In this document: piece after piece, positions 1-64,000 of the stretch | Numbering within the stretch: the stretch's first letter is position 1 | How the letters are laid out: every line of letters starts with the position of its first letter | Made by a program: the position numbers and the translations under genes | The notes under the pieces: generated by a model | Databases searched by the model: none | What the model was told of the DNA's origin: nothing | What the model saw: the letters and a program-made list of their open reading frames with translations, nothing else | IMG/VR virus record: IMGVR_UViG_3300007986_000012 | Direction: 5' to 3' (one strand) | Length of the DNA stretch: 64,000 nt | Source of the DNA: a virus

Positions 1-1
1 C

Positions 2-388
2 ATGAGCAACTTGTTTTCAGGTGCTACTGCTTTCAATGCAGATATTAGCTCTTGGGACGTTTCAAATGTTAGTAACATGACCTCAATGTTTTCAGGTGCT
101 ACTGCTTTCAATGCAGATATTAGCTCTTGGGACGTTTCAAATGTTAGTGACATGACCTCAATGTTTTCAGGTGCTACTGCTTTCAATGCAGATATTGGTT
201 CTTGGGATGTTAGTAGTGTAACTAATAGAAACCTTATGAGCTTTATGTTTGCAAACGCAACGTCGTTTGATCAAGACATATCCGGGTGGTGTGTTACAAA
301 TATTACCCCGGAACCATCAAGCTTTGCAATCAACAGTCCAATCAATGGAACGGCCAAACTTCCAGTATGGGGAACCTGTCCAGTTTAA
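2..388 (+). CDS. DUF285/BspA-type surface repeat protein, C-terminal part (5' end probably outside window)
   Basis: Three 25-aa units MFSGATAFNADISSWDVSNV plus a C-terminal WCVTNI..EP..F...PVWGTCP tail typical of DUF285 proteins. Confidence 0.85.
   Translation: MSNLFSGATAFNADISSWDVSNVSNMTSMFSGATAFNADISSWDVSNVSDMTSMFSGATAFNADIGSWDVSSVTNRNLMSFMFANATSFDQDISGWCVTNITPEPSSFAINSPINGTAKLPVWGTCPV
12..207 (+). repeat. 75-nt tandem coding repeat (about 2.6 copies)
   Basis: Units start at 12, 87 and 162 (tgttttcaggtgctactgctttcaatgcagatatt...); the first two differ at one base. Confidence 0.95.
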
Positions 389-400
389 AATTGTCGAATA

Positions 401-423
401 GGGCGACAGGGGTTCTGTCGCCC
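401..423. terminator. Hairpin between convergent genes, probable terminator
   Basis: GGGCGACAG-5nt-CTGTCGCCC, perfect 9-bp stem; U-tracts weak. Confidence 0.6.
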
Positions 424-456
424 GATTTATAACAATGATATTTGTAAGTTTACTTA

Positions 457-969
457 TTAGCGAATATATGGCTTCAGGTCTTGGAAATCTTTTTGTATGT
501 TGAGATTAAAGATTGGGATATTGTAGCTTTCGGCAATGCGCAAAGCCTGACCGGTGCCCCCGCTTGCTAACCCATCGTGTGTGTAACACACGACAAAATC
601 TACTGGTGAATTGAGGTCTTGGCCCAAAACCTGTAGTACGTTTCTAGCCATAAGTCTTTTTGCAAAGTCTGACAGGCTATTCCATCTTGGATGAAAATTT
701 TCGGCTATATTGAACGCACCTTTTGGTATTATATTAACAAACCTATCGTCATCTTGGGCTGGCTTTATAGTTCCAAACCCGACACAAGGCAAATATACTT
801 CCATTTTACCACCAACTTCCATTGCTCCTCTAATAAAAGACTCATCCGCGCCTCTGGCGTTACCACTCCTTAAAATCATACCACGACTGCCAAAAGTACG
901 CCCTATTTTTCGCATTATCTTGCAGAAGGGCTCTGGGGTTTCTCTAGAGCCGATGCCAGCATAAATCAC
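457..969 (-). CDS. SLOG-superfamily (DprA/Smf-like) protein
   Basis: N-terminal YAGIGSRETP, LRSGNARGAD, ARN..QVLG, GGTGQALRIA motifs; GTG start overlaps the upstream TGA. Confidence 0.8.
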   Translation of the reverse strand: MIYAGIGSRETPEPFCKIMRKIGRTFGSRGMILRSGNARGADESFIRGAMEVGGKMEVYLPCVGFGTIKPAQDDDRFVNIIPKGAFNIAENFHPRWNSLSDFAKRLMARNVLQVLGQDLNSPVDFVVCYTHDGLASGGTGQALRIAESYNIPIFNLNIQKDFQDLKPYIR

Positions 970-1793
970 AACTGCTTTCTATATTCTTCCATAACTACAT
1001 CAGACGCTTTTCTGACAACTTCCCTCGGGTCCATTGCGTACCAACCAGAACAGCTAAAAGAGTTCAGTTCAACTATTTTAGGACCTTCATTTGTTGTAGC
1101 TATATCAATACAAAAAAGTGTGTCCGGGAGCCAGTCGGAAGTATCAAGGATTCTTTGAACAGATTCCTTGGATTCTAGATTTACTTTTGTGTCTTCAACG
1201 TGGATGCCTTCGACTGCGTATCGGGAGCTTGCAAGAATTTCTCTGTTGCCGACAATAAATCTAGCCTCTTCTAATATCTTTTTGGGGGTAGATATCAAAA
1301 TCATCGAATCCAAATCGACTCCGTACATTTTAACAATAGCATCAAGTTCTCTAGGCAATTGTTCCATGCTCCAAACATCTCCGGTAAACTCTTTACATCC
1401 CCGGTTGGGTCTGAAAAAGAGTTGATCTATTCCCATAAGTTCAAAATAGTAATTCGGTTTTGTGATTAAATCGGACAGGGTACAGTACAAATGGTCGTGG
1501 TTCAAAAACATTCTGTCGTCTACATCAAGCAATGACATGTAGACGTTACAGTTGTATTTTAGATCATCGTAATAACAACCCCAAAACTGTCTCATTTTTT
1601 TCACCACACCAAGTGTGGTGTAGGTTATTACGGGCTCAGAGGTGTCAAAAGGTATTCTTCTATCTTCTATAAGAAACGGAATGTAATCGTATTCGAAAAA
1701 TTCTATTCCAAGTTCGTCAAATACTTCTACTGGTATTCTGGAACCATCGAATATGTACTTGTCAACTACCCATTTTGGTTTTAAATTTGTCAT
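966..1793 (-). CDS. ATP-grasp domain protein (DUF4343/R2K-like)
   Basis: FFRPNRGCKEFTG, EARFIV, CIDIA and IVELNSFSCSGWY motifs of ATP-grasp amidoligases. Confidence 0.75.
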   Translation of the reverse strand: MTNLKPKWVVDKYIFDGSRIPVEVFDELGIEFFEYDYIPFLIEDRRIPFDTSEPVITYTTLGVVKKMRQFWGCYYDDLKYNCNVYMSLLDVDDRMFLNHDHLYCTLSDLITKPNYYFELMGIDQLFFRPNRGCKEFTGDVWSMEQLPRELDAIVKMYGVDLDSMILISTPKKILEEARFIVGNREILASSRYAVEGIHVEDTKVNLESKESVQRILDTSDWLPDTLFCIDIATTNEGPKIVELNSFSCSGWYAMDPREVVRKASDVVMEEYRKQL

Positions 1794-2185
1794 TTTTTGA
1801 TTTCTCTTTGTGTATTAACATTTCTTCTAGATAGTCTTTATGAAGGGCCTAGGATATATCCACATACATAGATACCACTTCTGGGTCGTACCCGTGCGTA
1901 TGATGCATCCAAGCTTAAACCCTTCCGTTCAATCCGTGCGTTTCTATTAACTGCGGTACATGATTCTCTGCCTTACCAAGTAGTTGTAGATATTTTTTCT
2001 TCTTCGTAAATTTTGCTTGTGATATAATATTTAGTGTAAGTTTCTCTATGATTAGAACATTTTGGGGGCAACTCATCGTAGCGAACTTGTTCTCTAGTTC
2101 GACCACACCCCGTGCATTCGGCGGTTCTAGAATCATTAAAAAAATCTATGAGCGCCTTCCTCGTAGTTAGAAGAATGTCAAGCAT
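1762..2185 (-). pseudogene. Probable disrupted gene (one frameshift, two in-frame stops), CxxC-containing
   Basis: ORF 1973..2185 (CTGC..C..H) continues in the +1 frame at an A6 run (~1993-1998) as YLQLLGKAENHVP..GRV*AWMHHTHGYDPEVV..IS*ALHKDYLEEML. Confidence 0.4.
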
Positions 2186-2323
2186 AATAGGCTTTGATTA
2201 CCTCGTCTCTTTCTTGAGGATTCTTATTGAAGTAGTCCAACGCTATTTGGTCCATCCTGTTTGCCATCATTCAGTATCTCACTAATAATTGGGTGTTCTA
2301 TCAGCACTTCTAAAATCAATTTT

Positions 2324-2860
2324 TTAGAGCAGACCATCTTGTAAATATTCTAACATTGTCTGTGCGTCGGACACATCGAAAGGGTCGCCATCGAACTCGT
2401 CCATGCACATTGTTGGGCCGCAGGATTCACAGAAAAGAGCTTCTATGTACCCATTGTCGACAACCGCACTGTATCTCCACGAGCGCATGCCCAATCCCGC
2501 GTTGTTCTTGGAGCAAAGCATTCCCATTCCACGGGTAAATTCTCCATTTCCATCTGCAACCATTTCCACGTTTTCGATGTCTAGGCTATCAAACCATGCA
2601 GACATTGTAAAGACATCATTCACGCTAATACAGTAAACCTCATCGACCCCGGAGTCAATAATCTGATCGTACAGTTCATCAAATTCTGGAAGATGTCTAG
2701 AAGAACAAGTGGGAGTGAATGCTCCGGGCAACGCAAATACAACTACCCTTTTACCATCGAATAATTCTCCACTAAGTACCGGGCTCGTCTTCCCGTCTTC
2801 GTCTCTAATAAACACTCTAGCAGCCATTGGTACCAAGCTGTAGGCTTTAGCTATTGTCAC
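2324..2860 (-). CDS. Peroxiredoxin, Prx5-like
   Basis: VVVFALPGAFTPTCS peroxidatic motif, YCISVND.F, ADGNGEFT, RSWRYS. Confidence 0.92.
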   Translation of the reverse strand: MTIAKAYSLVPMAARVFIRDEDGKTSPVLSGELFDGKRVVVFALPGAFTPTCSSRHLPEFDELYDQIIDSGVDEVYCISVNDVFTMSAWFDSLDIENVEMVADGNGEFTRGMGMLCSKNNAGLGMRSWRYSAVVDNGYIEALFCESCGPTMCMDEFDGDPFDVSDAQTMLEYLQDGLL

Positions 2861-3162
2861 GATAATTTTCTCCTAGTATTAAAATCATAAATTTCAGCTC
2901 CTTCAGAAGGAAATGGTTTCTTTTCCTTGGCGGACATTTCAATAATAGAATGTTCTTCTTTGGTTGTCAAAGGCTTTTTCTTTCTGTTTTCTGCCAGACT
3001 CTGCATGAAAATTTTGTATTCTTTGACAAACCGAGAAGTTTGGACTTCATCCAAACCCTGCATTATCGCTAAGAAGAACGGTTCGATTTCTGGGTATAAA
3101 TTTGCTATGTCCGTTCTGGACAAGGCAATCTTTTTATTACCAAATTTTATAAGATATTCCAT
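2857..3162 (-). CDS. Hypothetical protein
   Basis: 101-aa ORF, 4-nt overlap with Prx gene, downstream of a sigma70-type promoter. Confidence 0.7.
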   Translation of the reverse strand: MEYLIKFGNKKIALSRTDIANLYPEIEPFFLAIMQGLDEVQTSRFVKEYKIFMQSLAENRKKKPLTTKEEHSIIEMSAKEKKPFPSEGAEIYDFNTRRKLS

Positions 3163-3202
3163 TAAGCACCTAGTTGTTGGTTGTTGTTAGTACAATAATT
3201 CA

Positions 3203-3231
3203 ATTATACATTGAAGAAGATCAACACGCAA
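3203..3231 (-). promoter_or_regulatory. sigma70-type promoter
   Basis: TTGCGT-N17-TATAAT about 40 nt upstream of the 3162 start. Confidence 0.65.
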
Positions 3232-3245
3232 TACAATTATCTCTT

Positions 3246-3740
3246 TCAACGCGTACTTGCTTCTGCTATTAAATCCCAGAATTTCTCCGGCTCTTCGTGT
3301 TTGTAGATATATTCACCACGATTTCTAACCCAAAATACTCGATTGCCATGTTTCCTACGATCTATATCAAGGTGTACCATGGGTTGAGGCTGTCTTCTAT
3401 TTACATTAGTATCCAAGTATACCCCAATTCCTTGCCATACAGTATTTTCAACTGCACAAATCCAAAAATCCATAACGGCTACAGAAGGAAAAACATCCAC
3501 CGCTTTTCCGAGAGAGCCATCGCCAATATAATGTCTGCTGTTCTTGGACCCGGTACGCCGTACAAGACCGTCTGGAACTCCACTTGGAAAAACCGACCGC
3601 CCAAATGCATATCTAGTTATATCTAAGTTATACAACACCTCTGCGTTTACGTATTTCAAATCTTCTGGAACTGGCCATTCGCTTGGAGAAAAATTAGATG
3701 TTGGTGTGTTTTTCAAATAATCATACGCATTTTTAAACAT
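3246..3740 (-). CDS. Peptidase M15-family protein, candidate endolysin
   Basis: SRHYIG...KAVDVF and GIGVY...MVHLDI zinc-peptidase motifs. Confidence 0.75.
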   Translation of the reverse strand: MFKNAYDYLKNTPTSNFSPSEWPVPEDLKYVNAEVLYNLDITRYAFGRSVFPSGVPDGLVRRTGSKNSRHYIGDGSLGKAVDVFPSVAVMDFWICAVENTVWQGIGVYLDTNVNRRQPQPMVHLDIDRRKHGNRVFWVRNRGEYIYKHEEPEKFWDLIAEASTR

Positions 3741-3831
3741 ATGTTGGTCTTTATTGTTGGTCTAGTTCGACTTTATTTATGCTAATGGGTCGGAATAATA
3801 AATACAGTAGTCGGAAAATTAAGGAAAAAAA

Positions 3832-4808
3832 ATGGCCTCGGAAAAATATGTATATGTCGTTGAAGAAGGTAAAAGACCCCGAAGAGATGTATTGAGCGCT
3901 GCATTTGCGCCCACTTCTACAACCTTTAGCGTGGGTTCGGGGGGAGACTTCCCTACATTGGGTGCTGCATTGGCACACTTAGATTCATTTGTTTCAACAA
4001 ATTTTCAACAAGTTATTATCAATATATTGTCTGGATATGTTTTAAAGAGAATCTGGTTTTAAAAAATAAAGATTATAAAAATGTAAAAATCACAAGTGAT
4101 GATGACACTGTTCTAGTCTCCAGAGAATATATGCTTTCCCTTGGTGATGATGACTCTGCAGCCTTCGTTAGTGCCACTAACACCATACTACCCCTAATAG
4201 CAACTCATTTTAAGCTAGATGACACCGGGACCCTGTATGCTGGAAACAATAATTTAGGTAACCATCGAGCGGGACTTTCCCTCTTTTCTGCTTCACAGTT
4301 GGTTTTTGAGAACGATTACAACAATGGTGGAAAGGTCTCTGGAATTTCTGATTTTTTGACTAACAACATTTTTTGTGCACAGTCGTCTGTAACTTTAGGC
4401 AACGGAAGTTTTTCGCGAGATACCGGGACCGGTCAGAATTATGAGGTAGATTATACTTTTTCGGGTGGGGCTCTGGGGTGGCTTGACAATATTGGGGCGT
4501 ACTGGGGCTCAAACGTTAACGTGGTAGGGGGCAGTGTCAGTGGCTCTGCTAACGTGAATTTGGACCTCAGCCCCGGTTGTCGAGGGTATATTCAACAGGC
4601 GTCTATAATCAACAGCGAACACGATTGTTTAGCAGTACGTGGCTCAAATTGTGTAATAAATCTTTGTACTGTTCGTAAAGATGGCGCAAATGACAGTGCG
4701 GATGACGTTGTAGTATCCGACGGTGGGGTGGTTTCTATAATCAACAGCAACTGTGGGGTTTCACAAACAGCCAACACCATTACCGCAAATGGTATAATCA
4801 TGAGGTAA
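3832..4808 (+). CDS. Tail-spike/fibre-like beta-helix protein, split over ORFs 3832..4062 and 4131..4808 and joined by a -1 shift at 4041-4047 (fused 325 aa)
   Basis: TFSVGSGGDFPTL motif; G/S/N/V-rich beta repeats; C-terminal QTANTITANGIIMR; -1 frame open from 4047 to the ATG at 4131; TAAATA at 3799. Confidence 0.6.
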
Positions 4809-4829
4809 TGAGAAGTCTAACATTAAACA

Positions 4830-4855
4830 AAAAAGCCGGGACCTCCCGGCTTTTT
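4830..4855. terminator. Bidirectional intrinsic terminator
   Basis: AAAAAGCCGGG-ACCT-CCCGGCTTTTT between convergent genes. Confidence 0.9.
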
Positions 4856-5282
4856 ATAGCTCTTTAATGGCTTCCAGCAATTTAGGATATGCTACTCTTT
4901 CAATCTCTTCTTTGTGAGTCGAATCGACTTCCGAGAAAAGTGCTCCCTGTTTTTCCCCATATGTAAGATGTACAAACAAATCGTATTTCAGATTTTTTAT
5001 CTGGTCTGGCTGTATGACTTTTCCCCAATGATCTCTTTTTCCTTTTATATACTCACCATATAAATTAGTAAAGTAAGCTGTTCCCTCCCACCCCTGCACA
5101 CCATTCAAAAAATATGCGGGGTCTGAAAACAACGAGGGAGTTCTTTTTTCATCCAAATCCACAACAATACTTCCTTCTGCAACGAATTTACGATGAGTTG
5201 GAAGGAACTCATGGTCTGTTTGGTATACAGCAATTCTTTTTGGACCAGAATCAGTTGGGTTCATTATTTCTGTTAGTTTCAA
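4854..5282 (-). CDS. Hypothetical protein, late promoter
   Basis: 142-aa ORF; TATAAATA at 5306-5313 (minus); N-terminus MKLTEI. Confidence 0.75.
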   Translation of the reverse strand: MKLTEIMNPTDSGPKRIAVYQTDHEFLPTHRKFVAEGSIVVDLDEKRTPSLFSDPAYFLNGVQGWEGTAYFTNLYGEYIKGKRDHWGKVIQPDQIKNLKYDLFVHLTYGEKQGALFSEVDSTHKEEIERVAYPKLLEAIKEL

Positions 5283-5354
5283 TTTTTTGTCTCGGATACT
5301 GTTTGTATTTATATATTATTCGGGTAGAATTAATAACAAAGTTATTTAACGATA

Positions 5355-6470
5355 TCATAAACTGAAATTTTTAAAAGCCTCGTTTTCTACTTTTTTGTCT
5401 ACTTCACCAACAAGATACGTTGATATCTCAACTTCCTGTGGGGCGTTTTGTGTTTCTCGGCCAGCTATCCACGATTCTGTCCACGATAGAGGATTGTCTC
5501 TAGGCACCACGTATGGACTACTCAACCCGATTCTTGTCATTCGTTTGTTTGCAATCCATTCTACATAATCTTTCAACAGTTGTGCGTTCAGTCCTAGCAT
5601 AGACCCGTCTTTGAAGAGATAATCGGCCCATGCTTTTTCCTGATCTACAGCACTAATAAACATTTGGACACAATCTTCTTCGGTTTCGCTACGTATTTTT
5701 ATAAAATCTGGGTCATCTTTTTCTAAAGTATTCAGCAAGAATTGTGTGAACCCCAGATGCAAATTTTCGTCCCTGCAAATGAACTTTATTATTTTGGCAT
5801 TCCCTTCCATCTTGTCCTGTTCAGCAAAAGCCCACGAACAAGCAAAGCTCACATAAAACCTGATCCCTTCCAAAATGTTGACGGCCATCAATGCCATCCA
5901 TAGGGCTTTTTTGTGTTCATATTTGCTGACTGGTGCGTCATACCCATTAACATCGACGTAGTTAGTGATAGCTATCAAATTATCATAATGTTTGCTGATG
6001 TCGGAGGCACATTCCAGAATTTCCGGTATGTTGTTTATTTCATCAAACACCATAGACGGGTTCGGCAATACGTTGCGGATAATGTGAGTGTACGATTGAT
6101 TGTGAATACCTTCAACAAAGGACCACACCTCGATGAAAGATTCTATTTCCGGTAATGTTGTTATGGGAAGAAACGCTAGATTCGGTGATCTTCCTTGAAC
6201 AGAGTCTAAGAGAATCTGTCTTTTCAAATTAGACAAAAATATATGTTTCTCGTGATCTGACAGGTCCCTAAAATCTTTGGCGTCTCTTGATATGTTAATT
6301 TCTTCTGGACGCCAAAAGAAACTAAGTTGTTTTTCATACATCTTAGTGGCTTTTGGATATTTAACGTCGTCATAACGAGCTATCGTTACCGAAGTATTTT
6401 GATCATCCAAGAACATTGTACATTTCTTGTGAGACTTTTTGTTGTCTGGGTTATAAACGCTTTTAGTCAT
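5355..6470 (-). CDS. nrdB: Ribonucleotide reductase class Ia beta subunit
   Basis: FFWRPEEI, QILLDSVQGR, EGIHNQSY (Fe ligand and Tyr radical), NILEGIRFYVSF, RDENLH, APQEVE. Confidence 0.97.
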   Translation of the reverse strand: MTKSVYNPDNKKSHKKCTMFLDDQNTSVTIARYDDVKYPKATKMYEKQLSFFWRPEEINISRDAKDFRDLSDHEKHIFLSNLKRQILLDSVQGRSPNLAFLPITTLPEIESFIEVWSFVEGIHNQSYTHIIRNVLPNPSMVFDEINNIPEILECASDISKHYDNLIAITNYVDVNGYDAPVSKYEHKKALWMALMAVNILEGIRFYVSFACSWAFAEQDKMEGNAKIIKFICRDENLHLGFTQFLLNTLEKDDPDFIKIRSETEEDCVQMFISAVDQEKAWADYLFKDGSMLGLNAQLLKDYVEWIANKRMTRIGLSSPYVVPRDNPLSWTESWIAGRETQNAPQEVEISTYLVGEVDKKVENEAFKNFSL

Positions 6471-6492
6471 ATCTTTCCTTAGTTATTATACT

Positions 6493-7032
6493 TTATAATA
6501 TGCATGAAGAACAACCTTCTTCATCGTCAAGTTCCTCGGTCTTGGGCTCTAATACTACTTCGACTTCTTCCTTTTCTTCCCCGGCACCATCATAAGTATT
6601 GTGATAGTATAAGGTCTTGCCACCATATTTGTAAAACTCAAGGAGTTGCTTTAAAAGCTCCTGAAGAGGGACCTTATTGTCCGGATAGTTTTCTGGGTTG
6701 ATGCTGACATTTGCTGAAATAGTTTGGTCAACATACTTTTGTATAATGTTCATTATCCTCAAATAACCATCTGGTGACTTTTGTTCCCATAGAAGATCGT
6801 ACTTGTTCTTCAGGCGATAGATTTCAGGAACCACCTGTTTCATTTTGCCGTCCTTAGAACTTTTCTCGCTGATCAACCCTCTGGGCGGCTCTACGCCGTT
6901 GGTGGCATTAGCTAATTGTGAAGAAGTATTGTGACTTATCGATCCATTTGATAGGGCGTATTGTTCGGTATCCGTAGATATATCCCAAGTGTGTTCTACG
7001 CCCACATTTCGTTTTATGCTTTTAATTTTCAT
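6493..7032 (-). CDS. nrdA: NrdA C-terminal fragment preceded by split-intein C-half
   Basis: 35-aa IntC ending SHN, then TSSQLANATNGVEPPR, KYVDQTIS, GGKTLYY and C-terminal CSSC redox pair. Confidence 0.93.
   Translation of the reverse strand: MKIKSIKRNVGVEHTWDISTDTEQYALSNGSISHNTSSQLANATNGVEPPRGLISEKSSKDGKMKQVVPEIYRLKNKYDLLWEQKSPDGYLRIMNIIQKYVDQTISANVSINPENYPDNKVPLQELLKQLLEFYKYGGKTLYYHNTYDGAGEEKEEVEVVLEPKTEELDDEEGCSSCIL
6928..7032 (-). mobile_element. Split intein 2, C-half (+1 residue Thr)
   Basis: MKIKSIK...TWDIST...YALSNGSISHN|T; SD GAGG upstream. Confidence 0.88.
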
Positions 7033-8017
7033 TGTGTAATTCCTCTATTGTTATTGTACATTTTCCTTGTTTAGACAGATTTTCCTCCCAAGGAATAAAT
7101 TCCAAATTCTTCTTGTCGCCTATAATTTCTGGCGGTATACCTTCTATAAATCCCCTAGATATAGAAAATTTGTGATCTAGATGGTATGCTCCATCCTCCC
7201 CAGCTTTTCCTCTAAGATAAAAATTCTTTAATTCAGATAGGTCATTTTGATTGGTATGCGACCATACTTCTCTTTTATAGGATTCATATTCTGTCAAGGA
7301 TTCATATGGCACCCAAATCCCAGAATCTTCCATGGTTTTCCTCAATTTTTTCATTCTAGCAGAAAATTCTTCGTCGGTTAGCTTTTTCTTAGAATTATGG
7401 CCCCTGACCTCTCGTATTTTTTCTTTTATCTCCACTTCAGTCATTTCTGTAGTTTTTTTCAAATATTCTGCATAAGAGTCTATTCCTTTCTTTTTGTCGT
7501 GTATTTTTCTTATATTCTTTTTCGCGTACTCCAATGATTTTCCGCGCTTAATGTAATACTCTACATGGAGTGGGCTATTTTCTCTTTGATATTCTTTCGC
7601 TTTTTCAATCGAAGTAGATTCATCCAAGCCCCGTTTCATGTAAAATTCCTTACAGCGCGGAGATTGTGCCCTTCCATTTTCTTTGGCCAATTCCCACCCA
7701 CTTCGTAAGGTTTTTTCTGCCCAAGACTCATATTTTTTTAGTCCTTCGACTTTGCCATATCTTTTTACAAAGTTGTCCTTAGATGTTGCTTTAGACCTTT
7801 TAAATTGTTCTATAGTTTTTTCTGCTTCTTCCAAAGAACAATTGTCTCGCTTCATTACATATTTCGGATCATATGGGTTGGCTTTTTTTATCTTCTTCCC
7901 TCTATTCCACGCATTCTTTTCTTTCAACAACCAAATAGTTTTTTCTGCTTCTTCCAAAGAACAATTGTCTCGCTTCATTACATATTTCGGATCATACGGA
8001 TTAAATTTTTTGGTCAT
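7022..8017 (-). CDS. Free-standing HNH homing endonuclease with N-terminal repeats
   Basis: C-terminal YHLDHKFSISRGF...NLEFIPWEENLSK; duplicated NPYDPKYVMKRDNCSLEEAEKTI; lies between nrdA fragments. Confidence 0.8.
   Translation of the reverse strand: MTKKFNPYDPKYVMKRDNCSLEEAEKTIWLLKEKNAWNRGKKIKKANPYDPKYVMKRDNCSLEEAEKTIEQFKRSKATSKDNFVKRYGKVEGLKKYESWAEKTLRSGWELAKENGRAQSPRCKEFYMKRGLDESTSIEKAKEYQRENSPLHVEYYIKRGKSLEYAKKNIRKIHDKKKGIDSYAEYLKKTTEMTEVEIKEKIREVRGHNSKKKLTDEEFSARMKKLRKTMEDSGIWVPYESLTEYESYKREVWSHTNQNDLSELKNFYLRGKAGEDGAYHLDHKFSISRGFIEGIPPEIIGDKKNLEFIPWEENLSKQGKCTITIEELHNEN
7812..7996 (-). repeat. Perfect 62-bp direct repeat (period 123) within the HNH gene
   Basis: 7812-7873 is identical to 7935-7996. 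Confidence 0.92.
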
Positions 8018-8023
8018 GCCAAT

Positions 8024-8035
8024 CCCCCCCCCCCC
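8024..8035 (-). repeat. G12 homopolymer in the 5' UTR of the HNH gene
   Basis: Twelve C on plus strand, ending 6 nt before the ATG at 8017. Confidence 0.9.
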
Positions 8036-8069
8036 GGTCTTCCAAGTTGGCGTTAATGCCGTTACTTTT

Positions 8070-8417
8070 TTATTTAGTATTAACGCTAACTACATTGTCA
8101 TTTTCTCTTAAATCCTTGATCTCGATCCATTGGCTGCTTCCGCCCCTATCAACTAACAATCTATGATTTTCAGTGAACTTGTATGATGATCCGTCTTCAA
8201 ATTCTATTTCAATGATTTCTTTAGGTCCATTGTAATAAAACTCGTGAGCTATAGAGTCAGACAACTCTACGGGTTTCAGGAAAGAAAACCGTTGTCCAAT
8301 CATAAACGGGTTGCTATGAATGTCTTCTATGGAAATGTTTCCGTACTCTCGGATTAGTTTTTCGAGTGTTGTTTTAGAACCGTCTTTCATTAGTATCTCG
8401 TTGTCCAAGCTCTGGCA
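8070..8417 (-). mobile_element. Split intein 2, N-half
   Basis: Starts CQSLDNEILMKDG after LMPSE; block B FTENHRLL; ends at a stop with no HN motif. Confidence 0.88.
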
Positions 8418-9068
8418 TTCGCTAGGCATCAGAGCCATCAACGTAGCATTTCTAATACCATACTGTGCCATCTCGGATCGTAGACCTTCCCAGTCAAAGC
8501 GGGTCTTATGTGGTATGATCTCGTCTATTTCTTTCTTGCGGTTTTCCCAAGGGAACTGCCCTATCCCATATTTTGTTTCTGCCGAAAGTTCACAAGGACC
8601 TTGCTCTTTAGCAAGTTGTACAGAAGCTTTGGTCAAATAGAACGCCATTGCTTCCATGTATTCATCTACTGTCTCGAATGCAGACCCGTCATAACGCATA
8701 TTATTTTTGGCTAAAAAGTACGCCAAGTTTATAATTCCTATACCCAAAGTTCTAAATTCTTTTGTCGAAAGCTCTGCTTGTATGGCAGGAAAATCTTGGT
8801 ACGTTAATAGAGAGTCTAATGCCCTTACTGCTAACTCACATGGTTTTTCAAAATCTTCAGGCTTTTTGATATTTCCCCAATTTATAGCAGAGAGGGTGCA
8901 TAAAGCTATTCTACCATTTTCGTCATTGACGCCCTCAAAAGGCGTTGTGGGCAAAGTTATCTCCGCACAGTTGTGTACTAGTATATTATTCGCATAAAAA
9001 TTTGACGTATCTTTTACTGTAATGTCATAAACGGGTCTGGTTATTTTCTGTTTAGTTATTGTTAACAT
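8070..9068 (-). CDS. nrdA: NrdA middle fragment flanked by IntC1 and IntN2
   Basis: ..VHN|CAEITLP (thiyl Cys), CTLSAINWG, RTLGIGIINLA, IRNATLMALMPSE|CQSLD.. Confidence 0.93.
   Translation of the reverse strand: MLTITKQKITRPVYDITVKDTSNFYANNILVHNCAEITLPTTPFEGVNDENGRIALCTLSAINWGNIKKPEDFEKPCELAVRALDSLLTYQDFPAIQAELSTKEFRTLGIGIINLAYFLAKNNMRYDGSAFETVDEYMEAMAFYLTKASVQLAKEQGPCELSAETKYGIGQFPWENRKKEIDEIIPHKTRFDWEGLRSEMAQYGIRNATLMALMPSECQSLDNEILMKDGSKTTLEKLIREYGNISIEDIHSNPFMIGQRFSFLKPVELSDSIAHEFYYNGPKEIIEIEFEDGSSYKFTENHRLLVDRGGSSQWIEIKDLRENDNVVSVNTK
8970..9068 (-). mobile_element. Split intein 1, C-half (+1 residue Cys)
   Basis: MLTITKQK...VYDITV...NFYANNILVHN|C. Confidence 0.92.
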
Positions 9069-9073
9069 TTGTA

Positions 9074-10003
9074 TTATTTCCTTTGTAGTGTGAATGATCC
9101 GTCCGGGTGGTAAAATCTTTTTTTTCCAAGACTACTTTCTCGTATCTGTTGTTTTTGTTGGGAAGATCGATAATAACGATCATATTCAAACTCTATCCCA
9201 CGATTATTGCATTCTTTACGTAGCGCTTCAATAAATTTTTTCCTAGACCCGTTCCAACGGTGCTTAGAAAAGTTTATTATGTAAATTAAATTTTTTTCTT
9301 CGCAGTACTTCTTGTACTCAGATTTTATAAACCTTCCATCGGAACAAGTCTTTATGTAATCTATAGTCTGTTCAAGGTACTCTTCGTTCTTTATATTGTG
9401 AGCATTAAAGTTTTTTAATCCCCGATTCCTTTTGCTCAAATATTCTTTTTGATCTTTTTTTAAACTTTTTCCTTTAGAATGGTGAACCCATTTTCCGCCC
9501 AGAACATTTTCGTGATTTACATCAACTGAGCCTATCATTTCTCCAGTGATGAAATCCTTGACAGGCATTTTTCCTCTCCTAGCTTCAGAAATTCTTGGGT
9601 GACCGGAATTGTTGGCTTTGATAAATCTAGAAAAAGCTTCTCTTTGGTATTTAAACTTTTTCCTCAGTATTTTGTTAACATGAATATCTTCCAACTTTTT
9701 TCCAAAAAAGCCATTTAGCATTAGATTTACGGCACAAATATCATTATATTTCCCATAAACTTTATAACGCAAGTAGTGTATAAACAAGTGTTCTTCTGGT
9801 AAGAGGGACACGATGTTATCTTCACTGTCCATTCCTCCCTCTGATCTAGGAACTATATGATGTCTTTCAACATATAAATTATCAGAATTGAGCCTCAAAT
9901 CCCTCGGGTTTCTTCGAATTATCCTAGTCTTAACATCAGTGTTAATAAAGTCTATAATGAAATTGTTATAGATTTTCTCGTAATTCATAGTCGGTAATGT
10001 CAT
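9074..10003 (-). CDS. Free-standing HNH homing endonuclease (MobE-like)
   Basis: ERHHIVPRSEGGMDSEDNIVSLLPEEHLFIH motif; inserted between nrdA fragments. Confidence 0.85.
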   Translation of the reverse strand: MTLPTMNYEKIYNNFIIDFINTDVKTRIIRRNPRDLRLNSDNLYVERHHIVPRSEGGMDSEDNIVSLLPEEHLFIHYLRYKVYGKYNDICAVNLMLNGFFGKKLEDIHVNKILRKKFKYQREAFSRFIKANNSGHPRISEARRGKMPVKDFITGEMIGSVDVNHENVLGGKWVHHSKGKSLKKDQKEYLSKRNRGLKNFNAHNIKNEEYLEQTIDYIKTCSDGRFIKSEYKKYCEEKNLIYIINFSKHRWNGSRKKFIEALRKECNNRGIEFEYDRYYRSSQQKQQIRESSLGKKRFYHPDGSFTLQRK

Positions 10004-10019
10004 TTCCGTGTATCTTTAT

Positions 10020-10364
10020 TTAGTGTTTGGATATTGTATTGCCCATAAATATTTTAAGAACATCGTCTTCACGCAAGTTCTTAGCTTCAACATAGCCTCT
10101 GTTCATAGTAAATATTTTATGTTCACCAGTGCAGGTTACGGATTTTCCACTTTTTTCACACGTTATGGTGATAAGTTCTTCACTAATTCCGGTTTGTGCA
10201 AAATCCGTTATTTCACTATATACTTCGGTACCGGTATTCAAATCATATGATTTCACTTTAACGCTTCTATGAGCAACCAGATACTTAGCCAAATCTTCTA
10301 TTATTATAGTTTCAAGGATTTCGTCATCCAGTAAGACATCTATCGTTGTATCCCCAACCACACA
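10020..10364 (-). mobile_element. Split intein 1, N-half
   Basis: CVVGDTTI block A, CTGEHKIFT block B, GYVEAKNLREDD, then stop. Confidence 0.92.
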
Positions 10365-11690
10365 CAAATTGCTCTGTTCTATAGGATGAAGTTTCGATAT
10401 GAAAGACCCTTGTGTGTTACAATGATCGATATTTTGGATGTAGATACGACCCGTCGAGACTCTTTCATCCATTATCGTACCAAACACTTCTAGAGCCGGT
10501 AGACTGTATTTCATTTTTATCTTTCTACTTCTCTCATATTTTTCGTATATTCTTTCAAATTCATCGTTATCTCCGGAATAGAATGCGTCCATCAAGTCTG
10601 GAACCTCGTGGGGAGAAAAGAAAGTTATTTTCCCACCCTCTATCAACCTTTTATACGCCAATCTGTTTAATTGTACTCCGTAGTCCATATGTCTGATTCT
10701 ATTCTCTTCGACCCCTTTATTGTTTTTCAGAACAATAAGATTTTCAAACTCGTAATGAAAGAAAGGCCAATACACAGTCGCAGCACCTCCCCTAACCCCA
10801 CCTTGACTACAACTTTTTAGCGCAGCATGAAAATATTTCAAGAAAGGAATGACCCCAGTGTGTTTGATCTCTCCGTTTCTAATCTCAGAACCAACTGCTC
10901 TGATCCTACCAGCGTTTATGCCAATCCCTGCTTTACGTGAAACGTAATTTACGATAGAAGAAGCTGTTGCGTTTATACTGGAAAGTGAGTCACCAGAATT
11001 AATTAATACACAAGAACTGAACTGTTTGGTAGGTGTTCTTACTCCCGCTAAAATCGGTGTAGGAACAGAAATGTCCCACTTACTCAAGGCATCGTAATAT
11101 TCTTTTACGAACTTCATTCGAGTGTCTTCGGGATAGCCATGGAAAAGAGTTGCTGCAATTAGCATGTATGCCATCTGTGGTGTTTCGTAGTATTCTTTTG
11201 TTACGCGGTTTTGGACAAGATATTTTCCTAAAAGTTGTTTCATTCCTGTGTAAGAAAATTCGAAATCCCGGTCATGTTTGATCATCTTGTCCATCTTGCG
11301 CCACTCTTGATCATCATACCATTCAAGAAGTTCTTTCGTGTAATAGCCGGTTGCGACATTCTTCTCTACCAATTTTTTAATTGGCCACGGGGTAATCATA
11401 CCGTATACTTCTTTCCTGAGATTAAAGTTAATCAATTTGGCTGCAACGTATTGATAATTTGGGGCGTCCTCAGATATTAAATCTGCCGCCGTTTTAGTCA
11501 ATGTAGAATGAATCTCGGTTGCCTTCATTCCATCAAAAAACTGTAACTGGCTTTTAATTGCGATGTCGGATACCGAAACACCGGTTACATCTTCGCAAGC
11601 CCATGTCAATATTTTGTGTATCTTATCTAGGTCTAGGGGTTCTTTTCTTCCGTCTCGCTTTTCTACCAAAATTTCTTTTTTAGCGTTCAT
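10020..11690 (-). CDS. nrdA: NrdA N-terminal fragment (ATP cone) followed by split-intein N-half
   Basis: VEKRDGRKE ATP cone, ETPQ, PTPILAGVRT, QFSSC, SCSQGGVRGG, EQSNL|CVVGDT. Confidence 0.95.
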   Translation of the reverse strand: MNAKKEILVEKRDGRKEPLDLDKIHKILTWACEDVTGVSVSDIAIKSQLQFFDGMKATEIHSTLTKTAADLISEDAPNYQYVAAKLINFNLRKEVYGMITPWPIKKLVEKNVATGYYTKELLEWYDDQEWRKMDKMIKHDRDFEFSYTGMKQLLGKYLVQNRVTKEYYETPQMAYMLIAATLFHGYPEDTRMKFVKEYYDALSKWDISVPTPILAGVRTPTKQFSSCVLINSGDSLSSINATASSIVNYVSRKAGIGINAGRIRAVGSEIRNGEIKHTGVIPFLKYFHAALKSCSQGGVRGGAATVYWPFFHYEFENLIVLKNNKGVEENRIRHMDYGVQLNRLAYKRLIEGGKITFFSPHEVPDLMDAFYSGDNDEFERIYEKYERSRKIKMKYSLPALEVFGTIMDERVSTGRIYIQNIDHCNTQGSFISKLHPIEQSNLCVVGDTTIDVLLDDEILETIIIEDLAKYLVAHRSVKVKSYDLNTGTEVYSEITDFAQTGISEELITITCEKSGKSVTCTGEHKIFTMNRGYVEAKNLREDDVLKIFMGNTISKH

Positions 11691-11729
11691 TCTTTCTCCT
11701 AATTGTTGGGCGCTGGGTGATGATTATTT

Positions 11730-11745
11730 AGACCCGAAGGGGTCT
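11730..11745 (-). terminator. Hairpin upstream of nrdA, directly followed by CTAAATA
   Basis: AGACCC-CTTC-GGGTCT on minus; TAAATA at 11725-11730. Confidence 0.5.
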
Positions 11746-11783
11746 TTCAAGAAATATTCTTTGAGTATCTTATACTTATGTCT

Positions 11784-12368
11784 TTACTTTTGCAAGAGTC
11801 GTATCAACTCGTTGTAGCATGGGTATTTTTCGGAAGACACCGTGTAATAATACTGCATTCCATAAAAGATAATTTCTTTCTTGGATTTTAACGCATCGTT
11901 CAATGACGTATTGTCTGAGGTGTATGCGTATTCGATTGAATCTTCCATCATTTCTAAAGCTTTTCCTTTGTCGACCAAATCTAATCCTAACAATTTGGTA
12001 TAAGAGTATCGATACTCTTCGTGATCATTGATTCTAGGATTGAACAAAAATTTGAACCCGTTTTTCGGGAAGATGTAGTGTGTTTTCATCCCATCTTTTT
12101 CACTATGAGGACCGTTGACGACTACTGAACGCATGTGAATGTTCCGATGCTCCTTTTGCAAAGCATCTCCGATAATGCGAATGAAACCAACTGGTTTTTT
12201 CTTATGGCGTACTTTAACTTTGCGAAAATATTTCCCATGGTCATCGAACGCTTTCAATGCTGGATATACGCTCGTGATAGAAAGAAAATCGGAGCATTCT
12301 TTTTTTATGTTTTCTATTATCTTGCTCATATTGCCAATATAAATAATCTTGTCCAGTCTCAATGACAA
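11784..12368 (-). CDS. Hypothetical protein (start possibly the ATG of MSKIIE)
   Basis: 194-aa ORF, CATAAATA upstream at about 12410-12417. Confidence 0.7.
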   Translation of the reverse strand: MSLRLDKIIYIGNMSKIIENIKKECSDFLSITSVYPALKAFDDHGKYFRKVKVRHKKKPVGFIRIIGDALQKEHRNIHMRSVVVNGPHSEKDGMKTHYIFPKNGFKFLFNPRINDHEEYRYSYTKLLGLDLVDKGKALEMMEDSIEYAYTSDNTSLNDALKSKKEIIFYGMQYYYTVSSEKYPCYNELIRLLQK

Positions 12369-12461
12369 AGTATAAAGACTTGCTTATTCAAAGAGAAGAG
12401 TGTGAGTTATATTTATGCGGCAAATACATAACATGATACTAAAGATAAATACTTTAAAGGC

Positions 12462-14102
12462 TTGAATATATTCATGGCAACTATAAAATATCAATGTGAT
12501 ACCTGCAAGAGGGACATCGAACTTCTAGAAAACTCCAGAGGGTTGAACATGTTCAGCTCGTGTACAATAACCGAAGGTTGTAGGGGTAAAATGTATAAAC
12601 TCTCTAGAAACGCTTACAATTTTCGCGAGGCTTTTCGAGAAGCGGACCCTGCTGGTAATCTTGAAAACTTTGCCCCTAGGAAAATATTTTTCAAGCATTA
12701 CCAAAGCATTCTATCAGACAAATGGATAATTAAACACAACCTCAATACGCAACCGGTCGTCAAGGTTTTTCTGGAATCAGAAGATGGGACACAAATAGTG
12801 CCGGTGGGTTCTAATGTATTCAGCGTTATAAACAAATCTTCAAACGAACTAGAGATTGTTTTTAGTGGATCTTTCACCGGACAGGCTCATTTGATTGCCA
12901 GAAGTATTTCGGAAGACAGTATAGATACAATTCCAGATACAGAAAATCTCACCCAAATTTCTTACAACAACACGTTATCTTTTGCAGTCATATCCAGATA
13001 TAGAACGCCATTTCGAGAAATATATACAAACGGTCCAATACAGTTGGACATTGTTCTGCAAGAACCGAATGAAGAGCCTATTTTTTGTGTCGAAACCTTA
13101 TCTGGGTTAGAAGCTGGCTTGTCGCCTTGGAATGATTTTAGGTCAATTCTTTTCAGAAGAAGGCGAAACTTCAATGTGAAAACCAAAAACATAGCAGATT
13201 TTAGAGTTATAAAAGATCGCTATGAGTCATTACAAGACATTCCACAGTTGACTCGTCTAACAATCAAAGGAATAAATTTATTTCCTGATACGGAAACTTT
13301 TAGTGAAATAAAGTCTAAACAACTTTTGTTATTGTTAGCGAACAGTCCATATGACAAAGCAGATAAGAATTTGGGACAATTGATTGACATTGGCGAAATA
13401 GGACAAAAATCGGAGAATACATCATTTGTGTTTGTGAATGGTGTTTTATATTCTGACCCATCCAACATTGAAGTCGTCTATCCAAAAATAGAAAAAGATG
13501 TTGTAGTGGCTCCGTTGCCGTCCAGCACCCCAACTCCTACAGTGTCTATTACATCGTCAACCGCGCCAACACCTACACCGACACCTACCCCTACAGTGAC
13601 GCCTACAGTGACGCCTACAGTAACGCCTACAGTGACGCCTACAGTGACGCCTACACCTTCGGGCGTGTCTTTTTGTTGGGTAGGAGATACTACGGATTGG
13701 TCTGTTTTTGGGTCTGAGTCGAACCCGTATTTTGACGGAACCTGTTTTGTTTATGGTGAATTCGGTTCGTCAGTTTCAACTAACCCGATAGAATATTCCG
13801 GTTCGGGGGTTTCTTTGTCTCACGGTATAAGATTCGAACTGTTGTTGTCCGGACCGACACCCAATATTGACGTAGATATACAAATTAATGCTAATAGTCT
13901 AATAGGACCAACTGTTGTTGACACAGTTGAACTAACAAACGGTGTTCCATTTGTATATGAATTAGATGAAACTTCTGGCCTGTTCGATGGTGTTTCTTCA
14001 TTAGACCCCGCGTCTATATCAGTAAGCTACACGAGAATAGATAATTATGATGTCGTAACCATTTGTAATATTGAAGCTAGAAGCCAAGATTGTGCCCCTT
14101 AA
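12462..14102 (+). CDS. Probable virion structural protein with N-terminal Cys motif, Pro/Thr linker and C-terminal beta domain (likely start ATG 12474)
   Basis: CDTC..C....C N-terminus, WIIKHNL..QP.V.VF motif, (PTVT)5 linker, late promoter TAAATA at 12446. Confidence 0.7.
   Translation: MNIFMATIKYQCDTCKRDIELLENSRGLNMFSSCTITEGCRGKMYKLSRNAYNFREAFREADPAGNLENFAPRKIFFKHYQSILSDKWIIKHNLNTQPVVKVFLESEDGTQIVPVGSNVFSVINKSSNELEIVFSGSFTGQAHLIARSISEDSIDTIPDTENLTQISYNNTLSFAVISRYRTPFREIYTNGPIQLDIVLQEPNEEPIFCVETLSGLEAGLSPWNDFRSILFRRRRNFNVKTKNIADFRVIKDRYESLQDIPQLTRLTIKGINLFPDTETFSEIKSKQLLLLLANSPYDKADKNLGQLIDIGEIGQKSENTSFVFVNGVLYSDPSNIEVVYPKIEKDVVVAPLPSSTPTPTVSITSSTAPTPTPTPTPTVTPTVTPTVTPTVTPTVTPTPSGVSFCWVGDTTDWSVFGSESNPYFDGTCFVYGEFGSSVSTNPIEYSGSGVSLSHGIRFELLLSGPTPNIDVDIQINANSLIGPTVVDTVELTNGVPFVYELDETSGLFDGVSSLDPASISVSYTRIDNYDVVTICNIEARSQDCAP
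13590..13655 (+). repeat. 12-nt tandem repeat encoding (PTVT)5
   Basis: CCTACAGTGACG x5 (one variant), within a longer S/T/P-rich tract. Confidence 0.95.
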
Positions 14103-14117
14103 ATAGGAACAATTCTA

Positions 14118-14729
14118 GTGAATATTGATGTCCATATAATTAAAAATGACCGAGGATATCTTGACGAATGTTTGGAAAGTTTGGAAGGTTCTCCGATAAA
14201 TCTACACTTTGTTGATTATGTAGACGGAAATCACGGAAAAGCCAGAATAAAAGGATTCATGCAAGGACATTCCCCGTATGTTTCTTGTTTCGATGATGAT
14301 GACATTGCTGTTCCCACAGTGTTTGAGAGAGCATTGCGGGTAATGGAAAAGGGCTATACCGCATATTACTCCAATCATTACTATCTAGACGAAAATAGAC
14401 AGGTAAAAGGCAAGCGCTTTGGCAAGATTGCAGCAAAACCGGGGATGGGACAGGCTGCACAAATGCATCACGTTGTTGTCTATAGGAGGGACGTAATACT
14501 ACCCGTGTTACACTTGCTAGATGGAATATATGCATCAGACCAGCTTTTATTAAACCTAAAGGCAATATATGATGGGAAGGTATTGGGTGATCCATTCATG
14601 GGAATGTATTGGAGGATTCATGAACACAATTTACACAAAAGAAAAACTTTTAATAACAAAAACAACCCCAAGGAATGGCAAGATGCGGTAGAATACTATA
14701 AAAATGAGATACAGAAAAGAAATGATTGA
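14118..14729 (+). CDS. Glycosyltransferase, GT-A fold (GT2-like)
   Basis: YVSCFDDDD DxD-type motif, GKARIKG, MHHVVVYRR, MYWRIHE.NLH; 15 nt after the PTVT gene. Confidence 0.8.
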   Translation: MNIDVHIIKNDRGYLDECLESLEGSPINLHFVDYVDGNHGKARIKGFMQGHSPYVSCFDDDDIAVPTVFERALRVMEKGYTAYYSNHYYLDENRQVKGKRFGKIAAKPGMGQAAQMHHVVVYRRDVILPVLHLLDGIYASDQLLLNLKAIYDGKVLGDPFMGMYWRIHEHNLHKRKTFNNKNNPKEWQDAVEYYKNEIQKRND

Positions 14730-15321
14730 TGTGCATGTAATTCAAACAGGTCGAAAATATGCCAAAGAATGCTTGGACAGTTTGCACGATGAGCCTATAA
14801 ATCTTTTTTTGTCAAAATTTATCGAAGGTCGTATAGGATTAGCCAGAGTTAAAGCAATCATGGAGGGAAATTCCGAATTTGTATCTTTTGTGGATGACGA
14901 CGACATATTGGTCCCCGGCACTTTTGGAATAGCTTTAGAAGTTCTCAAAAAAGGATATTCGGCCTACTATACTAATCATTTTGTAATGGATTCGGAAAAA
15001 AAAGTTTATGGCAAGTGGTTTCACAAACCAGCTAAACCAATCGGTTTTTCCCAAAATATACAAATGCATCATGTAGTAGTTTATCGTAGAAGTATAATCG
15101 AACGTGTGTTTGATTCGACCGCGTTGGCCAGAACAAGCGAAAGAACTCTATTCAACCTAGCATCAATCTATCACGGGGTTGTATATGGCGATGACAGAAT
15201 GGGATTATACTGGAGAGTACACGACGATTCCGCACACAACGTGAAATGGGAAAACCCGAAAGAATGGCATATAGAAGTCGATAGATATCAACAAAAAATA
15301 TTGAACAAACAAAAGAAGTAA
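14722..15321 (+). CDS. Glycosyltransferase, GT2-like, tandem paralogue (track start 14704; likely start 14722)
   Basis: FVSFVDDDD, GLARVKA, MHHVVVYRR, LYWRVHDDSAH; colinear with the previous ORF. Confidence 0.8.
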   Translation: MIDVHVIQTGRKYAKECLDSLHDEPINLFLSKFIEGRIGLARVKAIMEGNSEFVSFVDDDDILVPGTFGIALEVLKKGYSAYYTNHFVMDSEKKVYGKWFHKPAKPIGFSQNIQMHHVVVYRRSIIERVFDSTALARTSERTLFNLASIYHGVVYGDDRMGLYWRVHDDSAHNVKWENPKEWHIEVDRYQQKILNKQKK

Positions 15322-15326
15322 ATGAT

Positions 15327-15986
15327 ATGTCTGAATTAATAGACGAACTTGCAAAAGAGGTTGGGGGAAAAGACATCTACATCATCGGGGGTGGAAAATC
15401 TTTCAATCCTTCAGCAGAATATGTTACCAAAATTCCTAAAGACAGAACCATTTGTCTTAATTCTGCGCTACAAGATTTCGACACATGCCTCGCTTGTATG
15501 TTTATGGATTCCAGTTGGCAAGGAAATAATAAAAAACTTTTGGATGAAAGAAGACAGAAATACGCACTAAGAGTCAATCTAGACCGAAGAGTACATACAC
15601 CACAAAGAAATGACTATATTATGTATTTGCGAAATTCTATGATATCCAGATGTTCTTTTGGACCAAACTACAGATTAAAGAGATATGACGTGTGTGGTAA
15701 CAATATAGGGGTGTGTGCTATCGATCTCATGGATCAAATGGGGGCAAAAAACATCTATCTCTTTGGCTTTGACTGCACTTCTGATGGAACTTCGTCCCAC
15801 TATCATAATAGATACAGGATCGTGGTCAAACAAAAAACATATGATGATAAGCTGATACCCTGCTTCAACTCTCTCGCCGAACATTTAAAGAAAAAAGGAA
15901 CACACCATCGAGTCATCAACTTCTCACGACCAACCAATATAACTTCTTTGCAGTCAAAAAGTCTGGAAGATTTCGATTTTCCCTAA
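15327..15986 (+). CDS. DUF115/Maf-like (sialyl/pseudaminyl-transferase-like) protein
   Basis: IYIIGGGKS, ICLN, AIDLM..MGAKNIYLFGFDC, SHYH motifs. Confidence 0.65.
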   Translation: MSELIDELAKEVGGKDIYIIGGGKSFNPSAEYVTKIPKDRTICLNSALQDFDTCLACMFMDSSWQGNNKKLLDERRQKYALRVNLDRRVHTPQRNDYIMYLRNSMISRCSFGPNYRLKRYDVCGNNIGVCAIDLMDQMGAKNIYLFGFDCTSDGTSSHYHNRYRIVVKQKTYDDKLIPCFNSLAEHLKKKGTHHRVINFSRPTNITSLQSKSLEDFDFP

Positions 15987-15995
15987 TGGTTTTTG

Positions 15996-16026
15996 GATGT
16001 CCTAGGTAGTCTCAACCTAGGACATC
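15996..16026. terminator. Perfect 12-bp inverted repeat between convergent genes
   Basis: GATGTCCTAGGT-7nt-ACCTAGGACATC; no U-tract on either side. Confidence 0.55.
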
Positions 16027-16044
16027 GTTGCGTGATGGTAAATC

Positions 16045-17052
16045 TTAGACACTGAACGGAAAATTGATAGCCGGAAGAGGGTCATAATCTGATATAACAA
16101 AAGAATCTTTCGTTGCGTTTTCACAAAATTCTCTCAGGTTATCATAAGTAGGGACTTTTATAGTTGGTGAAGGTTTAATTTCACGCTCCATTTGTTCCCG
16201 GAAAAGTTCTATTTGGTCCTCATAAATGTGGATGTTGTGCATTACGTGAGAAAGTTCTCCAGTCTTCAGATTGGTCATGTTAGCGACTATACGGAGTAGC
16301 AGGGCGTAGCTTGCTATGTTGTACGGGACTCCCAACGGGTAGTCACAAGACCTTTGGACCATAGTCATGTGTAAGTATCCATCCAAGATTGTAAACATAT
16401 ATGTAATATGACACGGAGGGAGTGCCATTTTGTCCAGTTCACCGGGGTTCCAATGGGTTACAATCAGTCTACGATCATCGATACCTTTACTGATCTTGGA
16501 GATGCACATGGACAACTGATCGACACTTCCACCGTCTGGTCTCTTCCAATCTCTAGCCTGTACTCCGTAAATCCTACCAAGATCATCTTGTCCTTTTCTG
16601 CTTGGATTATTTAACCACTGCTCGTTGTCGTTTGCGTTCGCATCCCAAATTTTGCAGCCCTCTTCTCTAAACAGAGCGGCGCTGTCGTGTCCTTTAATGA
16701 ATCCTATCAGTTCTGCCGCAATAGGACGAATATCCATCTTCTTGGTCGTAAGAAGTGGAAATGCATCGGTATCGGACATATCATATTTTGTCATCTCGGC
16801 TCGTATAGTGAGACACCGTTTTCCGGTTCTTTTGTTGTAAACCCAAATACCCTCTTCTAGAAGTTTTTGTCCCACTCTATTGTATTCTCCGTCGAAAAAT
16901 ACTGAATTTTGTTTCTGCATTAATTTTTGTACCTCTTGATAGCATTCTTGTCCCACAAGGTAATAATCCATTTGTGACAAGCATTGAAAATCCAAATCGC
17001 CACAATGCTCTTTAATCTTGTCCAAACACTTCGTGTTCATTGTTTTTACCAT
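16045..17052 (-). CDS. thyA: Thymidylate synthase with N-terminal extension
   Basis: PLLTTKK, DLGRIYG, RRLIVTHWNP, ALPPCH, QRSCD.PLGVPYN, HIYEDQ. Confidence 0.96.
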   Translation of the reverse strand: MVKTMNTKCLDKIKEHCGDLDFQCLSQMDYYLVGQECYQEVQKLMQKQNSVFFDGEYNRVGQKLLEEGIWVYNKRTGKRCLTIRAEMTKYDMSDTDAFPLLTTKKMDIRPIAAELIGFIKGHDSAALFREEGCKIWDANANDNEQWLNNPSRKGQDDLGRIYGVQARDWKRPDGGSVDQLSMCISKISKGIDDRRLIVTHWNPGELDKMALPPCHITYMFTILDGYLHMTMVQRSCDYPLGVPYNIASYALLLRIVANMTNLKTGELSHVMHNIHIYEDQIELFREQMEREIKPSPTIKVPTYDNLREFCENATKDSFVISDYDPLPAINFPFSV

Positions 17053-17116
17053 TTTTCTGGGAGTATTTACATATTTTATAGACTTGTGACAACTGGAGTC
17101 AAATATAATCCCAAGT

Positions 17117-17124
17117 TATAAATA
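17117..17124 (+). promoter_or_regulatory. T4-like late promoter (representative of more than 20 copies)
   Basis: TATAAATA 27 nt before ATG 17152; other sites listed in findings. Confidence 0.75.
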
Positions 17125-17151
17125 AAGATAGACAAGTTATCAAACAAATCC

Positions 17152-18402
17152 ATGAAAGAACGTATTAACGTAGAATTCAGTACGCGAGTTGTACTCAATG
17201 AAATCAACCCGGATACCGGCGAAAAATTGAACCTTTTAGATAAAAGCAACGCCGTTCATTCTCAAAATATGGCTAGGGTTATTGCTAAAGGTCTGGCCAA
17301 CGAACCAAACCATTTCATACACAGAATAGCTTTTGGGAACGGCGGTAGTTTCACTGACGCGGGAGAAGTCACTATATTAAACCCTCCTAATGACGGTACC
17401 AGAGGTGACGGTTGGGAATCTAGACTCTACAACGAGACTTATTCTGAAATAATCGATGAAGGCAACTGGGAGTTAACCGCAGGGGAATATGAATTTTTCG
17501 AAAATAGTGAATTTGGTACGGACCCCGGTTCATATGGACCGAATTCTACCCGACCGGGTGGTGGCGCTGTTCCTAGTGATGACCCCGGTGGTGGTGGTGT
17601 TACTTCTGTAGAAGTGGGACGAAAATCTAACATTGTTGCCAGAATGTTCATTAATCAAAACGAACCGACCACGCAATTGCCGGGAGTGACAGTAGATAGC
17701 ACTATTACCGACTCGGAAAAAACTTTTGAATTCGATGAACTAGGTTTCTACACACGCGGCCAACCCGCTAGTGCTAGTCCCGCCGAATCCGTCGTGAATG
17801 TCAACAATAAGATATCTAGCGACTCAATCCCGGCTTCTATGTTTGGCAATTTCTACAATTTCAACTACGAAGTACAGGGCCAAGCTCGCACGGTAGAAAT
17901 AACTATACCCGGCTCCGGTTCTGGTTCTGGTGGAGAAGTTACCTACGGTGATCTCTGTGAGGGAATAAACACTGGTGCTTGGTTAACTGGTGGCGATACC
18001 ACAGAGTTGGACAACGATTTGACTGTTTTGATCACGGACCAAGAGGGAGGGTCTACGTATTCTACGATTTCTGGGGAAGAGACATTCGGAAATTTGGTAT
18101 TTAGAAGTGTACTTCAGGGTTCCACTGCAACATTACAATTAGAGTGCTCTAATTCTGGTAGTGATTTTCTATTTGCGTTGACCGGCGATTGTACTAAAGT
18201 TGATACGTCATTAAGTACCGGGGTTAATGCTGGCGTACAAAACGATGCGGCAAATCCCGGTAATGAAAGAGAGCGACTACTAACTCATATAACATTTTCG
18301 CCTATCCTTAAAAAGGCCAACAGAATAATTGAGATTGAATATACCCTAACTGTTAGTGTTTCTCAAACACAAAGCACTTCGACTCGACTGGAAAACGTTT
18401 AA
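17152..18402 (+). CDS. Probable virion (baseplate/tail) structural protein
   Basis: Late promoter; RIAFGNGGS, FEFDELGFYT, LLTHITFSPILK.ANR...EYTL motifs; Gly/Ser/Thr-rich. Confidence 0.65.
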   Translation: MKERINVEFSTRVVLNEINPDTGEKLNLLDKSNAVHSQNMARVIAKGLANEPNHFIHRIAFGNGGSFTDAGEVTILNPPNDGTRGDGWESRLYNETYSEIIDEGNWELTAGEYEFFENSEFGTDPGSYGPNSTRPGGGAVPSDDPGGGGVTSVEVGRKSNIVARMFINQNEPTTQLPGVTVDSTITDSEKTFEFDELGFYTRGQPASASPAESVVNVNNKISSDSIPASMFGNFYNFNYEVQGQARTVEITIPGSGSGSGGEVTYGDLCEGINTGAWLTGGDTTELDNDLTVLITDQEGGSTYSTISGEETFGNLVFRSVLQGSTATLQLECSNSGSDFLFALTGDCTKVDTSLSTGVNAGVQNDAANPGNERERLLTHITFSPILKKANRIIEIEYTLTVSVSQTQSTSTRLENV

Positions 18403-20003
18403 CTCTCTTTTCTGGCAGAAGCCGGATAGTGTACAAACCTGTGATGTGTAATAGGGGATGCCAACAGGCATCCCGCTTTTATGTTCCCCGTCCTAATTTC
18501 TTTTTGGGTGTTTGTCATCAACCCGGCCTCATGAGAAATTTTGTGACCCATGAATACTTTTCGACTACCTTCTTTGGAAAACAAAATGGGCCAGTTGCAA
18601 TAAAAAAACTCTCCCACCATATAAGGTAATCCCCTATAAGAGCCACCGTAAAACATTCTTGTTTTGTCGGCATCTACTTCATCATTCTCTAAATATGTCT
18701 GTTTTTCGTTCCCAGAAATATTGTGCCATGTCCAGTTTTTAAAGTTGTCACCAAAAAACTCACTAAAAGTGAGTTTTAAATAGTCTAACTGGTTTTCTTC
18801 TAGAATTGTAGTGGCCTTGTTAAAAAGATCGGAGTCTTTATTTTTGAAACCAGTTTTGCATATTCCATCTTTCTCGTTCATGACCATATCATCTTCAAAG
18901 AAAATCATGTAACGATGCTTTGATTCATTAAAGTGTTCTGCGGCGAATCTTCTACCACCAGTGATTCCAATGTTATCAAACTTGAACTGGTGAACGTTGT
19001 ATTTTTCACACAGTTTGGAATAGGCGGAATCGTGCTTACGATCTGTAGAATTGTTGATCAAATACTTCTTACTCTCTCCGAAGAATCTCTTGAACGTTCT
19101 ATCAAATATCTCAAACTGCTTTTCGATTTGCTCTGGTGCGTTAAAGGTTAAAAAGTACAGGGCCATGTCTTCGGATTCTGATATCTCTATCTTTTTGAGG
19201 TCTTCAAAGAACTTGTATATCAACCCATTCGGCTCAATCATCTCTACGTTGAATAAATCCTTGTTTGTGTATGAGATAATAGTGAATACACTTTCCTCCG
19301 TCCCCATGTAGCCATTTTCTAGGGTGGTTTGGAGCATATGATAATAAACCCCGTTAACTCGCTCTATGGAGGTCTTAGAGCCTCCAAAAAAGCCTCCACG
19401 ACAAACATACTTCGTATCGGTACCGGCGTATTTGTCCATTCCTGACTTTTTAAAACCGTGGACCTCGATTTGTCCGTCATACGGGAAAGCCAGATATAGC
19501 ATTTTATTGTTCTGAACTTTTCGTATTAAACGCTGTTCGAAATGTGGTTCATCGAAATAACCAAGATTTAAAGTGTTTGAAATTCCAGCATCTATCCAGA
19601 AAAAATAGTCCGCGTTGAAATGATTCCATATAGCAGAATCATTGAGCATGAATTGCTTACTCATTACTAAAGGGTTGTAATTTTCCAATTTTGCTTGTGG
19701 ACTATTTTCTAACCATCGTGCCTGTTTATACCAACTCGGATTGCTTCTAACCTGTTCTATCTGTTTTTTGAAAGAACTTTCTACGGGTTTTATAACAATA
19801 TGGGTGTTAGATTTATTCCTGTACTTCCAAATAAAGTCTTCTAATTTTTTTTCACAAAATATCACCAAGTTTATGTCTTTTTCCAGAAGTTTCTTAAAAG
19901 AATTTAAATAATGTTCCATATTTCTAGAAAATGACTCATTTAATTTGTCTCTTCCTAAATCATAAAGAGCCGTTACGTATGTTATGTTTGGTTTGGTACC
20001 CAT
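18399..20003 (-). CDS. Two-domain glycosyltransferase: HtrL/YibB-like plus GT-A domain
   Basis: YVTALYDLGR, YNPLVMSK, YFFWIDAG, GGFFGG, GTEESVF; second domain NIGITGGR..A, YMIFFEDD. Confidence 0.75.
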   Translation of the reverse strand: MGTKPNITYVTALYDLGRDKLNESFSRNMEHYLNSFKKLLEKDINLVIFCEKKLEDFIWKYRNKSNTHIVIKPVESSFKKQIEQVRSNPSWYKQARWLENSPQAKLENYNPLVMSKQFMLNDSAIWNHFNADYFFWIDAGISNTLNLGYFDEPHFEQRLIRKVQNNKMLYLAFPYDGQIEVHGFKKSGMDKYAGTDTKYVCRGGFFGGSKTSIERVNGVYYHMLQTTLENGYMGTEESVFTIISYTNKDLFNVEMIEPNGLIYKFFEDLKKIEISESEDMALYFLTFNAPEQIEKQFEIFDRTFKRFFGESKKYLINNSTDRKHDSAYSKLCEKYNVHQFKFDNIGITGGRRFAAEHFNESKHRYMIFFEDDMVMNEKDGICKTGFKNKDSDLFNKATTILEENQLDYLKLTFSEFFGDNFKNWTWHNISGNEKQTYLENDEVDADKTRMFYGGSYRGLPYMVGEFFYCNWPILFSKEGSRKVFMGHKISHEAGLMTNTQKEIRTGNIKAGCLLASPITHHRFVHYPASARKES

Positions 20004-20005
20004 AA

Positions 20006-20803
20006 TTAGTTCTCTGAATAATAGTTACAACCCAATTCCGCCAAAAAAGGACAGCTATCCATTATAGTATCTGACCGCATATTTATTTGATTTGGACTCG
20101 GTGACCAGAATCTTTCTACGCTATCTAAATCAGCAACCGTACAATATTCTAAAACTTCATCCACATTAGAATCTTCAAATTCTGGCCACACCGAATAGTA
20201 ATCTTGGAATTTGATGTTATCTCCCATCAAACGATTATCATAATGATATGCTATGGCCGGAATTCCATATGCATGTGCAGTAATCAATCCATGTAGGCTA
20301 GTACTTATTATTCTCTCGCATAAATTGACCTGATCTATATAATTTTCGAAATTTTTACCGTAACGGGTACTCGGATCAATTATGTGATAATCTTTTTTTA
20401 GCTCTTTAACTTCTTCAACTATTCGATCAAAATGTATTTGGTGTGGTATTAAACCTACTTCGTATTTTTTATTTTTGTTACTCGGCTTGTAAAACTTGGA
20501 CAGTGCTATAGCCGGGTCCCCCAAGGGTACGTCTTTTCTTATCTTGTTTGCGGAGTGTTTACCCCTAACTAAAAAAAATATTCCATCTGGTTCTACATTT
20601 GTCGAAGCACTTATTATTCCGCTACCCCCAACCATTGTATTCCGCTTAGTACCAACTCCCAATATGGAGCCTGTGGAAATTACTTTATATTCCTCGTTGT
20701 GATCTACTCGTTGAAAGGGTATTCCCATTTTATTAAGCATATATGGAAAAACACAATCCCCGAAATTAGAACCTGTAACATAGTTGACTTTCAAAACTCT
20801 CAT
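20006..20803 (-). CDS. Polysaccharide pyruvyl transferase-like (track start 20869; likely start 20803)
   Basis: NFGD, GSIL, LVRG, LGDP, GLIPH, ISTSLHGLITAHAYGIPA. Confidence 0.82.
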   Translation of the reverse strand: MRVLKVNYVTGSNFGDCVFPYMLNKMGIPFQRVDHNEEYKVISTGSILGVGTKRNTMVGGSGIISASTNVEPDGIFFLVRGKHSANKIRKDVPLGDPAIALSKFYKPSNKNKKYEVGLIPHQIHFDRIVEEVKELKKDYHIIDPSTRYGKNFENYIDQVNLCERIISTSLHGLITAHAYGIPAIAYHYDNRLMGDNIKFQDYYSVWPEFEDSNVDEVLEYCTVADLDSVERFWSPSPNQINMRSDTIMDSCPFLAELGCNYYSEN

Positions 20804-20913
20804 GTTTGTACTTATTACCCCTACAATCGCATATTGCAATATTCTAGCATGTTTTCCACCCGAGAACACTATTTCAATTGAAGTAGAATTATTTCACCCC
20901 AACGTGTTAATTT

Positions 20914-22308
20914 CTAAACATCTTTTTTTACTTTACCCAACCAACCCCTGCTTTTACTATGTGGCCACAATGTATAGCTTTTAGGTATTCTGGTAGATAC
21001 AAATATAAACCGGTAGTCAATCCAACCATTGTCTGAATTTATGTGTCTTTTAAATTCATTAGAACTTAAATCTTTTCTCTGAATTTCTACTTCACCAGAA
21101 TCGTGTGCTCCCACATAACAGAAATCTATGTCGTCTATAAGTTTACCATCCTCAAAACATTTTGGAAACTCGTTTTTATGGACACATATTCTGATGTCGT
21201 TGGATCGAGCAAAAGAGTTCTTCCACTCTTCTTCTGTCTCATACGGGTAATTCACTGGGGGTTCAGTCTGATCTAATGTCGCTTGCTGGACCCCCCGGTA
21301 TTCGAAGCTAATACCCGCATACTCTTCATATTCTCGAACAGTTCTTTCTGCCCCGAATCCATACTTTCCAAAATCAATTTGATTAGGGTTTTCTCCATCC
21401 ATCCCAAATAAGATTTTATTCCTCTTGTGACAAAGTTCATTCCGCTCTACCCAGTCTTTTTCAATCACACCCGTTTTCTTCATGTCGGTGGTATGATCGT
21501 CCCAGACCTTGGTTCTTCCCTTTCGAGTATATTCGTGCCATGCTACGATTTTATGTGGCGTGTATAGATCATAACCATGAGTGAACGCCCTAGCCGCGAT
21601 AGATATTTCTTCCCCGTGGAAGAAGTATTCGGGATCATGTTGAACATCAACTGCAAAGCTCCCATCCGCAAAGGCAAAATGGCCCGAATAGAATCTAGCC
21701 CTGATAGGTTCTTTCTTCTCTTTCCAATCCTTCATCTCGGATGGAATGAAGAATACTGGACTCTCTGGGATAAAGCGATCAAAGTTGGTTTGCCACGGAA
21801 CTTGTACTCTTCCTTCCGGGTCTTTCTCCGGATTATAAGAAGGAATGTATCCGGTAAGAACCGGCTTTTTAGAATGTTTTTTGCACTGGTTTAGCATGTT
21901 AATTAGAATAGTGTCCCAACCCTCAACGAACCTGTGATGGGAATCGAGTTGAAGAGTGTAGATTTCATCAACATAGTGTTGTTGTATCATGTGTCTAGCC
22001 CAACATGCACCCCGTGCCAAAGTGTAATCAACGTCAATAAAGTCGATGACTGCACCCCGCAATTCCGTTCTTAGAACATGGAAATCTGTCACAGTTCCGT
22101 CAACCTCTGCGTGATGGTATGTTAGTACCTCGGTTATCTCTATTCCGGCGTCAAGAAAGTCTTCCGTGGCTTGTTCCTCACCATGCTGCCAGCATACTAC
22201 TATCTTAAGGTTCTCCGGCCTGTCTGCCTGTTTGGTTATGTCGATTAGAGTGGGTATTAATTCAGGATCACGATAGCTTGCTATTTGGACGAAGATTGTT
22301 TCTTTCAT
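20914..22308 (-). CDS. GT60-like protein O-GlcNAc transferase (Skp1-Hyp/polypeptide GlcNAc-T family)
   Basis: TIFVQIASYRDPEL, ARGACWAR, LQLDSHHRF (DxH), WD..L, YFHGEEI...RAFTHGYDLYTP; CTAAATA at 22337-22343. Confidence 0.82.
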   Translation of the reverse strand: MKETIFVQIASYRDPELIPTLIDITKQADRPENLKIVVCWQHGEEQATEDFLDAGIEITEVLTYHHAEVDGTVTDFHVLRTELRGAVIDFIDVDYTLARGACWARHMIQQHYVDEIYTLQLDSHHRFVEGWDTILINMLNQCKKHSKKPVLTGYIPSYNPEKDPEGRVQVPWQTNFDRFIPESPVFFIPSEMKDWKEKKEPIRARFYSGHFAFADGSFAVDVQHDPEYFFHGEEISIAARAFTHGYDLYTPHKIVAWHEYTRKGRTKVWDDHTTDMKKTGVIEKDWVERNELCHKRNKILFGMDGENPNQIDFGKYGFGAERTVREYEEYAGISFEYRGVQQATLDQTEPPVNYPYETEEEWKNSFARSNDIRICVHKNEFPKCFEDGKLIDDIDFCYVGAHDSGEVEIQRKDLSSNEFKRHINSDNGWIDYRFIFVSTRIPKSYTLWPHSKSRGWLGKVKKDV

Positions 22309-22352
22309 GTCTTGCCTTTACAGTATATTTCTTATTTATTTAGGCAAAAAAA

Positions 22353-22372
22353 GAGAGGGCGAAAGCCCTCTC
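22353..22372 (-). terminator. Intrinsic terminator
   Basis: GAGAGGGC-GAAA-GCCCTCTC with a T7 tract on the minus strand. Confidence 0.85.
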
Positions 22373-22406
22373 TCTCATCTAACCCCCGAGGCAGTGGAGG
22401 TATATT

Positions 22407-22850
22407 TTAGGAGTTAGACGACTTCTTGGGTCTTCCCGGACTCTTTTTCGAAGTAGAGGTTGAAGCTGAAGCCGCCTCAGTATTTTTGGAAGATTCCTGT
22501 ACCTTTTGCGGCGGTCTCTGTTGAACTATAGGCCGACGCATACCCTGTCTTGCAGAAGAAGGTGGGATGATCTGACCGGACGCCGTTCTAACCTGTACTA
22601 ACTGGTGGAAATACTCCAGAGCATTAACACCATTTTTAAGGGTGGTCTGTGCCATCAAATCCCATAGGGGGTATTGGTCCGCGTTTCGCTTAGAAAGAAT
22701 CTGACGCATTCTACTTCTGTCTATTCTATCAAGATCTTCTTCCTTGATGAAGTAAACGTCTCCATTGCTTTCTTCTTCCTTGACGATTACCACGTTGTAT
22801 CCAATTCCGTTACCATATAGGTCCATAGAAACGTAATGTCTGTATTTCAT
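22407..22850 (-). CDS. Hypothetical protein with basic/Ser tail ending PGRPKK
   Basis: 147-aa ORF, CTAAATA at 22903-22909. Confidence 0.75.
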   Translation of the reverse strand: MKYRHYVSMDLYGNGIGYNVVIVKEEESNGDVYFIKEEDLDRIDRSRMRQILSKRNADQYPLWDLMAQTTLKNGVNALEYFHQLVQVRTASGQIIPPSSARQGMRRPIVQQRPPQKVQESSKNTEAASASTSTSKKSPGRPKKSSNS

Positions 22851-22912
22851 GTTCTTTAACTCCTTTTAAATAGTTCCAGTGAACAATTTTGAATTTCACG
22901 ATTATTTAGTAC

Positions 22913-22941
22913 TTGAAAAAAAGCGTGAAATTTGGTATACT
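22913..22941 (+). promoter_or_regulatory. sigma70-type promoter
   Basis: TTGAAA-N17-TATACT, followed by SD AGGAG and ATG 22965. Confidence 0.7.
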
Positions 22942-22964
22942 ACTTTTTACATTAGGAGAAATTT

Positions 22965-23420
22965 ATGAAACAAAAAATATACAGAGCCGGGATGATTCCG
23001 TTCTTTGTCCAAGAAGATGGGACTGTTTTAATGAACTTTATGGTTCCCAGTGATCAAACTTACGGTGGTAGTGATCCTCAGTTTTGCAAAGGTAGAATAG
23101 AAAATGGAGAAAACCACGAAGATGCCGCAGTGCGCGAGGCTGAAGAAGAATTGGGACTAAAAGAAAGTAACGTATTGTGGTATTATTATTTAGGTGAATT
23201 CTTGGGAAGAACCCATTTGTACATATGTGAAGTTGAAGACATCAATGATTTTAATAAGCCACATTATGAAACAGAAAGTACCCATTGGTTGACTTTAGAG
23301 CAGTTTCAAGAAATAGGCAGGGTTTTACACAGACCTATCATCAGAGAAGCTCATTCCGCTTTTGTGCAAATTAAGAAGAACGAAAACTCAGATGAATATG
23401 AAGAAATCGAAACCCATTAA
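22965..23420 (+). CDS. Nudix hydrolase
   Basis: Nudix box GRIENGENHEDAAVREAEEELG. Confidence 0.92.
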   Translation: MKQKIYRAGMIPFFVQEDGTVLMNFMVPSDQTYGGSDPQFCKGRIENGENHEDAAVREAEEELGLKESNVLWYYYLGEFLGRTHLYICEVEDINDFNKPHYETESTHWLTLEQFQEIGRVLHRPIIREAHSAFVQIKKNENSDEYEEIETH

Positions 23421-24190
23421 TTGAAACTATTAATAGGTACTTCCACAAGTTCAAGAGACACCTCGGAAAGAAAAGCTCCGGGGTTTCTTATTAAGTACTC
23501 GTCGGGTCTTCCACTACCATAAAACTGCTCTCCGTGAGTGTCGACAACATCCACCCAATCAAAATCTTCATGCATCTCATAAATTTTTAAAACCTTAAAG
23601 TCTTCGTCTCGTAAAGTGTTTATGACAGAAATTGTAGTACCAAAAGCGTACACATTGTAAAACGCTGGATTTGGGTATTGTGCAATATAGAAATATTGTT
23701 GTCTTTCTTGTATATGATCTAGCCGATGATTTATTCTGGTTCCTAGAAAATCGGTCCAAGTAAACCACTCACCAGTCTTTTTGTAATGGATATCTGGTCT
23801 CGCGGGGATGTCTTCCGGCTTTTGTCCGGTCTTGCAGAAAGCATGCCATTGTACCAAGGAGGTAAATCCTAAATGATGGGCGTATGTTTTAGCATCTTCA
23901 TAGGGTCTAAATTTCTTAGTGCGATACTGTGGAACTGATTCGTTGTAGTTTCCCAAATAGTACCCCCACCCCTTCCATTCTTTGAGGTACGCCCTATCCG
24001 GTCTCTTGGGTATTCTGGCCGGGGCATGGAACTCATACCATTTCAGATAATCTCGAAATGACTGGATGTTTTCTTGGCGAACAAGAGCCACGGCATCCTC
24101 AAAAGGCATACATATTTTGGGCCTTCCGGGTGTACCCTTCTTCTTTTTCTTTCTGGGTCTTCCCCTAGGATTCTTGGATTTCTTGGGCAT
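23417..24190 (-). CDS. Putative DNA-binding protein with two phage-integrase-repeat-like units and AT-hook-like N-terminus
   Basis: PF.DA...V....I.S...Y..W...IPKRPDRAY..WKGW..YLG unit, twice; PRGRPRK and PGRPK. Confidence 0.6.
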   Translation of the reverse strand: MPKKSKNPRGRPRKKKKKGTPGRPKICMPFEDAVALVRQENIQSFRDYLKWYEFHAPARIPKRPDRAYLKEWKGWGYYLGNYNESVPQYRTKKFRPYEDAKTYAHHLGFTSLVQWHAFCKTGQKPEDIPARPDIHYKKTGEWFTWTDFLGTRINHRLDHIQERQQYFYIAQYPNPAFYNVYAFGTTISVINTLRDEDFKVLKIYEMHEDFDWVDVVDTHGEQFYGSGRPDEYLIRNPGAFLSEVSLELVEVPINSFN

Positions 24191-24224
24191 TCAAAATAAA
24201 TACTACAACTGAGGATATTTATCC

Positions 24225-24680
24225 ATGCAAAAAATAACCGATTTCATCTTAGACTTTGCCAAAGCCTTTGATTCTTTGAGGATAATTCCAAGAATCTTGT
24301 TATTCATGTATGGCGTCTTAGTATACAACATGTACCAGTGGTACAAATCTATTAGTCTTTTTGAAGAAACCCGTTGTGATAACAACATCTTGAAAACGCT
24401 AATAGATGCAGAGATAGACCCAGTACAAGCCACAGAGATGGCCTGTACCGTCATTGCAGTTGTAGGAGGTCCGACCGTCTCGCAAACCAGCTTCGTAACC
24501 ATTATCGTAGGACTGTCTACTGCCGTCATCGGCCTTTACCTAAATTCCGGACCCAAATGGAGCTTCACGAAAAGTAAAAGCGATTATTATCAACCAGAAT
24601 CAGATCAGCGTTCGGTTAGACCCGAAAATGAACAAAATTGGTTTGGTGGCGGCGAAACCAGAAGAAAAGACGGCGAATAG
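24225..24680 (+). CDS. Two-TM membrane protein, possible holin
   Basis: RIIPRILLFMYGVLVY and QTSFVTIIVGLSTAVIGLY hydrophobic helices; TAAATA at 24197. Confidence 0.45.
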   Translation: MQKITDFILDFAKAFDSLRIIPRILLFMYGVLVYNMYQWYKSISLFEETRCDNNILKTLIDAEIDPVQATEMACTVIAVVGGPTVSQTSFVTIIVGLSTAVIGLYLNSGPKWSFTKSKSDYYQPESDQRSVRPENEQNWFGGGETRRKDGE

Positions 24681-24683
24681 ATG

Positions 24684-25646
24684 CTAATACGGTTTATTGG
24701 CTAGAGTATCTGTGATTCTGGTCATCGAAGAAATGACATTTTTCATGTCGTTTTTTCCCAGATATCTCAAAAAGTATGGTATACTCATTTTTTTCTTAGA
24801 ACACAGTTCTCGTTCAATTTCATCAAATATCTCTTCTTTGATTTCATCAGGTTGCGATTCGAGATCCAGTAGCAAACGGTTTTCTTCAAAAAGGTCTCTT
24901 ACTTTGAACTTCACGTTTGTGTATTCTTCCTTGTGTTCGTCATAAATGGTTTCCTCAAACTCATGTTCCATCAAATTCTGCATTTTGTAATCATCATAAA
25001 AAGCTTCTACGAGTTTTTTTCTTTGAAGCCTCGGATAACTAGACCGAACATTGTCTTTGCTGTCACCACGGATGCACTTTTCAAAAATGTATAAGTCGGG
25101 GTCATTGTTGAAATCTTTTAGACTTCTTTTTTTTCCGTTTTTTAGTGGGTTTACAATTTCGACATTTTCGTGTCTGAGAAGTTGGATATAGTCTTTGTCT
25201 GAAGAAACCAACTTGAGTTCAACCCCCGGCTGGCCCCCATAAATTTGACAAACCCCACCCACGAAATCATCGCATTCGATCCCGTCTTTACACAAAACAA
25301 ACAGTTTAGTGTTATTTCTGAGGGCGGCTGCAAGTTCGTCTATTTTCTGGTCCAAGTATATTTTAATTTCTTTCTCTTTCTTAGACAATTTTTTTGTACG
25401 GTTCTCTTTGTAGACTTTATTGGTTATGGCCGCTGTTGTCTTTGTATATTTTTTTCTCCAATTTGACAGAGAATCAAAACACAGAATGATCGTGGTTGGT
25501 TTATAATTCATTCTCAGATAATTTAGCCGTAAAATGAATTGAGATATAGCAAGATCGACAGCCGCCTTTCCACCGTCAAAACCCTTATTGTTGTGAAATT
25601 CGATATGTATGAGGTTGTTAGAATCAACCACTAAGAGACGGTTCAC
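24684..25646 (-). CDS. rnh: T4 RNase H-like 5'-3' exonuclease (FEN family)
   Basis: LLVVDSNN, CFD, YKENR, ECDD, VSSDKDYIQL, RGDSKDNV. Confidence 0.88.
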   Translation of the reverse strand: MNRLLVVDSNNLIHIEFHNNKGFDGGKAAVDLAISQFILRLNYLRMNYKPTTIILCFDSLSNWRKKYTKTTAAITNKVYKENRTKKLSKKEKEIKIYLDQKIDELAAALRNNTKLFVLCKDGIECDDFVGGVCQIYGGQPGVELKLVSSDKDYIQLLRHENVEIVNPLKNGKKRSLKDFNNDPDLYIFEKCIRGDSKDNVRSSYPRLQRKKLVEAFYDDYKMQNLMEHEFEETIYDEHKEEYTNVKFKVRDLFEENRLLLDLESQPDEIKEEIFDEIERELCSKKKMSIPYFLRYLGKNDMKNVISSMTRITDTLANKPY

Positions 25647-26047
25647 GCGTTCTTGATCCCTTCTAAATCTTCGTGTGACATGACCTCTCCATGCTCCCCA
25701 ACCAGTTTGGAGAAGTACGCAGAAATTAAATCTTCCTCAGATTGGGCATTGAACCCCATTCTTCTAAGCTCTTGAATCATAGCCTTGTTCCAATCAAATT
25801 TGACTTTGACTCTTCCGTCAGAGGTGAGTTCAGTCATAAAGTCCGCCCACGGTTCGTCTGAATCTTTCATGATTCTTTTGTTCTCTTCATACTTCCTGTA
25901 ACCTTCCATCTGAGAGTTGATGCCTTCCAAAATGTCACTCATTTCGCCGAAATTGGATTCGAGTTCTTGTGTCATGCATATTAAATCTGTTTCTAGTGCT
26001 TCGATTTTCTCTTCTAGTGCTTCGATTTTCTTTTTATTACCAAACAT
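25643..26047 (-). CDS. Hypothetical protein with N-terminal coiled coil
   Basis: 134-aa ORF coupled to rnh; KIEALE duplication; FDWN motif. Confidence 0.75.
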   Translation of the reverse strand: MFGNKKKIEALEEKIEALETDLICMTQELESNFGEMSDILEGINSQMEGYRKYEENKRIMKDSDEPWADFMTELTSDGRVKVKFDWNKAMIQELRRMGFNAQSEEDLISAYFSKLVGEHGEVMSHEDLEGIKNA

Positions 26048-26067
26048 AATTATTCACCTTTGTAATT

Positions 26068-26808
26068 TTAGTCTACGCCCGGAAATATGTATACGCTCAA
26101 CCCGGATATGTTCAAACACATGACACCTTTCCTAGAAATTCTTATTTCTGATTCTTGACTTACTGCTTGTGTGAGTAAGGGAATAAGAATTTTGAATATG
26201 TACGAGAATTTCATTTCTTCTTCCGCATCATCGTTTAACACATTTAATTCTGCATCCAGTTCTTTTTTTAGAACATCACCCTCTACGTCTACTATACGAA
26301 CGGAAATGGTTTCTCCGTCTTCCGACGAAACCTCAAAATGATCCGCACCCATTGCACTCAAACCTCTTTTCAAAATGGCAAGTTCCTCTTTATCCAAGGT
26401 AAATTGATAGTCAATTGGGTCGTTAAACTTTTTGGGCCACCGGTTTCGTGCAACGATAGAAGGATTACCACAGCGAACTTCTACCGAAGTCTTACCACCT
26501 TTCAAAATTGCCTTTGTAACAAAATGATCGCCAGCGTCATTTTCTTTGGTTTCCACAAAAATGTCAAAGTCTATATTAGAGGCTTCGAACATCTTTATTC
26601 TAGGTGCAAAGGAATCTACTCTATTCATAAACATTTCGTCAAATTCCAAATAATCAAAGTCTCCCGGCTCGATAACATAGACCGCAAAATCATCTTGTTT
26701 TGCTCTTATGCCTTTTTTATCGATCATTACCGCTTCGATCTTTACCATATTACAGTATTTGGCGGCAGCGACAACAATGTTCTTGCTGTCTTCTGATAAT
26801 TTTATCAT
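26068..26808 (-). CDS. Probable sliding clamp (gp45/PCNA-like)
   Basis: 246 aa, next to polB, two-domain beta/alpha pattern; weak motif evidence. Confidence 0.5.
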   Translation of the reverse strand: MIKLSEDSKNIVVAAAKYCNMVKIEAVMIDKKGIRAKQDDFAVYVIEPGDFDYLEFDEMFMNRVDSFAPRIKMFEASNIDFDIFVETKENDAGDHFVTKAILKGGKTSVEVRCGNPSIVARNRWPKKFNDPIDYQFTLDKEELAILKRGLSAMGADHFEVSSEDGETISVRIVDVEGDVLKKELDAELNVLNDDAEEEMKFSYIFKILIPLLTQAVSQESEIRISRKGVMCLNISGLSVYIFPGVD

Positions 26809-26833
26809 CCATTATTTCCTTAATGTTTCTTAA

Positions 26834-26862
26834 AGTATAATACCTTGTGATCTAAAATTCAA
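26834..26862 (-). promoter_or_regulatory. sigma70-type promoter
   Basis: TTGAAT-N17-TATACT upstream of ATG 26808. Confidence 0.65.
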
Positions 26863-27802
26863 TGAGTTCGTCCGCTAGTGTGTTTCTGCTGTTCGGCACA
26901 GCTTCGCCAATGGCATCTAATATGTTTTTAATGGGCTGGTCTACCAGAGATTTTATCTGGCGGTTTCTGTCAACATATGGAAGGAAATCTGTTAACCAAT
27001 CTGGTCTAATTGTCATATCCGTTGGTAGTGCTATAGCATTAAACATTCCAAAGTTTTTCTTCTTGAGAAAATAAAACTTTTTAACTTTATCTCCGGATCG
27101 GATAGGATACGATTCATGGTCCTCATAAGTTTTTAGGCACTCATTGTAAAGAATGGAAGCCCGGACCATGTGATACACTTTCTTCGGATCAGTTTTGAAT
27201 ACCTGCGTACCCTCTTCGACATCGTTGACGCCGGAAGGAACCCCTATGTCAAAAATGTCCCCATCCCGCAAAGAATTCTTGTAGTCTACAATGTCCCTTT
27301 TGATAACAATCCAACTTTCTCCCTTAAGAAATCTTTCGAAAAAATCCGTTAGTTTAATTCTAATGGCTTTGGGAATATTTGTCTTCTTGATCTGAAGACC
27401 CATGACTTTCATTTTGTCAACCTCTTTACCATCTAATTCAACCAAGTGTAAAATGTAATGTTTCTTTTTGACAAATATTCCCCGGTCAGAAACAATTTCT
27501 TTTTCTGCGACGATGTAGTTCTCTCTACCACCAGTGCAGTTAAAAGCCTTTTTCATGTATTGAGGATAACTCTTATTGACCTTCTTACAAATTGCATCAG
27601 ATACAGCAGATACCTCTTCCGCCGTGATGTCCTCTTCGCCTAAACCGGAATAGAAATAAACGCTATTGTGGACTAAAATGTCATTTGCCATAAAATATGG
27701 AAAGGCCGCATCCTTCATGACAACATCATAAACATATTGTTCTTCCGGATTATCAATTTTTGTTATATTTTTAATTTTTGATCTTATAATCTTCTTATCC
27801 AA
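26852..27802 (-). CDS. DNA polymerase B C-terminal fragment preceded by split-intein C-half (likely TTG start 27802; track start 27829)
   Basis: ..ILVHN|SVYF, KKKHY, KVMGLQIKK; SD AAGGAG 8 nt before the TTG. Confidence 0.9.
   Translation of the reverse strand: MDKKIIRSKIKNITKIDNPEEQYVYDVVMKDAAFPYFMANDILVHNSVYFYSGLGEEDITAEEVSAVSDAICKKVNKSYPQYMKKAFNCTGGRENYIVAEKEIVSDRGIFVKKKHYILHLVELDGKEVDKMKVMGLQIKKTNIPKAIRIKLTDFFERFLKGESWIVIKRDIVDYKNSLRDGDIFDIGVPSGVNDVEEGTQVFKTDPKKVYHMVRASILYNECLKTYEDHESYPIRSGDKVKKFYFLKKKNFGMFNAIALPTDMTIRPDWLTDFLPYVDRNRQIKSLVDQPIKNILDAIGEAVPNSRNTLADELIEF
27665..27802 (-). mobile_element. Split intein 3, C-half (+1 Ser)
   Basis: KIKNITKI...YVYDVVM....YFMANDILVHN|S. Confidence 0.9.
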
Positions 27803-27803
27803 T

Positions 27804-28190
27804 CTACAGTCTCCTTTTATCAGTATCACGGTTGATAGTTATAAAAACATCATCATTTTTCAAGTCGTCGGGGGCTATTTCAATGAATTGACCGTCCCGC
27901 TCTACTACCAATGAGTGGTCTTCTGTCACTGTGACAATTTTTCCACATTCCAACTCAATGCGAAATAGTGGTTTACTTATTTTGTGTCTGTATATCGTAA
28001 GAATTTCTTTATCAATTATTCTCTTAGTTTCTGGGTTGTAACATGGTGAATAATTGTTGTCTCCGTGCATCTTTATGATTTCTTTTTTGCCCTCCATATA
28101 TGTACCGTATTTTGTCGAATGTTCTTTAAACCATTCTCCTACATTCTTAAATTCCCCATTGATTTCAATTACTGAAGATTCGACCACACT
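27804..28190 (-). mobile_element. Split intein 3, N-half (Ser1)
   Basis: SVVESSVI.. after YGDTD; block B VTEDHSLVV; EIAPDDLKNDD, then stop. Confidence 0.88.
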
Positions 28191-29993
28191 ATCAGTATCA
28201 CCATAAAGTATTGATTTTGAAGGATATTTGTACTCTCCGTCTAAAATAAGAGCTATTTTTTTAGCCATATGCAATAGGATGTTCTTACCGGTCTTGGTTG
28301 TGGATTCTGCGAGTCTAACATCGAAAAATCTGAAATATTTGTTTCCGAATACCCCATAGAGAGAATTAAGCTGAATCTTTTTCAAGTATTGTATATTGTC
28401 GTAATACTCGGCTTCCTTCTTATATCGTTCTTCGTTGGTTTCTTGATGTTTCGCATAAGCGTCAACCTTTTTCTTTTGATATTCGATTCGCTCGTCGAAC
28501 CACTTCGTCAAGATACAGGGTATGACCCCGTCTTTAGCCTGATCAAAAATTGTCCCATGGCCACTTATTGCCCAGTTACGCTTCTCTAGAGCATTTCTCC
28601 ATTCTGAGGCAGTCATGGTCTCATCATTTCCATCTTCGTAGAGCAGGGTAAGATGTATATCTCCCGATTTTTCTTGAATGTATTCAAACGCTTTTTCGTT
28701 TTCGAAGAATTGACCTATTATTGTTTCGGGTGAAATGTTGATGGCCCTCATACTAGATGGATATAGAGATTTAATGTCTACAGATGCAATCCATTCGTGT
28801 AGACCTATTTGTGGATCTAATACGAAAGCACCTTCAAACTTTGTACCATCATCAAATACATCATAAGGAGCATCCGGCAACACAAGCCTTTTGTCCTGCT
28901 CGTGTTTGCAGAAATTTAGAATAGCTGTGTCGGACGTACTAGTTGTTCCCAAAACCGCTGGAATATTATTGGTTGTCATATGAGAAAAGTTCAAAGCTAG
29001 GTCCATATACTTGAACTTCAAGTCAAGATGTTTCAAAATGTCTGTATCTCGAATGTTGTATCGTAAAAACTCGTCAAAATCTTCGTGATACAATCTATAC
29101 AGAGATTTGTCGTAACTCAACTTCTGAAACCCATCTAGAGATTCTTCAGCAACGGATTCCAAAGAATAAGAATCACGTTCGCTCGCATCAAATTTCTTAA
29201 CCATCTCCATGAAGTCTATCCAAATTCTCCCATGAGGTTTAACCACCATTTCCATTGTGCCGAATTTCTCGCGTTCGTCCACACGAACATCCAAATCGGA
29301 CTCTGGAAAGTTCATCAACCTCGTATATTTTTTACCCAAGACTTTCATGGTTCTACTATAGATGTATGGGTCATCGAACCAGTCACTGTTCCAACCGCTA
29401 ACGACATCACTGTCTTCTATCTCTTGATAAAAACGCGTCAACAATTCTTTTTCGTTAGATAGTAATTCAATCTTGGAATGATCAAATAAGTCTCTAGGAA
29501 GTTCGTCTAGTTGGACCTTAGACCATTCGCCCGTCTTCGGTCTTAATGCAAGGACGATAGATTCGTCAGTGTGTTTATGGTATAGAGCGATAGAACTTAT
29601 TCTAGCATACGGGTTGTCGGGTCTAGAATGACCCCTCTCTGGGTCGTAATCAACCTCAATGTCATAGAAAGTTACATGAAGATCCCCGTCAAGGGGACTA
29701 TTGTAATAATTGTCACTCAAAACTTTGAGTTCGGGAGAAATATCAGATTCGTATATCTTTATTTCCGCTTCTCTCAATCTCTTCCTGCCGCCATAGAAAT
29801 CATAATGGCTCGTAAACTCTATCTTTTCTAGTTTTTTTCCTGTAACGGAATAACATTCTTGGTCAGAATCTTCGTTCTCTACAAAAAATTCATATGGGGC
29901 ATCGTAATATACAGCGACCCTCTTACCGTCTGGGCCTCTTTCCCAAACAATAACGTTTTTTCGGTCTTCTGTTAGTTGCGTAGAAAGATACAT
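27804..29993 (-). CDS. DNA polymerase B N-terminal fragment (exonuclease plus palm) followed by split-intein N-half
   Basis: FYDIEVD, GWNSDWFD, YNIRD exo motifs; SVDIKSLYPS, KIQLNSLYG, YGDTD|SV. Confidence 0.95.
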   Translation of the reverse strand: MYLSTQLTEDRKNVIVWERGPDGKRVAVYYDAPYEFFVENEDSDQECYSVTGKKLEKIEFTSHYDFYGGRKRLREAEIKIYESDISPELKVLSDNYYNSPLDGDLHVTFYDIEVDYDPERGHSRPDNPYARISSIALYHKHTDESIVLALRPKTGEWSKVQLDELPRDLFDHSKIELLSNEKELLTRFYQEIEDSDVVSGWNSDWFDDPYIYSRTMKVLGKKYTRLMNFPESDLDVRVDEREKFGTMEMVVKPHGRIWIDFMEMVKKFDASERDSYSLESVAEESLDGFQKLSYDKSLYRLYHEDFDEFLRYNIRDTDILKHLDLKFKYMDLALNFSHMTTNNIPAVLGTTSTSDTAILNFCKHEQDKRLVLPDAPYDVFDDGTKFEGAFVLDPQIGLHEWIASVDIKSLYPSSMRAINISPETIIGQFFENEKAFEYIQEKSGDIHLTLLYEDGNDETMTASEWRNALEKRNWAISGHGTIFDQAKDGVIPCILTKWFDERIEYQKKKVDAYAKHQETNEERYKKEAEYYDNIQYLKKIQLNSLYGVFGNKYFRFFDVRLAESTTKTGKNILLHMAKKIALILDGEYKYPSKSILYGDTDSVVESSVIEINGEFKNVGEWFKEHSTKYGTYMEGKKEIIKMHGDNNYSPCYNPETKRIIDKEILTIYRHKISKPLFRIELECGKIVTVTEDHSLVVERDGQFIEIAPDDLKNDDVFITINRDTDKRRL

Positions 29994-30054
29994 ATAACTA
30001 ATTTCACCTTTTGTCTCTTCGAGGCATGTAGTTAAACATCTTGGGGCAAAAAGA

Positions 30055-30675
30055 TCAATCCCAATTTGAAGGGTTTAAATCGTAATCGTCTTTATTGAAT
30101 TGAAAGTCCCCGGTGCTTCGTATCTGAAAATGTACTTGCGTGAGGCTTCCGAATGATACTTCTCCCACGTGGTAAACAAAATTTGGAGCAGACGGAAAAA
30201 TAACTAATGTACCCCTCTCTGGACGAAAGTTGATATCAAAGTTGGGGAAATTTAGGTTCCCCCCATATACTTCAAAGAAAGGATCAAAATCTCCTTTGTC
30301 ATTATAGTCGTTTAACCACAGTATTCCTGTAAAGTCAATAAGGTTTGATTTTTTCCAACCACCATTTTTTTGGTATTGATATGCGTCTACTATAGCTTCA
30401 GCTTTCTTATATTTGGTTGGATACCATTCAAACATCAATTGGTGTGTTCCCAGATATGTTGTATCGAAGTTTTCTTCTAAACTTGTCACCACTCCGTCAA
30501 ACATCCTCATGATTCTTGTCGTGTTCAGGTTATTGTGGAAAATGCTCTTCCTAGGAGATCCGTCTTGTCCTATAATAGGATATGTGTTACGAACCCTCAA
30601 ATCTTCTATGATTTGTTCACATGCTAGAGGGTTCAAGAATTCACGTAAAATAAGAAATGGTTTTTTCTTTTCCAT
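30055..30675 (-). CDS. 2OG-Fe(II) oxygenase fold, prolyl-4-hydroxylase-like
   Basis: FLNPLACEQII, DFTGILWLND, GGNLNF, PERGTLVIFPS, YHV..V; first His of HxD appears replaced; CATAAATA at about 30706-30713. Confidence 0.7.
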   Translation of the reverse strand: MEKKKPFLILREFLNPLACEQIIEDLRVRNTYPIIGQDGSPRKSIFHNNLNTTRIMRMFDGVVTSLEENFDTTYLGTHQLMFEWYPTKYKKAEAIVDAYQYQKNGGWKKSNLIDFTGILWLNDYNDKGDFDPFFEVYGGNLNFPNFDINFRPERGTLVIFPSAPNFVYHVGEVSFGSLTQVHFQIRSTGDFQFNKDDYDLNPSNWD

Positions 30676-30732
30676 TGAGACTATAATGTATTGTTTTTAT
30701 GATGTTATTTATGACACACGAAAAAGTGTGTA

Positions 30733-31596
30733 TCAATGTTCCTTTGCGATGATGATTTGTTCTGTGGGGTATTCGTCACTAGTCGTAACAATCGTAAACT
30801 TTTCGGAAACCCGTTGTCCATCACGCTTAAAATACAGATTTGTTTTCACACTACCATTTTCTTTACATATTCCAGCAAAAAACTTTTTGTCTCGGAAAGT
30901 AACATTCCCCATGATACAAGAATCATCCGATTTAACTTCATCATATTCTGTAACAACCAATAGATTTTGTTCTCCTAGTGTAGCAGTCTCTATCGTTTCA
31001 AATAGTTCTATTTCAACAAATCCCTCATCAGAAGAATCTTTCTCTATTCTTGATTCTACTATTGATACGTCTTGGACGCTCTCAGAGACGCTCTGGGGCT
31101 CTGATAGACCCAAAGCCTTGTCTATGGCCGCATAGAAACTTTCAGGCTTTGTATGCACCGCTATGCCTTTTTTATAACATACAATATCAACATTACCTTT
31201 ACGGTGGTAGCCTTCCGGACAAAAAACAATTATATGTTCTGGTGGTTTGATTTCGGACAACTTCCCCAGTTCCATTAGGGTTATGGGGGCTTTGCTGTCT
31301 TTTGTGAAATAAACAACCGCAATATCACAGTTGTCTATATGTGACAGTTCCCAAGACACCTGTTCAAAAAATTTAGAATTGTTTATGTCTTGCTTCCAAG
31401 TTTCATCCCAGTCATTCCGACGGGGGTTGAACACCCCAATAGATGTTGTACTTTCGTCTTTTTTAGACTCTAGATGTTTTACTACTTCTGTTTGCCAATC
31501 CACCGCTGAACCCATATCGATAGCGCCAGCCAGAAATATGGTAAAGTCGAATTGGTCCAAAACTCTTTTTGGGGGTTTAATCTCCGTTACGTTCAT
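30733..31596 (-). CDS. Nucleoside 2-deoxyribosyltransferase-like protein with C-terminal extension
   Basis: IFLAGAID....WQ, FNPRR.DWD, EQV.WEL, APITLMELG, GY.RKGNV.IVC. Confidence 0.8.
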   Translation of the reverse strand: MNVTEIKPPKRVLDQFDFTIFLAGAIDMGSAVDWQTEVVKHLESKKDESTTSIGVFNPRRNDWDETWKQDINNSKFFEQVSWELSHIDNCDIAVVYFTKDSKAPITLMELGKLSEIKPPEHIIVFCPEGYHRKGNVDIVCYKKGIAVHTKPESFYAAIDKALGLSEPQSVSESVQDVSIVESRIEKDSSDEGFVEIELFETIETATLGEQNLLVVTEYDEVKSDDSCIMGNVTFRDKKFFAGICKENGSVKTNLYFKRDGQRVSEKFTIVTTSDEYPTEQIIIAKEH

Positions 31597-31983
31597 TTAT
31601 GCCTCTCCACGCATTCTTTTGTTTAGCCTTTGAACTGTCTTGGATGGTGCCCTTCTCTTCGCAAGTTGGGTCTTTCTGACTCTTTCTCCCTTTCTCATTC
31701 GTGAAGATTTTTTACCGGCTCGCACCTGCTTTGGGTCTTTTCGCATTCCGCATTTTTGTGGGTTTTTTACGAGTCTACCCTTTCTAGGCCCAGTCATACA
31801 ACGGTATTGGCGGTCAAACTTGTTACCATAGCGTTTAAACTGTCGAGTGACTGTTCTCTTGGAACGCTTAACCGGTATTTCGGGAATCAGTGAACCATCT
31901 TCGAATAGTTCGTTTTCCTCAAACAGTTCAAACTCATCTTCTATCATTTCGAGAACATATTCGAGAACATATTCGATTCTCAT
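31597..31983 (-). CDS. Hypothetical, probable head-associated protein (acidic N-terminus, basic C-terminus)
   Basis: Glu-rich N-terminus, RC..GPRKGR.V....C motif, in late operon. Confidence 0.65.
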   Translation of the reverse strand: MRIEYVLEYVLEMIEDEFELFEENELFEDGSLIPEIPVKRSKRTVTRQFKRYGNKFDRQYRCMTGPRKGRLVKNPQKCGMRKDPKQVRAGKKSSRMRKGERVRKTQLAKRRAPSKTVQRLNKRMRGEA

Positions 31984-33272
31984 CTTTGTTCTCTCCTATT
32001 GTGTATCGTTTGAGGTGCATTGTCATCTCCCTCTTCTTTCTCTCTTCGCTCTTCTTCTTCGCGCTCTTCTTTTTCTTTCTGATTTCGATGTGCCACAAGC
32101 CTTCTGTCAGAGGTGATACTCTGAAGCCTCAAACGTCTTTCCGCCGGGTCTTCGATCTGTTGGGCTTGTCGCCTTTTCACCCTCATGGTCATTTCGTTTT
32201 CCAAATCGTCTAGTTCTAATAGGGTGCCCAAAAACGATCCACCTTCAGAGACACTGCTTAATTTGTGACGGGCCAACTCCGCCATCTTTTTGGCGTCCTT
32301 TTCTCTCTCTTTCTGTGCCTCCATTTCTCGTTCCATTTTGGCAAGTTCGGTCTGTTTTGCCATCTCTTCTTTTGCGGCCATTGCAGTGTATTCAGCTTGC
32401 AACGCGCGAGATTTTTCGGCTTCTGCTTCTGCCTGTGCTGCTTGTGCTTCTGCTTGTTTAGTCAACATCTGGACAATATTTTTCAGTAGACCGCTGGCAC
32501 CGCCCTCGTCTTCTTCCTCATCACCAAACTCAACACCCAAATCTTCTTCCTCTGGAAGTTCACTGTCTTCCGGTGTTTCGTCGTCGCCGTCACCAAGATC
32601 ATCCATCCCGCCAGCATCGCCGTCTGTGTCATCCATGCCGTCCATATTGAATTCTTCATCATCAGAAAAATCGGCGTCGTCTTTCTGGAATTCTTCTTCA
32701 CCGAACTCTGCATCTTCTGGATCAGAAACCTTGTCCGCATTGTAAACTTTATTAGTGGGTATTTCGGGAAACTCTACTGTGATGATATCAAACTGTTGTT
32801 TGAGGTTATATAGAACTTCTGCTATGGAAACTTCTCTTCCATAACCACCCCTGCCTGTCATCTTGTAATTTTCAAGCTCACCCAACTCTTGTGCTAAAGC
32901 AACCTCAAACTTTTCGGCCTGATCTCCTCTAACGGTAATTTTCATCAAGTTTCCGTCGTCGTCTTCTACCCCGTAAGTGGATGTATTGTTGTCTTCCATT
33001 CTACCCTGATTTCGAATACCACTAAGTTTAGAATATACTTGATCCAAAGATACGTTTTCTTTTAGCTTTTTAGGGAAAGGTCTACTAGAATCGACAAGTT
33101 TCATGTTTGCTTTGTTCTTGAGACGAGAGTTAAATTTTTCCATAAAGTCTAAAAAACTCCCACCCCTACGTTGGGTTGGGAAATCGTCTTTCGCGCCGTC
33201 TGTTCTTACGGCTATGGAGTGTGCTCCCACAGAACCGCTTGCTGCCGTTTCTTCTACTGTTTTTTTATACAT
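31980..33272 (-). CDS. Acidic coiled-coil protein, possible prohead core/scaffold
   Basis: Long D/E tract and AEAQA coiled coil; TATAAATA at 33304-33311. Confidence 0.5.
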   Translation of the reverse strand: MYKKTVEETAASGSVGAHSIAVRTDGAKDDFPTQRRGGSFLDFMEKFNSRLKNKANMKLVDSSRPFPKKLKENVSLDQVYSKLSGIRNQGRMEDNNTSTYGVEDDDGNLMKITVRGDQAEKFEVALAQELGELENYKMTGRGGYGREVSIAEVLYNLKQQFDIITVEFPEIPTNKVYNADKVSDPEDAEFGEEEFQKDDADFSDDEEFNMDGMDDTDGDAGGMDDLGDGDDETPEDSELPEEEDLGVEFGDEEEDEGGASGLLKNIVQMLTKQAEAQAAQAEAEAEKSRALQAEYTAMAAKEEMAKQTELAKMEREMEAQKEREKDAKKMAELARHKLSSVSEGGSFLGTLLELDDLENEMTMRVKRRQAQQIEDPAERRLRLQSITSDRRLVAHRNQKEKEEREEEERREKEEGDDNAPQTIHNRREQR

Positions 33273-33306
33273 AATCTGGTTAAACCATTGCTATTCATTG
33301 AATTAT

Positions 33307-33777
33307 TTATAAGAACTGGTCGTCTTCGGTCAAAAGTCTAAACCTTATATTGCGTTGCTTGCACCAATGTTCTGCCGCTTCCCACTTCAAACGATTGACC
33401 ATAAGAGTATATTCTTCGTTTGCCCGCTGTAACGGTTTTCTAGCTCTTGATTTTTGTGTTTGTTTTTTAGGCTTGATTTCAATCAATTCCCTGCGAATCT
33501 CGCCCATTTCATCACTAATCACAACGAACAAATCCGGAAGATATATGGAATCTACCAACATTCCGGTTGTGGGACTAGGCTTGCGGTATGGTATAGCGAT
33601 TTCTTCAGACGCCCACTTGATTATGTAAGGGTTATTGTCGCAGAACTTGAATGCTTCTTGTTCCCACGAAGATCGAAAGAAAATTTGATTTGGGTCTCCT
33701 AGATATTTTTCTGGGTTTTTTGGTTGAAACTGGCCTTCAGCCCACCGCCCACCAGATGTGGGTCTATGCTTAGGCAT
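33307..33777 (-). CDS. Head completion nuclease (T4 gp4-like, TnsA-type PD-(D/E)xK)
   Basis: FRSSWE, WASEEIAIPY, YLPD, IEIKPKKQT, KWEAA. Confidence 0.88.
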   Translation of the reverse strand: MPKHRPTSGGRWAEGQFQPKNPEKYLGDPNQIFFRSSWEQEAFKFCDNNPYIIKWASEEIAIPYRKPSPTTGMLVDSIYLPDLFVVISDEMGEIRRELIEIKPKKQTQKSRARKPLQRANEEYTLMVNRLKWEAAEHWCKQRNIRFRLLTEDDQFL

Positions 33778-33779
33778 TG

Positions 33780-34061
33780 TTATTCCTCTATCTTACCCAT
33801 GATATCGCCAAACTTAAGCATGAGGAATTCGTTTCTTTCATGTTCTATACGCAACCCCGTACCCCTAGGGAAAAACACTCGGTCTCCCAGCTTAAGCGGA
33901 ATACTCTCAACAACCCCGTGAGGGTTTCGGAATCCGGGACCCACTGCTTTGACGGTCCCGGTGTTACTATTGCCCGATCCACCGAGCAAAATTATCCCAG
34001 ACTTTCTTTTTTCGGCTTCTTCGATTTCGACAAACACCTCGTCTCTTAGTGGTTTAAGCAT
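33780..34061 (-). CDS. groES: Co-chaperonin GroES
   Basis: LKPLRDEV, SGIIL, GTVKAVGPG, GDRV. Confidence 0.92.
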   Translation of the reverse strand: MLKPLRDEVFVEIEEAEKRKSGIILLGGSGNSNTGTVKAVGPGFRNPHGVVESIPLKLGDRVFFPRGTGLRIEHERNEFLMLKFGDIMGKIEE

Positions 34062-34117
34062 AATATCTACTCCTTATATTGGCAGACATATTTATGGTAT
34101 GATTTTAGTTTTGAAAC

Positions 34118-34747
34118 TTAAAGGTGTGTAACTTTGTATCCGTCGTAAACAAAAGCAATATTGATTAAGGATACGTCAGATGCAGACATATCAAGTTCGT
34201 CTGCTATAATGTTTGTTATTTTGGGATTAAAAAATTCGTATTGTGTTTTCTTATCTCCACCATTCGACACGTGCCATAGTGTTATAGTTTTTATAATGCC
34301 CAATTCACTACCGTTTTGTAGTGCTTGAACAGTAGTAAGACCTCTTACACTATCAGCGTTGTTAGCGTCGGCTAGAGGACTGATGGCTTTCATGTAGCTG
34401 TCGACCAATTCATGACTTCTGTTGCTGGAATCATCATACAGAGTAACGTTCAGGACCGAAAAATCGGTTTTAGTAGCAACTTTAGTCCTATACCCATAAT
34501 AGTTAACATCTTTGTAATTGATGATAGGGGTGATTCTACCTGCTGTCTTTACTGGTAGATAATTTGATTCTATTGACAATTCACCCAAAGACTCGGCATT
34601 GGGAGGAGAATTTTGACGAAATTGAAATTTGATAAAAAAGTTAAATTTTAGTTTTGGGGCTTCGCTAGAGGCAAATTTATCTGCGACTCTTGGTCCGGGA
34701 GCGCTTCCGTTTGTGTATAAAAGCGGGCCTGTTATTATACCAGTCAT
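34118..34747 (-). CDS. Tail tube-like protein (gp19/gp54 paralogue)
   Basis: PKLKFNFF, T.FS.LNVTLYDD, NPKIT....ELD, I.F.YD. Confidence 0.7.
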   Translation of the reverse strand: MTGIITGPLLYTNGSAPGPRVADKFASSEAPKLKFNFFIKFQFRQNSPPNAESLGELSIESNYLPVKTAGRITPIINYKDVNYYGYRTKVATKTDFSVLNVTLYDDSSNRSHELVDSYMKAISPLADANNADSVRGLTTVQALQNGSELGIIKTITLWHVSNGGDKKTQYEFFNPKITNIIADELDMSASDVSLINIAFVYDGYKVTHL

Positions 34748-35367
34748 TATCTAATCACCAGTCTCTCTTTCGAAATTTTTAATGTTCTAACACTTTTTCT
34801 GAGAAAAGAAAGAACATCTTCATTGTTCTTTCTCAGGAATGTGCCGGAATTGACTTGATCAAACACTTCTACCAATCTAGTCTTAGTATTTTCATGTAGG
34901 TCTTTTTTATAGATGCTCAATTCAGATACAAGGTTTCCAATTCCCAAACTTTCCGAAACGAATCTGATCTTATCATCGGTTGTTTTCGCAAAATCCAAAG
35001 CTTTTACGCTAGCATATTGGGGAATTCGATCAAACAACAACACACTATTTAGATTTTTCCCCTTTTTTGATAAAGATACCAATTCTAGGAAGATAAGCCC
35101 CCTAGAGACCCTACCGCCGCCATAGTCTTTCTGCAAATCTGCGTAACTAAGGTCTATTTGTTGTTCAGGCTCGACGACAAAACTAGGACCGAAATCATTC
35201 ACTAAAAAGGTTTGTGATTGTTGACTCAAGACTTCTCTGGCTTCATCGAAGTTACCTTGACGTATAGCGTATTGCACTCTAGCTAGGATTTTCATGTAAA
35301 GATACCACACCTTTATTTTATTTATAAAAAAAGGCCACATTTTTGTGGCCTTTTTTGTATTTTTCAA
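34747..35367 (-). CDS. Hypothetical protein
   Basis: 206-aa ORF between tube genes. Confidence 0.65.
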   Translation of the reverse strand: MKNTKKATKMWPFFINKIKVWYLYMKILARVQYAIRQGNFDEAREVLSQQSQTFLVNDFGPSFVVEPEQQIDLSYADLQKDYGGGRVSRGLIFLELVSLSKKGKNLNSVLLFDRIPQYASVKALDFAKTTDDKIRFVSESLGIGNLVSELSIYKKDLHENTKTRLVEVFDQVNSGTFLRKNNEDVLSFLRKSVRTLKISKERLVIR

Positions 35368-35383
35368 TTGAGCTTTATATACT

Positions 35384-35983
35384 TTAAGCAGCGCCGCCTA
35401 GGGCAGACTTCGCTCTTCCACGGACTACCAAGTATGCATGGTCATAACGAACCGTCAGAGTGGTTTTAATTGTTTCAGACGCCTGATAATCTAGGTCCCC
35501 AAAATCAACATTGTTTAAAGCACACCCTTCAAGAAACCATTCTTCCAAAATTGCAGTTCCACCCGCGTTTGGGTGAGAACCATTCAACAATTGCATTATC
35601 ATGGAAAACTTGTAGTCAGATCCTGCTTCTGCTTGGCCCAGATACAAACCACGATCCGGACCAATAAGTTTTTGCTGTACTTCCATTTGTCTCTGGATGC
35701 CCAAATGACATCTTCCACCCATATCTGGCTCTATTACGACCGTGATAGGCTGGAAGGTATACTTTCCTTGTAGAAATGCACGAGAGTTATATCTATCTAA
35801 TTGAATTTCTTCGTATTCTACTTTTGGTCTATCAGCCGTGATGGCCATTGATGTAACCGCTCTTACGCCATCCCCATCCTGACCTCTCAAATTCATTTGA
35901 ATTCTCCAGCGATTTTTATATAGAGGTTGTGAAATACCTTCTCCTAGGTCACCGGGGATTCCCATATCAGCGATTGTTGCCAT
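35384..35983 (-). CDS. Major tail tube protein (gp19-like)
   Basis: QPLYKNRWR, RPKVEYEEI, GKYTFQPIT, W.LEGC....VDFGDLDY, LTVRYD; GATAAATA upstream. Confidence 0.85.
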   Translation of the reverse strand: MATIADMGIPGDLGEGISQPLYKNRWRIQMNLRGQDGDGVRAVTSMAITADRPKVEYEEIQLDRYNSRAFLQGKYTFQPITVVIEPDMGGRCHLGIQRQMEVQQKLIGPDRGLYLGQAEAGSDYKFSMIMQLLNGSHPNAGGTAILEEWFLEGCALNNVDFGDLDYQASETIKTTLTVRYDHAYLVVRGRAKSALGGAA

Positions 35984-36079
35984 ACTCTTTAACTCCTAAG
36001 TATTTTAGTGTTCATCATTATTTATCGATTCTGATACTTTTTATTCTATAAATATCTTCGATCACATAAGGATAAACAC

Positions 36080-36799
36080 ATGGGCAAAAACCACAACAGG
36101 GCTTCTCTCGCTTTGCATGCATTCGTAGACAATCTGGACAATGCACATTATGACGCAAATAACGGAAAACTGGAATACAATTTGGGGGAAGTTATTCAAA
36201 ATGGATTCTTTTCAAATGTTGATATCGTTATCATTCAAGGAAACTCCGAATCAATAAGAGCGGCCAAGAGGAAAGATTCTGATACATACGCCATAGTTAT
36301 CCAAACTCCAACACTACCAGAAATTGGTGCGGTAGATGACTTTATTGAAAATAAAAAAATTGCAATACCAGTCATCAAAGAACTTGCAAAAATTGCTAAT
36401 AATTTAGAGGATCAGGGAGTTGACGGTTCTGACCAACTTACGGATCATGAAAAAAGCAAAAAGTTCAACAGCAAAGATTTTTTCGAAAAAGCATACATGT
36501 TGGGTGTTGAGAAAATGAATCGTTATTTGGAACGGTTACAGGGTCAGATCGAAAGCCTTAACCGAAAAGCCGAAAATGCTGGTCTAGCGTCTAGAAAGGC
36601 TACTTATAAAATGGCTATAGACAAGTTAAAAGAAGAAACAATCGGCGAAGACGCCAAAAAGTTTTCCACAAAGTTCTATGAATTAATTGAAGAAGAACAC
36701 CCGAACTTTAGAAAATATTTAGAATCTGAAAATAGAAAAAGATTAGAATCTAGGGTTAATCAATTTTACAAAAAAATTTCTTCTAGATTTAAAATCTAA
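36080..36799 (+). CDS. Hypothetical protein, late promoter
   Basis: 239-aa ORF, TATAAATA at 36047-36054. Confidence 0.75.
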   Translation: MGKNHNRASLALHAFVDNLDNAHYDANNGKLEYNLGEVIQNGFFSNVDIVIIQGNSESIRAAKRKDSDTYAIVIQTPTLPEIGAVDDFIENKKIAIPVIKELAKIANNLEDQGVDGSDQLTDHEKSKKFNSKDFFEKAYMLGVEKMNRYLERLQGQIESLNRKAENAGLASRKATYKMAIDKLKEETIGEDAKKFSTKFYELIEEEHPNFRKYLESENRKRLESRVNQFYKKISSRFKI

Positions 36800-36910
36800 T
36801 TGCAGTATAATGACGACCCGCAAATGACAGAATACGAGAACAGGAGAAAAGAAGGGTGGTATCGAATATGGGATTGTGGAAGTAATAAATGGGTTTGGAA
36901 TAAACCATAA
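36800..36910 (+). pseudogene. Remnant C-terminus of a homing-endonuclease-type gene
   Basis: Open frame LQYNDDPQMTEYENRRKEGWYRIWDCGSNKWVWNKP*; not in the ORF track. Confidence 0.5.
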
Positions 36911-36935
36911 AAAAGCCCCGCGAGCGGGGCTTTTT
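36910..36935. terminator. Bidirectional intrinsic terminator
   Basis: AAAAAGCCCCG-CGAG-CGGGGCTTTTT. Confidence 0.9.
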
Positions 36936-36959
36936 CTTTTCTACCGCACGGTTTATCTA

Positions 36960-39107
36960 TTACGTGTTAGATGGTGGGTTTGCGATAATGCTACCCGGAT
37001 CACCGATGTCTGCATCTAAAGCAACCACTCTAATAGTAACAGGGATAAATTCTACCGCTGTTACTGGCTTTAAGGCCACATCAATCCAAAGTTCCTTGCG
37101 CTGAACACGATCTGGAGTATTGTTGGAATCGTCACAAATTGTAGCGAAGTCGAACAATGCTCTAGTGTTGATCAATCCGAACAAGAAATTATCCACAGTA
37201 GTTTTCACCTGATCGCGAGTAATCTGATCGTTTGGTTCAAACAGGTAAGGGAACAACCCTCTACGAACTTCTCTTTTGATGTATCTCAACAATCTTTCGA
37301 TGTTTACGGATTCTCTCAAAGATACGGCACCGTACACAGTTTTCTGGCCAAGAACCAAGATTCCTCTTCCGGATATGCGTGTGATCGGATTGATGTTTTT
37401 AGGAAACTCATACAGCGAATCCCTAGCACCAACATTGAGATCTTCCTCTACAAATGTGGTAGGACCCCCCAAGTTCCCAGAAACATAACCAGTTTTTGTT
37501 AGGTGAGGACATGATCCACGTTCGACACCCGCTGGTGCGTACCACAAGGCAGTCTCTCTATCATTGAAAGCATAGACTCTCAAGGCAGTAGAGGCCGAGG
37601 TGGTTAGAATGTTTCTACCGTCGAGATTAGAAGAAATTCCGTGACCATAGTAGTAAGCAGCGCCGGGATATGTGGTTCTTTCTGAAGAAAGAGCCCAAGT
37701 GGTAATACCGTTAAATCCAGTTGGCGGTCTGTCAAACGGGGTTTCACCGATTACAAATACTTCTTCCAACATGTCAACTGCCATCCTATTCAATTCGTCC
37801 GTAAGCTCGTGGTATCCCGGAGCTACTAGTAGGTTATATGAATAAGCGTCAGGGTTTCTCACACCAAGGGTCGGGTCATTGATTGCAGCTTGCATCTGGG
37901 CTACGATTTCTGCTCTTCTTTCAGCATCATTAATACCCAAACTGGTGAAATTCCTGAACTCTCTTGTCAACTCATACTCGTTAGCGGCAGTAGACAACAG
38001 TGCCACAATTTCTGGACAAGTGTACGAAGAACTGTCATCAATTGCATTATACAGACCAAAATAATCCCCAGTGGCAGCATTTTCATAGCCGTCGGCAAAA
38101 ATTAATAGTTGGTCTGTGCCTAGACCCTGTACTGGGTCAGCTAGGAACAAGAATAGATTCAAGGAACTAAATAGTCCCGTCGCACCAGAAACGCCTTCTT
38201 CTATTTCAATACTTGAAGTGGCCCCAGACAAAGCAGAAGTTACTCTTAAACGACCCGCGACAAAATCTATAAAAGCGTCACCACCGAGTTCGGTGTTAAT
38301 TTCGTCTATCAATTCTCCAAAAGTCTGAATAGCCGCACCATCTAGAGAAACCGTTTGCGGCACTGCACCTTCTATGCTAATGGTAAATGCGTAAGTGGTG
38401 GCATCGTTATTCAGTCCAGTAACATCATCGGTGGTTAGGAAGCCCCCGGTTGTATCAAATACTATTTCTTGGTACCCCGACCTAGCAACGTTGTTATCCT
38501 CTAAGAAATTTTGCTTGAAAAGATTGTTGTTTCCTGTTCTGTTCTTGGAAGAGAAAGAATATACGTTGAATAGGTCAGTAAGAGCCTCTTCAATCAAAAG
38601 TTTCGCGTCAGAACCAGCTACTTCTGTAGAGGCTGCTGGGCCATACAATTCGTTTTCTTCGTTGAACTCTGCTAGGTAATCTTCGAAAAGCTCGCAAACG
38701 TAATCAGAAGCTTCTGAAATTTTGCGTCCCCACAATGCACGGATTCCAGTAATAGAATCGTCCAAGTTCACGTTGGCACGGACAACATATGCTCTGTTAC
38801 CAACTTCCAAAAATTTGTTTAACGCATCCAAACCGTATTCGTTTCTGGCGTCGCCGTGGAACGGTTGGCCATCAACACTTTCCAAATATCTAGGAATTCC
38901 GTATAGTTCAACGGCCTGACGGATAGACGTTACTTCTCTAAAAACTCCATACTCATATGTACCAAGTGCTGGAGTCACGCCGTCAGGCTGTGTTTTCTCG
39001 TCAGCAGTCGCAATGAAAATTACCGGAATTGTAGCCGCACGACCCGGAATGAAAAAACTTTGGTCGTCAATGGTTACACTTACACCGGGGCTAATTAAAC
39101 TTGCCAT
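36960..39107 (-). CDS. Tail sheath protein (gp18-like)
   Basis: LISPGVSVT, WYAPAG..RG, INPI, GQKT, INIERLL, FEPND..TR, LKP..AVEFI. Confidence 0.95.
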   Translation of the reverse strand: MASLISPGVSVTIDDQSFFIPGRAATIPVIFIATADEKTQPDGVTPALGTYEYGVFREVTSIRQAVELYGIPRYLESVDGQPFHGDARNEYGLDALNKFLEVGNRAYVVRANVNLDDSITGIRALWGRKISEASDYVCELFEDYLAEFNEENELYGPAASTEVAGSDAKLLIEEALTDLFNVYSFSSKNRTGNNNLFKQNFLEDNNVARSGYQEIVFDTTGGFLTTDDVTGLNNDATTYAFTISIEGAVPQTVSLDGAAIQTFGELIDEINTELGGDAFIDFVAGRLRVTSALSGATSSIEIEEGVSGATGLFSSLNLFLFLADPVQGLGTDQLLIFADGYENAATGDYFGLYNAIDDSSSYTCPEIVALLSTAANEYELTREFRNFTSLGINDAERRAEIVAQMQAAINDPTLGVRNPDAYSYNLLVAPGYHELTDELNRMAVDMLEEVFVIGETPFDRPPTGFNGITTWALSSERTTYPGAAYYYGHGISSNLDGRNILTTSASTALRVYAFNDRETALWYAPAGVERGSCPHLTKTGYVSGNLGGPTTFVEEDLNVGARDSLYEFPKNINPITRISGRGILVLGQKTVYGAVSLRESVNIERLLRYIKREVRRGLFPYLFEPNDQITRDQVKTTVDNFLFGLINTRALFDFATICDDSNNTPDRVQRKELWIDVALKPVTAVEFIPVTIRVVALDADIGDPGSIIANPPSNT

Positions 39108-39176
39108 ATTTTATTCTCCTGAATTATCGCAAATGTTCAATGATATTTATTAGGCGTGTATTTGGAAATTGTAAAT

Positions 39177-39965
39177 TTACCTAGGTGGTGGGTCTAAGTC
39201 ATCAATATCAAATATATTTTCATAATCGTCTTCCATTCCACGGGACGCTGCTATTTGTTTTACTTCTTCAAAACTAGCAGCTTTTTCTAGATTTTGTATT
39301 CTCAATTTTATTTTCTGTATAATATCGTCTCTTACATTTACAGGAGCACTTAACCAAGCCTCTATCTGGAATGACAGATTCAACGAAAGTATTCTTCTTT
39401 CACCTCCTGCGGGATAATTTTCTTCATTGTCAATAGACATTAGCATCACTCGGTGTATTGCAGTGTGGTCGTCGGGGTCATCTGAGGTATACAGAAGAAG
39501 ATCTGGATCAAATATTAAAGCTATTTGTTCGAGTATTTCATATTGATGAAACAAATTAGATGTTAGAATGTTAACCTCTCCTCGGATTCTCCACGGGATT
39601 GGTTTAAGTTTTTCGATTGTTCTTAGATCATCAGGGAAAACTCCCCCTCTAGGAAAAGTTACAGATTTATCTATGGTTCTCATGCCGCTCATACGATCCA
39701 GTGCCAATTCCATATCTGAAAACCGAACACTAAGAATAGGAAGTTTGACCGGTATATTGGGGGAGTTTCTCGCCATAATATGGGCTACTACCCTATCTTT
39801 GGAGCCATGAATAACTGGAACCCGTATCAAATTTGATTCGGAATTGAAATCGTTTTTCCCCACACTCACTTGAAGACCAGAAAAAATAGCCATAAATTGA
39901 ATCAGATATTTTCTAATCTGCTCTTGACTGTAGTGACTGCTTAGACTGTTATTTTCTTGTACCAT
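39177..39965 (-). CDS. Tail terminator/sheath stabiliser (gp15-like)
   Basis: QIRKYLIQF..IFS, RVPV.HG, LPILS, PIPW, EILEQI...F.P. Confidence 0.75.
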   Translation of the reverse strand: MVQENNSLSSHYSQEQIRKYLIQFMAIFSGLQVSVGKNDFNSESNLIRVPVIHGSKDRVVAHIMARNSPNIPVKLPILSVRFSDMELALDRMSGMRTIDKSVTFPRGGVFPDDLRTIEKLKPIPWRIRGEVNILTSNLFHQYEILEQIALIFDPDLLLYTSDDPDDHTAIHRVMLMSIDNEENYPAGGERRILSLNLSFQIEAWLSAPVNVRDDIIQKIKLRIQNLEKAASFEEVKQIAASRGMEDDYENIFDIDDLDPPPR

Positions 39966-40084
39966 ATGTTTTTATTCCACCATGTTCCCGACGATGAAAG
40001 CCTTACCTTTCTGTGTCGTGGAAAAACTTATCAATACCTCGTTACTATTTAGTATATAGAAGGATTTCCGTCCGGCTATTGTAC

Positions 40085-43000
40085 TTATGGTATGATATCA
40101 GACGTTAAAATTTCAATAGAGCACAATGTTATTTCACCTGAAAACGCAAATCCAAGAATATCAATATTAGCACCAGTACCTATAATTCCAGATAGTCCGG
40201 TATATTCAAATATCTGGGGAACGCCATCCACCAATTCCATTGCTTGATACCCCGCCCCACCCGATATCGCATCAAAAGTCACTTGTGTGTCACCCGACAC
40301 ACCGCCTGTACCCGATGATGTTAATGTAAATCTAACACCCTGAATGTTAATGTTTTCATATGCAGGATTGATAACTATGTTCATACTATTGAACCCTTCA
40401 AAACTTTTCGTCCAACATGGGTTGGTGTATACCGTTGGGGTCTGTCCGTCACCCGTAGTTGGATCACCAGTCCAATATGTATCAGGCGTAATATCTACCC
40501 AGATTGGTACGGATGCAGCCGACGGGGTTGGGGTGGGTGATAGTATTGGTGTAACACTTGGTGTAACACTTGGTGTAACACTTGGTGTAACACTCACGGT
40601 TGGGGTGGGGGTAGGAGTTGGTGGTGGTGGTACGTCTACAGCACACTCTAATTCACTACCAACCACTTTAACAATTTCCAGCGTCTCACCTTCTAAAATA
40701 GTACCCGCATTTCCAACATCTACGGCCACCCACGAAGTCTTGAAAAAGTCCGGGTGCTTTTTCTTAGCAATCATAGAATTTTCCAGAATCTCAAAAAAGA
40801 TGTCATTGACTTCTTTCACGGTGAACAGAGCATATATCGCTCTGAGTAGCTGTACGTATCCCTCTGGTACCGTTAGATCATAAGATTCGTAGAACGCTTC
40901 TATATCACCAACAGACCATTTTCTGTTCGGTTCAAACAGCACCTGAGTAATAAGTTTTCTTAGGATGTCTCTATCAACTAAAGTTTGCTCTCTACCCAGT
41001 CCAATTCGTGTAGAAGCGCCGCGCACTAATACATCGTATCTGACTCTTTCTTCAGACGGAACCGGGACTCTCTCGTCAATGTTGAACAATTCGTCCACAA
41101 CTTCAAATCCGGTAGTACTTTCAACCACTTTTCTCCAAAGAATAAAATCGATTTTAGAAGTTTGGTTCTTTCTAATAAGTTTCCAATCTACGTGTTTGTT
41201 CTTTTTTTCTAAATCAAGACCCAGATCATCTCTTAATGTAAAATCTTTCCGAAGTCTTAGTACATAATCAGAGTTATTCTTAACGCTGTTTGCCAAACCT
41301 TTGATGATAAGTTGAGAGAATCGCAATGGTAGATTGTTGTCGTCGGGGTCGTAGGTTGCCCCGAACAACACACCATAACCATCACCCTCCTCACGGAATC
41401 CTTCAATAACGGCGTAGGGTTTGGTCATATCTGAGAGTTCACGCTCCGCGTCAAAAAGAGTAAGTGTAGTATTATTCAACAACTTCTGTGATTTGTCACC
41501 TCTAACCCAAAAGTAATACTTTGATTTTATATCACCGCTCACGCGGTCTATGTAGTCTATCTTACTGTGGGGATGTACCCGGATATAATCACCATTATCA
41601 ATTTCCTCTTCGCTAGGGACAACAGCTTCCTTTACCAACGTAATTATTGAATTGTCGGGGATATCAAGCCCGAAGGTTTCTGCTAATGCGAGCGTGGCCA
41701 AAAATACGTCATAGGAAACATAATTAAACCTTAAGGTAAATTTTCCATTAACGTACAGGTCAAGAAATTGTTCAGGTGTGAAATCTTCCAAATCTGACGA
41801 TTCTATCCCGGCCTTGGGGAAACTTCTTACAATGGTTTTTTCTTCTTCCCACCGGGCTTGTCCCGCTCCGGGATTTACTACTTTTTTATAAACCACAGAT
41901 TTTGGATTTCCTGTCAACTTTTCCCCCAGTGGTATATTTTCTAGAGACTGTTTCTCTACTTCGTTAATATAATCCTCTGGTGAGAAATCACTTTCTGTCC
42001 AGCGATACATTTCTATTTCTCCGTAATCTGCTAAATTGCCCCACTTCAGACTGCGCTCTTCTTGATTTGGAAAAATGAATTTGTCGTAGTAAGGAACGTA
42101 TCCTTTTTTGGTTATATCCAGCCAAACTTTTCCTATCTGTTTTTCTTCCCAAAAACTTTCTCTCTTGATAAACGCGCCACTGGAAGAATTAACATCAAAA
42201 TCCAAAGTATACGAGGCTGGATCTTTTTCTAGCTTAAAATCTATTGGATAATTTCCTACTGGGTTTTCTTGTCCAAAAGCCGGGTTCCATATAGGAATAT
42301 CGGCAACCACCCGTTCCTCACGTTTGTTATCTATCAACTTGAAAATGTTAGTACTGTCGTATGAATACCTCAACCCAGTAACAGTAATATTCTGCCACAC
42401 CTCGATGTTTGTAGCAATGAATTCTATGACTAACCCGTTTATAAATCTATAATCCACACCTTCGCTGGCAATGAATTTTTCATCAGAAATTTCATACTCG
42501 ATCTTAGCACCATAAACAGGGACGTTCAATCGTAAAACCGGATTATTGGTAATACTTGTGATCGTTGACGTTTGTATTAGATTTTCAGCATTCGTGAATA
42601 TTTCAGTTTCTTCAACATCTAAGAAATAACCCTTGAACGGCTTCATTAGATCCACAACATCTGGAAGATTTTCCCAACGGTTAAAATCAGTTAGTCGAAT
42701 AGGAATATAGTCCTTTCCGATAGTTCCGCCAGTTGGTGGAACAAATTCAAGTCGAAGTTCCTTTCTAATTACGTCATCCGTATTGAGTTTTATCTCAGGG
42801 TAGGCTTTTTTCTTAGAATCCCCAAACTCACATAGTTTATATGCCCAGAACTCATCAACTGTTACTCCGGTTAATGCACGTTGATTTGTAAAAGCCTCAA
42901 GTGAAAAATTTGTACCCTTGTTTTGTACAAAAGATTTCCAAAATACAAACTGTGACTTTTCGTTAATACCCAAGTTTTCCATATACTGTTTTGGTCCCTG

Positions 43001-46000
43001 ATACCCCACGGACCTTCTGACTGCCTCTGTAGTATCATCACCCCTAATGTTGTTGTATACATCGTAATAGTCTCTTATATCTTGTATCGATTTTTCGATG
43101 TTATCTATTAAGGAGTTGTCACTCAAAACCAAACCCCCCACATGGAGTCTTCCCGTGGGTTCTGTCGGCCTCAGAAAACTTAAAAACACCCTAGGGGTTT
43201 TGATTCCTAAAAAGGGATCATATATTAACTTGTTACCGCTAGTGTACTGATTAAACCTGCAAATGTGCGACACCTCGAAAATAGAATAATCCGCACCCGC
43301 AATCTTATTTTCGCTGTTCTGTGTTAACAAAACGCTTGTTTCTCTGTCATTCCTGAAAAATAATAAATTTTCTAAGTCGATGTATTCTCCATTAACATCC
43401 AAAACATTTTGTCTTTCGAATAACCCGTTTCTGGCCCTCTCAAAACTCGAAGGTAACCCTCTATCGTGGCTCACAACAAAATGGTTGTAATATGGATTGG
43501 TCATCATTTTAGGAAGAACTTTGTCACTTTTGAAAATTTCCAAATACACTTCCCCGGAGCCGGTAGAAAACTCTATAAACCTTCCGGCAGTGGCGTCGTT
43601 TTTGGAATATGCCAACTGAATAGCACCAGACCTAGTAACAATAGCGTAGTATGGTACAAACGCATTAAATGGACTGTTTAATTCTTCCGGCACCGTTCCA
43701 CCCTCACCCGCTTTCAACCTTACGGCCTGTCCAGTCGCCAAGAACTGTCCAGAAGGACTGATAAAAGAGCTAGAATCAACGTTTACCGTTGCAGATATTC
43801 TCGGGGGGAGTTCTTCTGCTCTCTGTATTAGAGTGTCTAGCCACACAATATACTTTTCAATTTCCAAAATCCATTCATTGTCTCTTCCACTGTCTTCGGC
43901 TTTATTGGTCTTGTCAAAAGGAACTGACTTAATACCGCGATCTTCCAGCAGAGCTTCATAACCAAAGAGAATATCTATGAGAGATTGTATTCTGGTTACG
44001 TTTTGAGCTTCAAAGAGGGTTTTAACGAGGCGAGTGTCTGGTTCATGTCTTCTGAATGCATAGTCTATTCTGTTCAACGGTTTAAACGTGTTTGTGACTT
44101 TTCCGACCCAGAAGTTACCAGAACCCGCAGTGGCAAAATTTATAACAGTTCCCAATTTTGCTAGGTCTTCACTCTCTGAAATCTGGAATGTTGTACCGTT
44201 AATCTTTACGATATAATAGGGAATATAATTCAGTAGTTCTCCCGGTAGTACCCCGTCTGTGTTTAAAAATACCTCTTGCCCGGTTTCCCACGGGATTGTT
44301 ATGGTATTTTCTGGGCTTACAATTCCGTCTACGATGTCGTCAGTTATAACAACATCTTCCAAGACTTTAACTAGAGTCTCGTTTCTTCTAAAATCGTATA
44401 TTACGTCGTCAACTGTATACGTCCCACCATAGTTGGTAGAAGAAGAGACCGTTATCTGGTCACCAGCCGAAAACTCTCCCAAAACGTTGCCATAAACATA
44501 GAATATTTTTTTGAACTCGAAATCAGTTATGCCGTCCTCAGACACTAAGCCCGAAGATATTACGGGAAAAAGGCTGTCTAGGCTAATGCTTATTGAAGAA
44601 CCGAGACCCGTGGCCTCGCTGCGGATGATCAAATATCCGTTTTCTAAATCGATAAAGGCACCACTTATTTGATCATTGATACTGGCGATAACGTCACCAA
44701 CTGTCGGAGTATTGGGAGAGAGTGACCCGTCTATGGTGACAACAGTAGACGTTGTGCCGTCGATATCAATAGTAAACTGGTATGGCCCTGCCGTTAACCC
44801 AGTAACATCCGTCAACGCTAAAGGTGAAGAATATATAGCTCTCCAAAAGCCTCTAGGTGAGTCTATTTCTGTGGCCTTGATTTGATACCCACCGGTTGTA
44901 AAAGTATTTGTTCCCACCAATCTAACTTGGTAATTTTGTGGTGGATAATATTCTATAGTTTTCTTCTTTTTAGGACTTTTAATATATGGTTTGAAAACCC
45001 AGTTGCTTGTTTCGTAATGAGTTCTTTCCGTGATTGGGGCTCTTTTTTGGACCGCCCAATTTATCGCGGAGAATGTATTTTCGGTCGAGTTTAGCTGGCG
45101 ATCAATGAATGTCGCATAATCTCTAGCAACTATGTCGATCTGGTCCCCCGAAACACCTAATGTAGTGTCGTTGATCAGAGTGTTAAAAATGTATGCTGCG
45201 TTTACATTCCAACCAATCCATAAATCCCTATAGTCAGAAGATCCCCCGTCTAACTCCAGATATCTATTGTAATTAACGATCCACTGCTGTATACCCGCAG
45301 AATAATAAACCGTGCCATCTTCTCTGTAGTCTCCGTGGAATAGAGTTTTAAAATGTGGATTTATATTTTGGGTTTCTTTGTTAGCAAGCAAGCAATCTAC
45401 TTGTACCAAATCATCACCATAGTTTCTGCTAAAAAATTCTATTGGATCACACAAAAAAGACGCCTTGAGCAAGAAATATAAGTAGCTACTACTATTTTTC
45501 CATTTCCACTCAACTGGACCATCTTGTCCAAAAAGAAAATCCGCATTTGGAGAAGATACATAATTGCCAAGACTCTTGTCGAATAGTGGTTTAAAGCGGG
45601 GGTCTGCCGATAGCGAACCATCCCAATATGGTGGTGCCAGTTCATCACTAGCAATACCCGCCACGGTACTTCCGGTTACGTTAACGGGAGAGTAATCGTA
45701 AATTTGAGTTTCTCCACTGTTGCCAGTAGAAATAGTTCCATTTGGTAATTCTTGTCCGGCTGGGACGACTCCAGTGAATATGTTATCCCACATAGTTTCT
45801 TTCCAGAATCGATCTATTCCTAAATCGTTATTCTTGTATGTGGTCTTCCACCATGTGGGCTCTTCTTCATAACCTTGCAAGATCCAAGGTTCTCGGTGGG
45901 GATATGCTGTTCCATATATTTCTTCATACAATCCCTGCCACGATGCCTTTCCCCTAGCAGAAAAAACTCCGGAAAGTGGATGTGTTGCTATGTCGGTATT

Positions 46001-49000
46001 GGCGTAGTTCCATGTAAAAGCATCCCCGCTCTGGAACGCGGTGTTGTGTAGTGCATCTTCTCCGACCAAACACAAAAATTCGGTCTCTTCAAGATCTCTA
46101 AAACGACTGTTTGTTTTAGTCAACTCTAGATTATAAAATTCGTCTAATGGCTCTCTGTGCTGTCCGGCAGAGTATAACAGAGTTTCCAACTCGTAAAGCA
46201 AATTGGCAATTTGTCCGATCACATCAATCTCGGTCCATGAACCTGATTCTAATTGATACAAAGATATGCTTTTTTCGGAAGAAACCCCCCTAACCAAATA
46301 GTCTCCTTCTGCATAATCTGCTATATCCGGGAAAGCTTCACTGTCTTCGGACACCTTCTGTGTATTTTTGGTTAGTATTCCGTAGAATTTGCTCTTCTGA
46401 GCGTTCGTTATATCTAATGTGAAATATGTGCCATCGTGTCTTTTGACTATCCAGTCTTCACCCCGTTTGAATATAGAAGGTTTAGAAAGCCCCGTCATTC
46501 TCAAAATTGCCGAAGTTGATATTACGTTTTTGATCCCATATCCATCAGCGTAACTAAAAGAATCTCCAAACAAACGATCCCATCTTGTGTTATTTTCGGT
46601 GTAATTTTCGAAGTTTTCTATTAAATCGACTTCTGACATTTCTAAAAAAGTAGAAAGATTTTCTAGATATCGTAATGTCCACCTATAAGTAAGTCGTTCG
46701 TATGCGTCCCCCACAAAATCTAAAGTTTTGGGTATATCAATTTGTTCCCCCAACATCGCAGAGACTAGTAGGTCGAGGTTGCCGTTGTGTTCTTTGATGG
46801 TACCACCCAATCCGAAGTTTGGATTGTTCAAAGCATGAAACACTTCTTCTGGGTTTGTCGAATTGTATTTTGTCGGTTCTTGTGCTAATGTTATAGTTTT
46901 GAAATGTCTAAATAAGTCGGTGAGACTTACTTCCTTTCTAAGCTCATGCTGTATGTTATATTTCCAACTGTTGGGTATGTCCCAGTCACTTTCTATTTTT
47001 TCTGGGACGGATTGTTCATTAAACTCTCCTTTCTTCCAAATAGTTTTAATCTTATTGTCCCTTAAATCTAAATAGCAGCGTAATTTTCCTTCAGAATCCA
47101 CAAGACCGTGTTCAAAAACTAGATCTCGTTCATTCCTCTTGTATTCTGCTCTTAGGTCTAACGTTCTATTCAACTCAAATTCTCCATTTTCTTTAAACCA
47201 GAAAATAGAGTTAGATTCTTCTAGTGGGTTTCCTAGAATATCATATATTTTGAACAAGGGATATTGGTTAGTTTTGGTTTTAGTTTGTTCTATTCTCTTA
47301 TATCGAGACAGGTTATAGATATCTGGTGAATTTCCCGTAGGATCAACCACTACAACGTCTTTTCGACCGATGTCGTGTGTCCAATATTCTCCTAATTCGA
47401 TACGAACTAGCGTGTCCGGGGTGATAACTAGGTCACTATCTAGAACAATAGCCCCAACGTAATTGGTATTGTTGGCGGGAATGTCTGTATGTCTTCCATA
47501 TATTCTTTTTCCGTCGATATACAGACGAAGGTCTCCTTCTTGGTAATCCTCAATCAAACACAAATCCGTAAGAGATTCATCAAGCTCCAACCTAGCTCCA
47601 TTTATTGTAGAAGTAGGGTTGAATTCTTGCCAGTATAGCCCTATTTTGGTTTGGTATTCTTGGAAAACGCTATTTGTCTCTGTCTTAATTTGTATAGCAG
47701 GTCCATCTAGCATGGGGTTTTTTTCGGGCTCTGCACCACTGGCTGTGATATTTTTTATTCCAACAAAAGCCCAGTGAGTAACCAGTGGATCAAAAGTATC
47801 CCCCAAACTGGTACGTTCCGGGTAGATTGTTCCCCCTCCATCAGAAATGTCATCGCCCACGCTGAAGAAATTCTCTACTACCCGGATAACGGATTGATAT
47901 CTTTCACCCGGAGTAAATTGTACAAATTCTACACTGTCAATAGTGTACTGGCCGTCGTTGGTGTTAAATCCAACGAGATTTATATTGTCGCCCTTTGTGA
48001 GAACCGATTCCATATTACCAAATCTGGCCGGTAGTAGTAATTCGTTTGAAGCTAACTGAAAAACTGGGACATTTTCGCTATCTGATTCTTCTATTTTTAT
48101 AGGTCTAATTTCTAAAAGATTGGGTTGGTCTTCAACTTTTTTGTATTGATCTTCAACTGTCTTTCGGTAAGCCCATTCAAATTCAAATTTGGAAAAGTAG
48201 GAAAGCTCTATGTAGTTCTTATATTCTATAATCGGTTGTGTTGCCTGACGACTTTCCGAAAGATTCGTAATTTGGTTTTTGTGTACCCACTTGTTTTCAT
48301 CAGCCCAGTCGTTGCTGTCCGCTCGTAATTTGCTGTTTTCACTTTCGTACAATATAGAAAAAGACCTGACTTTCGTCTTCCACTGTCCGTCAATCCATTG
48401 ATATAAAATGTCAGTGGTCGTATCGAAGAAAAAATCATTTTCTTGGGCATATACATTTGCAGATAGACTATCTTTGACGTATATTTGATAAGAAATATTT
48501 TCGTCTTTGAAAAATTCAACACCGTCAACTAAAAATCTATCAGGGTCACCAAAAACTGCACCTTCGACCCAACTAGATAAATCATGGTCCCCTGTGTTTG
48601 GGCCACTATTTATTTTGATTCCGTACTCGGCACCGACAACAAGCTCTGACGCGGGTCCACCGAAATATTGTATTACTTCGTTTTCGCCAAGTGACAGTAC
48701 GAAGCCCCCATTTGACGAAAAAACTTCCCGACGGTCATACCATACGGGCTCGCCGAGGTCATAGATGTTTATTTCGTCAACCTGCTGTGGCTCTGCCACA
48801 TCTTGAAAATATATGGATTCACTTCTAGCGGCGTATGCATAAGCATGAACAGATACCCGTGTAGGGGAGGTTTGGGGGACAGTTTTAAGCGTGAATACAC
48901 TTTCATTATTGTCTTCGTCAAACTCGTAAGATTGAACCTCGACAAATTCTTGTATACCATCCAAATCCGTATATAAACTTAAAATAAAACCTTCACGAGC

Positions 49001-49756
49001 CCCCGTCAAAAATGACCCGGATACTCGAAGTTCTGTGTTTTCCAAAGAAACAATTTCTCTATCCAAACGAACATACTCATTAAACGAAGTCAGGTTTAGA
49101 GTCCAACCATCAAGACTCAGATAACTACCGTCTGTTTCTTTAACCACAGCTACATATATGTTCTGTTCTACATCGTGGACGATAAAAATTCCAGCACTCT
49201 CAGAGTCGAGGTTAGTTGTTGGGTTAGATGTAATAATGTCAGAGAAAACACCTTTCTTCAACTCGTCGTATTTTGCTTCTGAACGGGTTCTCTGGACTTC
49301 TACTGTGATATAGTTTGGAGTAGTGTTTCTGTCAGTCCAGTAGTAGTCTTGATAATTTATTATCTTATCAATGTTTACAGGAGGTAGAAAATTAAATTGT
49401 AACGCTTTACCCCATTCACCAAAACTCTCAAGGTCCACCCCATCACGTTCTAGGTTTTTAAGGAATTTCTCAAATGTCAAGAACTTGGTTTCCGCACCCA
49501 GAGTTGCACTGATAACCTCTTGGAGTTGGTTCTTCTGCAAATACTCTCTACCTTCTGATATTCTAGACAAAACCGAATTGTCTATTTCTTTTCCAACATA
49601 TCCCGTTACTTCTTCAAAATTCTTTTTTGTGAGGAAGCGGTTTAAGATGTTGTTGGAAATTCCGTTCCAAAGTCGGCTACGAGAATATTCTGGAAGTAAA
49701 GAAGAGGTATCAACTACCTCTCCTTTTTTGTAGTCGGTGATGTGCTTTCGAGACAT
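40085..49756 (-). CDS. Giant 3223-aa virion/baseplate protein
   Basis: Directly after gp6-like gene; TATAAATA at 49783-49790; NLDKIINY.DYYW-type N-terminal motif; repeated beta modules; C-terminal Pro/Thr linker. Confidence 0.8.
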   Translation of the reverse strand: MSRKHITDYKKGEVVDTSSLLPEYSRSRLWNGISNNILNRFLTKKNFEEVTGYVGKEIDNSVLSRISEGREYLQKNQLQEVISATLGAETKFLTFEKFLKNLERDGVDLESFGEWGKALQFNFLPPVNIDKIINYQDYYWTDRNTTPNYITVEVQRTRSEAKYDELKKGVFSDIITSNPTTNLDSESAGIFIVHDVEQNIYVAVVKETDGSYLSLDGWTLNLTSFNEYVRLDREIVSLENTELRVSGSFLTGAREGFILSLYTDLDGIQEFVEVQSYEFDEDNNESVFTLKTVPQTSPTRVSVHAYAYAARSESIYFQDVAEPQQVDEINIYDLGEPVWYDRREVFSSNGGFVLSLGENEVIQYFGGPASELVVGAEYGIKINSGPNTGDHDLSSWVEGAVFGDPDRFLVDGVEFFKDENISYQIYVKDSLSANVYAQENDFFFDTTTDILYQWIDGQWKTKVRSFSILYESENSKLRADSNDWADENKWVHKNQITNLSESRQATQPIIEYKNYIELSYFSKFEFEWAYRKTVEDQYKKVEDQPNLLEIRPIKIEESDSENVPVFQLASNELLLPARFGNMESVLTKGDNINLVGFNTNDGQYTIDSVEFVQFTPGERYQSVIRVVENFFSVGDDISDGGGTIYPERTSLGDTFDPLVTHWAFVGIKNITASGAEPEKNPMLDGPAIQIKTETNSVFQEYQTKIGLYWQEFNPTSTINGARLELDESLTDLCLIEDYQEGDLRLYIDGKRIYGRHTDIPANNTNYVGAIVLDSDLVITPDTLVRIELGEYWTHDIGRKDVVVVDPTGNSPDIYNLSRYKRIEQTKTKTNQYPLFKIYDILGNPLEESNSIFWFKENGEFELNRTLDLRAEYKRNERDLVFEHGLVDSEGKLRCYLDLRDNKIKTIWKKGEFNEQSVPEKIESDWDIPNSWKYNIQHELRKEVSLTDLFRHFKTITLAQEPTKYNSTNPEEVFHALNNPNFGLGGTIKEHNGNLDLLVSAMLGEQIDIPKTLDFVGDAYERLTYRWTLRYLENLSTFLEMSEVDLIENFENYTENNTRWDRLFGDSFSYADGYGIKNVISTSAILRMTGLSKPSIFKRGEDWIVKRHDGTYFTLDITNAQKSKFYGILTKNTQKVSEDSEAFPDIADYAEGDYLVRGVSSEKSISLYQLESGSWTEIDVIGQIANLLYELETLLYSAGQHREPLDEFYNLELTKTNSRFRDLEETEFLCLVGEDALHNTAFQSGDAFTWNYANTDIATHPLSGVFSARGKASWQGLYEEIYGTAYPHREPWILQGYEEEPTWWKTTYKNNDLGIDRFWKETMWDNIFTGVVPAGQELPNGTISTGNSGETQIYDYSPVNVTGSTVAGIASDELAPPYWDGSLSADPRFKPLFDKSLGNYVSSPNADFLFGQDGPVEWKWKNSSSYLYFLLKASFLCDPIEFFSRNYGDDLVQVDCLLANKETQNINPHFKTLFHGDYREDGTVYYSAGIQQWIVNYNRYLELDGGSSDYRDLWIGWNVNAAYIFNTLINDTTLGVSGDQIDIVARDYATFIDRQLNSTENTFSAINWAVQKRAPITERTHYETSNWVFKPYIKSPKKKKTIEYYPPQNYQVRLVGTNTFTTGGYQIKATEIDSPRGFWRAIYSSPLALTDVTGLTAGPYQFTIDIDGTTSTVVTIDGSLSPNTPTVGDVIASINDQISGAFIDLENGYLIIRSEATGLGSSISISLDSLFPVISSGLVSEDGITDFEFKKIFYVYGNVLGEFSAGDQITVSSSTNYGGTYTVDDVIYDFRRNETLVKVLEDVVITDDIVDGIVSPENTITIPWETGQEVFLNTDGVLPGELLNYIPYYIVKINGTTFQISESEDLAKLGTVINFATAGSGNFWVGKVTNTFKPLNRIDYAFRRHEPDTRLVKTLFEAQNVTRIQSLIDILFGYEALLEDRGIKSVPFDKTNKAEDSGRDNEWILEIEKYIVWLDTLIQRAEELPPRISATVNVDSSSFISPSGQFLATGQAVRLKAGEGGTVPEELNSPFNAFVPYYAIVTRSGAIQLAYSKNDATAGRFIEFSTGSGEVYLEIFKSDKVLPKMMTNPYYNHFVVSHDRGLPSSFERARNGLFERQNVLDVNGEYIDLENLLFFRNDRETSVLLTQNSENKIAGADYSIFEVSHICRFNQYTSGNKLIYDPFLGIKTPRVFLSFLRPTEPTGRLHVGGLVLSDNSLIDNIEKSIQDIRDYYDVYNNIRGDDTTEAVRRSVGYQGPKQYMENLGINEKSQFVFWKSFVQNKGTNFSLEAFTNQRALTGVTVDEFWAYKLCEFGDSKKKAYPEIKLNTDDVIRKELRLEFVPPTGGTIGKDYIPIRLTDFNRWENLPDVVDLMKPFKGYFLDVEETEIFTNAENLIQTSTITSITNNPVLRLNVPVYGAKIEYEISDEKFIASEGVDYRFINGLVIEFIATNIEVWQNITVTGLRYSYDSTNIFKLIDNKREERVVADIPIWNPAFGQENPVGNYPIDFKLEKDPASYTLDFDVNSSSGAFIKRESFWEEKQIGKVWLDITKKGYVPYYDKFIFPNQEERSLKWGNLADYGEIEMYRWTESDFSPEDYINEVEKQSLENIPLGEKLTGNPKSVVYKKVVNPGAGQARWEEEKTIVRSFPKAGIESSDLEDFTPEQFLDLYVNGKFTLRFNYVSYDVFLATLALAETFGLDIPDNSIITLVKEAVVPSEEEIDNGDYIRVHPHSKIDYIDRVSGDIKSKYYFWVRGDKSQKLLNNTTLTLFDAERELSDMTKPYAVIEGFREEGDGYGVLFGATYDPDDNNLPLRFSQLIIKGLANSVKNNSDYVLRLRKDFTLRDDLGLDLEKKNKHVDWKLIRKNQTSKIDFILWRKVVESTTGFEVVDELFNIDERVPVPSEERVRYDVLVRGASTRIGLGREQTLVDRDILRKLITQVLFEPNRKWSVGDIEAFYESYDLTVPEGYVQLLRAIYALFTVKEVNDIFFEILENSMIAKKKHPDFFKTSWVAVDVGNAGTILEGETLEIVKVVGSELECAVDVPPPPTPTPTPTVSVTPSVTPSVTPSVTPILSPTPTPSAASVPIWVDITPDTYWTGDPTTGDGQTPTVYTNPCWTKSFEGFNSMNIVINPAYENINIQGVRFTLTSSGTGGVSGDTQVTFDAISGGAGYQAMELVDGVPQIFEYTGLSGIIGTGANIDILGFAFSGEITLCSIEILTSDIIP
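40547..40594 (-). repeat. 12-nt tandem repeat encoding (SVTP)4 in a Pro/Thr/Ser linker
   Basis: TGGTGTAACACT x4 on plus; protein PPPTPTPTPTVSVTPSVTPSVTPSVTPILSPTPTPS. Confidence 0.93.
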
Positions 49757-49815
49757 TTAGTAGTACAAATCTTGTTTGGAAATATTTATAAGTCTCGCAT
49801 TAAATGTGTTTGTGC

Positions 49816-52737
49816 TTACAATCTTTGCACTAGTGTTTTTGAATCTAGATTTTGAACAATTTCGATATCATCAACACTTATGCTCGCTTGCAATATCTCG
49901 TCCTCTTTTGGAACAATTTCGTGAAGATCCCCGAAGAATGTACCCGCAGCCTTTGGTACCAACACGACAGATTCGATATTATACCCCAGACTATTGTGTA
50001 TCGCGGCAGACAATTCCGTAAAATAAAAAGGCTGACCGAAAGACCAGAAATTAATATCAAAAAATTTGTTTACTATCCCAACGATCTGGGTCTTGATCTT
50101 GTTGTCACTAACCACCGTGTTTTCCGACTTTACGACTTTTAGAGTTCCTTGAAGTTCTCTCTGTGCTTTAGAACCAATAATTGGTTTGATTATTCCGGGT
50201 TGCAATAGCATCGTGTCTGATATCATTTTATTTTCCACCAAATAAGAATAGGAGGATTTCAACTCGAATGGTGTTGGTCTAGTAGGTTCTTTGTCCAAAT
50301 TACCATTCAACCACGATCTAACTTTGGAATAGTATCCTCTTGTTATAATGAAGGTGTCAATTATGTTAGACGCCGCAGGATCGATTAGATGGTATCGGGG
50401 GGTTCTGTGAATCCACAAGAAGTTTAACCCCTCGACGCCTTTTTCCCTTTTCCACAAGCCCGTTGAAGACGCGGAATCTTCCGACCAAGACTGTAGGGTT
50501 TCTTCCGAAAACGGAACGTATACCCACGGGGCATTTCCATCTTCTCTTTGGAAATACACATAGTCGTTGTTCCCTATCAAATATGATAGATCTACTCCAT
50601 CAGGTAACCCGTTATTGTCCTCATCCACCGGGAGGATAGAAAGTGTATTAAAATCACAAATACCGCGCAACAGGCCCCTATTTACATTAACACCGTTGCT
50701 AATAACAAACGGTCTGTTGGTTCCAATACTACAACCGTCTACCCCGACGTTCGCTTTCAGTACGACAATGTTGTCTTTTTTCGAATTCATTGTATCATAC
50801 GTCAAAACCCGTTCATCATAGTTACTAAGATTGAATTTGGTTTCTGGGCTGTGGGCATATAACTCCCTAGTCTTAAAGTTTATGATCCAACTGTTATTTG
50901 TTTGTGAAGTTATGGCAATATCCCAATCTGTCTGTATGTTTGTTTCTAATTCGATTTGCCAAAAGTTATCTGCCTGATCTTCTTGTATCCGGTACGTTAA
51001 GTAAAGTGTGTTTGGGGCAGATGTTATCAAAGAATTGATATTTGTCAACAACCCACTGAGTTCTGCTGATGTAAACTCGTATCTGGCAAACACGGGTTGC
51101 ATTCCTTTCAAAATCAGAGAATTATAAAGGTCTTGTCTACGCAAAATTGGTTCAATGTAATTTTCAACCAAAGCCGTAATCAGGGGGACATTGATTCCTC
51201 CATCCTGTGGTGGTAGTTGTTCTGGAAGAATGTTAAAGTTCTTAATCTCAGAGTTAAAATACAAGACCATATCATCACCGAAAAGCTTAACGTTCTCATA
51301 ATATTCTTTCGGATCATGCCAACCTATGAATTTAGAATCTCCCGCAAAAGTTCTGTTGATAGAACGAAGTTTTAAGATAGTATTGTCTTGTAATAAAAAC
51401 TCGTTGTAATCTCTTCCGTTTACCATTCTATCTTGTGTATAGTACACTGATGGAGCTACTTCTCTAATCCTTGCCGCAGTCTCGGATGGTGCTGCATTTT
51501 GTATCGGTGCAGTCAGGGTGAAGGTAAACGTAAAAGTTCTAATTGCACCGGTGTTGTCTCTGTAGCGGATGTTGGCCGATTTATTTTGAATTGCGCTTCT
51601 TGGTATAACTAATCCTTCTTCTGGACTGGTGGAAGTTCTATACCAAACATCAAATTTTCCTGAAGGTATGTTAGAAAAATTCCCGTCACCGAAAATCAAT
51701 CTAACACCGTCATCTGCCAATGTCTCTACTTCGTATTTGTTTCTGTTGGGGGAAGTGTTATATAAAATGTTCTGTGCGTTTGTTACATCAACTTCCTGCC
51801 ATTCGCCCGTCCTAGGTTCGTTGTACCGCTCCCCACCGCTCAATATCTCGTCGGTTTCATCATCTATGTTGTTTAGCCATAAATCGGTATTGTTAATCCC
51901 CGTCCTAGAAAGATTCTTGGTCTGATTGGGCAACACTCCGTCCAAGAAAAACGTTTCTCGTTGAAGCTCACCCTGCTTTGTAAAAAAGAAAAATCCGGTA
52001 TTGTCAGAAGAATCACCCAAACCGTCAGACAGATACAGTATATTCATCTGTTGTTTTCGTTCCGGTCTTTTTTCAATTGAACCAAATTCATTCAATTCGG
52101 CACTGACCAACTCCATCGGATAAGTTTCTCCGTTAACAGAAACGCTGTAGCGTATTGCTTCGCCTTGTATTGCCTCGTTGTTTGTACCATATAATTCGAA
52201 CAGTACGTTTTGAACCTGAATGCGGTCTGAAGGTAAAACTGTTCCGAAATTTTGTGATAAAATTTTCTGCATCACTAAAATAAATTGTTCTTTCCAGTTA
52301 TCATTGTTGGGGTCATTCCAAATGATTCTAGTGTTTCCAATATTGTTTCCTTTACTGTCTACTAACGATTCTGTAGTAGACACAGAGGTTAGCTTAACAA
52401 GACCCCTCGCGGGTATGTTTCTTGATGCACTGTAAGAAAGAAACTTGGCTAGTCTAAGAACAGACTCTTTACGCTCGGCGGTGGCTAAAAAGTTTTCGTG
52501 TGTGTTTAAATCAATCCTATATGCCAAAAGTTCCCCAAGATAAGCGAACAATTCTATAATCGCCACAAGGTCAGATGATTCAATGTAATCGTTAAAATCT
52601 TCTGGATAGTACAGTTTCATATAATCCAACATGGACTGTTTAATACTATCGTAATCCCAAGCTTTAAAATTCACTTGCTGGAAAGAATCGTATGCCCTTT
52701 CCCAATTTTCGGCAATGTTCTGTAATCTATTATCCAT
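49816..52737 (-). CDS. Baseplate wedge protein (gp6-like)
   Basis: DYDSIKQSM.DY, FNDYIESS, ELFAY.G..LAYR.D....ENFL.TAER..SV.RLA..L.Y. Confidence 0.9.
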   Translation of the reverse strand: MDNRLQNIAENWERAYDSFQQVNFKAWDYDSIKQSMLDYMKLYYPEDFNDYIESSDLVAIIELFAYLGELLAYRIDLNTHENFLATAERKESVLRLAKFLSYSASRNIPARGLVKLTSVSTTESLVDSKGNNIGNTRIIWNDPNNDNWKEQFILVMQKILSQNFGTVLPSDRIQVQNVLFELYGTNNEAIQGEAIRYSVSVNGETYPMELVSAELNEFGSIEKRPERKQQMNILYLSDGLGDSSDNTGFFFFTKQGELQRETFFLDGVLPNQTKNLSRTGINNTDLWLNNIDDETDEILSGGERYNEPRTGEWQEVDVTNAQNILYNTSPNRNKYEVETLADDGVRLIFGDGNFSNIPSGKFDVWYRTSTSPEEGLVIPRSAIQNKSANIRYRDNTGAIRTFTFTFTLTAPIQNAAPSETAARIREVAPSVYYTQDRMVNGRDYNEFLLQDNTILKLRSINRTFAGDSKFIGWHDPKEYYENVKLFGDDMVLYFNSEIKNFNILPEQLPPQDGGINVPLITALVENYIEPILRRQDLYNSLILKGMQPVFARYEFTSAELSGLLTNINSLITSAPNTLYLTYRIQEDQADNFWQIELETNIQTDWDIAITSQTNNSWIINFKTRELYAHSPETKFNLSNYDERVLTYDTMNSKKDNIVVLKANVGVDGCSIGTNRPFVISNGVNVNRGLLRGICDFNTLSILPVDEDNNGLPDGVDLSYLIGNNDYVYFQREDGNAPWVYVPFSEETLQSWSEDSASSTGLWKREKGVEGLNFLWIHRTPRYHLIDPAASNIIDTFIITRGYYSKVRSWLNGNLDKEPTRPTPFELKSSYSYLVENKMISDTMLLQPGIIKPIIGSKAQRELQGTLKVVKSENTVVSDNKIKTQIVGIVNKFFDINFWSFGQPFYFTELSAAIHNSLGYNIESVVLVPKAAGTFFGDLHEIVPKEDEILQASISVDDIEIVQNLDSKTLVQRL

Positions 52738-53101
52738 CGAATTCTAACCTTATCTCCATAGTGTCATTAAAATTTATTTCAAGGTATCGTAAGTGTGCTA
52801 TAACAACAACTGCTTTTTCTTCGTATACGGGGTTGACGGATAAATCAAGAACCGCGACCCTAGGATCGTTATCAAAGACGTTTGTAAACTCAAGTTCCAA
52901 AAGTGCCAACGTGTTTTGGTCCAGCGGCTGAAACAACAATTCCTGAATAGAAGTTCCGTAATTTGGCATCATAAGCCGCTGGCCCTTAGAGGTGAATATA
53001 TTGTTCAACAAGTCCTGTTTTACAAGTTGTACGTCTTTTAACAAGATCTTTTTGTCATCCTCGTAGCTTTTAAGGCTAGGACCCCTATAAAACGTTGTCA
53101 T
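52730..53101 (-). CDS. Baseplate wedge protein (gp25-like)
   Basis: VKQDLLN.IFT.KG.RLM.PNYGT.I..LLF.P, DPRV; TATAAATA at 53129-53136. Confidence 0.9.
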   Translation of the reverse strand: MTTFYRGPSLKSYEDDKKILLKDVQLVKQDLLNNIFTSKGQRLMMPNYGTSIQELLFQPLDQNTLALLELEFTNVFDNDPRVAVLDLSVNPVYEEKAVVVIAHLRYLEINFNDTMEIRLEFDG

Positions 53102-53141
53102 GTAGTTCCGCTGTTTTCTACTCGAAACTATTTATAAAAAA

Positions 53142-53480
53142 TTACCTTCTCCACAATGGGCCACGTTCATTTTTAAAATCACCTTCTATGACACCGATGG
53201 GTTTTCGACCCTCCGGGTTGGTTACATTGTCATATTGGTCAATCCAGTCTGTGTTGTTCTTATAACCGTCGTTGGTTTCATTTACGGAATCACCCCCGTC
53301 TTGTTTCATAACGCGTGGCCATGGTTCATGATCCGGCACCCTGTTTGTCCACGGGGCAATCTCGGTTAAAGACAGGCAAGATTTTTGTGCGAACGGGGGT
53401 TGAGTGTCCGCAAATGCAGGTGCATAGTTTTCGAAGTCCTGTACTACTTCGGCGTTCTTGGTCCATGTGTTGCTCATCAC
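53142..53480 (-). CDS. Small protein with RVPDHEPW motif, possible detached spike C-terminus
   Basis: 4-nt overlap with the gp5-like stop; APWTNRVPDHEPWPR. Confidence 0.6.
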   Translation of the reverse strand: MMSNTWTKNAEVVQDFENYAPAFADTQPPFAQKSCLSLTEIAPWTNRVPDHEPWPRVMKQDGGDSVNETNDGYKNNTDWIDQYDNVTNPEGRKPIGVIEGDFKNERGPLWRR

Positions 53481-55981
53481 GGGCCACCAAATTCTGAAAT
53501 AGCATTGCTATAAGCATTAAAGAAAATCACTTGTTCCTCCAAAGAGGTATAGTCCAGCCCATTTACGGTTGCAGGTGTCTCTTGTATTTTTGTATTTATT
53601 ACAATTAGGGACCGTAGGTGGTCATTTGTTTCATTCTGTAGAATTGTAAGTCGTGGAACTACAGTAGATCCTACGTTCTCGTTAAACACATTTACGGCAC
53701 TGTTAAAAGATGCGAGAGAGTCATTTAGTCCCCCAATTCCAGTTGTGTATGACGCAATATGTGTGCTATTATCTGTGATGTTTATATTCACCAAATTTTC
53801 TAACGAGTCTTTGATTTGGTTGATGTTATTCTTAATGTTGTCTATCGCGTTGTTGATGTTCATGTCAACCTGATTACTCGCTATATCCAAAACGTCGATA
53901 GAATTTTCAAAATTTAGTTTCTGGCGATCAAACCAAGATTTAAAGTTATCTTGTGTCCATCCCCCCAAATCTATATTTAAAAATAGTCCATCTGGTACCG
54001 GATTGAAATTTTCTATATTCGAGAAATTCCCTACGTCTATACAGAAGTTAAAGTTGAACTCCGGTAAGTCTAGAGATGGTATTCGTAAAGTAGGAACACT
54101 TGGAAATGTGGGCAACGCCGGTATGGTGATATCTAGAATATCCAATGGGTTGGAGACTCCGACAATTTCAGCCAATTTTTCCCCCACCGTGAATGCTAAA
54201 TCGTTTACGGTTCCCTGTATGGAATTAAAATTGTCGTTTATTGTTTGTACTGATGTTGCTATAGCTGAATTGTCTATGGCCATCTGGATGTTGTCCAACG
54301 CGTCAAAGTTTATTTCCGTCGGTTTAAAAGAAACGTTCACGCCACCCGTAAGAGATATGCACCCACCACCGAGAAGATTGCCGTCGATGGTGGGTCTTTT
54401 TTCGCCATCTATCCCAAACCCGTCGTTGGTTTGCTGTGCGATTTCTTTTGCACTTTGGCTGACTATTTGGCCCACGGAGAAAAAATTCATGAAAGGGTTT
54501 CTCATTGTTATTTGGTTGGCCCCGTTGTTGGACATTAACTTCATGTTTTCTTCTAACGCTTCCAATGTCAAGTCTCCTTCGTATGTCTTTATCGACATAT
54601 CCAACAAAGAACCTATGTCCATCTTTCCAGTAAAAGAAAATATCTTAGTGTCACTCACCGATTGCATAATGTTATCATTTCCGGAAAATATTGAGGTGTT
54701 TCCAGAAGCGTGGTGGTTGTAGTCTCCGTCTACCGACACACTGTAATTGCCTCCATTTAATATTGTATTGGCATCCCCGTCTACTTGGATAAACATGCCA
54801 CCGCCCACTGTTTGACAAATATCTTTGGCGATTTCTTCGAGTTTGTTTTCGTATACTAGAGTTCGTAAGTTTTTTTCCACTAATATGTGTGTGTCGGCGG
54901 TTGAATGTAATCTGATCTCACCGTCTTCCGGTTTGTCCGAATCTAGTGAAGACTGCCCCTCTGTGTTACCGGCGTACATGTATATTCCTTTGTTGGCCTT
55001 TACTCTAAAAGTACCATCCGTAGAGAAATTAATATCTTCTTTCGCTCGCATACTTATTCTGCGTTCCGAGTATCCATCGATGTTCCCGTTAGAATCCATC
55101 TCTATCCAGCTTTTTCCTTCGTTGGTTGCAACATATATTCTTTCGTTGGTGTCATCTAAAATTATCTGATGTCCGGTAGAAGAACGCAGCCGTATCCTAT
55201 TATTGTAAGGACGGTCGTCCATGGTGAAAGCATGGAATCCCGGTGTAGAAAAACCGAAAACCCTAGAGGCCAAGAATGAACCTAGAGCTTTATTGCCAGA
55301 CCAGTCATAGCCATGTGCTCCTACGATAGGCTTAACCCATTCGTCGCCCTCGGACTCCCTAATTTCCGGATACTGCTGATCAATCATATCCTCCTCTTCG
55401 TGGCCAACATTTCCGGTCGCTTGATATTCGGATTGACGGGTTTTCCATTCTGCGGAATCTTTTTCACCCCTAAATGCCTTTTCTGCGTTAGTGTATTGGG
55501 GTTCTATAGAATTCTTGGTAGAAGTAAGGGGGCCGTCTACCGTGCCCCCTTCTTTCCAATCATAGCGTCCATGAAACAACGAGTGCATTTCTCTGTGGGG
55601 CTGCATACACCCCATCCAAACTCTTCTTCTTTCGTCACCGTCTATACAGGTCACCAGAACAAGAGATCCTTGTTCCGGAATTGCCCAGAAACCATATGCT
55701 ATAGCACCTTGACTCTTTTCTGGACCCTTCCCGGTCCCCCTAGTAAACTCGCCGTTCGAAATTACCCCCCCATACGGAGATACATATGAAGCCCACGGGA
55801 GGTGGTGTATTTTTTTTGGATCGTCGTTCAGATTAGCACAAAAAACCCTCAAACGACCATTTTGTAATGGATCATCGGTATCTACCACAACACCAACAGT
55901 AATACCACTTGAGTTGTACTTGGTGTCGCCCACTTCCAATTCGGAATTCAAAATTTTTAGTAATTGTTGTTCGTCAAGCAT
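53477..55981 (-). CDS. Baseplate central spike (gp5/VgrG-like)
   Basis: OB-fold GVVVDTDDPLQNGRLRV..LPW, W...P..G..VLV, then GHQIILDD...WIEM.SNGNI beta-helix repeats. Confidence 0.85.
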   Translation of the reverse strand: MLDEQQLLKILNSELEVGDTKYNSSGITVGVVVDTDDPLQNGRLRVFCANLNDDPKKIHHLPWASYVSPYGGVISNGEFTRGTGKGPEKSQGAIAYGFWAIPEQGSLVLVTCIDGDERRRVWMGCMQPHREMHSLFHGRYDWKEGGTVDGPLTSTKNSIEPQYTNAEKAFRGEKDSAEWKTRQSEYQATGNVGHEEEDMIDQQYPEIRESEGDEWVKPIVGAHGYDWSGNKALGSFLASRVFGFSTPGFHAFTMDDRPYNNRIRLRSSTGHQIILDDTNERIYVATNEGKSWIEMDSNGNIDGYSERRISMRAKEDINFSTDGTFRVKANKGIYMYAGNTEGQSSLDSDKPEDGEIRLHSTADTHILVEKNLRTLVYENKLEEIAKDICQTVGGGMFIQVDGDANTILNGGNYSVSVDGDYNHHASGNTSIFSGNDNIMQSVSDTKIFSFTGKMDIGSLLDMSIKTYEGDLTLEALEENMKLMSNNGANQITMRNPFMNFFSVGQIVSQSAKEIAQQTNDGFGIDGEKRPTIDGNLLGGGCISLTGGVNVSFKPTEINFDALDNIQMAIDNSAIATSVQTINDNFNSIQGTVNDLAFTVGEKLAEIVGVSNPLDILDITIPALPTFPSVPTLRIPSLDLPEFNFNFCIDVGNFSNIENFNPVPDGLFLNIDLGGWTQDNFKSWFDRQKLNFENSIDVLDIASNQVDMNINNAIDNIKNNINQIKDSLENLVNINITDNSTHIASYTTGIGGLNDSLASFNSAVNVFNENVGSTVVPRLTILQNETNDHLRSLIVINTKIQETPATVNGLDYTSLEEQVIFFNAYSNAISEFGGP

Positions 55982-55983
55982 AA

Positions 55984-57768
55984 TTATATAATATCGTCCG
56001 ATCTAGCAAGTGTTAACGTCTGGTGAAAATGACTACCCTCAATTATCGTAGTTATTTTCTGGATATGCATCCATTCCTGATGATAAAATACCTCTGGCTC
56101 TGGCCCGCCGACATCCTCGTAATTCGTGTCGAGATATATATTCAACTTGGCATACCAAGGGAGTATTTCGGGTAATTGGTAGTGTACTGCGTTTGGGTGA
56201 GAACTGGTTGTCGCCGCACTAGGTTTTCGAAGAGTGTCATTGTATAAATCAGGATTCCCGTGAATATTTATTATGAATGTTGATTCTTGTAACGACTGCA
56301 TTCTGTATTGTTTTTTCATACATTCTGCCCATTCTTTGGGGTATTCTACACCCAAGGTTCGATCATTTCCAACCTTGGCTCTGAACCCACTGTATCCGGT
56401 CATGAAAAACTCCCGGTCTCTCTCGCGTTCGCCGGTAATGGGTTCCCTTTCACCCCCATATGCAGTTCTTCCTGAAACAGTATCTATTACGTCTTCTACA
56501 ATGTCTATTTTATCCGTTCTACTAGCTACTCCGACCAGCGCCCTAACATCGTGGTTTTGATTTGAAGAATAAAAAAATGTTAAGGGTTCTTTGGCGCTCT
56601 CCCCCGGTCCAGTATTCTTTCCCGTCGAAAAATTTACAGGTACTTCAAACCTTTTTATGACAATATCGTACAGTAGTTCTGAGCCCTGTTTTCTCCATAC
56701 GAAACAAATTTTATGACTATACCCCTGTGCGGAATCTATTCCTGTTTTTCTTGACATTTTCATTATCCTATCAATCAGGTCCAGCAAGGTCTCACCGCTC
56801 GTTGAAGGTATCACTCTTATACCCTTTTCGTTCGCATCAAGTTCCGGTTGTTCAAAAGGTAAATTTCTATTGTCTATCTCGTAATTGTTGTATTTTGGAT
56901 CTAGATGTATGTTGAATTTAATCTTCAATTCTTTTTGTTGAACAGAAGGATTTCTTAGTTTAAAAGTGTAATTGTCTCTTATAACTGCTTGCCAATCCTG
57001 TAGTTGATTTTTGTGGATCTTCGTAGACTCGTTGAGGTCTACTTGTAATGCTTCGAATGCATCCTGTAGAGTTCGCATGGGCTTGCTTTTTTCTAGCCGA
57101 TCTTTCCTAAATGGATTTTTTTCTGCGTCTTCTTCCCCACGAGGTTTTATAGAACCCCCACTGGGGTTGGGGGTTGGTGTCTCTTCATGGAGTTGTCCGT
57201 CTTTATGCGTCACCGTCATACTATATAATAAATTCAATTTTGAAGATAATCCTATGGTATTATGGCAAGCCATGAAATACATTTCATAATAGTTATGGGT
57301 GTCCATAAATTTATATTTGAAGTCGTTAACCACAAAAATTAAAGGTTCGCTTCTTGTAGTCCTTTCATCTCCTTCTGGATAGTGGAAATGTACGTCTAGT
57401 CGAAATGATAAATTCTCTATAGATATACCCAAAACATCAACTACTTCGTTCTTCAAAAAACCGAAAAAATCTCCTCCGGATACATCATGCAAAATGAATT
57501 TTCCTAGTGCGGAGGTGCTGCTTGTATCAGTGCTTGTCCAAGAATAATCATATTGGAGCCTTTTACCAACAAATCTTTTTGTTCCTGTTCCGAAAGAATC
57601 ATTCAAAATCAATACTCCACCTCCCGGTAGAAGTTTGCCTTCCGGACCATCTGTTAGCTTGGGTGCGTTGCCATCGTTTTCTGCGCTGGCCGTATTAGAC
57701 CACGCAGACAAAATGAATGTTGTAGAATAAGAAGAATACTTCTCTAAGGGATTTCTAGGTTCACTCAT
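55984..57768 (-). CDS. Probable baseplate hub protein (gp27-like)
   Basis: RNPLEKYSSYS start, position between gp53-like and gp5-like genes, C-terminal I.GNP...F.QTL. Confidence 0.55.
   Translation of the reverse strand: MSEPRNPLEKYSSYSTTFILSAWSNTASAENDGNAPKLTDGPEGKLLPGGGVLILNDSFGTGTKRFVGKRLQYDYSWTSTDTSSTSALGKFILHDVSGGDFFGFLKNEVVDVLGISIENLSFRLDVHFHYPEGDERTTRSEPLIFVVNDFKYKFMDTHNYYEMYFMACHNTIGLSSKLNLLYSMTVTHKDGQLHEETPTPNPSGGSIKPRGEEDAEKNPFRKDRLEKSKPMRTLQDAFEALQVDLNESTKIHKNQLQDWQAVIRDNYTFKLRNPSVQQKELKIKFNIHLDPKYNNYEIDNRNLPFEQPELDANEKGIRVIPSTSGETLLDLIDRIMKMSRKTGIDSAQGYSHKICFVWRKQGSELLYDIVIKRFEVPVNFSTGKNTGPGESAKEPLTFFYSSNQNHDVRALVGVASRTDKIDIVEDVIDTVSGRTAYGGEREPITGERERDREFFMTGYSGFRAKVGNDRTLGVEYPKEWAECMKKQYRMQSLQESTFIINIHGNPDLYNDTLRKPSAATTSSHPNAVHYQLPEILPWYAKLNIYLDTNYEDVGGPEPEVFYHQEWMHIQKITTIIEGSHFHQTLTLARSDDII

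Positions 57769-64000: not shown

Follow-up and report, generated by a model that had tools for sequence, protein, structure and literature searches.

A doubly fractured class Ia nrdA gene in an uncultured large phage, with a product probably trans-spliced from three polypeptides

How could a phage obtain a working NrdA, the large subunit of ribonucleotide reductase and partner of NrdB, from a gene that lies in three pieces with an endonuclease gene in each of the two gaps? In this work, we have analysed a 64,000-nt stretch of DNA (the window) from an uncultured large phage, in which five collinear, tightly packed minus-strand ORFs span positions 6493-11690. Our analysis makes it likely, with a probability that we put at roughly 80%, that these ORFs represent a doubly fractured class Ia nrdA whose product is trans-spliced from three pieces. 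From the start of nrdA onwards, the genes are:

10020-11690, minus strand: ORF1, NrdA part 1 followed by IntN1 (556 aa)
9074-10003, minus strand: ORF2, the HNH endonuclease gene HEG1 (309 aa)
8070-9068, minus strand: ORF3, IntC1, NrdA part 2 and IntN2 (332 aa)
7022-8017, minus strand: ORF4, a second, putatively HNH-like endonuclease gene, HEG2 (331 aa)
6493-7032, minus strand: ORF5, IntC2 followed by NrdA part 3 (179 aa)
5355-6470, minus strand: nrdB, the small subunit (Pfam PF00268, E 8e-56), directly downstream and in the same orientation

The five ORFs of the nrdA region lie in different frames, each with its own start, and Shine-Dalgarno-like sequences precede the extein-bearing ORFs, with AGGAG 6 nt before the ATG of ORF1 and AGAGGA 8 nt before that of ORF5. 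These are separate genes and not one interrupted frame, and the HEG2 ORF overlaps that of IntC2 and extein 3 by 11 nt. Scans for promoters (28 sites against 22.4 +/- 4.6 expected) and terminators (4 against 4.4) did no better than on shuffled sequence, and a megablast search with the region found no match among 50,697 phage records. Within the three extein-bearing ORFs, the exteins and intein halves are placed as follows:

10365-11690, minus strand: NrdA extein 1 (442 aa), with the ATP-cone, the all-alpha domain and the first part of the barrel; its C-terminal end, ..QSNL, corresponds to E. coli L438
10023-10364, minus strand: IntN1 (114 aa, net charge -8), with Cys1 and block B TGEH; stop codon at 10020-10022
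8970-9068, minus strand: IntC1 (33 aa, net charge +2), ..VYDITV..ILVHN, covering positions 126-155 of the Pfam Intein_splicing profile
8418-8969, minus strand: NrdA extein 2 (184 aa), starting with CAEI (E. coli C439, E441), holding the C462 equivalent and ending in ..LMPSE
8073-8417, minus strand: IntN2 (115 aa, net charge -8), with Cys1 and block B TENH, recognised by Pfam; stop codon at 8070-8072
6928-7032, minus strand: IntC2 (35 aa, net charge 0), ..HTWDIST..GSISHN
6496-6927, minus strand: NrdA extein 3 (144 aa), starting with TSSQ (E. coli T624) and holding the YY pair and the C-terminal CxxC; stop codon at 6493-6495

Do the three pieces add up to a complete enzyme? Pfam finds in ORF1 the ATP-cone, the RNR all-alpha domain, the RNR barrel (profile 1-212) and Intein_splicing, in ORF3 the barrel (profile 206-394) with Intein_splicing at both ends, and in ORF5 the barrel again (profile 390-523). 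In phmmer searches of the PDB the exteins align to residues 3-438 (E 3e-173), 439-623 (E 1e-51) and 624-745 (E 5e-42) of E. coli NrdA, which they tile exactly, without gap or overlap, at 438|439 and 623|624. Alignments and translation show that the catalytic residues are kept (the FSSC Cys, SNL|CAE, the LCTLSA Cys, LYYHN and the C-terminal CSSC of ..CSSCIL), and the joined exteins have what characterizes a class Ia NrdA, from the ATP-cone and the 10-stranded barrel to the catalytic set of Cys, Asn and Glu, together with a Tyr-Tyr pair and a C-terminal Cys pair. Dwivedi 2013 read nrdA genes of Campylobacter phages with similar interruptions (CPt10, IBB_35) as degenerating (PMC3653736), and by analogy selfish elements could be destroying the gene here, with a working enzyme no longer made. 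We regard this as very improbable, since there is no frameshift or internal stop in any extein or intein half, no catalytic residue has been lost, and good ribosome-binding sites precede the extein pieces. Furthermore, in two relatives that carry only the site-2 cassette (L003 and L017) the exteins are under strong purifying selection, with dN/dS of about 0.08-0.10.

The sequences at the breaks indicate how the pieces may be joined. Direct reading gives ..QSNL|CVVGDT.. and ..ILVHN|CAEITLP.. as the junctions of intein 1, and ..LMPSE|CQSLDN.. and ..SISHN|TSSQLAN.. as those of intein 2. Both have the hallmarks of class 1 inteins (Cys1, TGEH and VHN|C in intein 1; Cys1, TENH and SHN|T in intein 2), and both are split in the canonical manner, with an IntN of about 114-115 aa and an IntC of 33-35 aa. 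As the +1 nucleophile, threonine is used less often than Cys or Ser. IntN1 reaches 31.5 bits with Pfam Intein_splicing, under the curated cut-off of 35.8, and matches the NrdJ-1 split intein 8ubs (E 3.7e-6); IntN2 matches the Pho RadA and DnaE inteins weakly. IntC2 is too short for a Pfam score by itself; in an alignment it falls at the C-terminal end of the unsplit mini-intein of Campylobacter phage CP220, with which IntN2 plus IntC2 (150 aa against 147 aa) align end to end (56/141 identical), and is 69-83% identical to the IntC2 of three relatives (L003, L017 and L085). Cys1 is kept in all 55 IntN2 homologues, as is the His of TxxH, with its Thr in 54; most of these IntN2 are between 108 and 119 aa long. 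The start and sequence of IntC1 are conserved across 23 aligned middle pieces. Since the ends of the three genes carry matching halves of two split inteins, NrdA is very probably formed by the joining of three proteins. A first-pass annotation of this DNA had already proposed a NrdA in three polypeptides with two split inteins, and its sequence-level predictions all hold, including junctions that rebuild an E. coli-like NrdA and a +1 residue of intein 1 that is the thiyl-radical Cys, aligned here with E. coli C439. Its spliced product of ~765 aa has to be corrected to a predicted length of 770 aa.

We propose that two independent mobile cassettes, each composed of an IntN, a free-standing homing endonuclease gene and an IntC, were inserted in a phage nrdA, cassette 1 at L438|C439, just before the thiyl-radical Cys, and cassette 2 at E623|T624. 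The three NrdA pieces would be translated separately, IntN1 would pair with IntC1 and IntN2 with IntC2, and two class-1 protein trans-splicing reactions would ligate the exteins into the complete NrdA, which would then function together with NrdB. Both N halves are acidic and IntC1 basic. The sequences of the two pairs have little in common, with 7/33 identical positions between IntC1 and IntC2 and 31/100 between IntN1 and IntN2. Because IntC1 and IntN2 sit on one middle chain, any cross-reactivity would yield dead-end products; from the divergence of the sequences, and from that only, we infer that the two pairs are orthogonal. The endonucleases would have no role in enzyme assembly, and would spread their own cassettes into intein-free nrdA alleles at co-infection (homing). 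Splicing and the endonuclease targets are, like the absence of cross-reaction, predicted from sequence; our literature search found no experimental splicing for any site-2 split relative, and NrdA-2 of Dassa 2009 was still termed uncharacterised in 2020 (PMC7090010).

Must the pieces be spliced at all? In Aeromonas phage Aeh1, nrdA occurs as nrdA-a / mobE / nrdA-b, 'genes in pieces' split without splicing, and the split NrdA is fully active (PMC3045599). The two loci are alike in that a mobile HNH endonuclease gene interrupts a phage nrdA beside nrdB, at a point close to the active site, and leaves the order of the pieces unchanged. By extension, the intein halves described here might merely dock the pieces as a clasp, in an enzyme that works unspliced as Aeh1 NrdA-a/NrdA-b does. 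Breaks without splicing are indeed present in this gene family, as 27 of the 120 best database clusters, and likewise locus L089, combine an Aeh1-like acidic N-terminal tail without intein with an IntN2. Such a non-covalent assembly is nevertheless improbable here, because all splicing residues are intact and conserved at both sites. In addition, Aeh1 NrdA is broken beyond its C439 equivalent (PMC3045599), whereas site 1 falls within the catalytic loop, between N437 and C439, where an unspliced HINT domain of ~147 aa would probably block the active site. A non-splicing split of the Aeh1 type proper does not fit the window, which has complete intein halves at both breaks in place of the charged, non-intein tails that Aeh1 needs for activity.

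A further explanation is technical: errors of sequencing or assembly could have disrupted two ordinary unsplit inteins with endonuclease domains, or the gaps could be removed as RNA introns. One feature lends itself to the former, as such runs are error-prone:

8024-8035, minus strand: G12 homopolymer (C12 on the plus strand), 6 nt upstream of the HEG2 start codon

This is the sole run of G or C of at least 9 in the window. As to introns, nrdA of Klebsiella phage KP13-7 is interrupted once more, at SCSQG, by an HNH ORF that is possibly an intron. We find this explanation the hardest of all to credit. The five ORFs have different frames and a start each, 52 of 55 independent clusters share the position of the IntN2 stop (lengths of 108-129 aa), and the same layout appears in independent assemblies (KP13-7 and L085). 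Interruption by group I or group II introns was rejected, since cmscan of 5300-12500 on both strands found no structured intron RNA of any Rfam family at E up to 1.

The two endonuclease genes differ in how readily they are recognised. HEG1, between the halves of intein 1 and in a different frame from its neighbours, is an HNH protein (Pfam PF01844, 22.0 bits, cut-off 21.4) that belongs to PHROG 655 'homing endonuclease' (E 3e-28); its GC content is 0.33-0.35, against ~0.40 in the exteins. HEG2, between the halves of intein 2 and also in a different frame, has a helical N-terminal region and a putative HNH-like C-terminal domain, falls in PHROG 5104 (function unknown) and gave no match in Pfam or PDB sequence searches. 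D281, H282, N304, N313 and K316 are invariant in 74 homologues. In an AlphaFold2 model of pLDDT 93, all structural matches of residues ~236-331 are HNH nucleases, but weak ones (Z 3.1-4.5, best 4h9d; Foldseek E ~2), and Foldseek found nothing in the PDB at E 0.001 or better. Where two HNH genes had been called initially, the first thus has its Pfam match and the second is a putative HNH-like protein, by motif and weak fold matches.

Fractured genes were described by Dassa, London, Stoddard, Schueler-Furman and Pietrokovski in 2009, with the loci NrdA-1 to NrdA-7 (PMC2677866). As in their loci, the parts at both breaks of our phage have been neither reordered nor inverted, the N part continues in frame as an IntN with a stop at its end, a separate endonuclease gene (HNH for HEG1, putatively HNH-like for HEG2) follows on the same strand, the IntC is in frame with the C part behind it, and the joined exteins restore conserved host sequence. 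The gene is the same, and so is site 1, immediately in front of the thiyl-radical Cys; an acidic IntN with a basic IntC was likewise reported there for NrdA-2, and the endonuclease 3' end overlaps the IntC, by 11 nt here at site 2 and by 6-69 bp there (PMC2677866). In contrast, their NrdA fractures are single only, at site 1, whereas here two fractures in one gene give three polypeptides, one with an IntC at its start and an IntN at its end; E623|T624 is absent from their split-intein sites; and their endonucleases are GIY-YIG or Vsr-like, as opposed to HNH and an HNH-like family without Pfam model. Upstream of HEG1 and HEG2 there is no convincing hairpin of the type described in 2009, just a 3-bp stem near 8046-8057. 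In the Campylobacter phages CP220 (FN667788) and vB_CcoM-IBB_35 (HM246724; both in PMC3653736) inteins occupy the same two nrdA sites, and IBB_35 has a site-1 split intein with ORFs between the halves. Their site 2 holds an unsplit, cis-splicing mini-intein without endonuclease gene, so at most two polypeptides are expected there. Engineered tandem or multi-piece trans-splicing also ligates fragments in one pot by means of orthogonal split inteins, with middle fragments of the form IntC...IntN (PMC7090010); those are designed constructs, whereas the present arrangement is natural and would have been produced by mobile elements.

The whole three-piece locus is also found in phage KP13-7 (OP617745.1, Alcyoneusvirus; GenBank) and in IMG/VR contig L085, and the IntC1-extein-IntN2 middle piece makes up 28 of the best 120 database protein clusters. 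KP13-7 has the two split inteins where the window has them, exteins ~55-60% identical to those of the window and a HEG2 homologue (28% identical) between the intein 2 halves; it differs in a GIY-YIG in place of HNH at site 1 and in the SCSQG interruption. The first-pass annotation had stated correctly that fractured genes with one split intein are known and that Aeh1 nrdA is split by mobE without inteins. Its view of a three-piece NrdA as unusual needs some qualification: we found no description of a natural gene with two split inteins in a search that covered few subscription journals and can indicate absence only weakly, but public sequences show the layout repeatedly.

What do the relatives, whose genomic context was read from IMG/VR loci, tell us about mobility? 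They carry neither cassette, either one or both: nrdA is uninterrupted in the closest relatives (L004-L006), L010-L016 have the site-1 cassette only, and L003 and L017 the site-2 cassette only. Between L003 and L017 the IntN2-HEG2-IntC2 cassette differs at 3 of ~1515 nt (~99.8% identical), within flanking nrdA that has diverged by ~25% (exteins 76-85% identical in protein, dS 1.2-2.3), which is a signature of homing. Together with the patterns of presence and absence, this suggests that each unit of split intein and endonuclease behaves as an independent mobile element. On balance, we lean towards a joint reading in which this is natural tandem trans-splicing, with one essential enzyme made from three polypeptides via two co-resident, mutually orthogonal split inteins, with a third split pair in the DNA polymerase of the same phage, and with the site-2 element as an undescribed Cys1/Thr+1 split-intein family that has a new HNH-like homing endonuclease family and is apparently homing between phages at present.

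The concept of the 'fractured gene' would then no longer stop at one break, but include several in the same essential gene. Phages of this kind, with two split-intein pairs here, or three if PolB is included, may be a natural source of pairs selected to coexist in one cell without cross-reacting. In public records (KP13-7, Campylobacter phages) such genes are labelled 'hypothetical', 'nrdA_1/nrdA_2' or 'pseudogene', and phage nucleotide metabolism is thus understated; the GenBank record of KP13-7 lists just nrdA_1, nrdA_2 and hypothetical proteins, leaving its three-piece layout unannotated.

Our analysis confirms the layout proposed in the first-pass annotation, in which NrdA is encoded as three polypeptides carrying two split inteins, and the trans-splicing reading is supported at the sequence level. 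ORF order, Pfam matches, exact junctions and tiling on E. coli NrdA all agree with this arrangement. Intein 1 lies at site 1 (L438/C439 in E. coli NrdA numbering) and intein 2 at site 2 (E623/T624); HEG1 and HEG2 are the free-standing endonuclease genes between their respective halves.

Features of the nrdA region
10020-11690, minus strand: ORF1 (piece 1, extein 1-IntN1), 556 aa; Pfam ATP-cone, RNR all-alpha domain, first 212 positions of the RNR barrel, C-terminal Intein_splicing
9074-10003, minus strand: ORF2 (HEG1), 309 aa; Pfam HNH
8070-9068, minus strand: ORF3 (middle piece, IntC1-extein 2-IntN2), 332 aa; Pfam barrel positions 206-394, intein matches at both ends
7022-8017, minus strand: ORF4 (HEG2), 331 aa; no significant Pfam match
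6493-7032, minus strand: ORF5 (piece 3, IntC2-extein 3), 179 aa; Pfam barrel positions 390-523
5355-6470, minus strand: nrdB, next after the five closely packed nrdA-locus ORFs

The junctions can be taken directly from the sequence: QSNL/CVVGDT and ILVHN/CAEITLP for intein 1, LMPSE/CQSLDN and SISHN/TSSQLAN for intein 2. Without the intein halves, the exteins measure 442, 184 and 144 aa, 770 aa in total rather than the ~765 aa first estimated, and they match E. coli NrdA residues 3-438, 439-623 and 624-745 end to end, with no residue lost or doubled at the junctions. Hence E. coli C439, the established thiyl-radical residue (see also PMC2677866), has its counterpart in the +1 Cys of intein 1, as had been proposed. 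Alignments and translation show that the other catalytic residues are also present (the FSSC Cys, the N of SNL, the E of CAE, the LCTLSA Cys, LYYHN and the C-terminal CSSC). The five ORFs differ in reading frame; the motifs AGGAG, AAGGA and AGAGGA precede the ATGs of ORF1, ORF3 and ORF5, HEG1 comes 16 nt after the IntN1 stop, and an 11-nt overlap joins HEG2 to the IntC2 start.

Both inteins show the canonical split, with an IntN of 114 or 115 aa and an IntC of 33 or 35 aa. Intein 1 has Cys1, block B TGEH, the block F Asp (VYDITV), a terminal His-Asn and a +1 Cys; intein 2 has Cys1, TENH, the block F Asp (TWDIST), His-Asn and a +1 Thr. IntN1 is similar to NrdJ-1, an intein that is split in nature (8ubs, E 3.7e-6), and the likeness of IntN2 to the Pho RadA and DnaE inteins is weak. 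Among 55 database homologues of IntN2, Cys1 and the block B His are present in all and the block B Thr in 54; in 52 of the 55 the protein ends 108-129 residues past Cys1, so the split is a conserved state and no accident. An Rfam search of 5300-12500 gave no match at E up to 1. Interpreting the locus as an assembly artefact or as a product of RNA splicing fits poorly with these conserved stop positions, with the recurrence in independent assemblies and with the Rfam result; the nrdA parts are best read as separate genes, neither a broken frame nor an intron.

We consider it most likely, at about four chances in five, that the three pieces are translated separately, that cognate intein halves associate, and that two trans-splicing reactions would yield the 770-aa NrdA, the endonucleases serving only to spread the cassettes (IntN, endonuclease gene and IntC at one site). 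Assembly in which the intein halves act only as a clasp, comparable to the non-splicing split NrdA of Aeh1 (Crona 2011, PMC3045599), is possible, but the full conservation of the splicing residues and the position of the break, between N437 and C439, count against it. The two inteins share 31/100 identical residues in their N halves and 7/33 in their C halves; this dissimilarity is the sole indication that the pairs may be orthogonal. IntN1 and IntN2 are both acidic, with a net charge of -8 each; the net charge is +2 for IntC1 and 0 for IntC2.

A family B DNA polymerase in the window (26852-29993, minus strand) is also split. Its N piece has the junction YGDTD/S and runs on into an IntN of 128 aa, with Ser1 and block B TEDH, that scores 36.3 bits against Pfam Intein_splicing; the next ORF carries ILVHN/SVYF, with no endonuclease gene between them. 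The polymerase IntC is identical to IntC1 at 14 of 33 positions, which raises the question of cross-reactivity with intein 1.

Is this arrangement unique? The middle piece was searched against 5.8 billion proteins, giving 1372 hits, and layout was classed for the best 120 clusters. The same IntC1-extein 2-IntN2 piece occurs in 28 of these, and 51 have IntC1 with an unbroken C-terminal part, the single fracture of Dassa 2009 (PMC2677866). The fractured loci of that study number 26, among them NrdA-1 to NrdA-7, all at site 1 and with GIY-YIG or Vsr-like endonucleases; their genes have one break each, whereas the window's nrdA has two. In a further 27 clusters (including P0017, P0019, P0027, P0030 and P0032-P0036), IntN2 follows an acidic non-intein N-terminus starting shortly before the C462 equivalent, whose position and charge match the description of Aeh1 NrdA-b (PMC3045599). 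A locus of this kind, about 3644-8344 of L089, represents a second type of three-piece nrdA, with an Aeh1-like non-intein break near site 1 (gap ~1 kb) and a split intein plus HEG2 at site 2.

The search for other tripartite nrdA genes called for by the annotation verified two full three-piece loci.

Verified three-piece loci
Klebsiella phage KP13-7, OP617745.1 (L002), 6004-11534: GIY-YIG at site 1, HEG2 homologue at site 2
IMG/VR contig L085: td, piece 1, GIY-YIG, piece 2, HEG2 homologue, piece 3, nrdB

The KP13-7 gene has one further break, at SCSQG before split intein 1, with a 128-aa HNH ORF, possibly an intron; GenBank labels this multiply interrupted nrdA as nrdA_1, five hypothetical proteins and nrdA_2. 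Among GenBank phages, 32 records, Campylobacter phages in the majority, match the middle piece over 80% or more of its length, and ORFs were examined in two. Campylobacter phage CP220 lacks the site-1 intein and carries, within a single nrdA CDS, an unsplit 147-aa mini-intein at site 2, to which IntN2 plus IntC2 (150 aa) align over the whole length (56/141 identical); inteins therefore occur at site 2 in both unsplit and split form. In IBB_35 the site-1 intein is split, with ORFs between the halves, and the site-2 intein is unsplit. Multiply interrupted phage RNR genes have been listed before (Dwivedi 2013, PMC3653736), and multi-piece trans-splicing appears in the literature searched as engineering only (PMC7090010); that literature gave no description of two split inteins interrupting one natural gene. 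The double split-intein nrdA, recurrent in databases, is apparently undescribed in print.

More complex still is nrdA in the IMG/VR contigs L087 (101 kb) and L088 (251 kb): extein 1 is itself broken, only ~70 nt and no endonuclease gene separate IntN1 from IntC1, a further gap precedes extein 2, and site 2 holds the nuclease-domain part of HEG2 alone. Pseudoalteromonas phage PH357 (L001, 5776-9264) encodes an unbroken 1162-aa NrdA with a glutaredoxin-like N-terminal extension, whose large site-1 intein appears to terminate in Gln, not Asn (GILTGQ/CLEI).

The distribution of the cassettes indicates that they are mobile. In the window's closest IMG/VR relatives (L004-L006, extein 1 71-81% identical) nrdA is uninterrupted; contigs L010-L016 have the site-1 cassette alone, with a HEG1 homologue, and L003 and L017 the site-2 cassette alone. 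Among the Alcyoneusvirus phages, KP13-7 carries both cassettes and phiKp_21 that of site 2; tblastn matches in RaK2, K64-1 and Muenster go no further than extein 1, suggesting that IntN1 is missing there. The clearest result comes from L003 and L017: their nrdA exteins are 76-85% identical in protein and ~70-80% in DNA (dS 1.2-2.3, dN/dS 0.08-0.10), and their cassettes (about 5544-7058) differ at 3 of ~1515 nt (~99.8% identical), the near-identity running from 12 nt before IntN2 to ~30 nt after IntC2. A near-identical cassette in a diverged nrdA is the expected footprint of recent IntN2-HEG2-IntC2 homing with short co-conversion tracts, and the dN/dS indicates that cassette-bearing exteins are still under purifying selection. 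Decay of nrdA, as put forward for the Campylobacter phage genes, which were read as degenerating (PMC3653736), fits poorly with this low dN/dS, the intact frames and the intact catalytic residues. GC is 0.33-0.35 across the endonuclease genes against ~0.40 in the exteins, which fits a foreign origin.

Both endonuclease genes had been taken as HNH, which holds for HEG1: it scores 22.0 bits with Pfam HNH, just above the cut-off of 21.4, and matches PHROG 655, 'homing endonuclease' (3e-28). HEG2 is HNH-like, not proven HNH. Pfam and PDB sequence searches gave no match, and its sole PHROG match, 5104, has no function assigned there. Its full length is common to ~45 database clusters, and its C-terminal ~90 residues occur alone in many more, fused to various helix-turn-helix domains; such a modular build is typical of homing endonucleases. 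Across 74 sequences, D281, H282, N304, N313 and K316 never vary. The AlphaFold2 model is confident (pLDDT 93) and its structural matches are weak; all those covering ~236-331 are HNH nucleases (the Gme HNH nicking enzyme, Z 4.5; VcaM4I, T5 SciA, the GVE2 HNH enzyme, Cas9 HNH domains and I-HmuI).

At the HEG2 N-terminus (about 7810-8005, minus strand) a ~23-aa stretch, NPYDPKYVMKRDNCSLEEAEKTI, stands twice in tandem and may be a duplicated DNA-binding module. A run of twelve G on the coding strand (8024-8035) precedes the start codon of HEG2 by 6 nt; it is the sole G or C run of at least 9 within the window, with no counterpart at this position in L003 and L017. It could serve as a strong ribosome-binding site rich in G or as a switch of HEG2 expression prone to slippage, or it could mark a weak point of the assembly.

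Follow-up and report, generated by a model that had tools for sequence, protein, structure and literature searches.

We consider it probable, at roughly 60%, that the island at positions 12462–22308 of the window, by which we mean the whole 64,000-nt stretch of viral DNA analysed here, constitutes a phage-encoded cytoplasmic protein O-glycosylation system whose targets are the Thr/Ser-Pro linkers in appendage proteins of the phage itself. The island combines six genes for soluble sugar-transfer enzymes with a neighbouring gene for a 546-aa linker protein, and its open reading frames were exactly as described in the first-pass annotation. The source, a jumbo phage, is a relative of Xanthomonas phage XacN1. 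To our knowledge, few cases of virion glycosylation by phage enzymes have been documented. If our reading is correct, a mucin-type pathway that is thought to be limited to protists and animals would be common in environmental jumbo phages, and may act on bacterial type VI secretion system (T6SS) spikes as well. The glycans would then bear on virion stability, on host recognition and on the antigenicity of therapeutic and biocontrol phages, and the pathway on how P/T linkers in phage proteins are interpreted.

By analogy, the proposed initiating polypeptide Thr O-glycosyltransferase is the product of the gene at 20914–22308 on the minus strand, a soluble GT60-like glycosyltransferase as judged from PF11397, PHROGs, its DSH motif and its fold. 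The HMM search against PF11397 that had been suggested for this protein returned a full-length match of 264.2 bits (cut-off 21), covering model positions 1–351 of 352. The DSH motif was located at residues 122–124 (D122-S123-H124) and proved invariant in 20 homologues. Replacement of DxD by DxH is a hallmark of GT27 and GT60, and polypeptide Ser/Thr O-glycosylation is common to both families (PMC7185993). Furthermore, the acceptors of characterised GT60 enzymes are Thr-rich mucin-like tracts (PMC3769586). When the AlphaFold2 model of the protein (pLDDT 86.5) was submitted to Foldseek, the best matches listed were all polypeptide GalNAc-transferases, and an exhaustive structure search gave Z scores of 20.7 for mGalNAc-T1 and 19.1 for TgGalNAc-T3, as compared to at most 15.9 for other GT-A enzymes. 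The designation of this protein as GT60-like was thus upheld by the HMM, the DxH motif and the fold. The GT60 reaction is a retaining transfer of GlcNAc from UDP-GlcNAc onto a Thr or Hyp hydroxyl of a polypeptide, and for the phage enzyme such a putative activity draws indirect support from its adjacency to P/T-repeat genes, described below. Like the protist polypeptide alpha-GlcNAc-transferases of GT60/PF11397, such as Dictyostelium DdGnt2 and Trypanosoma cruzi TcOGNT-2, the phage enzyme has the full-length HMM match, the DSH motif and a GT-A fold nearest to GT27. However, the protist enzymes are Golgi type II membrane proteins, whereas the phage enzyme is soluble, has an additional C-terminal beta-rich domain (approximately residues 365–464), is encoded by phages and bacteria, and has a putative donor and acceptor. 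The animal and Toxoplasma GT27 enzymes, which start mucin-type O-glycosylation, are its best structural matches and share with it the DxH motif and the combination of a catalytic and a C-terminal accessory domain, although the sequence identity is only 11–16%, the cellular compartment differs and, in contrast to GT27, a ricin-type lectin domain is not demonstrated in the phage enzyme.

Two proteins are proposed as acceptors. The first is a fibre-like protein of 546 aa, encoded at 12462–14102 on the plus strand (probable ATG at 12474, according to the translation), in which an N-terminal domain of ∼345 aa is followed by a P/T linker and a CBM-like beta-sandwich head of ∼140 aa. Its P/T/S linker (residues 350–403; 13509–13670, plus strand) indeed contains the five PTVT copies noted before, and the TPTxTPTxTPT coding pattern was observed five times as compared to 0.00 expected from shuffles. 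In XacN1 and Xoo-sp13, its orthologues are long fibre-like proteins of the 'host specificity' kind. Over the N-terminal part, it shares 33% identity with XacN1 ORF372, Xoosp13_332 and RAS14 WAX21604, which are encoded at the same position between the RNR and tail-sheath genes, and the XacN1 and Xoo-sp13 orthologues carry a P/T linker at the matching position. The second candidate acceptor is a giant virion protein of 3223 aa (40085–49756, minus strand; phrog_10938 'virion structural protein'), whose gene adjoins baseplate wedge genes. The matching linker attributed to this protein was found at residues 3040–3080 (40517–40639, minus strand) with four copies of SVTP. Its orthologues XacN1 ORF325 and Xoosp13_296 both have P/T/S linkers close to the C-terminus, and the RsoM2USA orthologue ends ahead of the linker. 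The C-terminal domains of the 546-aa and giant proteins are homologous (BLASTP 7e-9), and for that of the 546-aa protein, the Atlas gave similarity to folds of the CBM_4_9, GH16 and F5/8-C types (TM by query 0.61–0.70, to be read as a lead only). Among the 53 scanned ORFs of at least 120 aa, these two proteins were the only ones with long P/T/S linkers. Such linkers, whether glycosylated or not, are widespread among secreted carbohydrate-active proteins.

XacN1 belongs to the same clade as the window phage and has the same module, with ORF334 as the GT60 gene (an orthologue of the window gene, with 58% identity), ORF330 as the HtrL fusion described below, ORF329 as the phrog_11259 gene and ORF326 as the GT2-like gene. 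Unlike the window phage, XacN1 and also Xoo-sp13 encode a carbamoyl transferase in place of the pyruvyl transferase. XacN1 virions were shown to contain at least two Schiff-positive protein bands, and phage-encoded glycosylation via ORF328 and ORF334 was proposed in the same study (Yoshikawa 2018, PMC5852040). The idea of phage-encoded virion glycosylation is consequently not wholly new here, contrary to the view in the first-pass annotation that such a pathway had not been described. That study names neither GT60, P/T linkers, acceptor proteins nor the wider distribution, and the glycoprotein evidence comes from the relative XacN1 alone, as a Schiff stain at the level of bands, not of named proteins. 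Cultured relatives that encode the module (XacN1, Xoo-sp13, RAS14 and CM1) and the public mass-spectrometry data on XacN1 virions put the question within direct reach of experiment.

GT60 relatives are encoded on at least 577 IMG/VR stretches, and homologues of the enzyme number in the thousands in metagenomes. Co-occurrence of GT60 with P/T-linker genes, which had been put forward earlier as a test of the hypothesis, was clearly positive: the density of P/T-repeat genes was 8.3 per 100 kb at GT60 loci as compared to 0.8–1.0 at RNR- or sheath-anchored control loci, a difference of ∼10-fold. At least one P/T-repeat gene was present within 10 kb at 59 of the 82 phage GT60 loci, and 114 of the 125 P/T-repeat genes within this distance were on the same strand as GT60. 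The enrichment was highest at the directly upstream gene, which had a P/T repeat at 39 of 82 loci (0.48; 21 of 60 after 90% dereplication), and fell with distance. When only loci of at least 15 kb were considered, a P/T gene was found at 45 of 61 GT60 loci versus 4 of 31 control loci, even though the GT60 loci are AT-rich (Fisher p = 3e-8; the p-values overstate independence because GT60 loci are phylogenetically related). At the genome level, TPTPTP-coding sites numbered 29 in XacN1, 26 in Xoo-sp13, and 19 each in RAS14 and CM1, all of which are GT60-positive, versus 0 in the relatives RsoM2USA, Atu_ph07, PA5oct, RaK2, SCTP-2 and Phosso, for which tblastn with GT60 gave no match. The four positive phages form one clade, so that this comparison represents about one independent event. 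In Burkholderiaceae, a GT60-like homologue is located inside T6SS clusters, where the VgrG spikes end in P/T/S-rich repeats.

Conceivably, the GT60-like enzyme could modify proteins other than P/T linkers, for example capsid, sheath or host proteins, with the P/T genes co-travelling in a variable 'appendage' region. This idea draws on the 28% of GT60 loci (23 of 82) that lack a P/T gene within 10 kb, and the band-level Schiff stain of XacN1 would accommodate it. In addition, mycobacteriophage glycosyltransferases are said, in work by Freeman et al. from 2023 (cited in PMC12582341), to O-glycosylate the phages' own structural proteins in the cytoplasm, the capsid and tail-tube subunits reportedly being modified on their C-terminal tails. 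That system resembles the present proposal in that phage enzymes act on phage structural proteins, but it differs in its targets, its hosts, which are said to be Actinobacteria, and its enzymes, reportedly involving neither a GT60 enzyme nor P/T-linker stalks. We nevertheless regard modification of other proteins as unlikely: the P/T enrichment peaks at the directly upstream gene and decays with distance, the pairing of GT60 with P/T repeats recurs in the unrelated T6SS context, and Thr-rich mucin-like tracts are the targets of characterised GT60 enzymes.

The remaining enzymes of the island are arranged around the linker gene and GT60. On the plus strand, the 546-aa protein gene is followed by the genes for two small GT-A (GT2-like) glycosyltransferases with a DDDD motif. 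The first (14118–14729) matched PF00535 with 26.9 bits and phrog_19440 at 2.8e-22, and its paralogue (14704–15321) matched PF00535 with 23.4 bits, as well as phrog_19440 and phrog_14775; both scores are above the PF00535 cut-off of 23.3 bits, but borderline. The second enzyme also matches the gene directly after the giant protein gene in XacN1 and Xoo-sp13. In these two phages, GT2-like genes are thus located directly behind the giant linker protein gene, a place that is held in the window by the gene for the 546-aa linker protein. The third plus-strand gene (15327–15986) encodes a DUF115/MptE-like (Maf or GT42-like) protein with an IYIIGGGKS motif. While the GT2 assignments stood, the Maf-like assignment was weak, since the match to PF01973, which comprises flagellin nonulosonic-acid transferases, reached 23.8 bits over 32 residues, below the cut-off of 34.6. 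Its match to phrog_4603 'alpha-2,3-sialyltransferase' (4e-21) suggests a related phage family, and the protein is possibly a terminal sugar transferase; family annotation identified no genes for nonulosonic-acid synthesis in the window. Consistent with the earlier description, the genes directly follow the linker gene, with a gap of 15 nt, an overlap of 26 nt and a gap of 5 nt.

The second operon was confirmed by HMM matches and a tandem GT-A model to consist of GT60, a pyruvyl transferase and an HtrL/GT-A fusion, separated by gaps of 44 and 2 nt on the minus strand. The polysaccharide pyruvyl transferase-like enzyme (20006–20869) matched PF04230 with 38.8 bits (cut-off 25.3), but only over model positions 126–280 of 280, the C-terminal half, and is a variable decorating module. 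The tandem GT-A enzyme (18399–20003), with an HtrL_YibB domain and a second GT-A domain, is the proposed chain extender and is encoded at 71 of 82 GT60 loci. It matched PF09612 with 55.8 bits (cut-off 24.1; residues 6–253) and TIGR02192 with 64 bits, below the equivalog cut-off; we know of no HtrL_YibB member with a tested function. D138 and E370/D372 are invariant across 22 homologues, resulting in an invariant acidic motif in each GT-A domain as in bifunctional tandem GT-A enzymes. The best Foldseek matches of its AlphaFold2 model (pLDDT 86) were two-domain GT-A enzymes, namely LH3, the chondroitin polymerase K4CP, Mimivirus R699, LARGE1 and PmHS2, although the TM scores were low (0.22–0.29 over the whole chain) and a polymerising activity is putative. 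Between the two operons, beyond a thymidylate-synthase homologue (16045–17052), lies a conserved neighbour on the plus strand (17152–18402; phrog_11259, 3.2e-81) with 47% identity to XacN1 ORF329 at the equivalent position. Its relatives in the Atlas are exclusively viral, one cluster having Phage_tail_fib in 14% of its members, and instead of an enzyme the protein may be a virion component.

As anticipated, no membrane anchors were detected in the six glycan-modifying enzymes, nor in any of the eight proteins inspected (maximum Kyte-Doolittle 19-residue mean ≤1.27), which fits with cytoplasmic action at the site of virion assembly. Polysaccharide glycosyltransferases of the cytoplasmic face likewise lack membrane segments, and the enzymes might instead modify an envelope glycan of the host while infection proceeds, be it LPS core, O-antigen, exopolysaccharide or capsule, with the P/T linkers as unrelated bystanders; this could serve to block superinfection or to keep progeny from sticking to debris. 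HtrL_YibB, PS_pyruv_trans and GT2 proteins are known from the synthesis of LPS, EPS and cell-wall polymers, and the GT25 and carbamoyl transferases of related loci also belong to families typical of lipid-carrier polysaccharide synthesis. Moreover, both the promoter-like motif and the flanking genes (for RNR, ThyA, a Nudix protein, an RNase H-like exonuclease and DNA polymerase) are more suggestive of early or middle than of late expression. A terminator-like hairpin of the upstream gene and a CTAAATA motif (22337–22385, minus strand, from the sequence read and a motif table), the latter positioned 35 nt ahead of the GT60 start, suggest that the GT60 operon has its own promoter. CTAAATA also precedes the RNR and HNH genes, whereas structural genes are preceded by TATAAATA, which is found 27 nt upstream of the giant protein gene and as an exact copy 28 nt upstream of the phrog_11259 gene. 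The description of both operons as late was accordingly not borne out, their neighbours being nucleotide-metabolism and replication genes. Against a role in host-glycan remodelling, the GT60-like model matches polypeptide transferases, with Z scores 3–5 units higher than for any polysaccharide GT-A enzyme, the GT60 gene closely adjoins same-strand P/T-repeat genes, the T6SS-VgrG context of homologues fits a protein acceptor, no flippase, polymerase or priming transferase was found among the annotated families, and XacN1 virions contain glycoproteins. We therefore assign this explanation a low probability, if marginally more than modification of non-linker proteins.

For linker O-glycosylation, the analysis shows which genes are present, the fold and motif of the GT60-like enzyme, and its association with P/T repeats both in gene neighbourhoods and across phages; which proteins serve as acceptors, which sugar is used, how the steps are ordered and what the phage gains are inferred. 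To start the chain, the soluble GT60-like enzyme would use a UDP-sugar as donor and modify linker Thr hydroxyls of both proposed acceptors, the 546-aa and the giant protein. Judging from its family, the sugar transferred would be a HexNAc, with alpha-GlcNAc as the most likely one. Elongation, possibly by a repeating disaccharide, would then fall to the conserved tandem GT-A enzyme, after which lineage-variable enzymes may cap or diversify the chain; these would be the two GT2-like enzymes, the Maf/GT42-like protein and the pyruvyl transferase in the window phage, and would include a carbamoyl transferase in XacN1. The outcome would be stiff, hydrated and protease-resistant stalks that bear the CBM-like heads. 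The comparison across phages suggests that the phage sugar-coats its own linkers. More tentatively, and at somewhat less than even odds, GT60-like enzymes could represent a widespread prokaryotic and phage 'mucin-type' O-glycosylation that coats the Pro/Thr/Ser linkers situated distally on contractile injection machines, from jumbo-phage fibre and baseplate proteins to the C-terminal tails of T6SS VgrG, with swappable pyruvyl, carbamoyl and extra glycosyltransferase modules leading to lineage-specific glycans.

The location of the island among genes for RNR, a thymidylate-synthase homologue, a Nudix protein and DNA polymerase could also imply that its enzymes glycosylate modified bases of the phage DNA, as the T4 glucosyltransferases do, and many phage glycosyltransferases act on DNA. 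We consider this highly improbable. T4-type DNA glucosylation involves a dCMP/dUMP hydroxymethylase to supply the acceptor base, and the sole thymidylate-synthase homologue in the window scores as a canonical ThyA (TIGR03284, 205 bits versus a cut-off of 108). In its fold, the GT60-like enzyme agrees with polypeptide transferases, and bacterial homologues are encoded in T6SS clusters. Lastly, XacN1 DNA was sequenced normally and was cut by BssHII, NaeI and SpeI, among them enzymes that are sensitive to C modification.

Each of the ORFs described in the first-pass annotation was present at the coordinates given there. The plus-strand genes begin with the 546-aa protein (12462-14102, probable ATG at 12474), which carries a Pro/Thr/Ser (P/T/S) linker at residues 350-403 with five PTVT repeats. 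Three genes follow in the same orientation at spacings of +15, -26 and +5 nt, two of them for paralogous small GT-A enzymes (PF00535, 26.9 and 23.4 bits; DDDD motif; phrog_19440) and the third for a DUF115/MptE-like protein with a Pfam score under the cut-off and a match to phrog_4603 'sialyltransferase' (4e-21). On the minus strand, a terminator-like hairpin precedes the start of an operon whose first product, the GT60-like protein (20914-22308), matches PF11397/GT60 over its full length (264 bits) and has a DSH motif at residues 122-124. This operon also encodes a pyruvyl-transferase-like protein (38.8 bits) and the 534-aa HtrL fusion (18399-20003), whose N-terminal part is an HtrL_YibB domain (55.8 bits). 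The two operons are separated by a canonical thyA (TIGR03284, 205 bits) and a conserved phrog_11259 gene, and no hydrophobic segments were found in the island proteins. A second long P/T/S linker, with four SVTP repeats, lies at residues 3040-3080 of the giant virion protein (3223 aa; 40085-49756). The domains that follow the linkers of the 546-aa and giant proteins are homologous to each other (BLASTP 7e-9); their resemblance to CBM-type beta-sandwiches is regarded as a lead only.

More than 6,700 proteins in a large collection are homologous to the GT60-like protein; most of the nearest 120 are 450-470 aa long and share its C-terminal domain, and many are encoded on contigs of 100-345 kb. 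Residues D122, S123 and H124 are invariant in 20 homologues. Replacement of DxD by DxH is a signature of families GT27 and GT60, both of which glycosylate polypeptide Ser/Thr (PMC7185993), and the characterised GT60 enzymes DdGnt2 and TcOGNT-2 add alpha-GlcNAc onto Thr of mucin-like tracts (PMC3769586). A PDB sequence search found no meaningful match for either the GT60-like protein or the HtrL fusion, and fold searches were needed. For the AF2 model of the GT60-like protein (pLDDT 86.5), the top Foldseek matches listed were exclusively polypeptide GalNAc-transferases. An independent search against 48,161 chains returned mGalNAc-T1 at Z 20.7 with 282 residues aligned and TgGalNAc-T3 at Z 19.1, all other GT-A enzymes scoring 15.9 or less. 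The HtrL fusion was modelled as two GT-A domains (pLDDT 86), and in both of them an acidic motif is invariant (D138; E370/D372). Its best Foldseek matches were two-domain enzymes such as LH3, K4CP, Mimivirus R699, LARGE1 and PmHS2, although whole-chain TM was low. Some metagenomic homologues of the GT60-like protein (P0003, P0010, P0011 and P0116) reach 700-800 aa and carry an extra fused domain; one long homologue is labelled 'GT2 family glycosyltransferase' by its source.

The first-pass annotation had proposed that GT60-like genes should co-occur with P/T-linker genes, and this comparison has now been made. Relatives of the GT60-like protein turned up in at least 577 IMG/VR stretches, and 80 of these were analysed with 10-kb flanks together with two cultured loci. 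Genes with long P/T repeats were strikingly concentrated beside the GT60 gene: such a gene lay directly upstream in 39 of the 82 loci, the share dropping to 27% for the second upstream gene, 16% for the third and 0-13% for all remaining ranks up to ten genes away. Once the loci had been dereplicated at 90% identity, a P/T gene was directly upstream in 21 of 60 and within 10 kb in 40 of 60. P/T-gene density in IMG/VR was 8.3 per 100 kb around GT60, against 1.0 and 0.8 around the control genes for RNR small subunit and tail sheath, respectively. Among loci of at least 15 kb, P/T genes were present in 45/61 GT60 loci and in 4/31 controls (Fisher p 3e-8, a value that overstates independence, the loci being related). 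The P/T excess persists in spite of the AT-richness of the GT60 loci (median GC 0.34), a composition that works against ACN-CCN runs. About a quarter of the loci had no P/T gene nearby. Pfam and PHROGs yielded little for the P/T-repeat proteins except InlB B-repeat and weak ConA-like matches. The only other gene widely conserved in the 82 loci was the HtrL fusion (71/82), on the same strand and usually 1-7 kb downstream, while variable neighbours include carbamoyl transferase, GT25, PhoH and DNA polymerase B.

The window comes from a jumbo myovirus with a GC content of ∼39%. Megablast found no nucleotide relatives of the island among 50,697 phage records, its relatives being detectable at the protein level only: window proteins are 33-58% identical to those of the Xanthomonas phages XacN1 and Xoo-sp13 and the Stenotrophomonas phages CM1 and RAS14. 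The baseplate wedge in XacN1 and Xoo-sp13 is followed by the giant protein (ORF325, in which P/T/S linkers lie close to the C-terminus), then by GT2-like genes and the phrog_11259 gene; the opposite strand carries GT60, then a carbamoyl transferase, an HtrL-like gene, one ORF and finally the HtrL fusion. The window differs in that the giant protein is located elsewhere and the 546-aa linker protein takes its position before the GT2 genes. The N-terminal 343 residues of this protein have orthologues in XacN1 ORF372 (1088 aa), Xoosp13_332 (1439 aa; annotated as 'gene transfer agent host specificity protein') and RAS14 WAX21604 (530 aa), the last of identical architecture. All of these lie between RNR and tail-sheath genes, with a P/T/S linker starting at about residues 345-365. 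The shared position and linker make a structural, fibre-like role plausible for the 546-aa protein.

RAS14 and CM1, whose linkers follow a PTPTPS scheme, escaped the strict TPTxTPTxTPT pattern, and TPTPTP was used in its place. With this pattern, the GT60-positive phages XacN1, Xoo-sp13, RAS14 and CM1 had 29, 26, 19 and 19 coding sites per genome, whereas the tail-sheath relatives RsoM2USA, Atu_ph07, PA5oct, RaK2, SCTP-2 and Phosso had none and gave no GT60 match; reversed-pattern controls gave 0-1 sites. With all four positive phages in a single clade, this contrast amounts to roughly one event. In RsoM2USA, the giant-protein orthologue ends where the linker starts in the others. Beyond the two orthologues studied, TPTPTP tracts occur in at least 10 separate genome regions of the GT60-positive cultured phages, such as ∼83-132 and 235-276 kb in XacN1 (AP018399) and ∼60-67, 198-202 and 231 kb in RAS14 (OP752703). 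With tracts so numerous and scattered, many proteins of these phages may be candidate acceptors.

Full-length homologues of the GT60-like protein were also found on bacterial chromosomes (216 stretches). In 32 of 80 bacterial loci, mostly from Burkholderiaceae and Alcaligenaceae isolates, the gene sits within a type VI secretion (T6SS) cluster with TssE, TssF, TssG, TssA, VgrG, TagF and TssM among its neighbours; examples are L217:4359-20559 (Ralstonia sp. 25C chr 1), L219, L231 and about 30 others among L213-L292. The VgrG C-terminus was a long P/T/S-rich repeat in 18 of 21 matches, of the types (PT)n, (PPTE)n, (PPPSEE)n and (EPSTP)n. Two of the remaining three lay in an unreadable wrong-strand ORF, and one, from an Acidobacteriota MAG without a TssF or TssM match, had a different end. 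No HtrL fusion was found in the T6SS loci. The T6SS loci are an independent context in which a GT60-like enzyme is again paired with a tract of hydroxy amino acids and proline, here on a machine that resembles a phage tail and is assembled in the cytoplasm. This raises the possibility that VgrG is O-glycosylated.

The idea that the island serves glycosylation of phage DNA is very improbable because thyA is canonical, BssHII, NaeI and SpeI digest XacN1 DNA, the GT60-like enzyme folds like a polypeptide transferase and the T6SS context is unconnected with DNA. A NAR 2026 paper on glycosylated 5-hydroxycytosine makes no mention of this phage clade, carbamoyl transferases or HtrL. Remodelling of host glycans appears unlikely, and protein glycosylation directed at other targets is ranked after it, as unlikely too. 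We favour, with a probability of roughly 60%, a reading in which the phage O-glycosylates, in the cytoplasm, the linker Thr/Ser of its own appendage proteins. The GT60-like enzyme would prime the linker Thr/Ser, the tandem GT-A enzyme would extend the chain and the variable modules would decorate it. The sequence observations of the first-pass annotation hold, and its interpretation as a mucin-type pathway is supported in part: linker glycosylation is well supported by comparative genomics but biochemically unproven.

Virion glycosylation encoded by phages is as such already known; in mycobacteriophages it is described as established (Freeman 2023, as cited in PMC12582341). Yoshikawa et al. 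(2018, PMC5852040) listed ORF328 and ORF334 as XacN1 glycosyltransferases, reported at least two Schiff-positive protein bands in XacN1 virions (their Suppl. Fig. S4) and proposed that phage enzymes make the stained proteins, as in PBCV-1; bands, enzyme family and linkers were left unidentified. Literature searches on GT60 and phage, VgrG glycosylation and Xoo-sp13 returned nothing relevant. The proposed linker glycosylation is directly testable in XacN1.

The phrog_11259 gene (17152-18402, +) between the two glycosyltransferase operons encodes a conserved 416-aa protein, equivalent to XacN1 ORF329, that may be a virion protein. An exact TATAAATA motif lies 28 nt upstream of it, as for structural genes; exact copies also precede the giant protein and wedge genes, the motif being weakly enriched overall (10 observed, 4.7 expected). 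CTAAATA, by contrast, occurs upstream of the GT60 gene and the first GT2 gene, and likewise upstream of RNR and HNH genes; expression timing is in this respect a weak point of the favoured reading.

Two genes of the window are split. The coding sequence for the large RNR subunit is broken up (10020-11690, 8070-9068 and probably 6493-7032, -), with homing/HNH endonuclease genes (9074-10003 and 7022-8017) interleaved across 7022-11690 (-). The family B DNA polymerase consists of two overlapping ORFs (27804-29993 and 26852-27829, -) that match different parts of phrog_262. Minus-strand genes also encode a nucleoside 2-deoxyribosyltransferase-like protein (30733-31596), an ATP-grasp (R2K) protein (966-1793) and a peroxiredoxin-like protein (2324-2860). 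Furthermore, an ORF at 62866-63999 (+) that extends past the window end contains an intein with Hint and LAGLIDADG homing-endonuclease domains.
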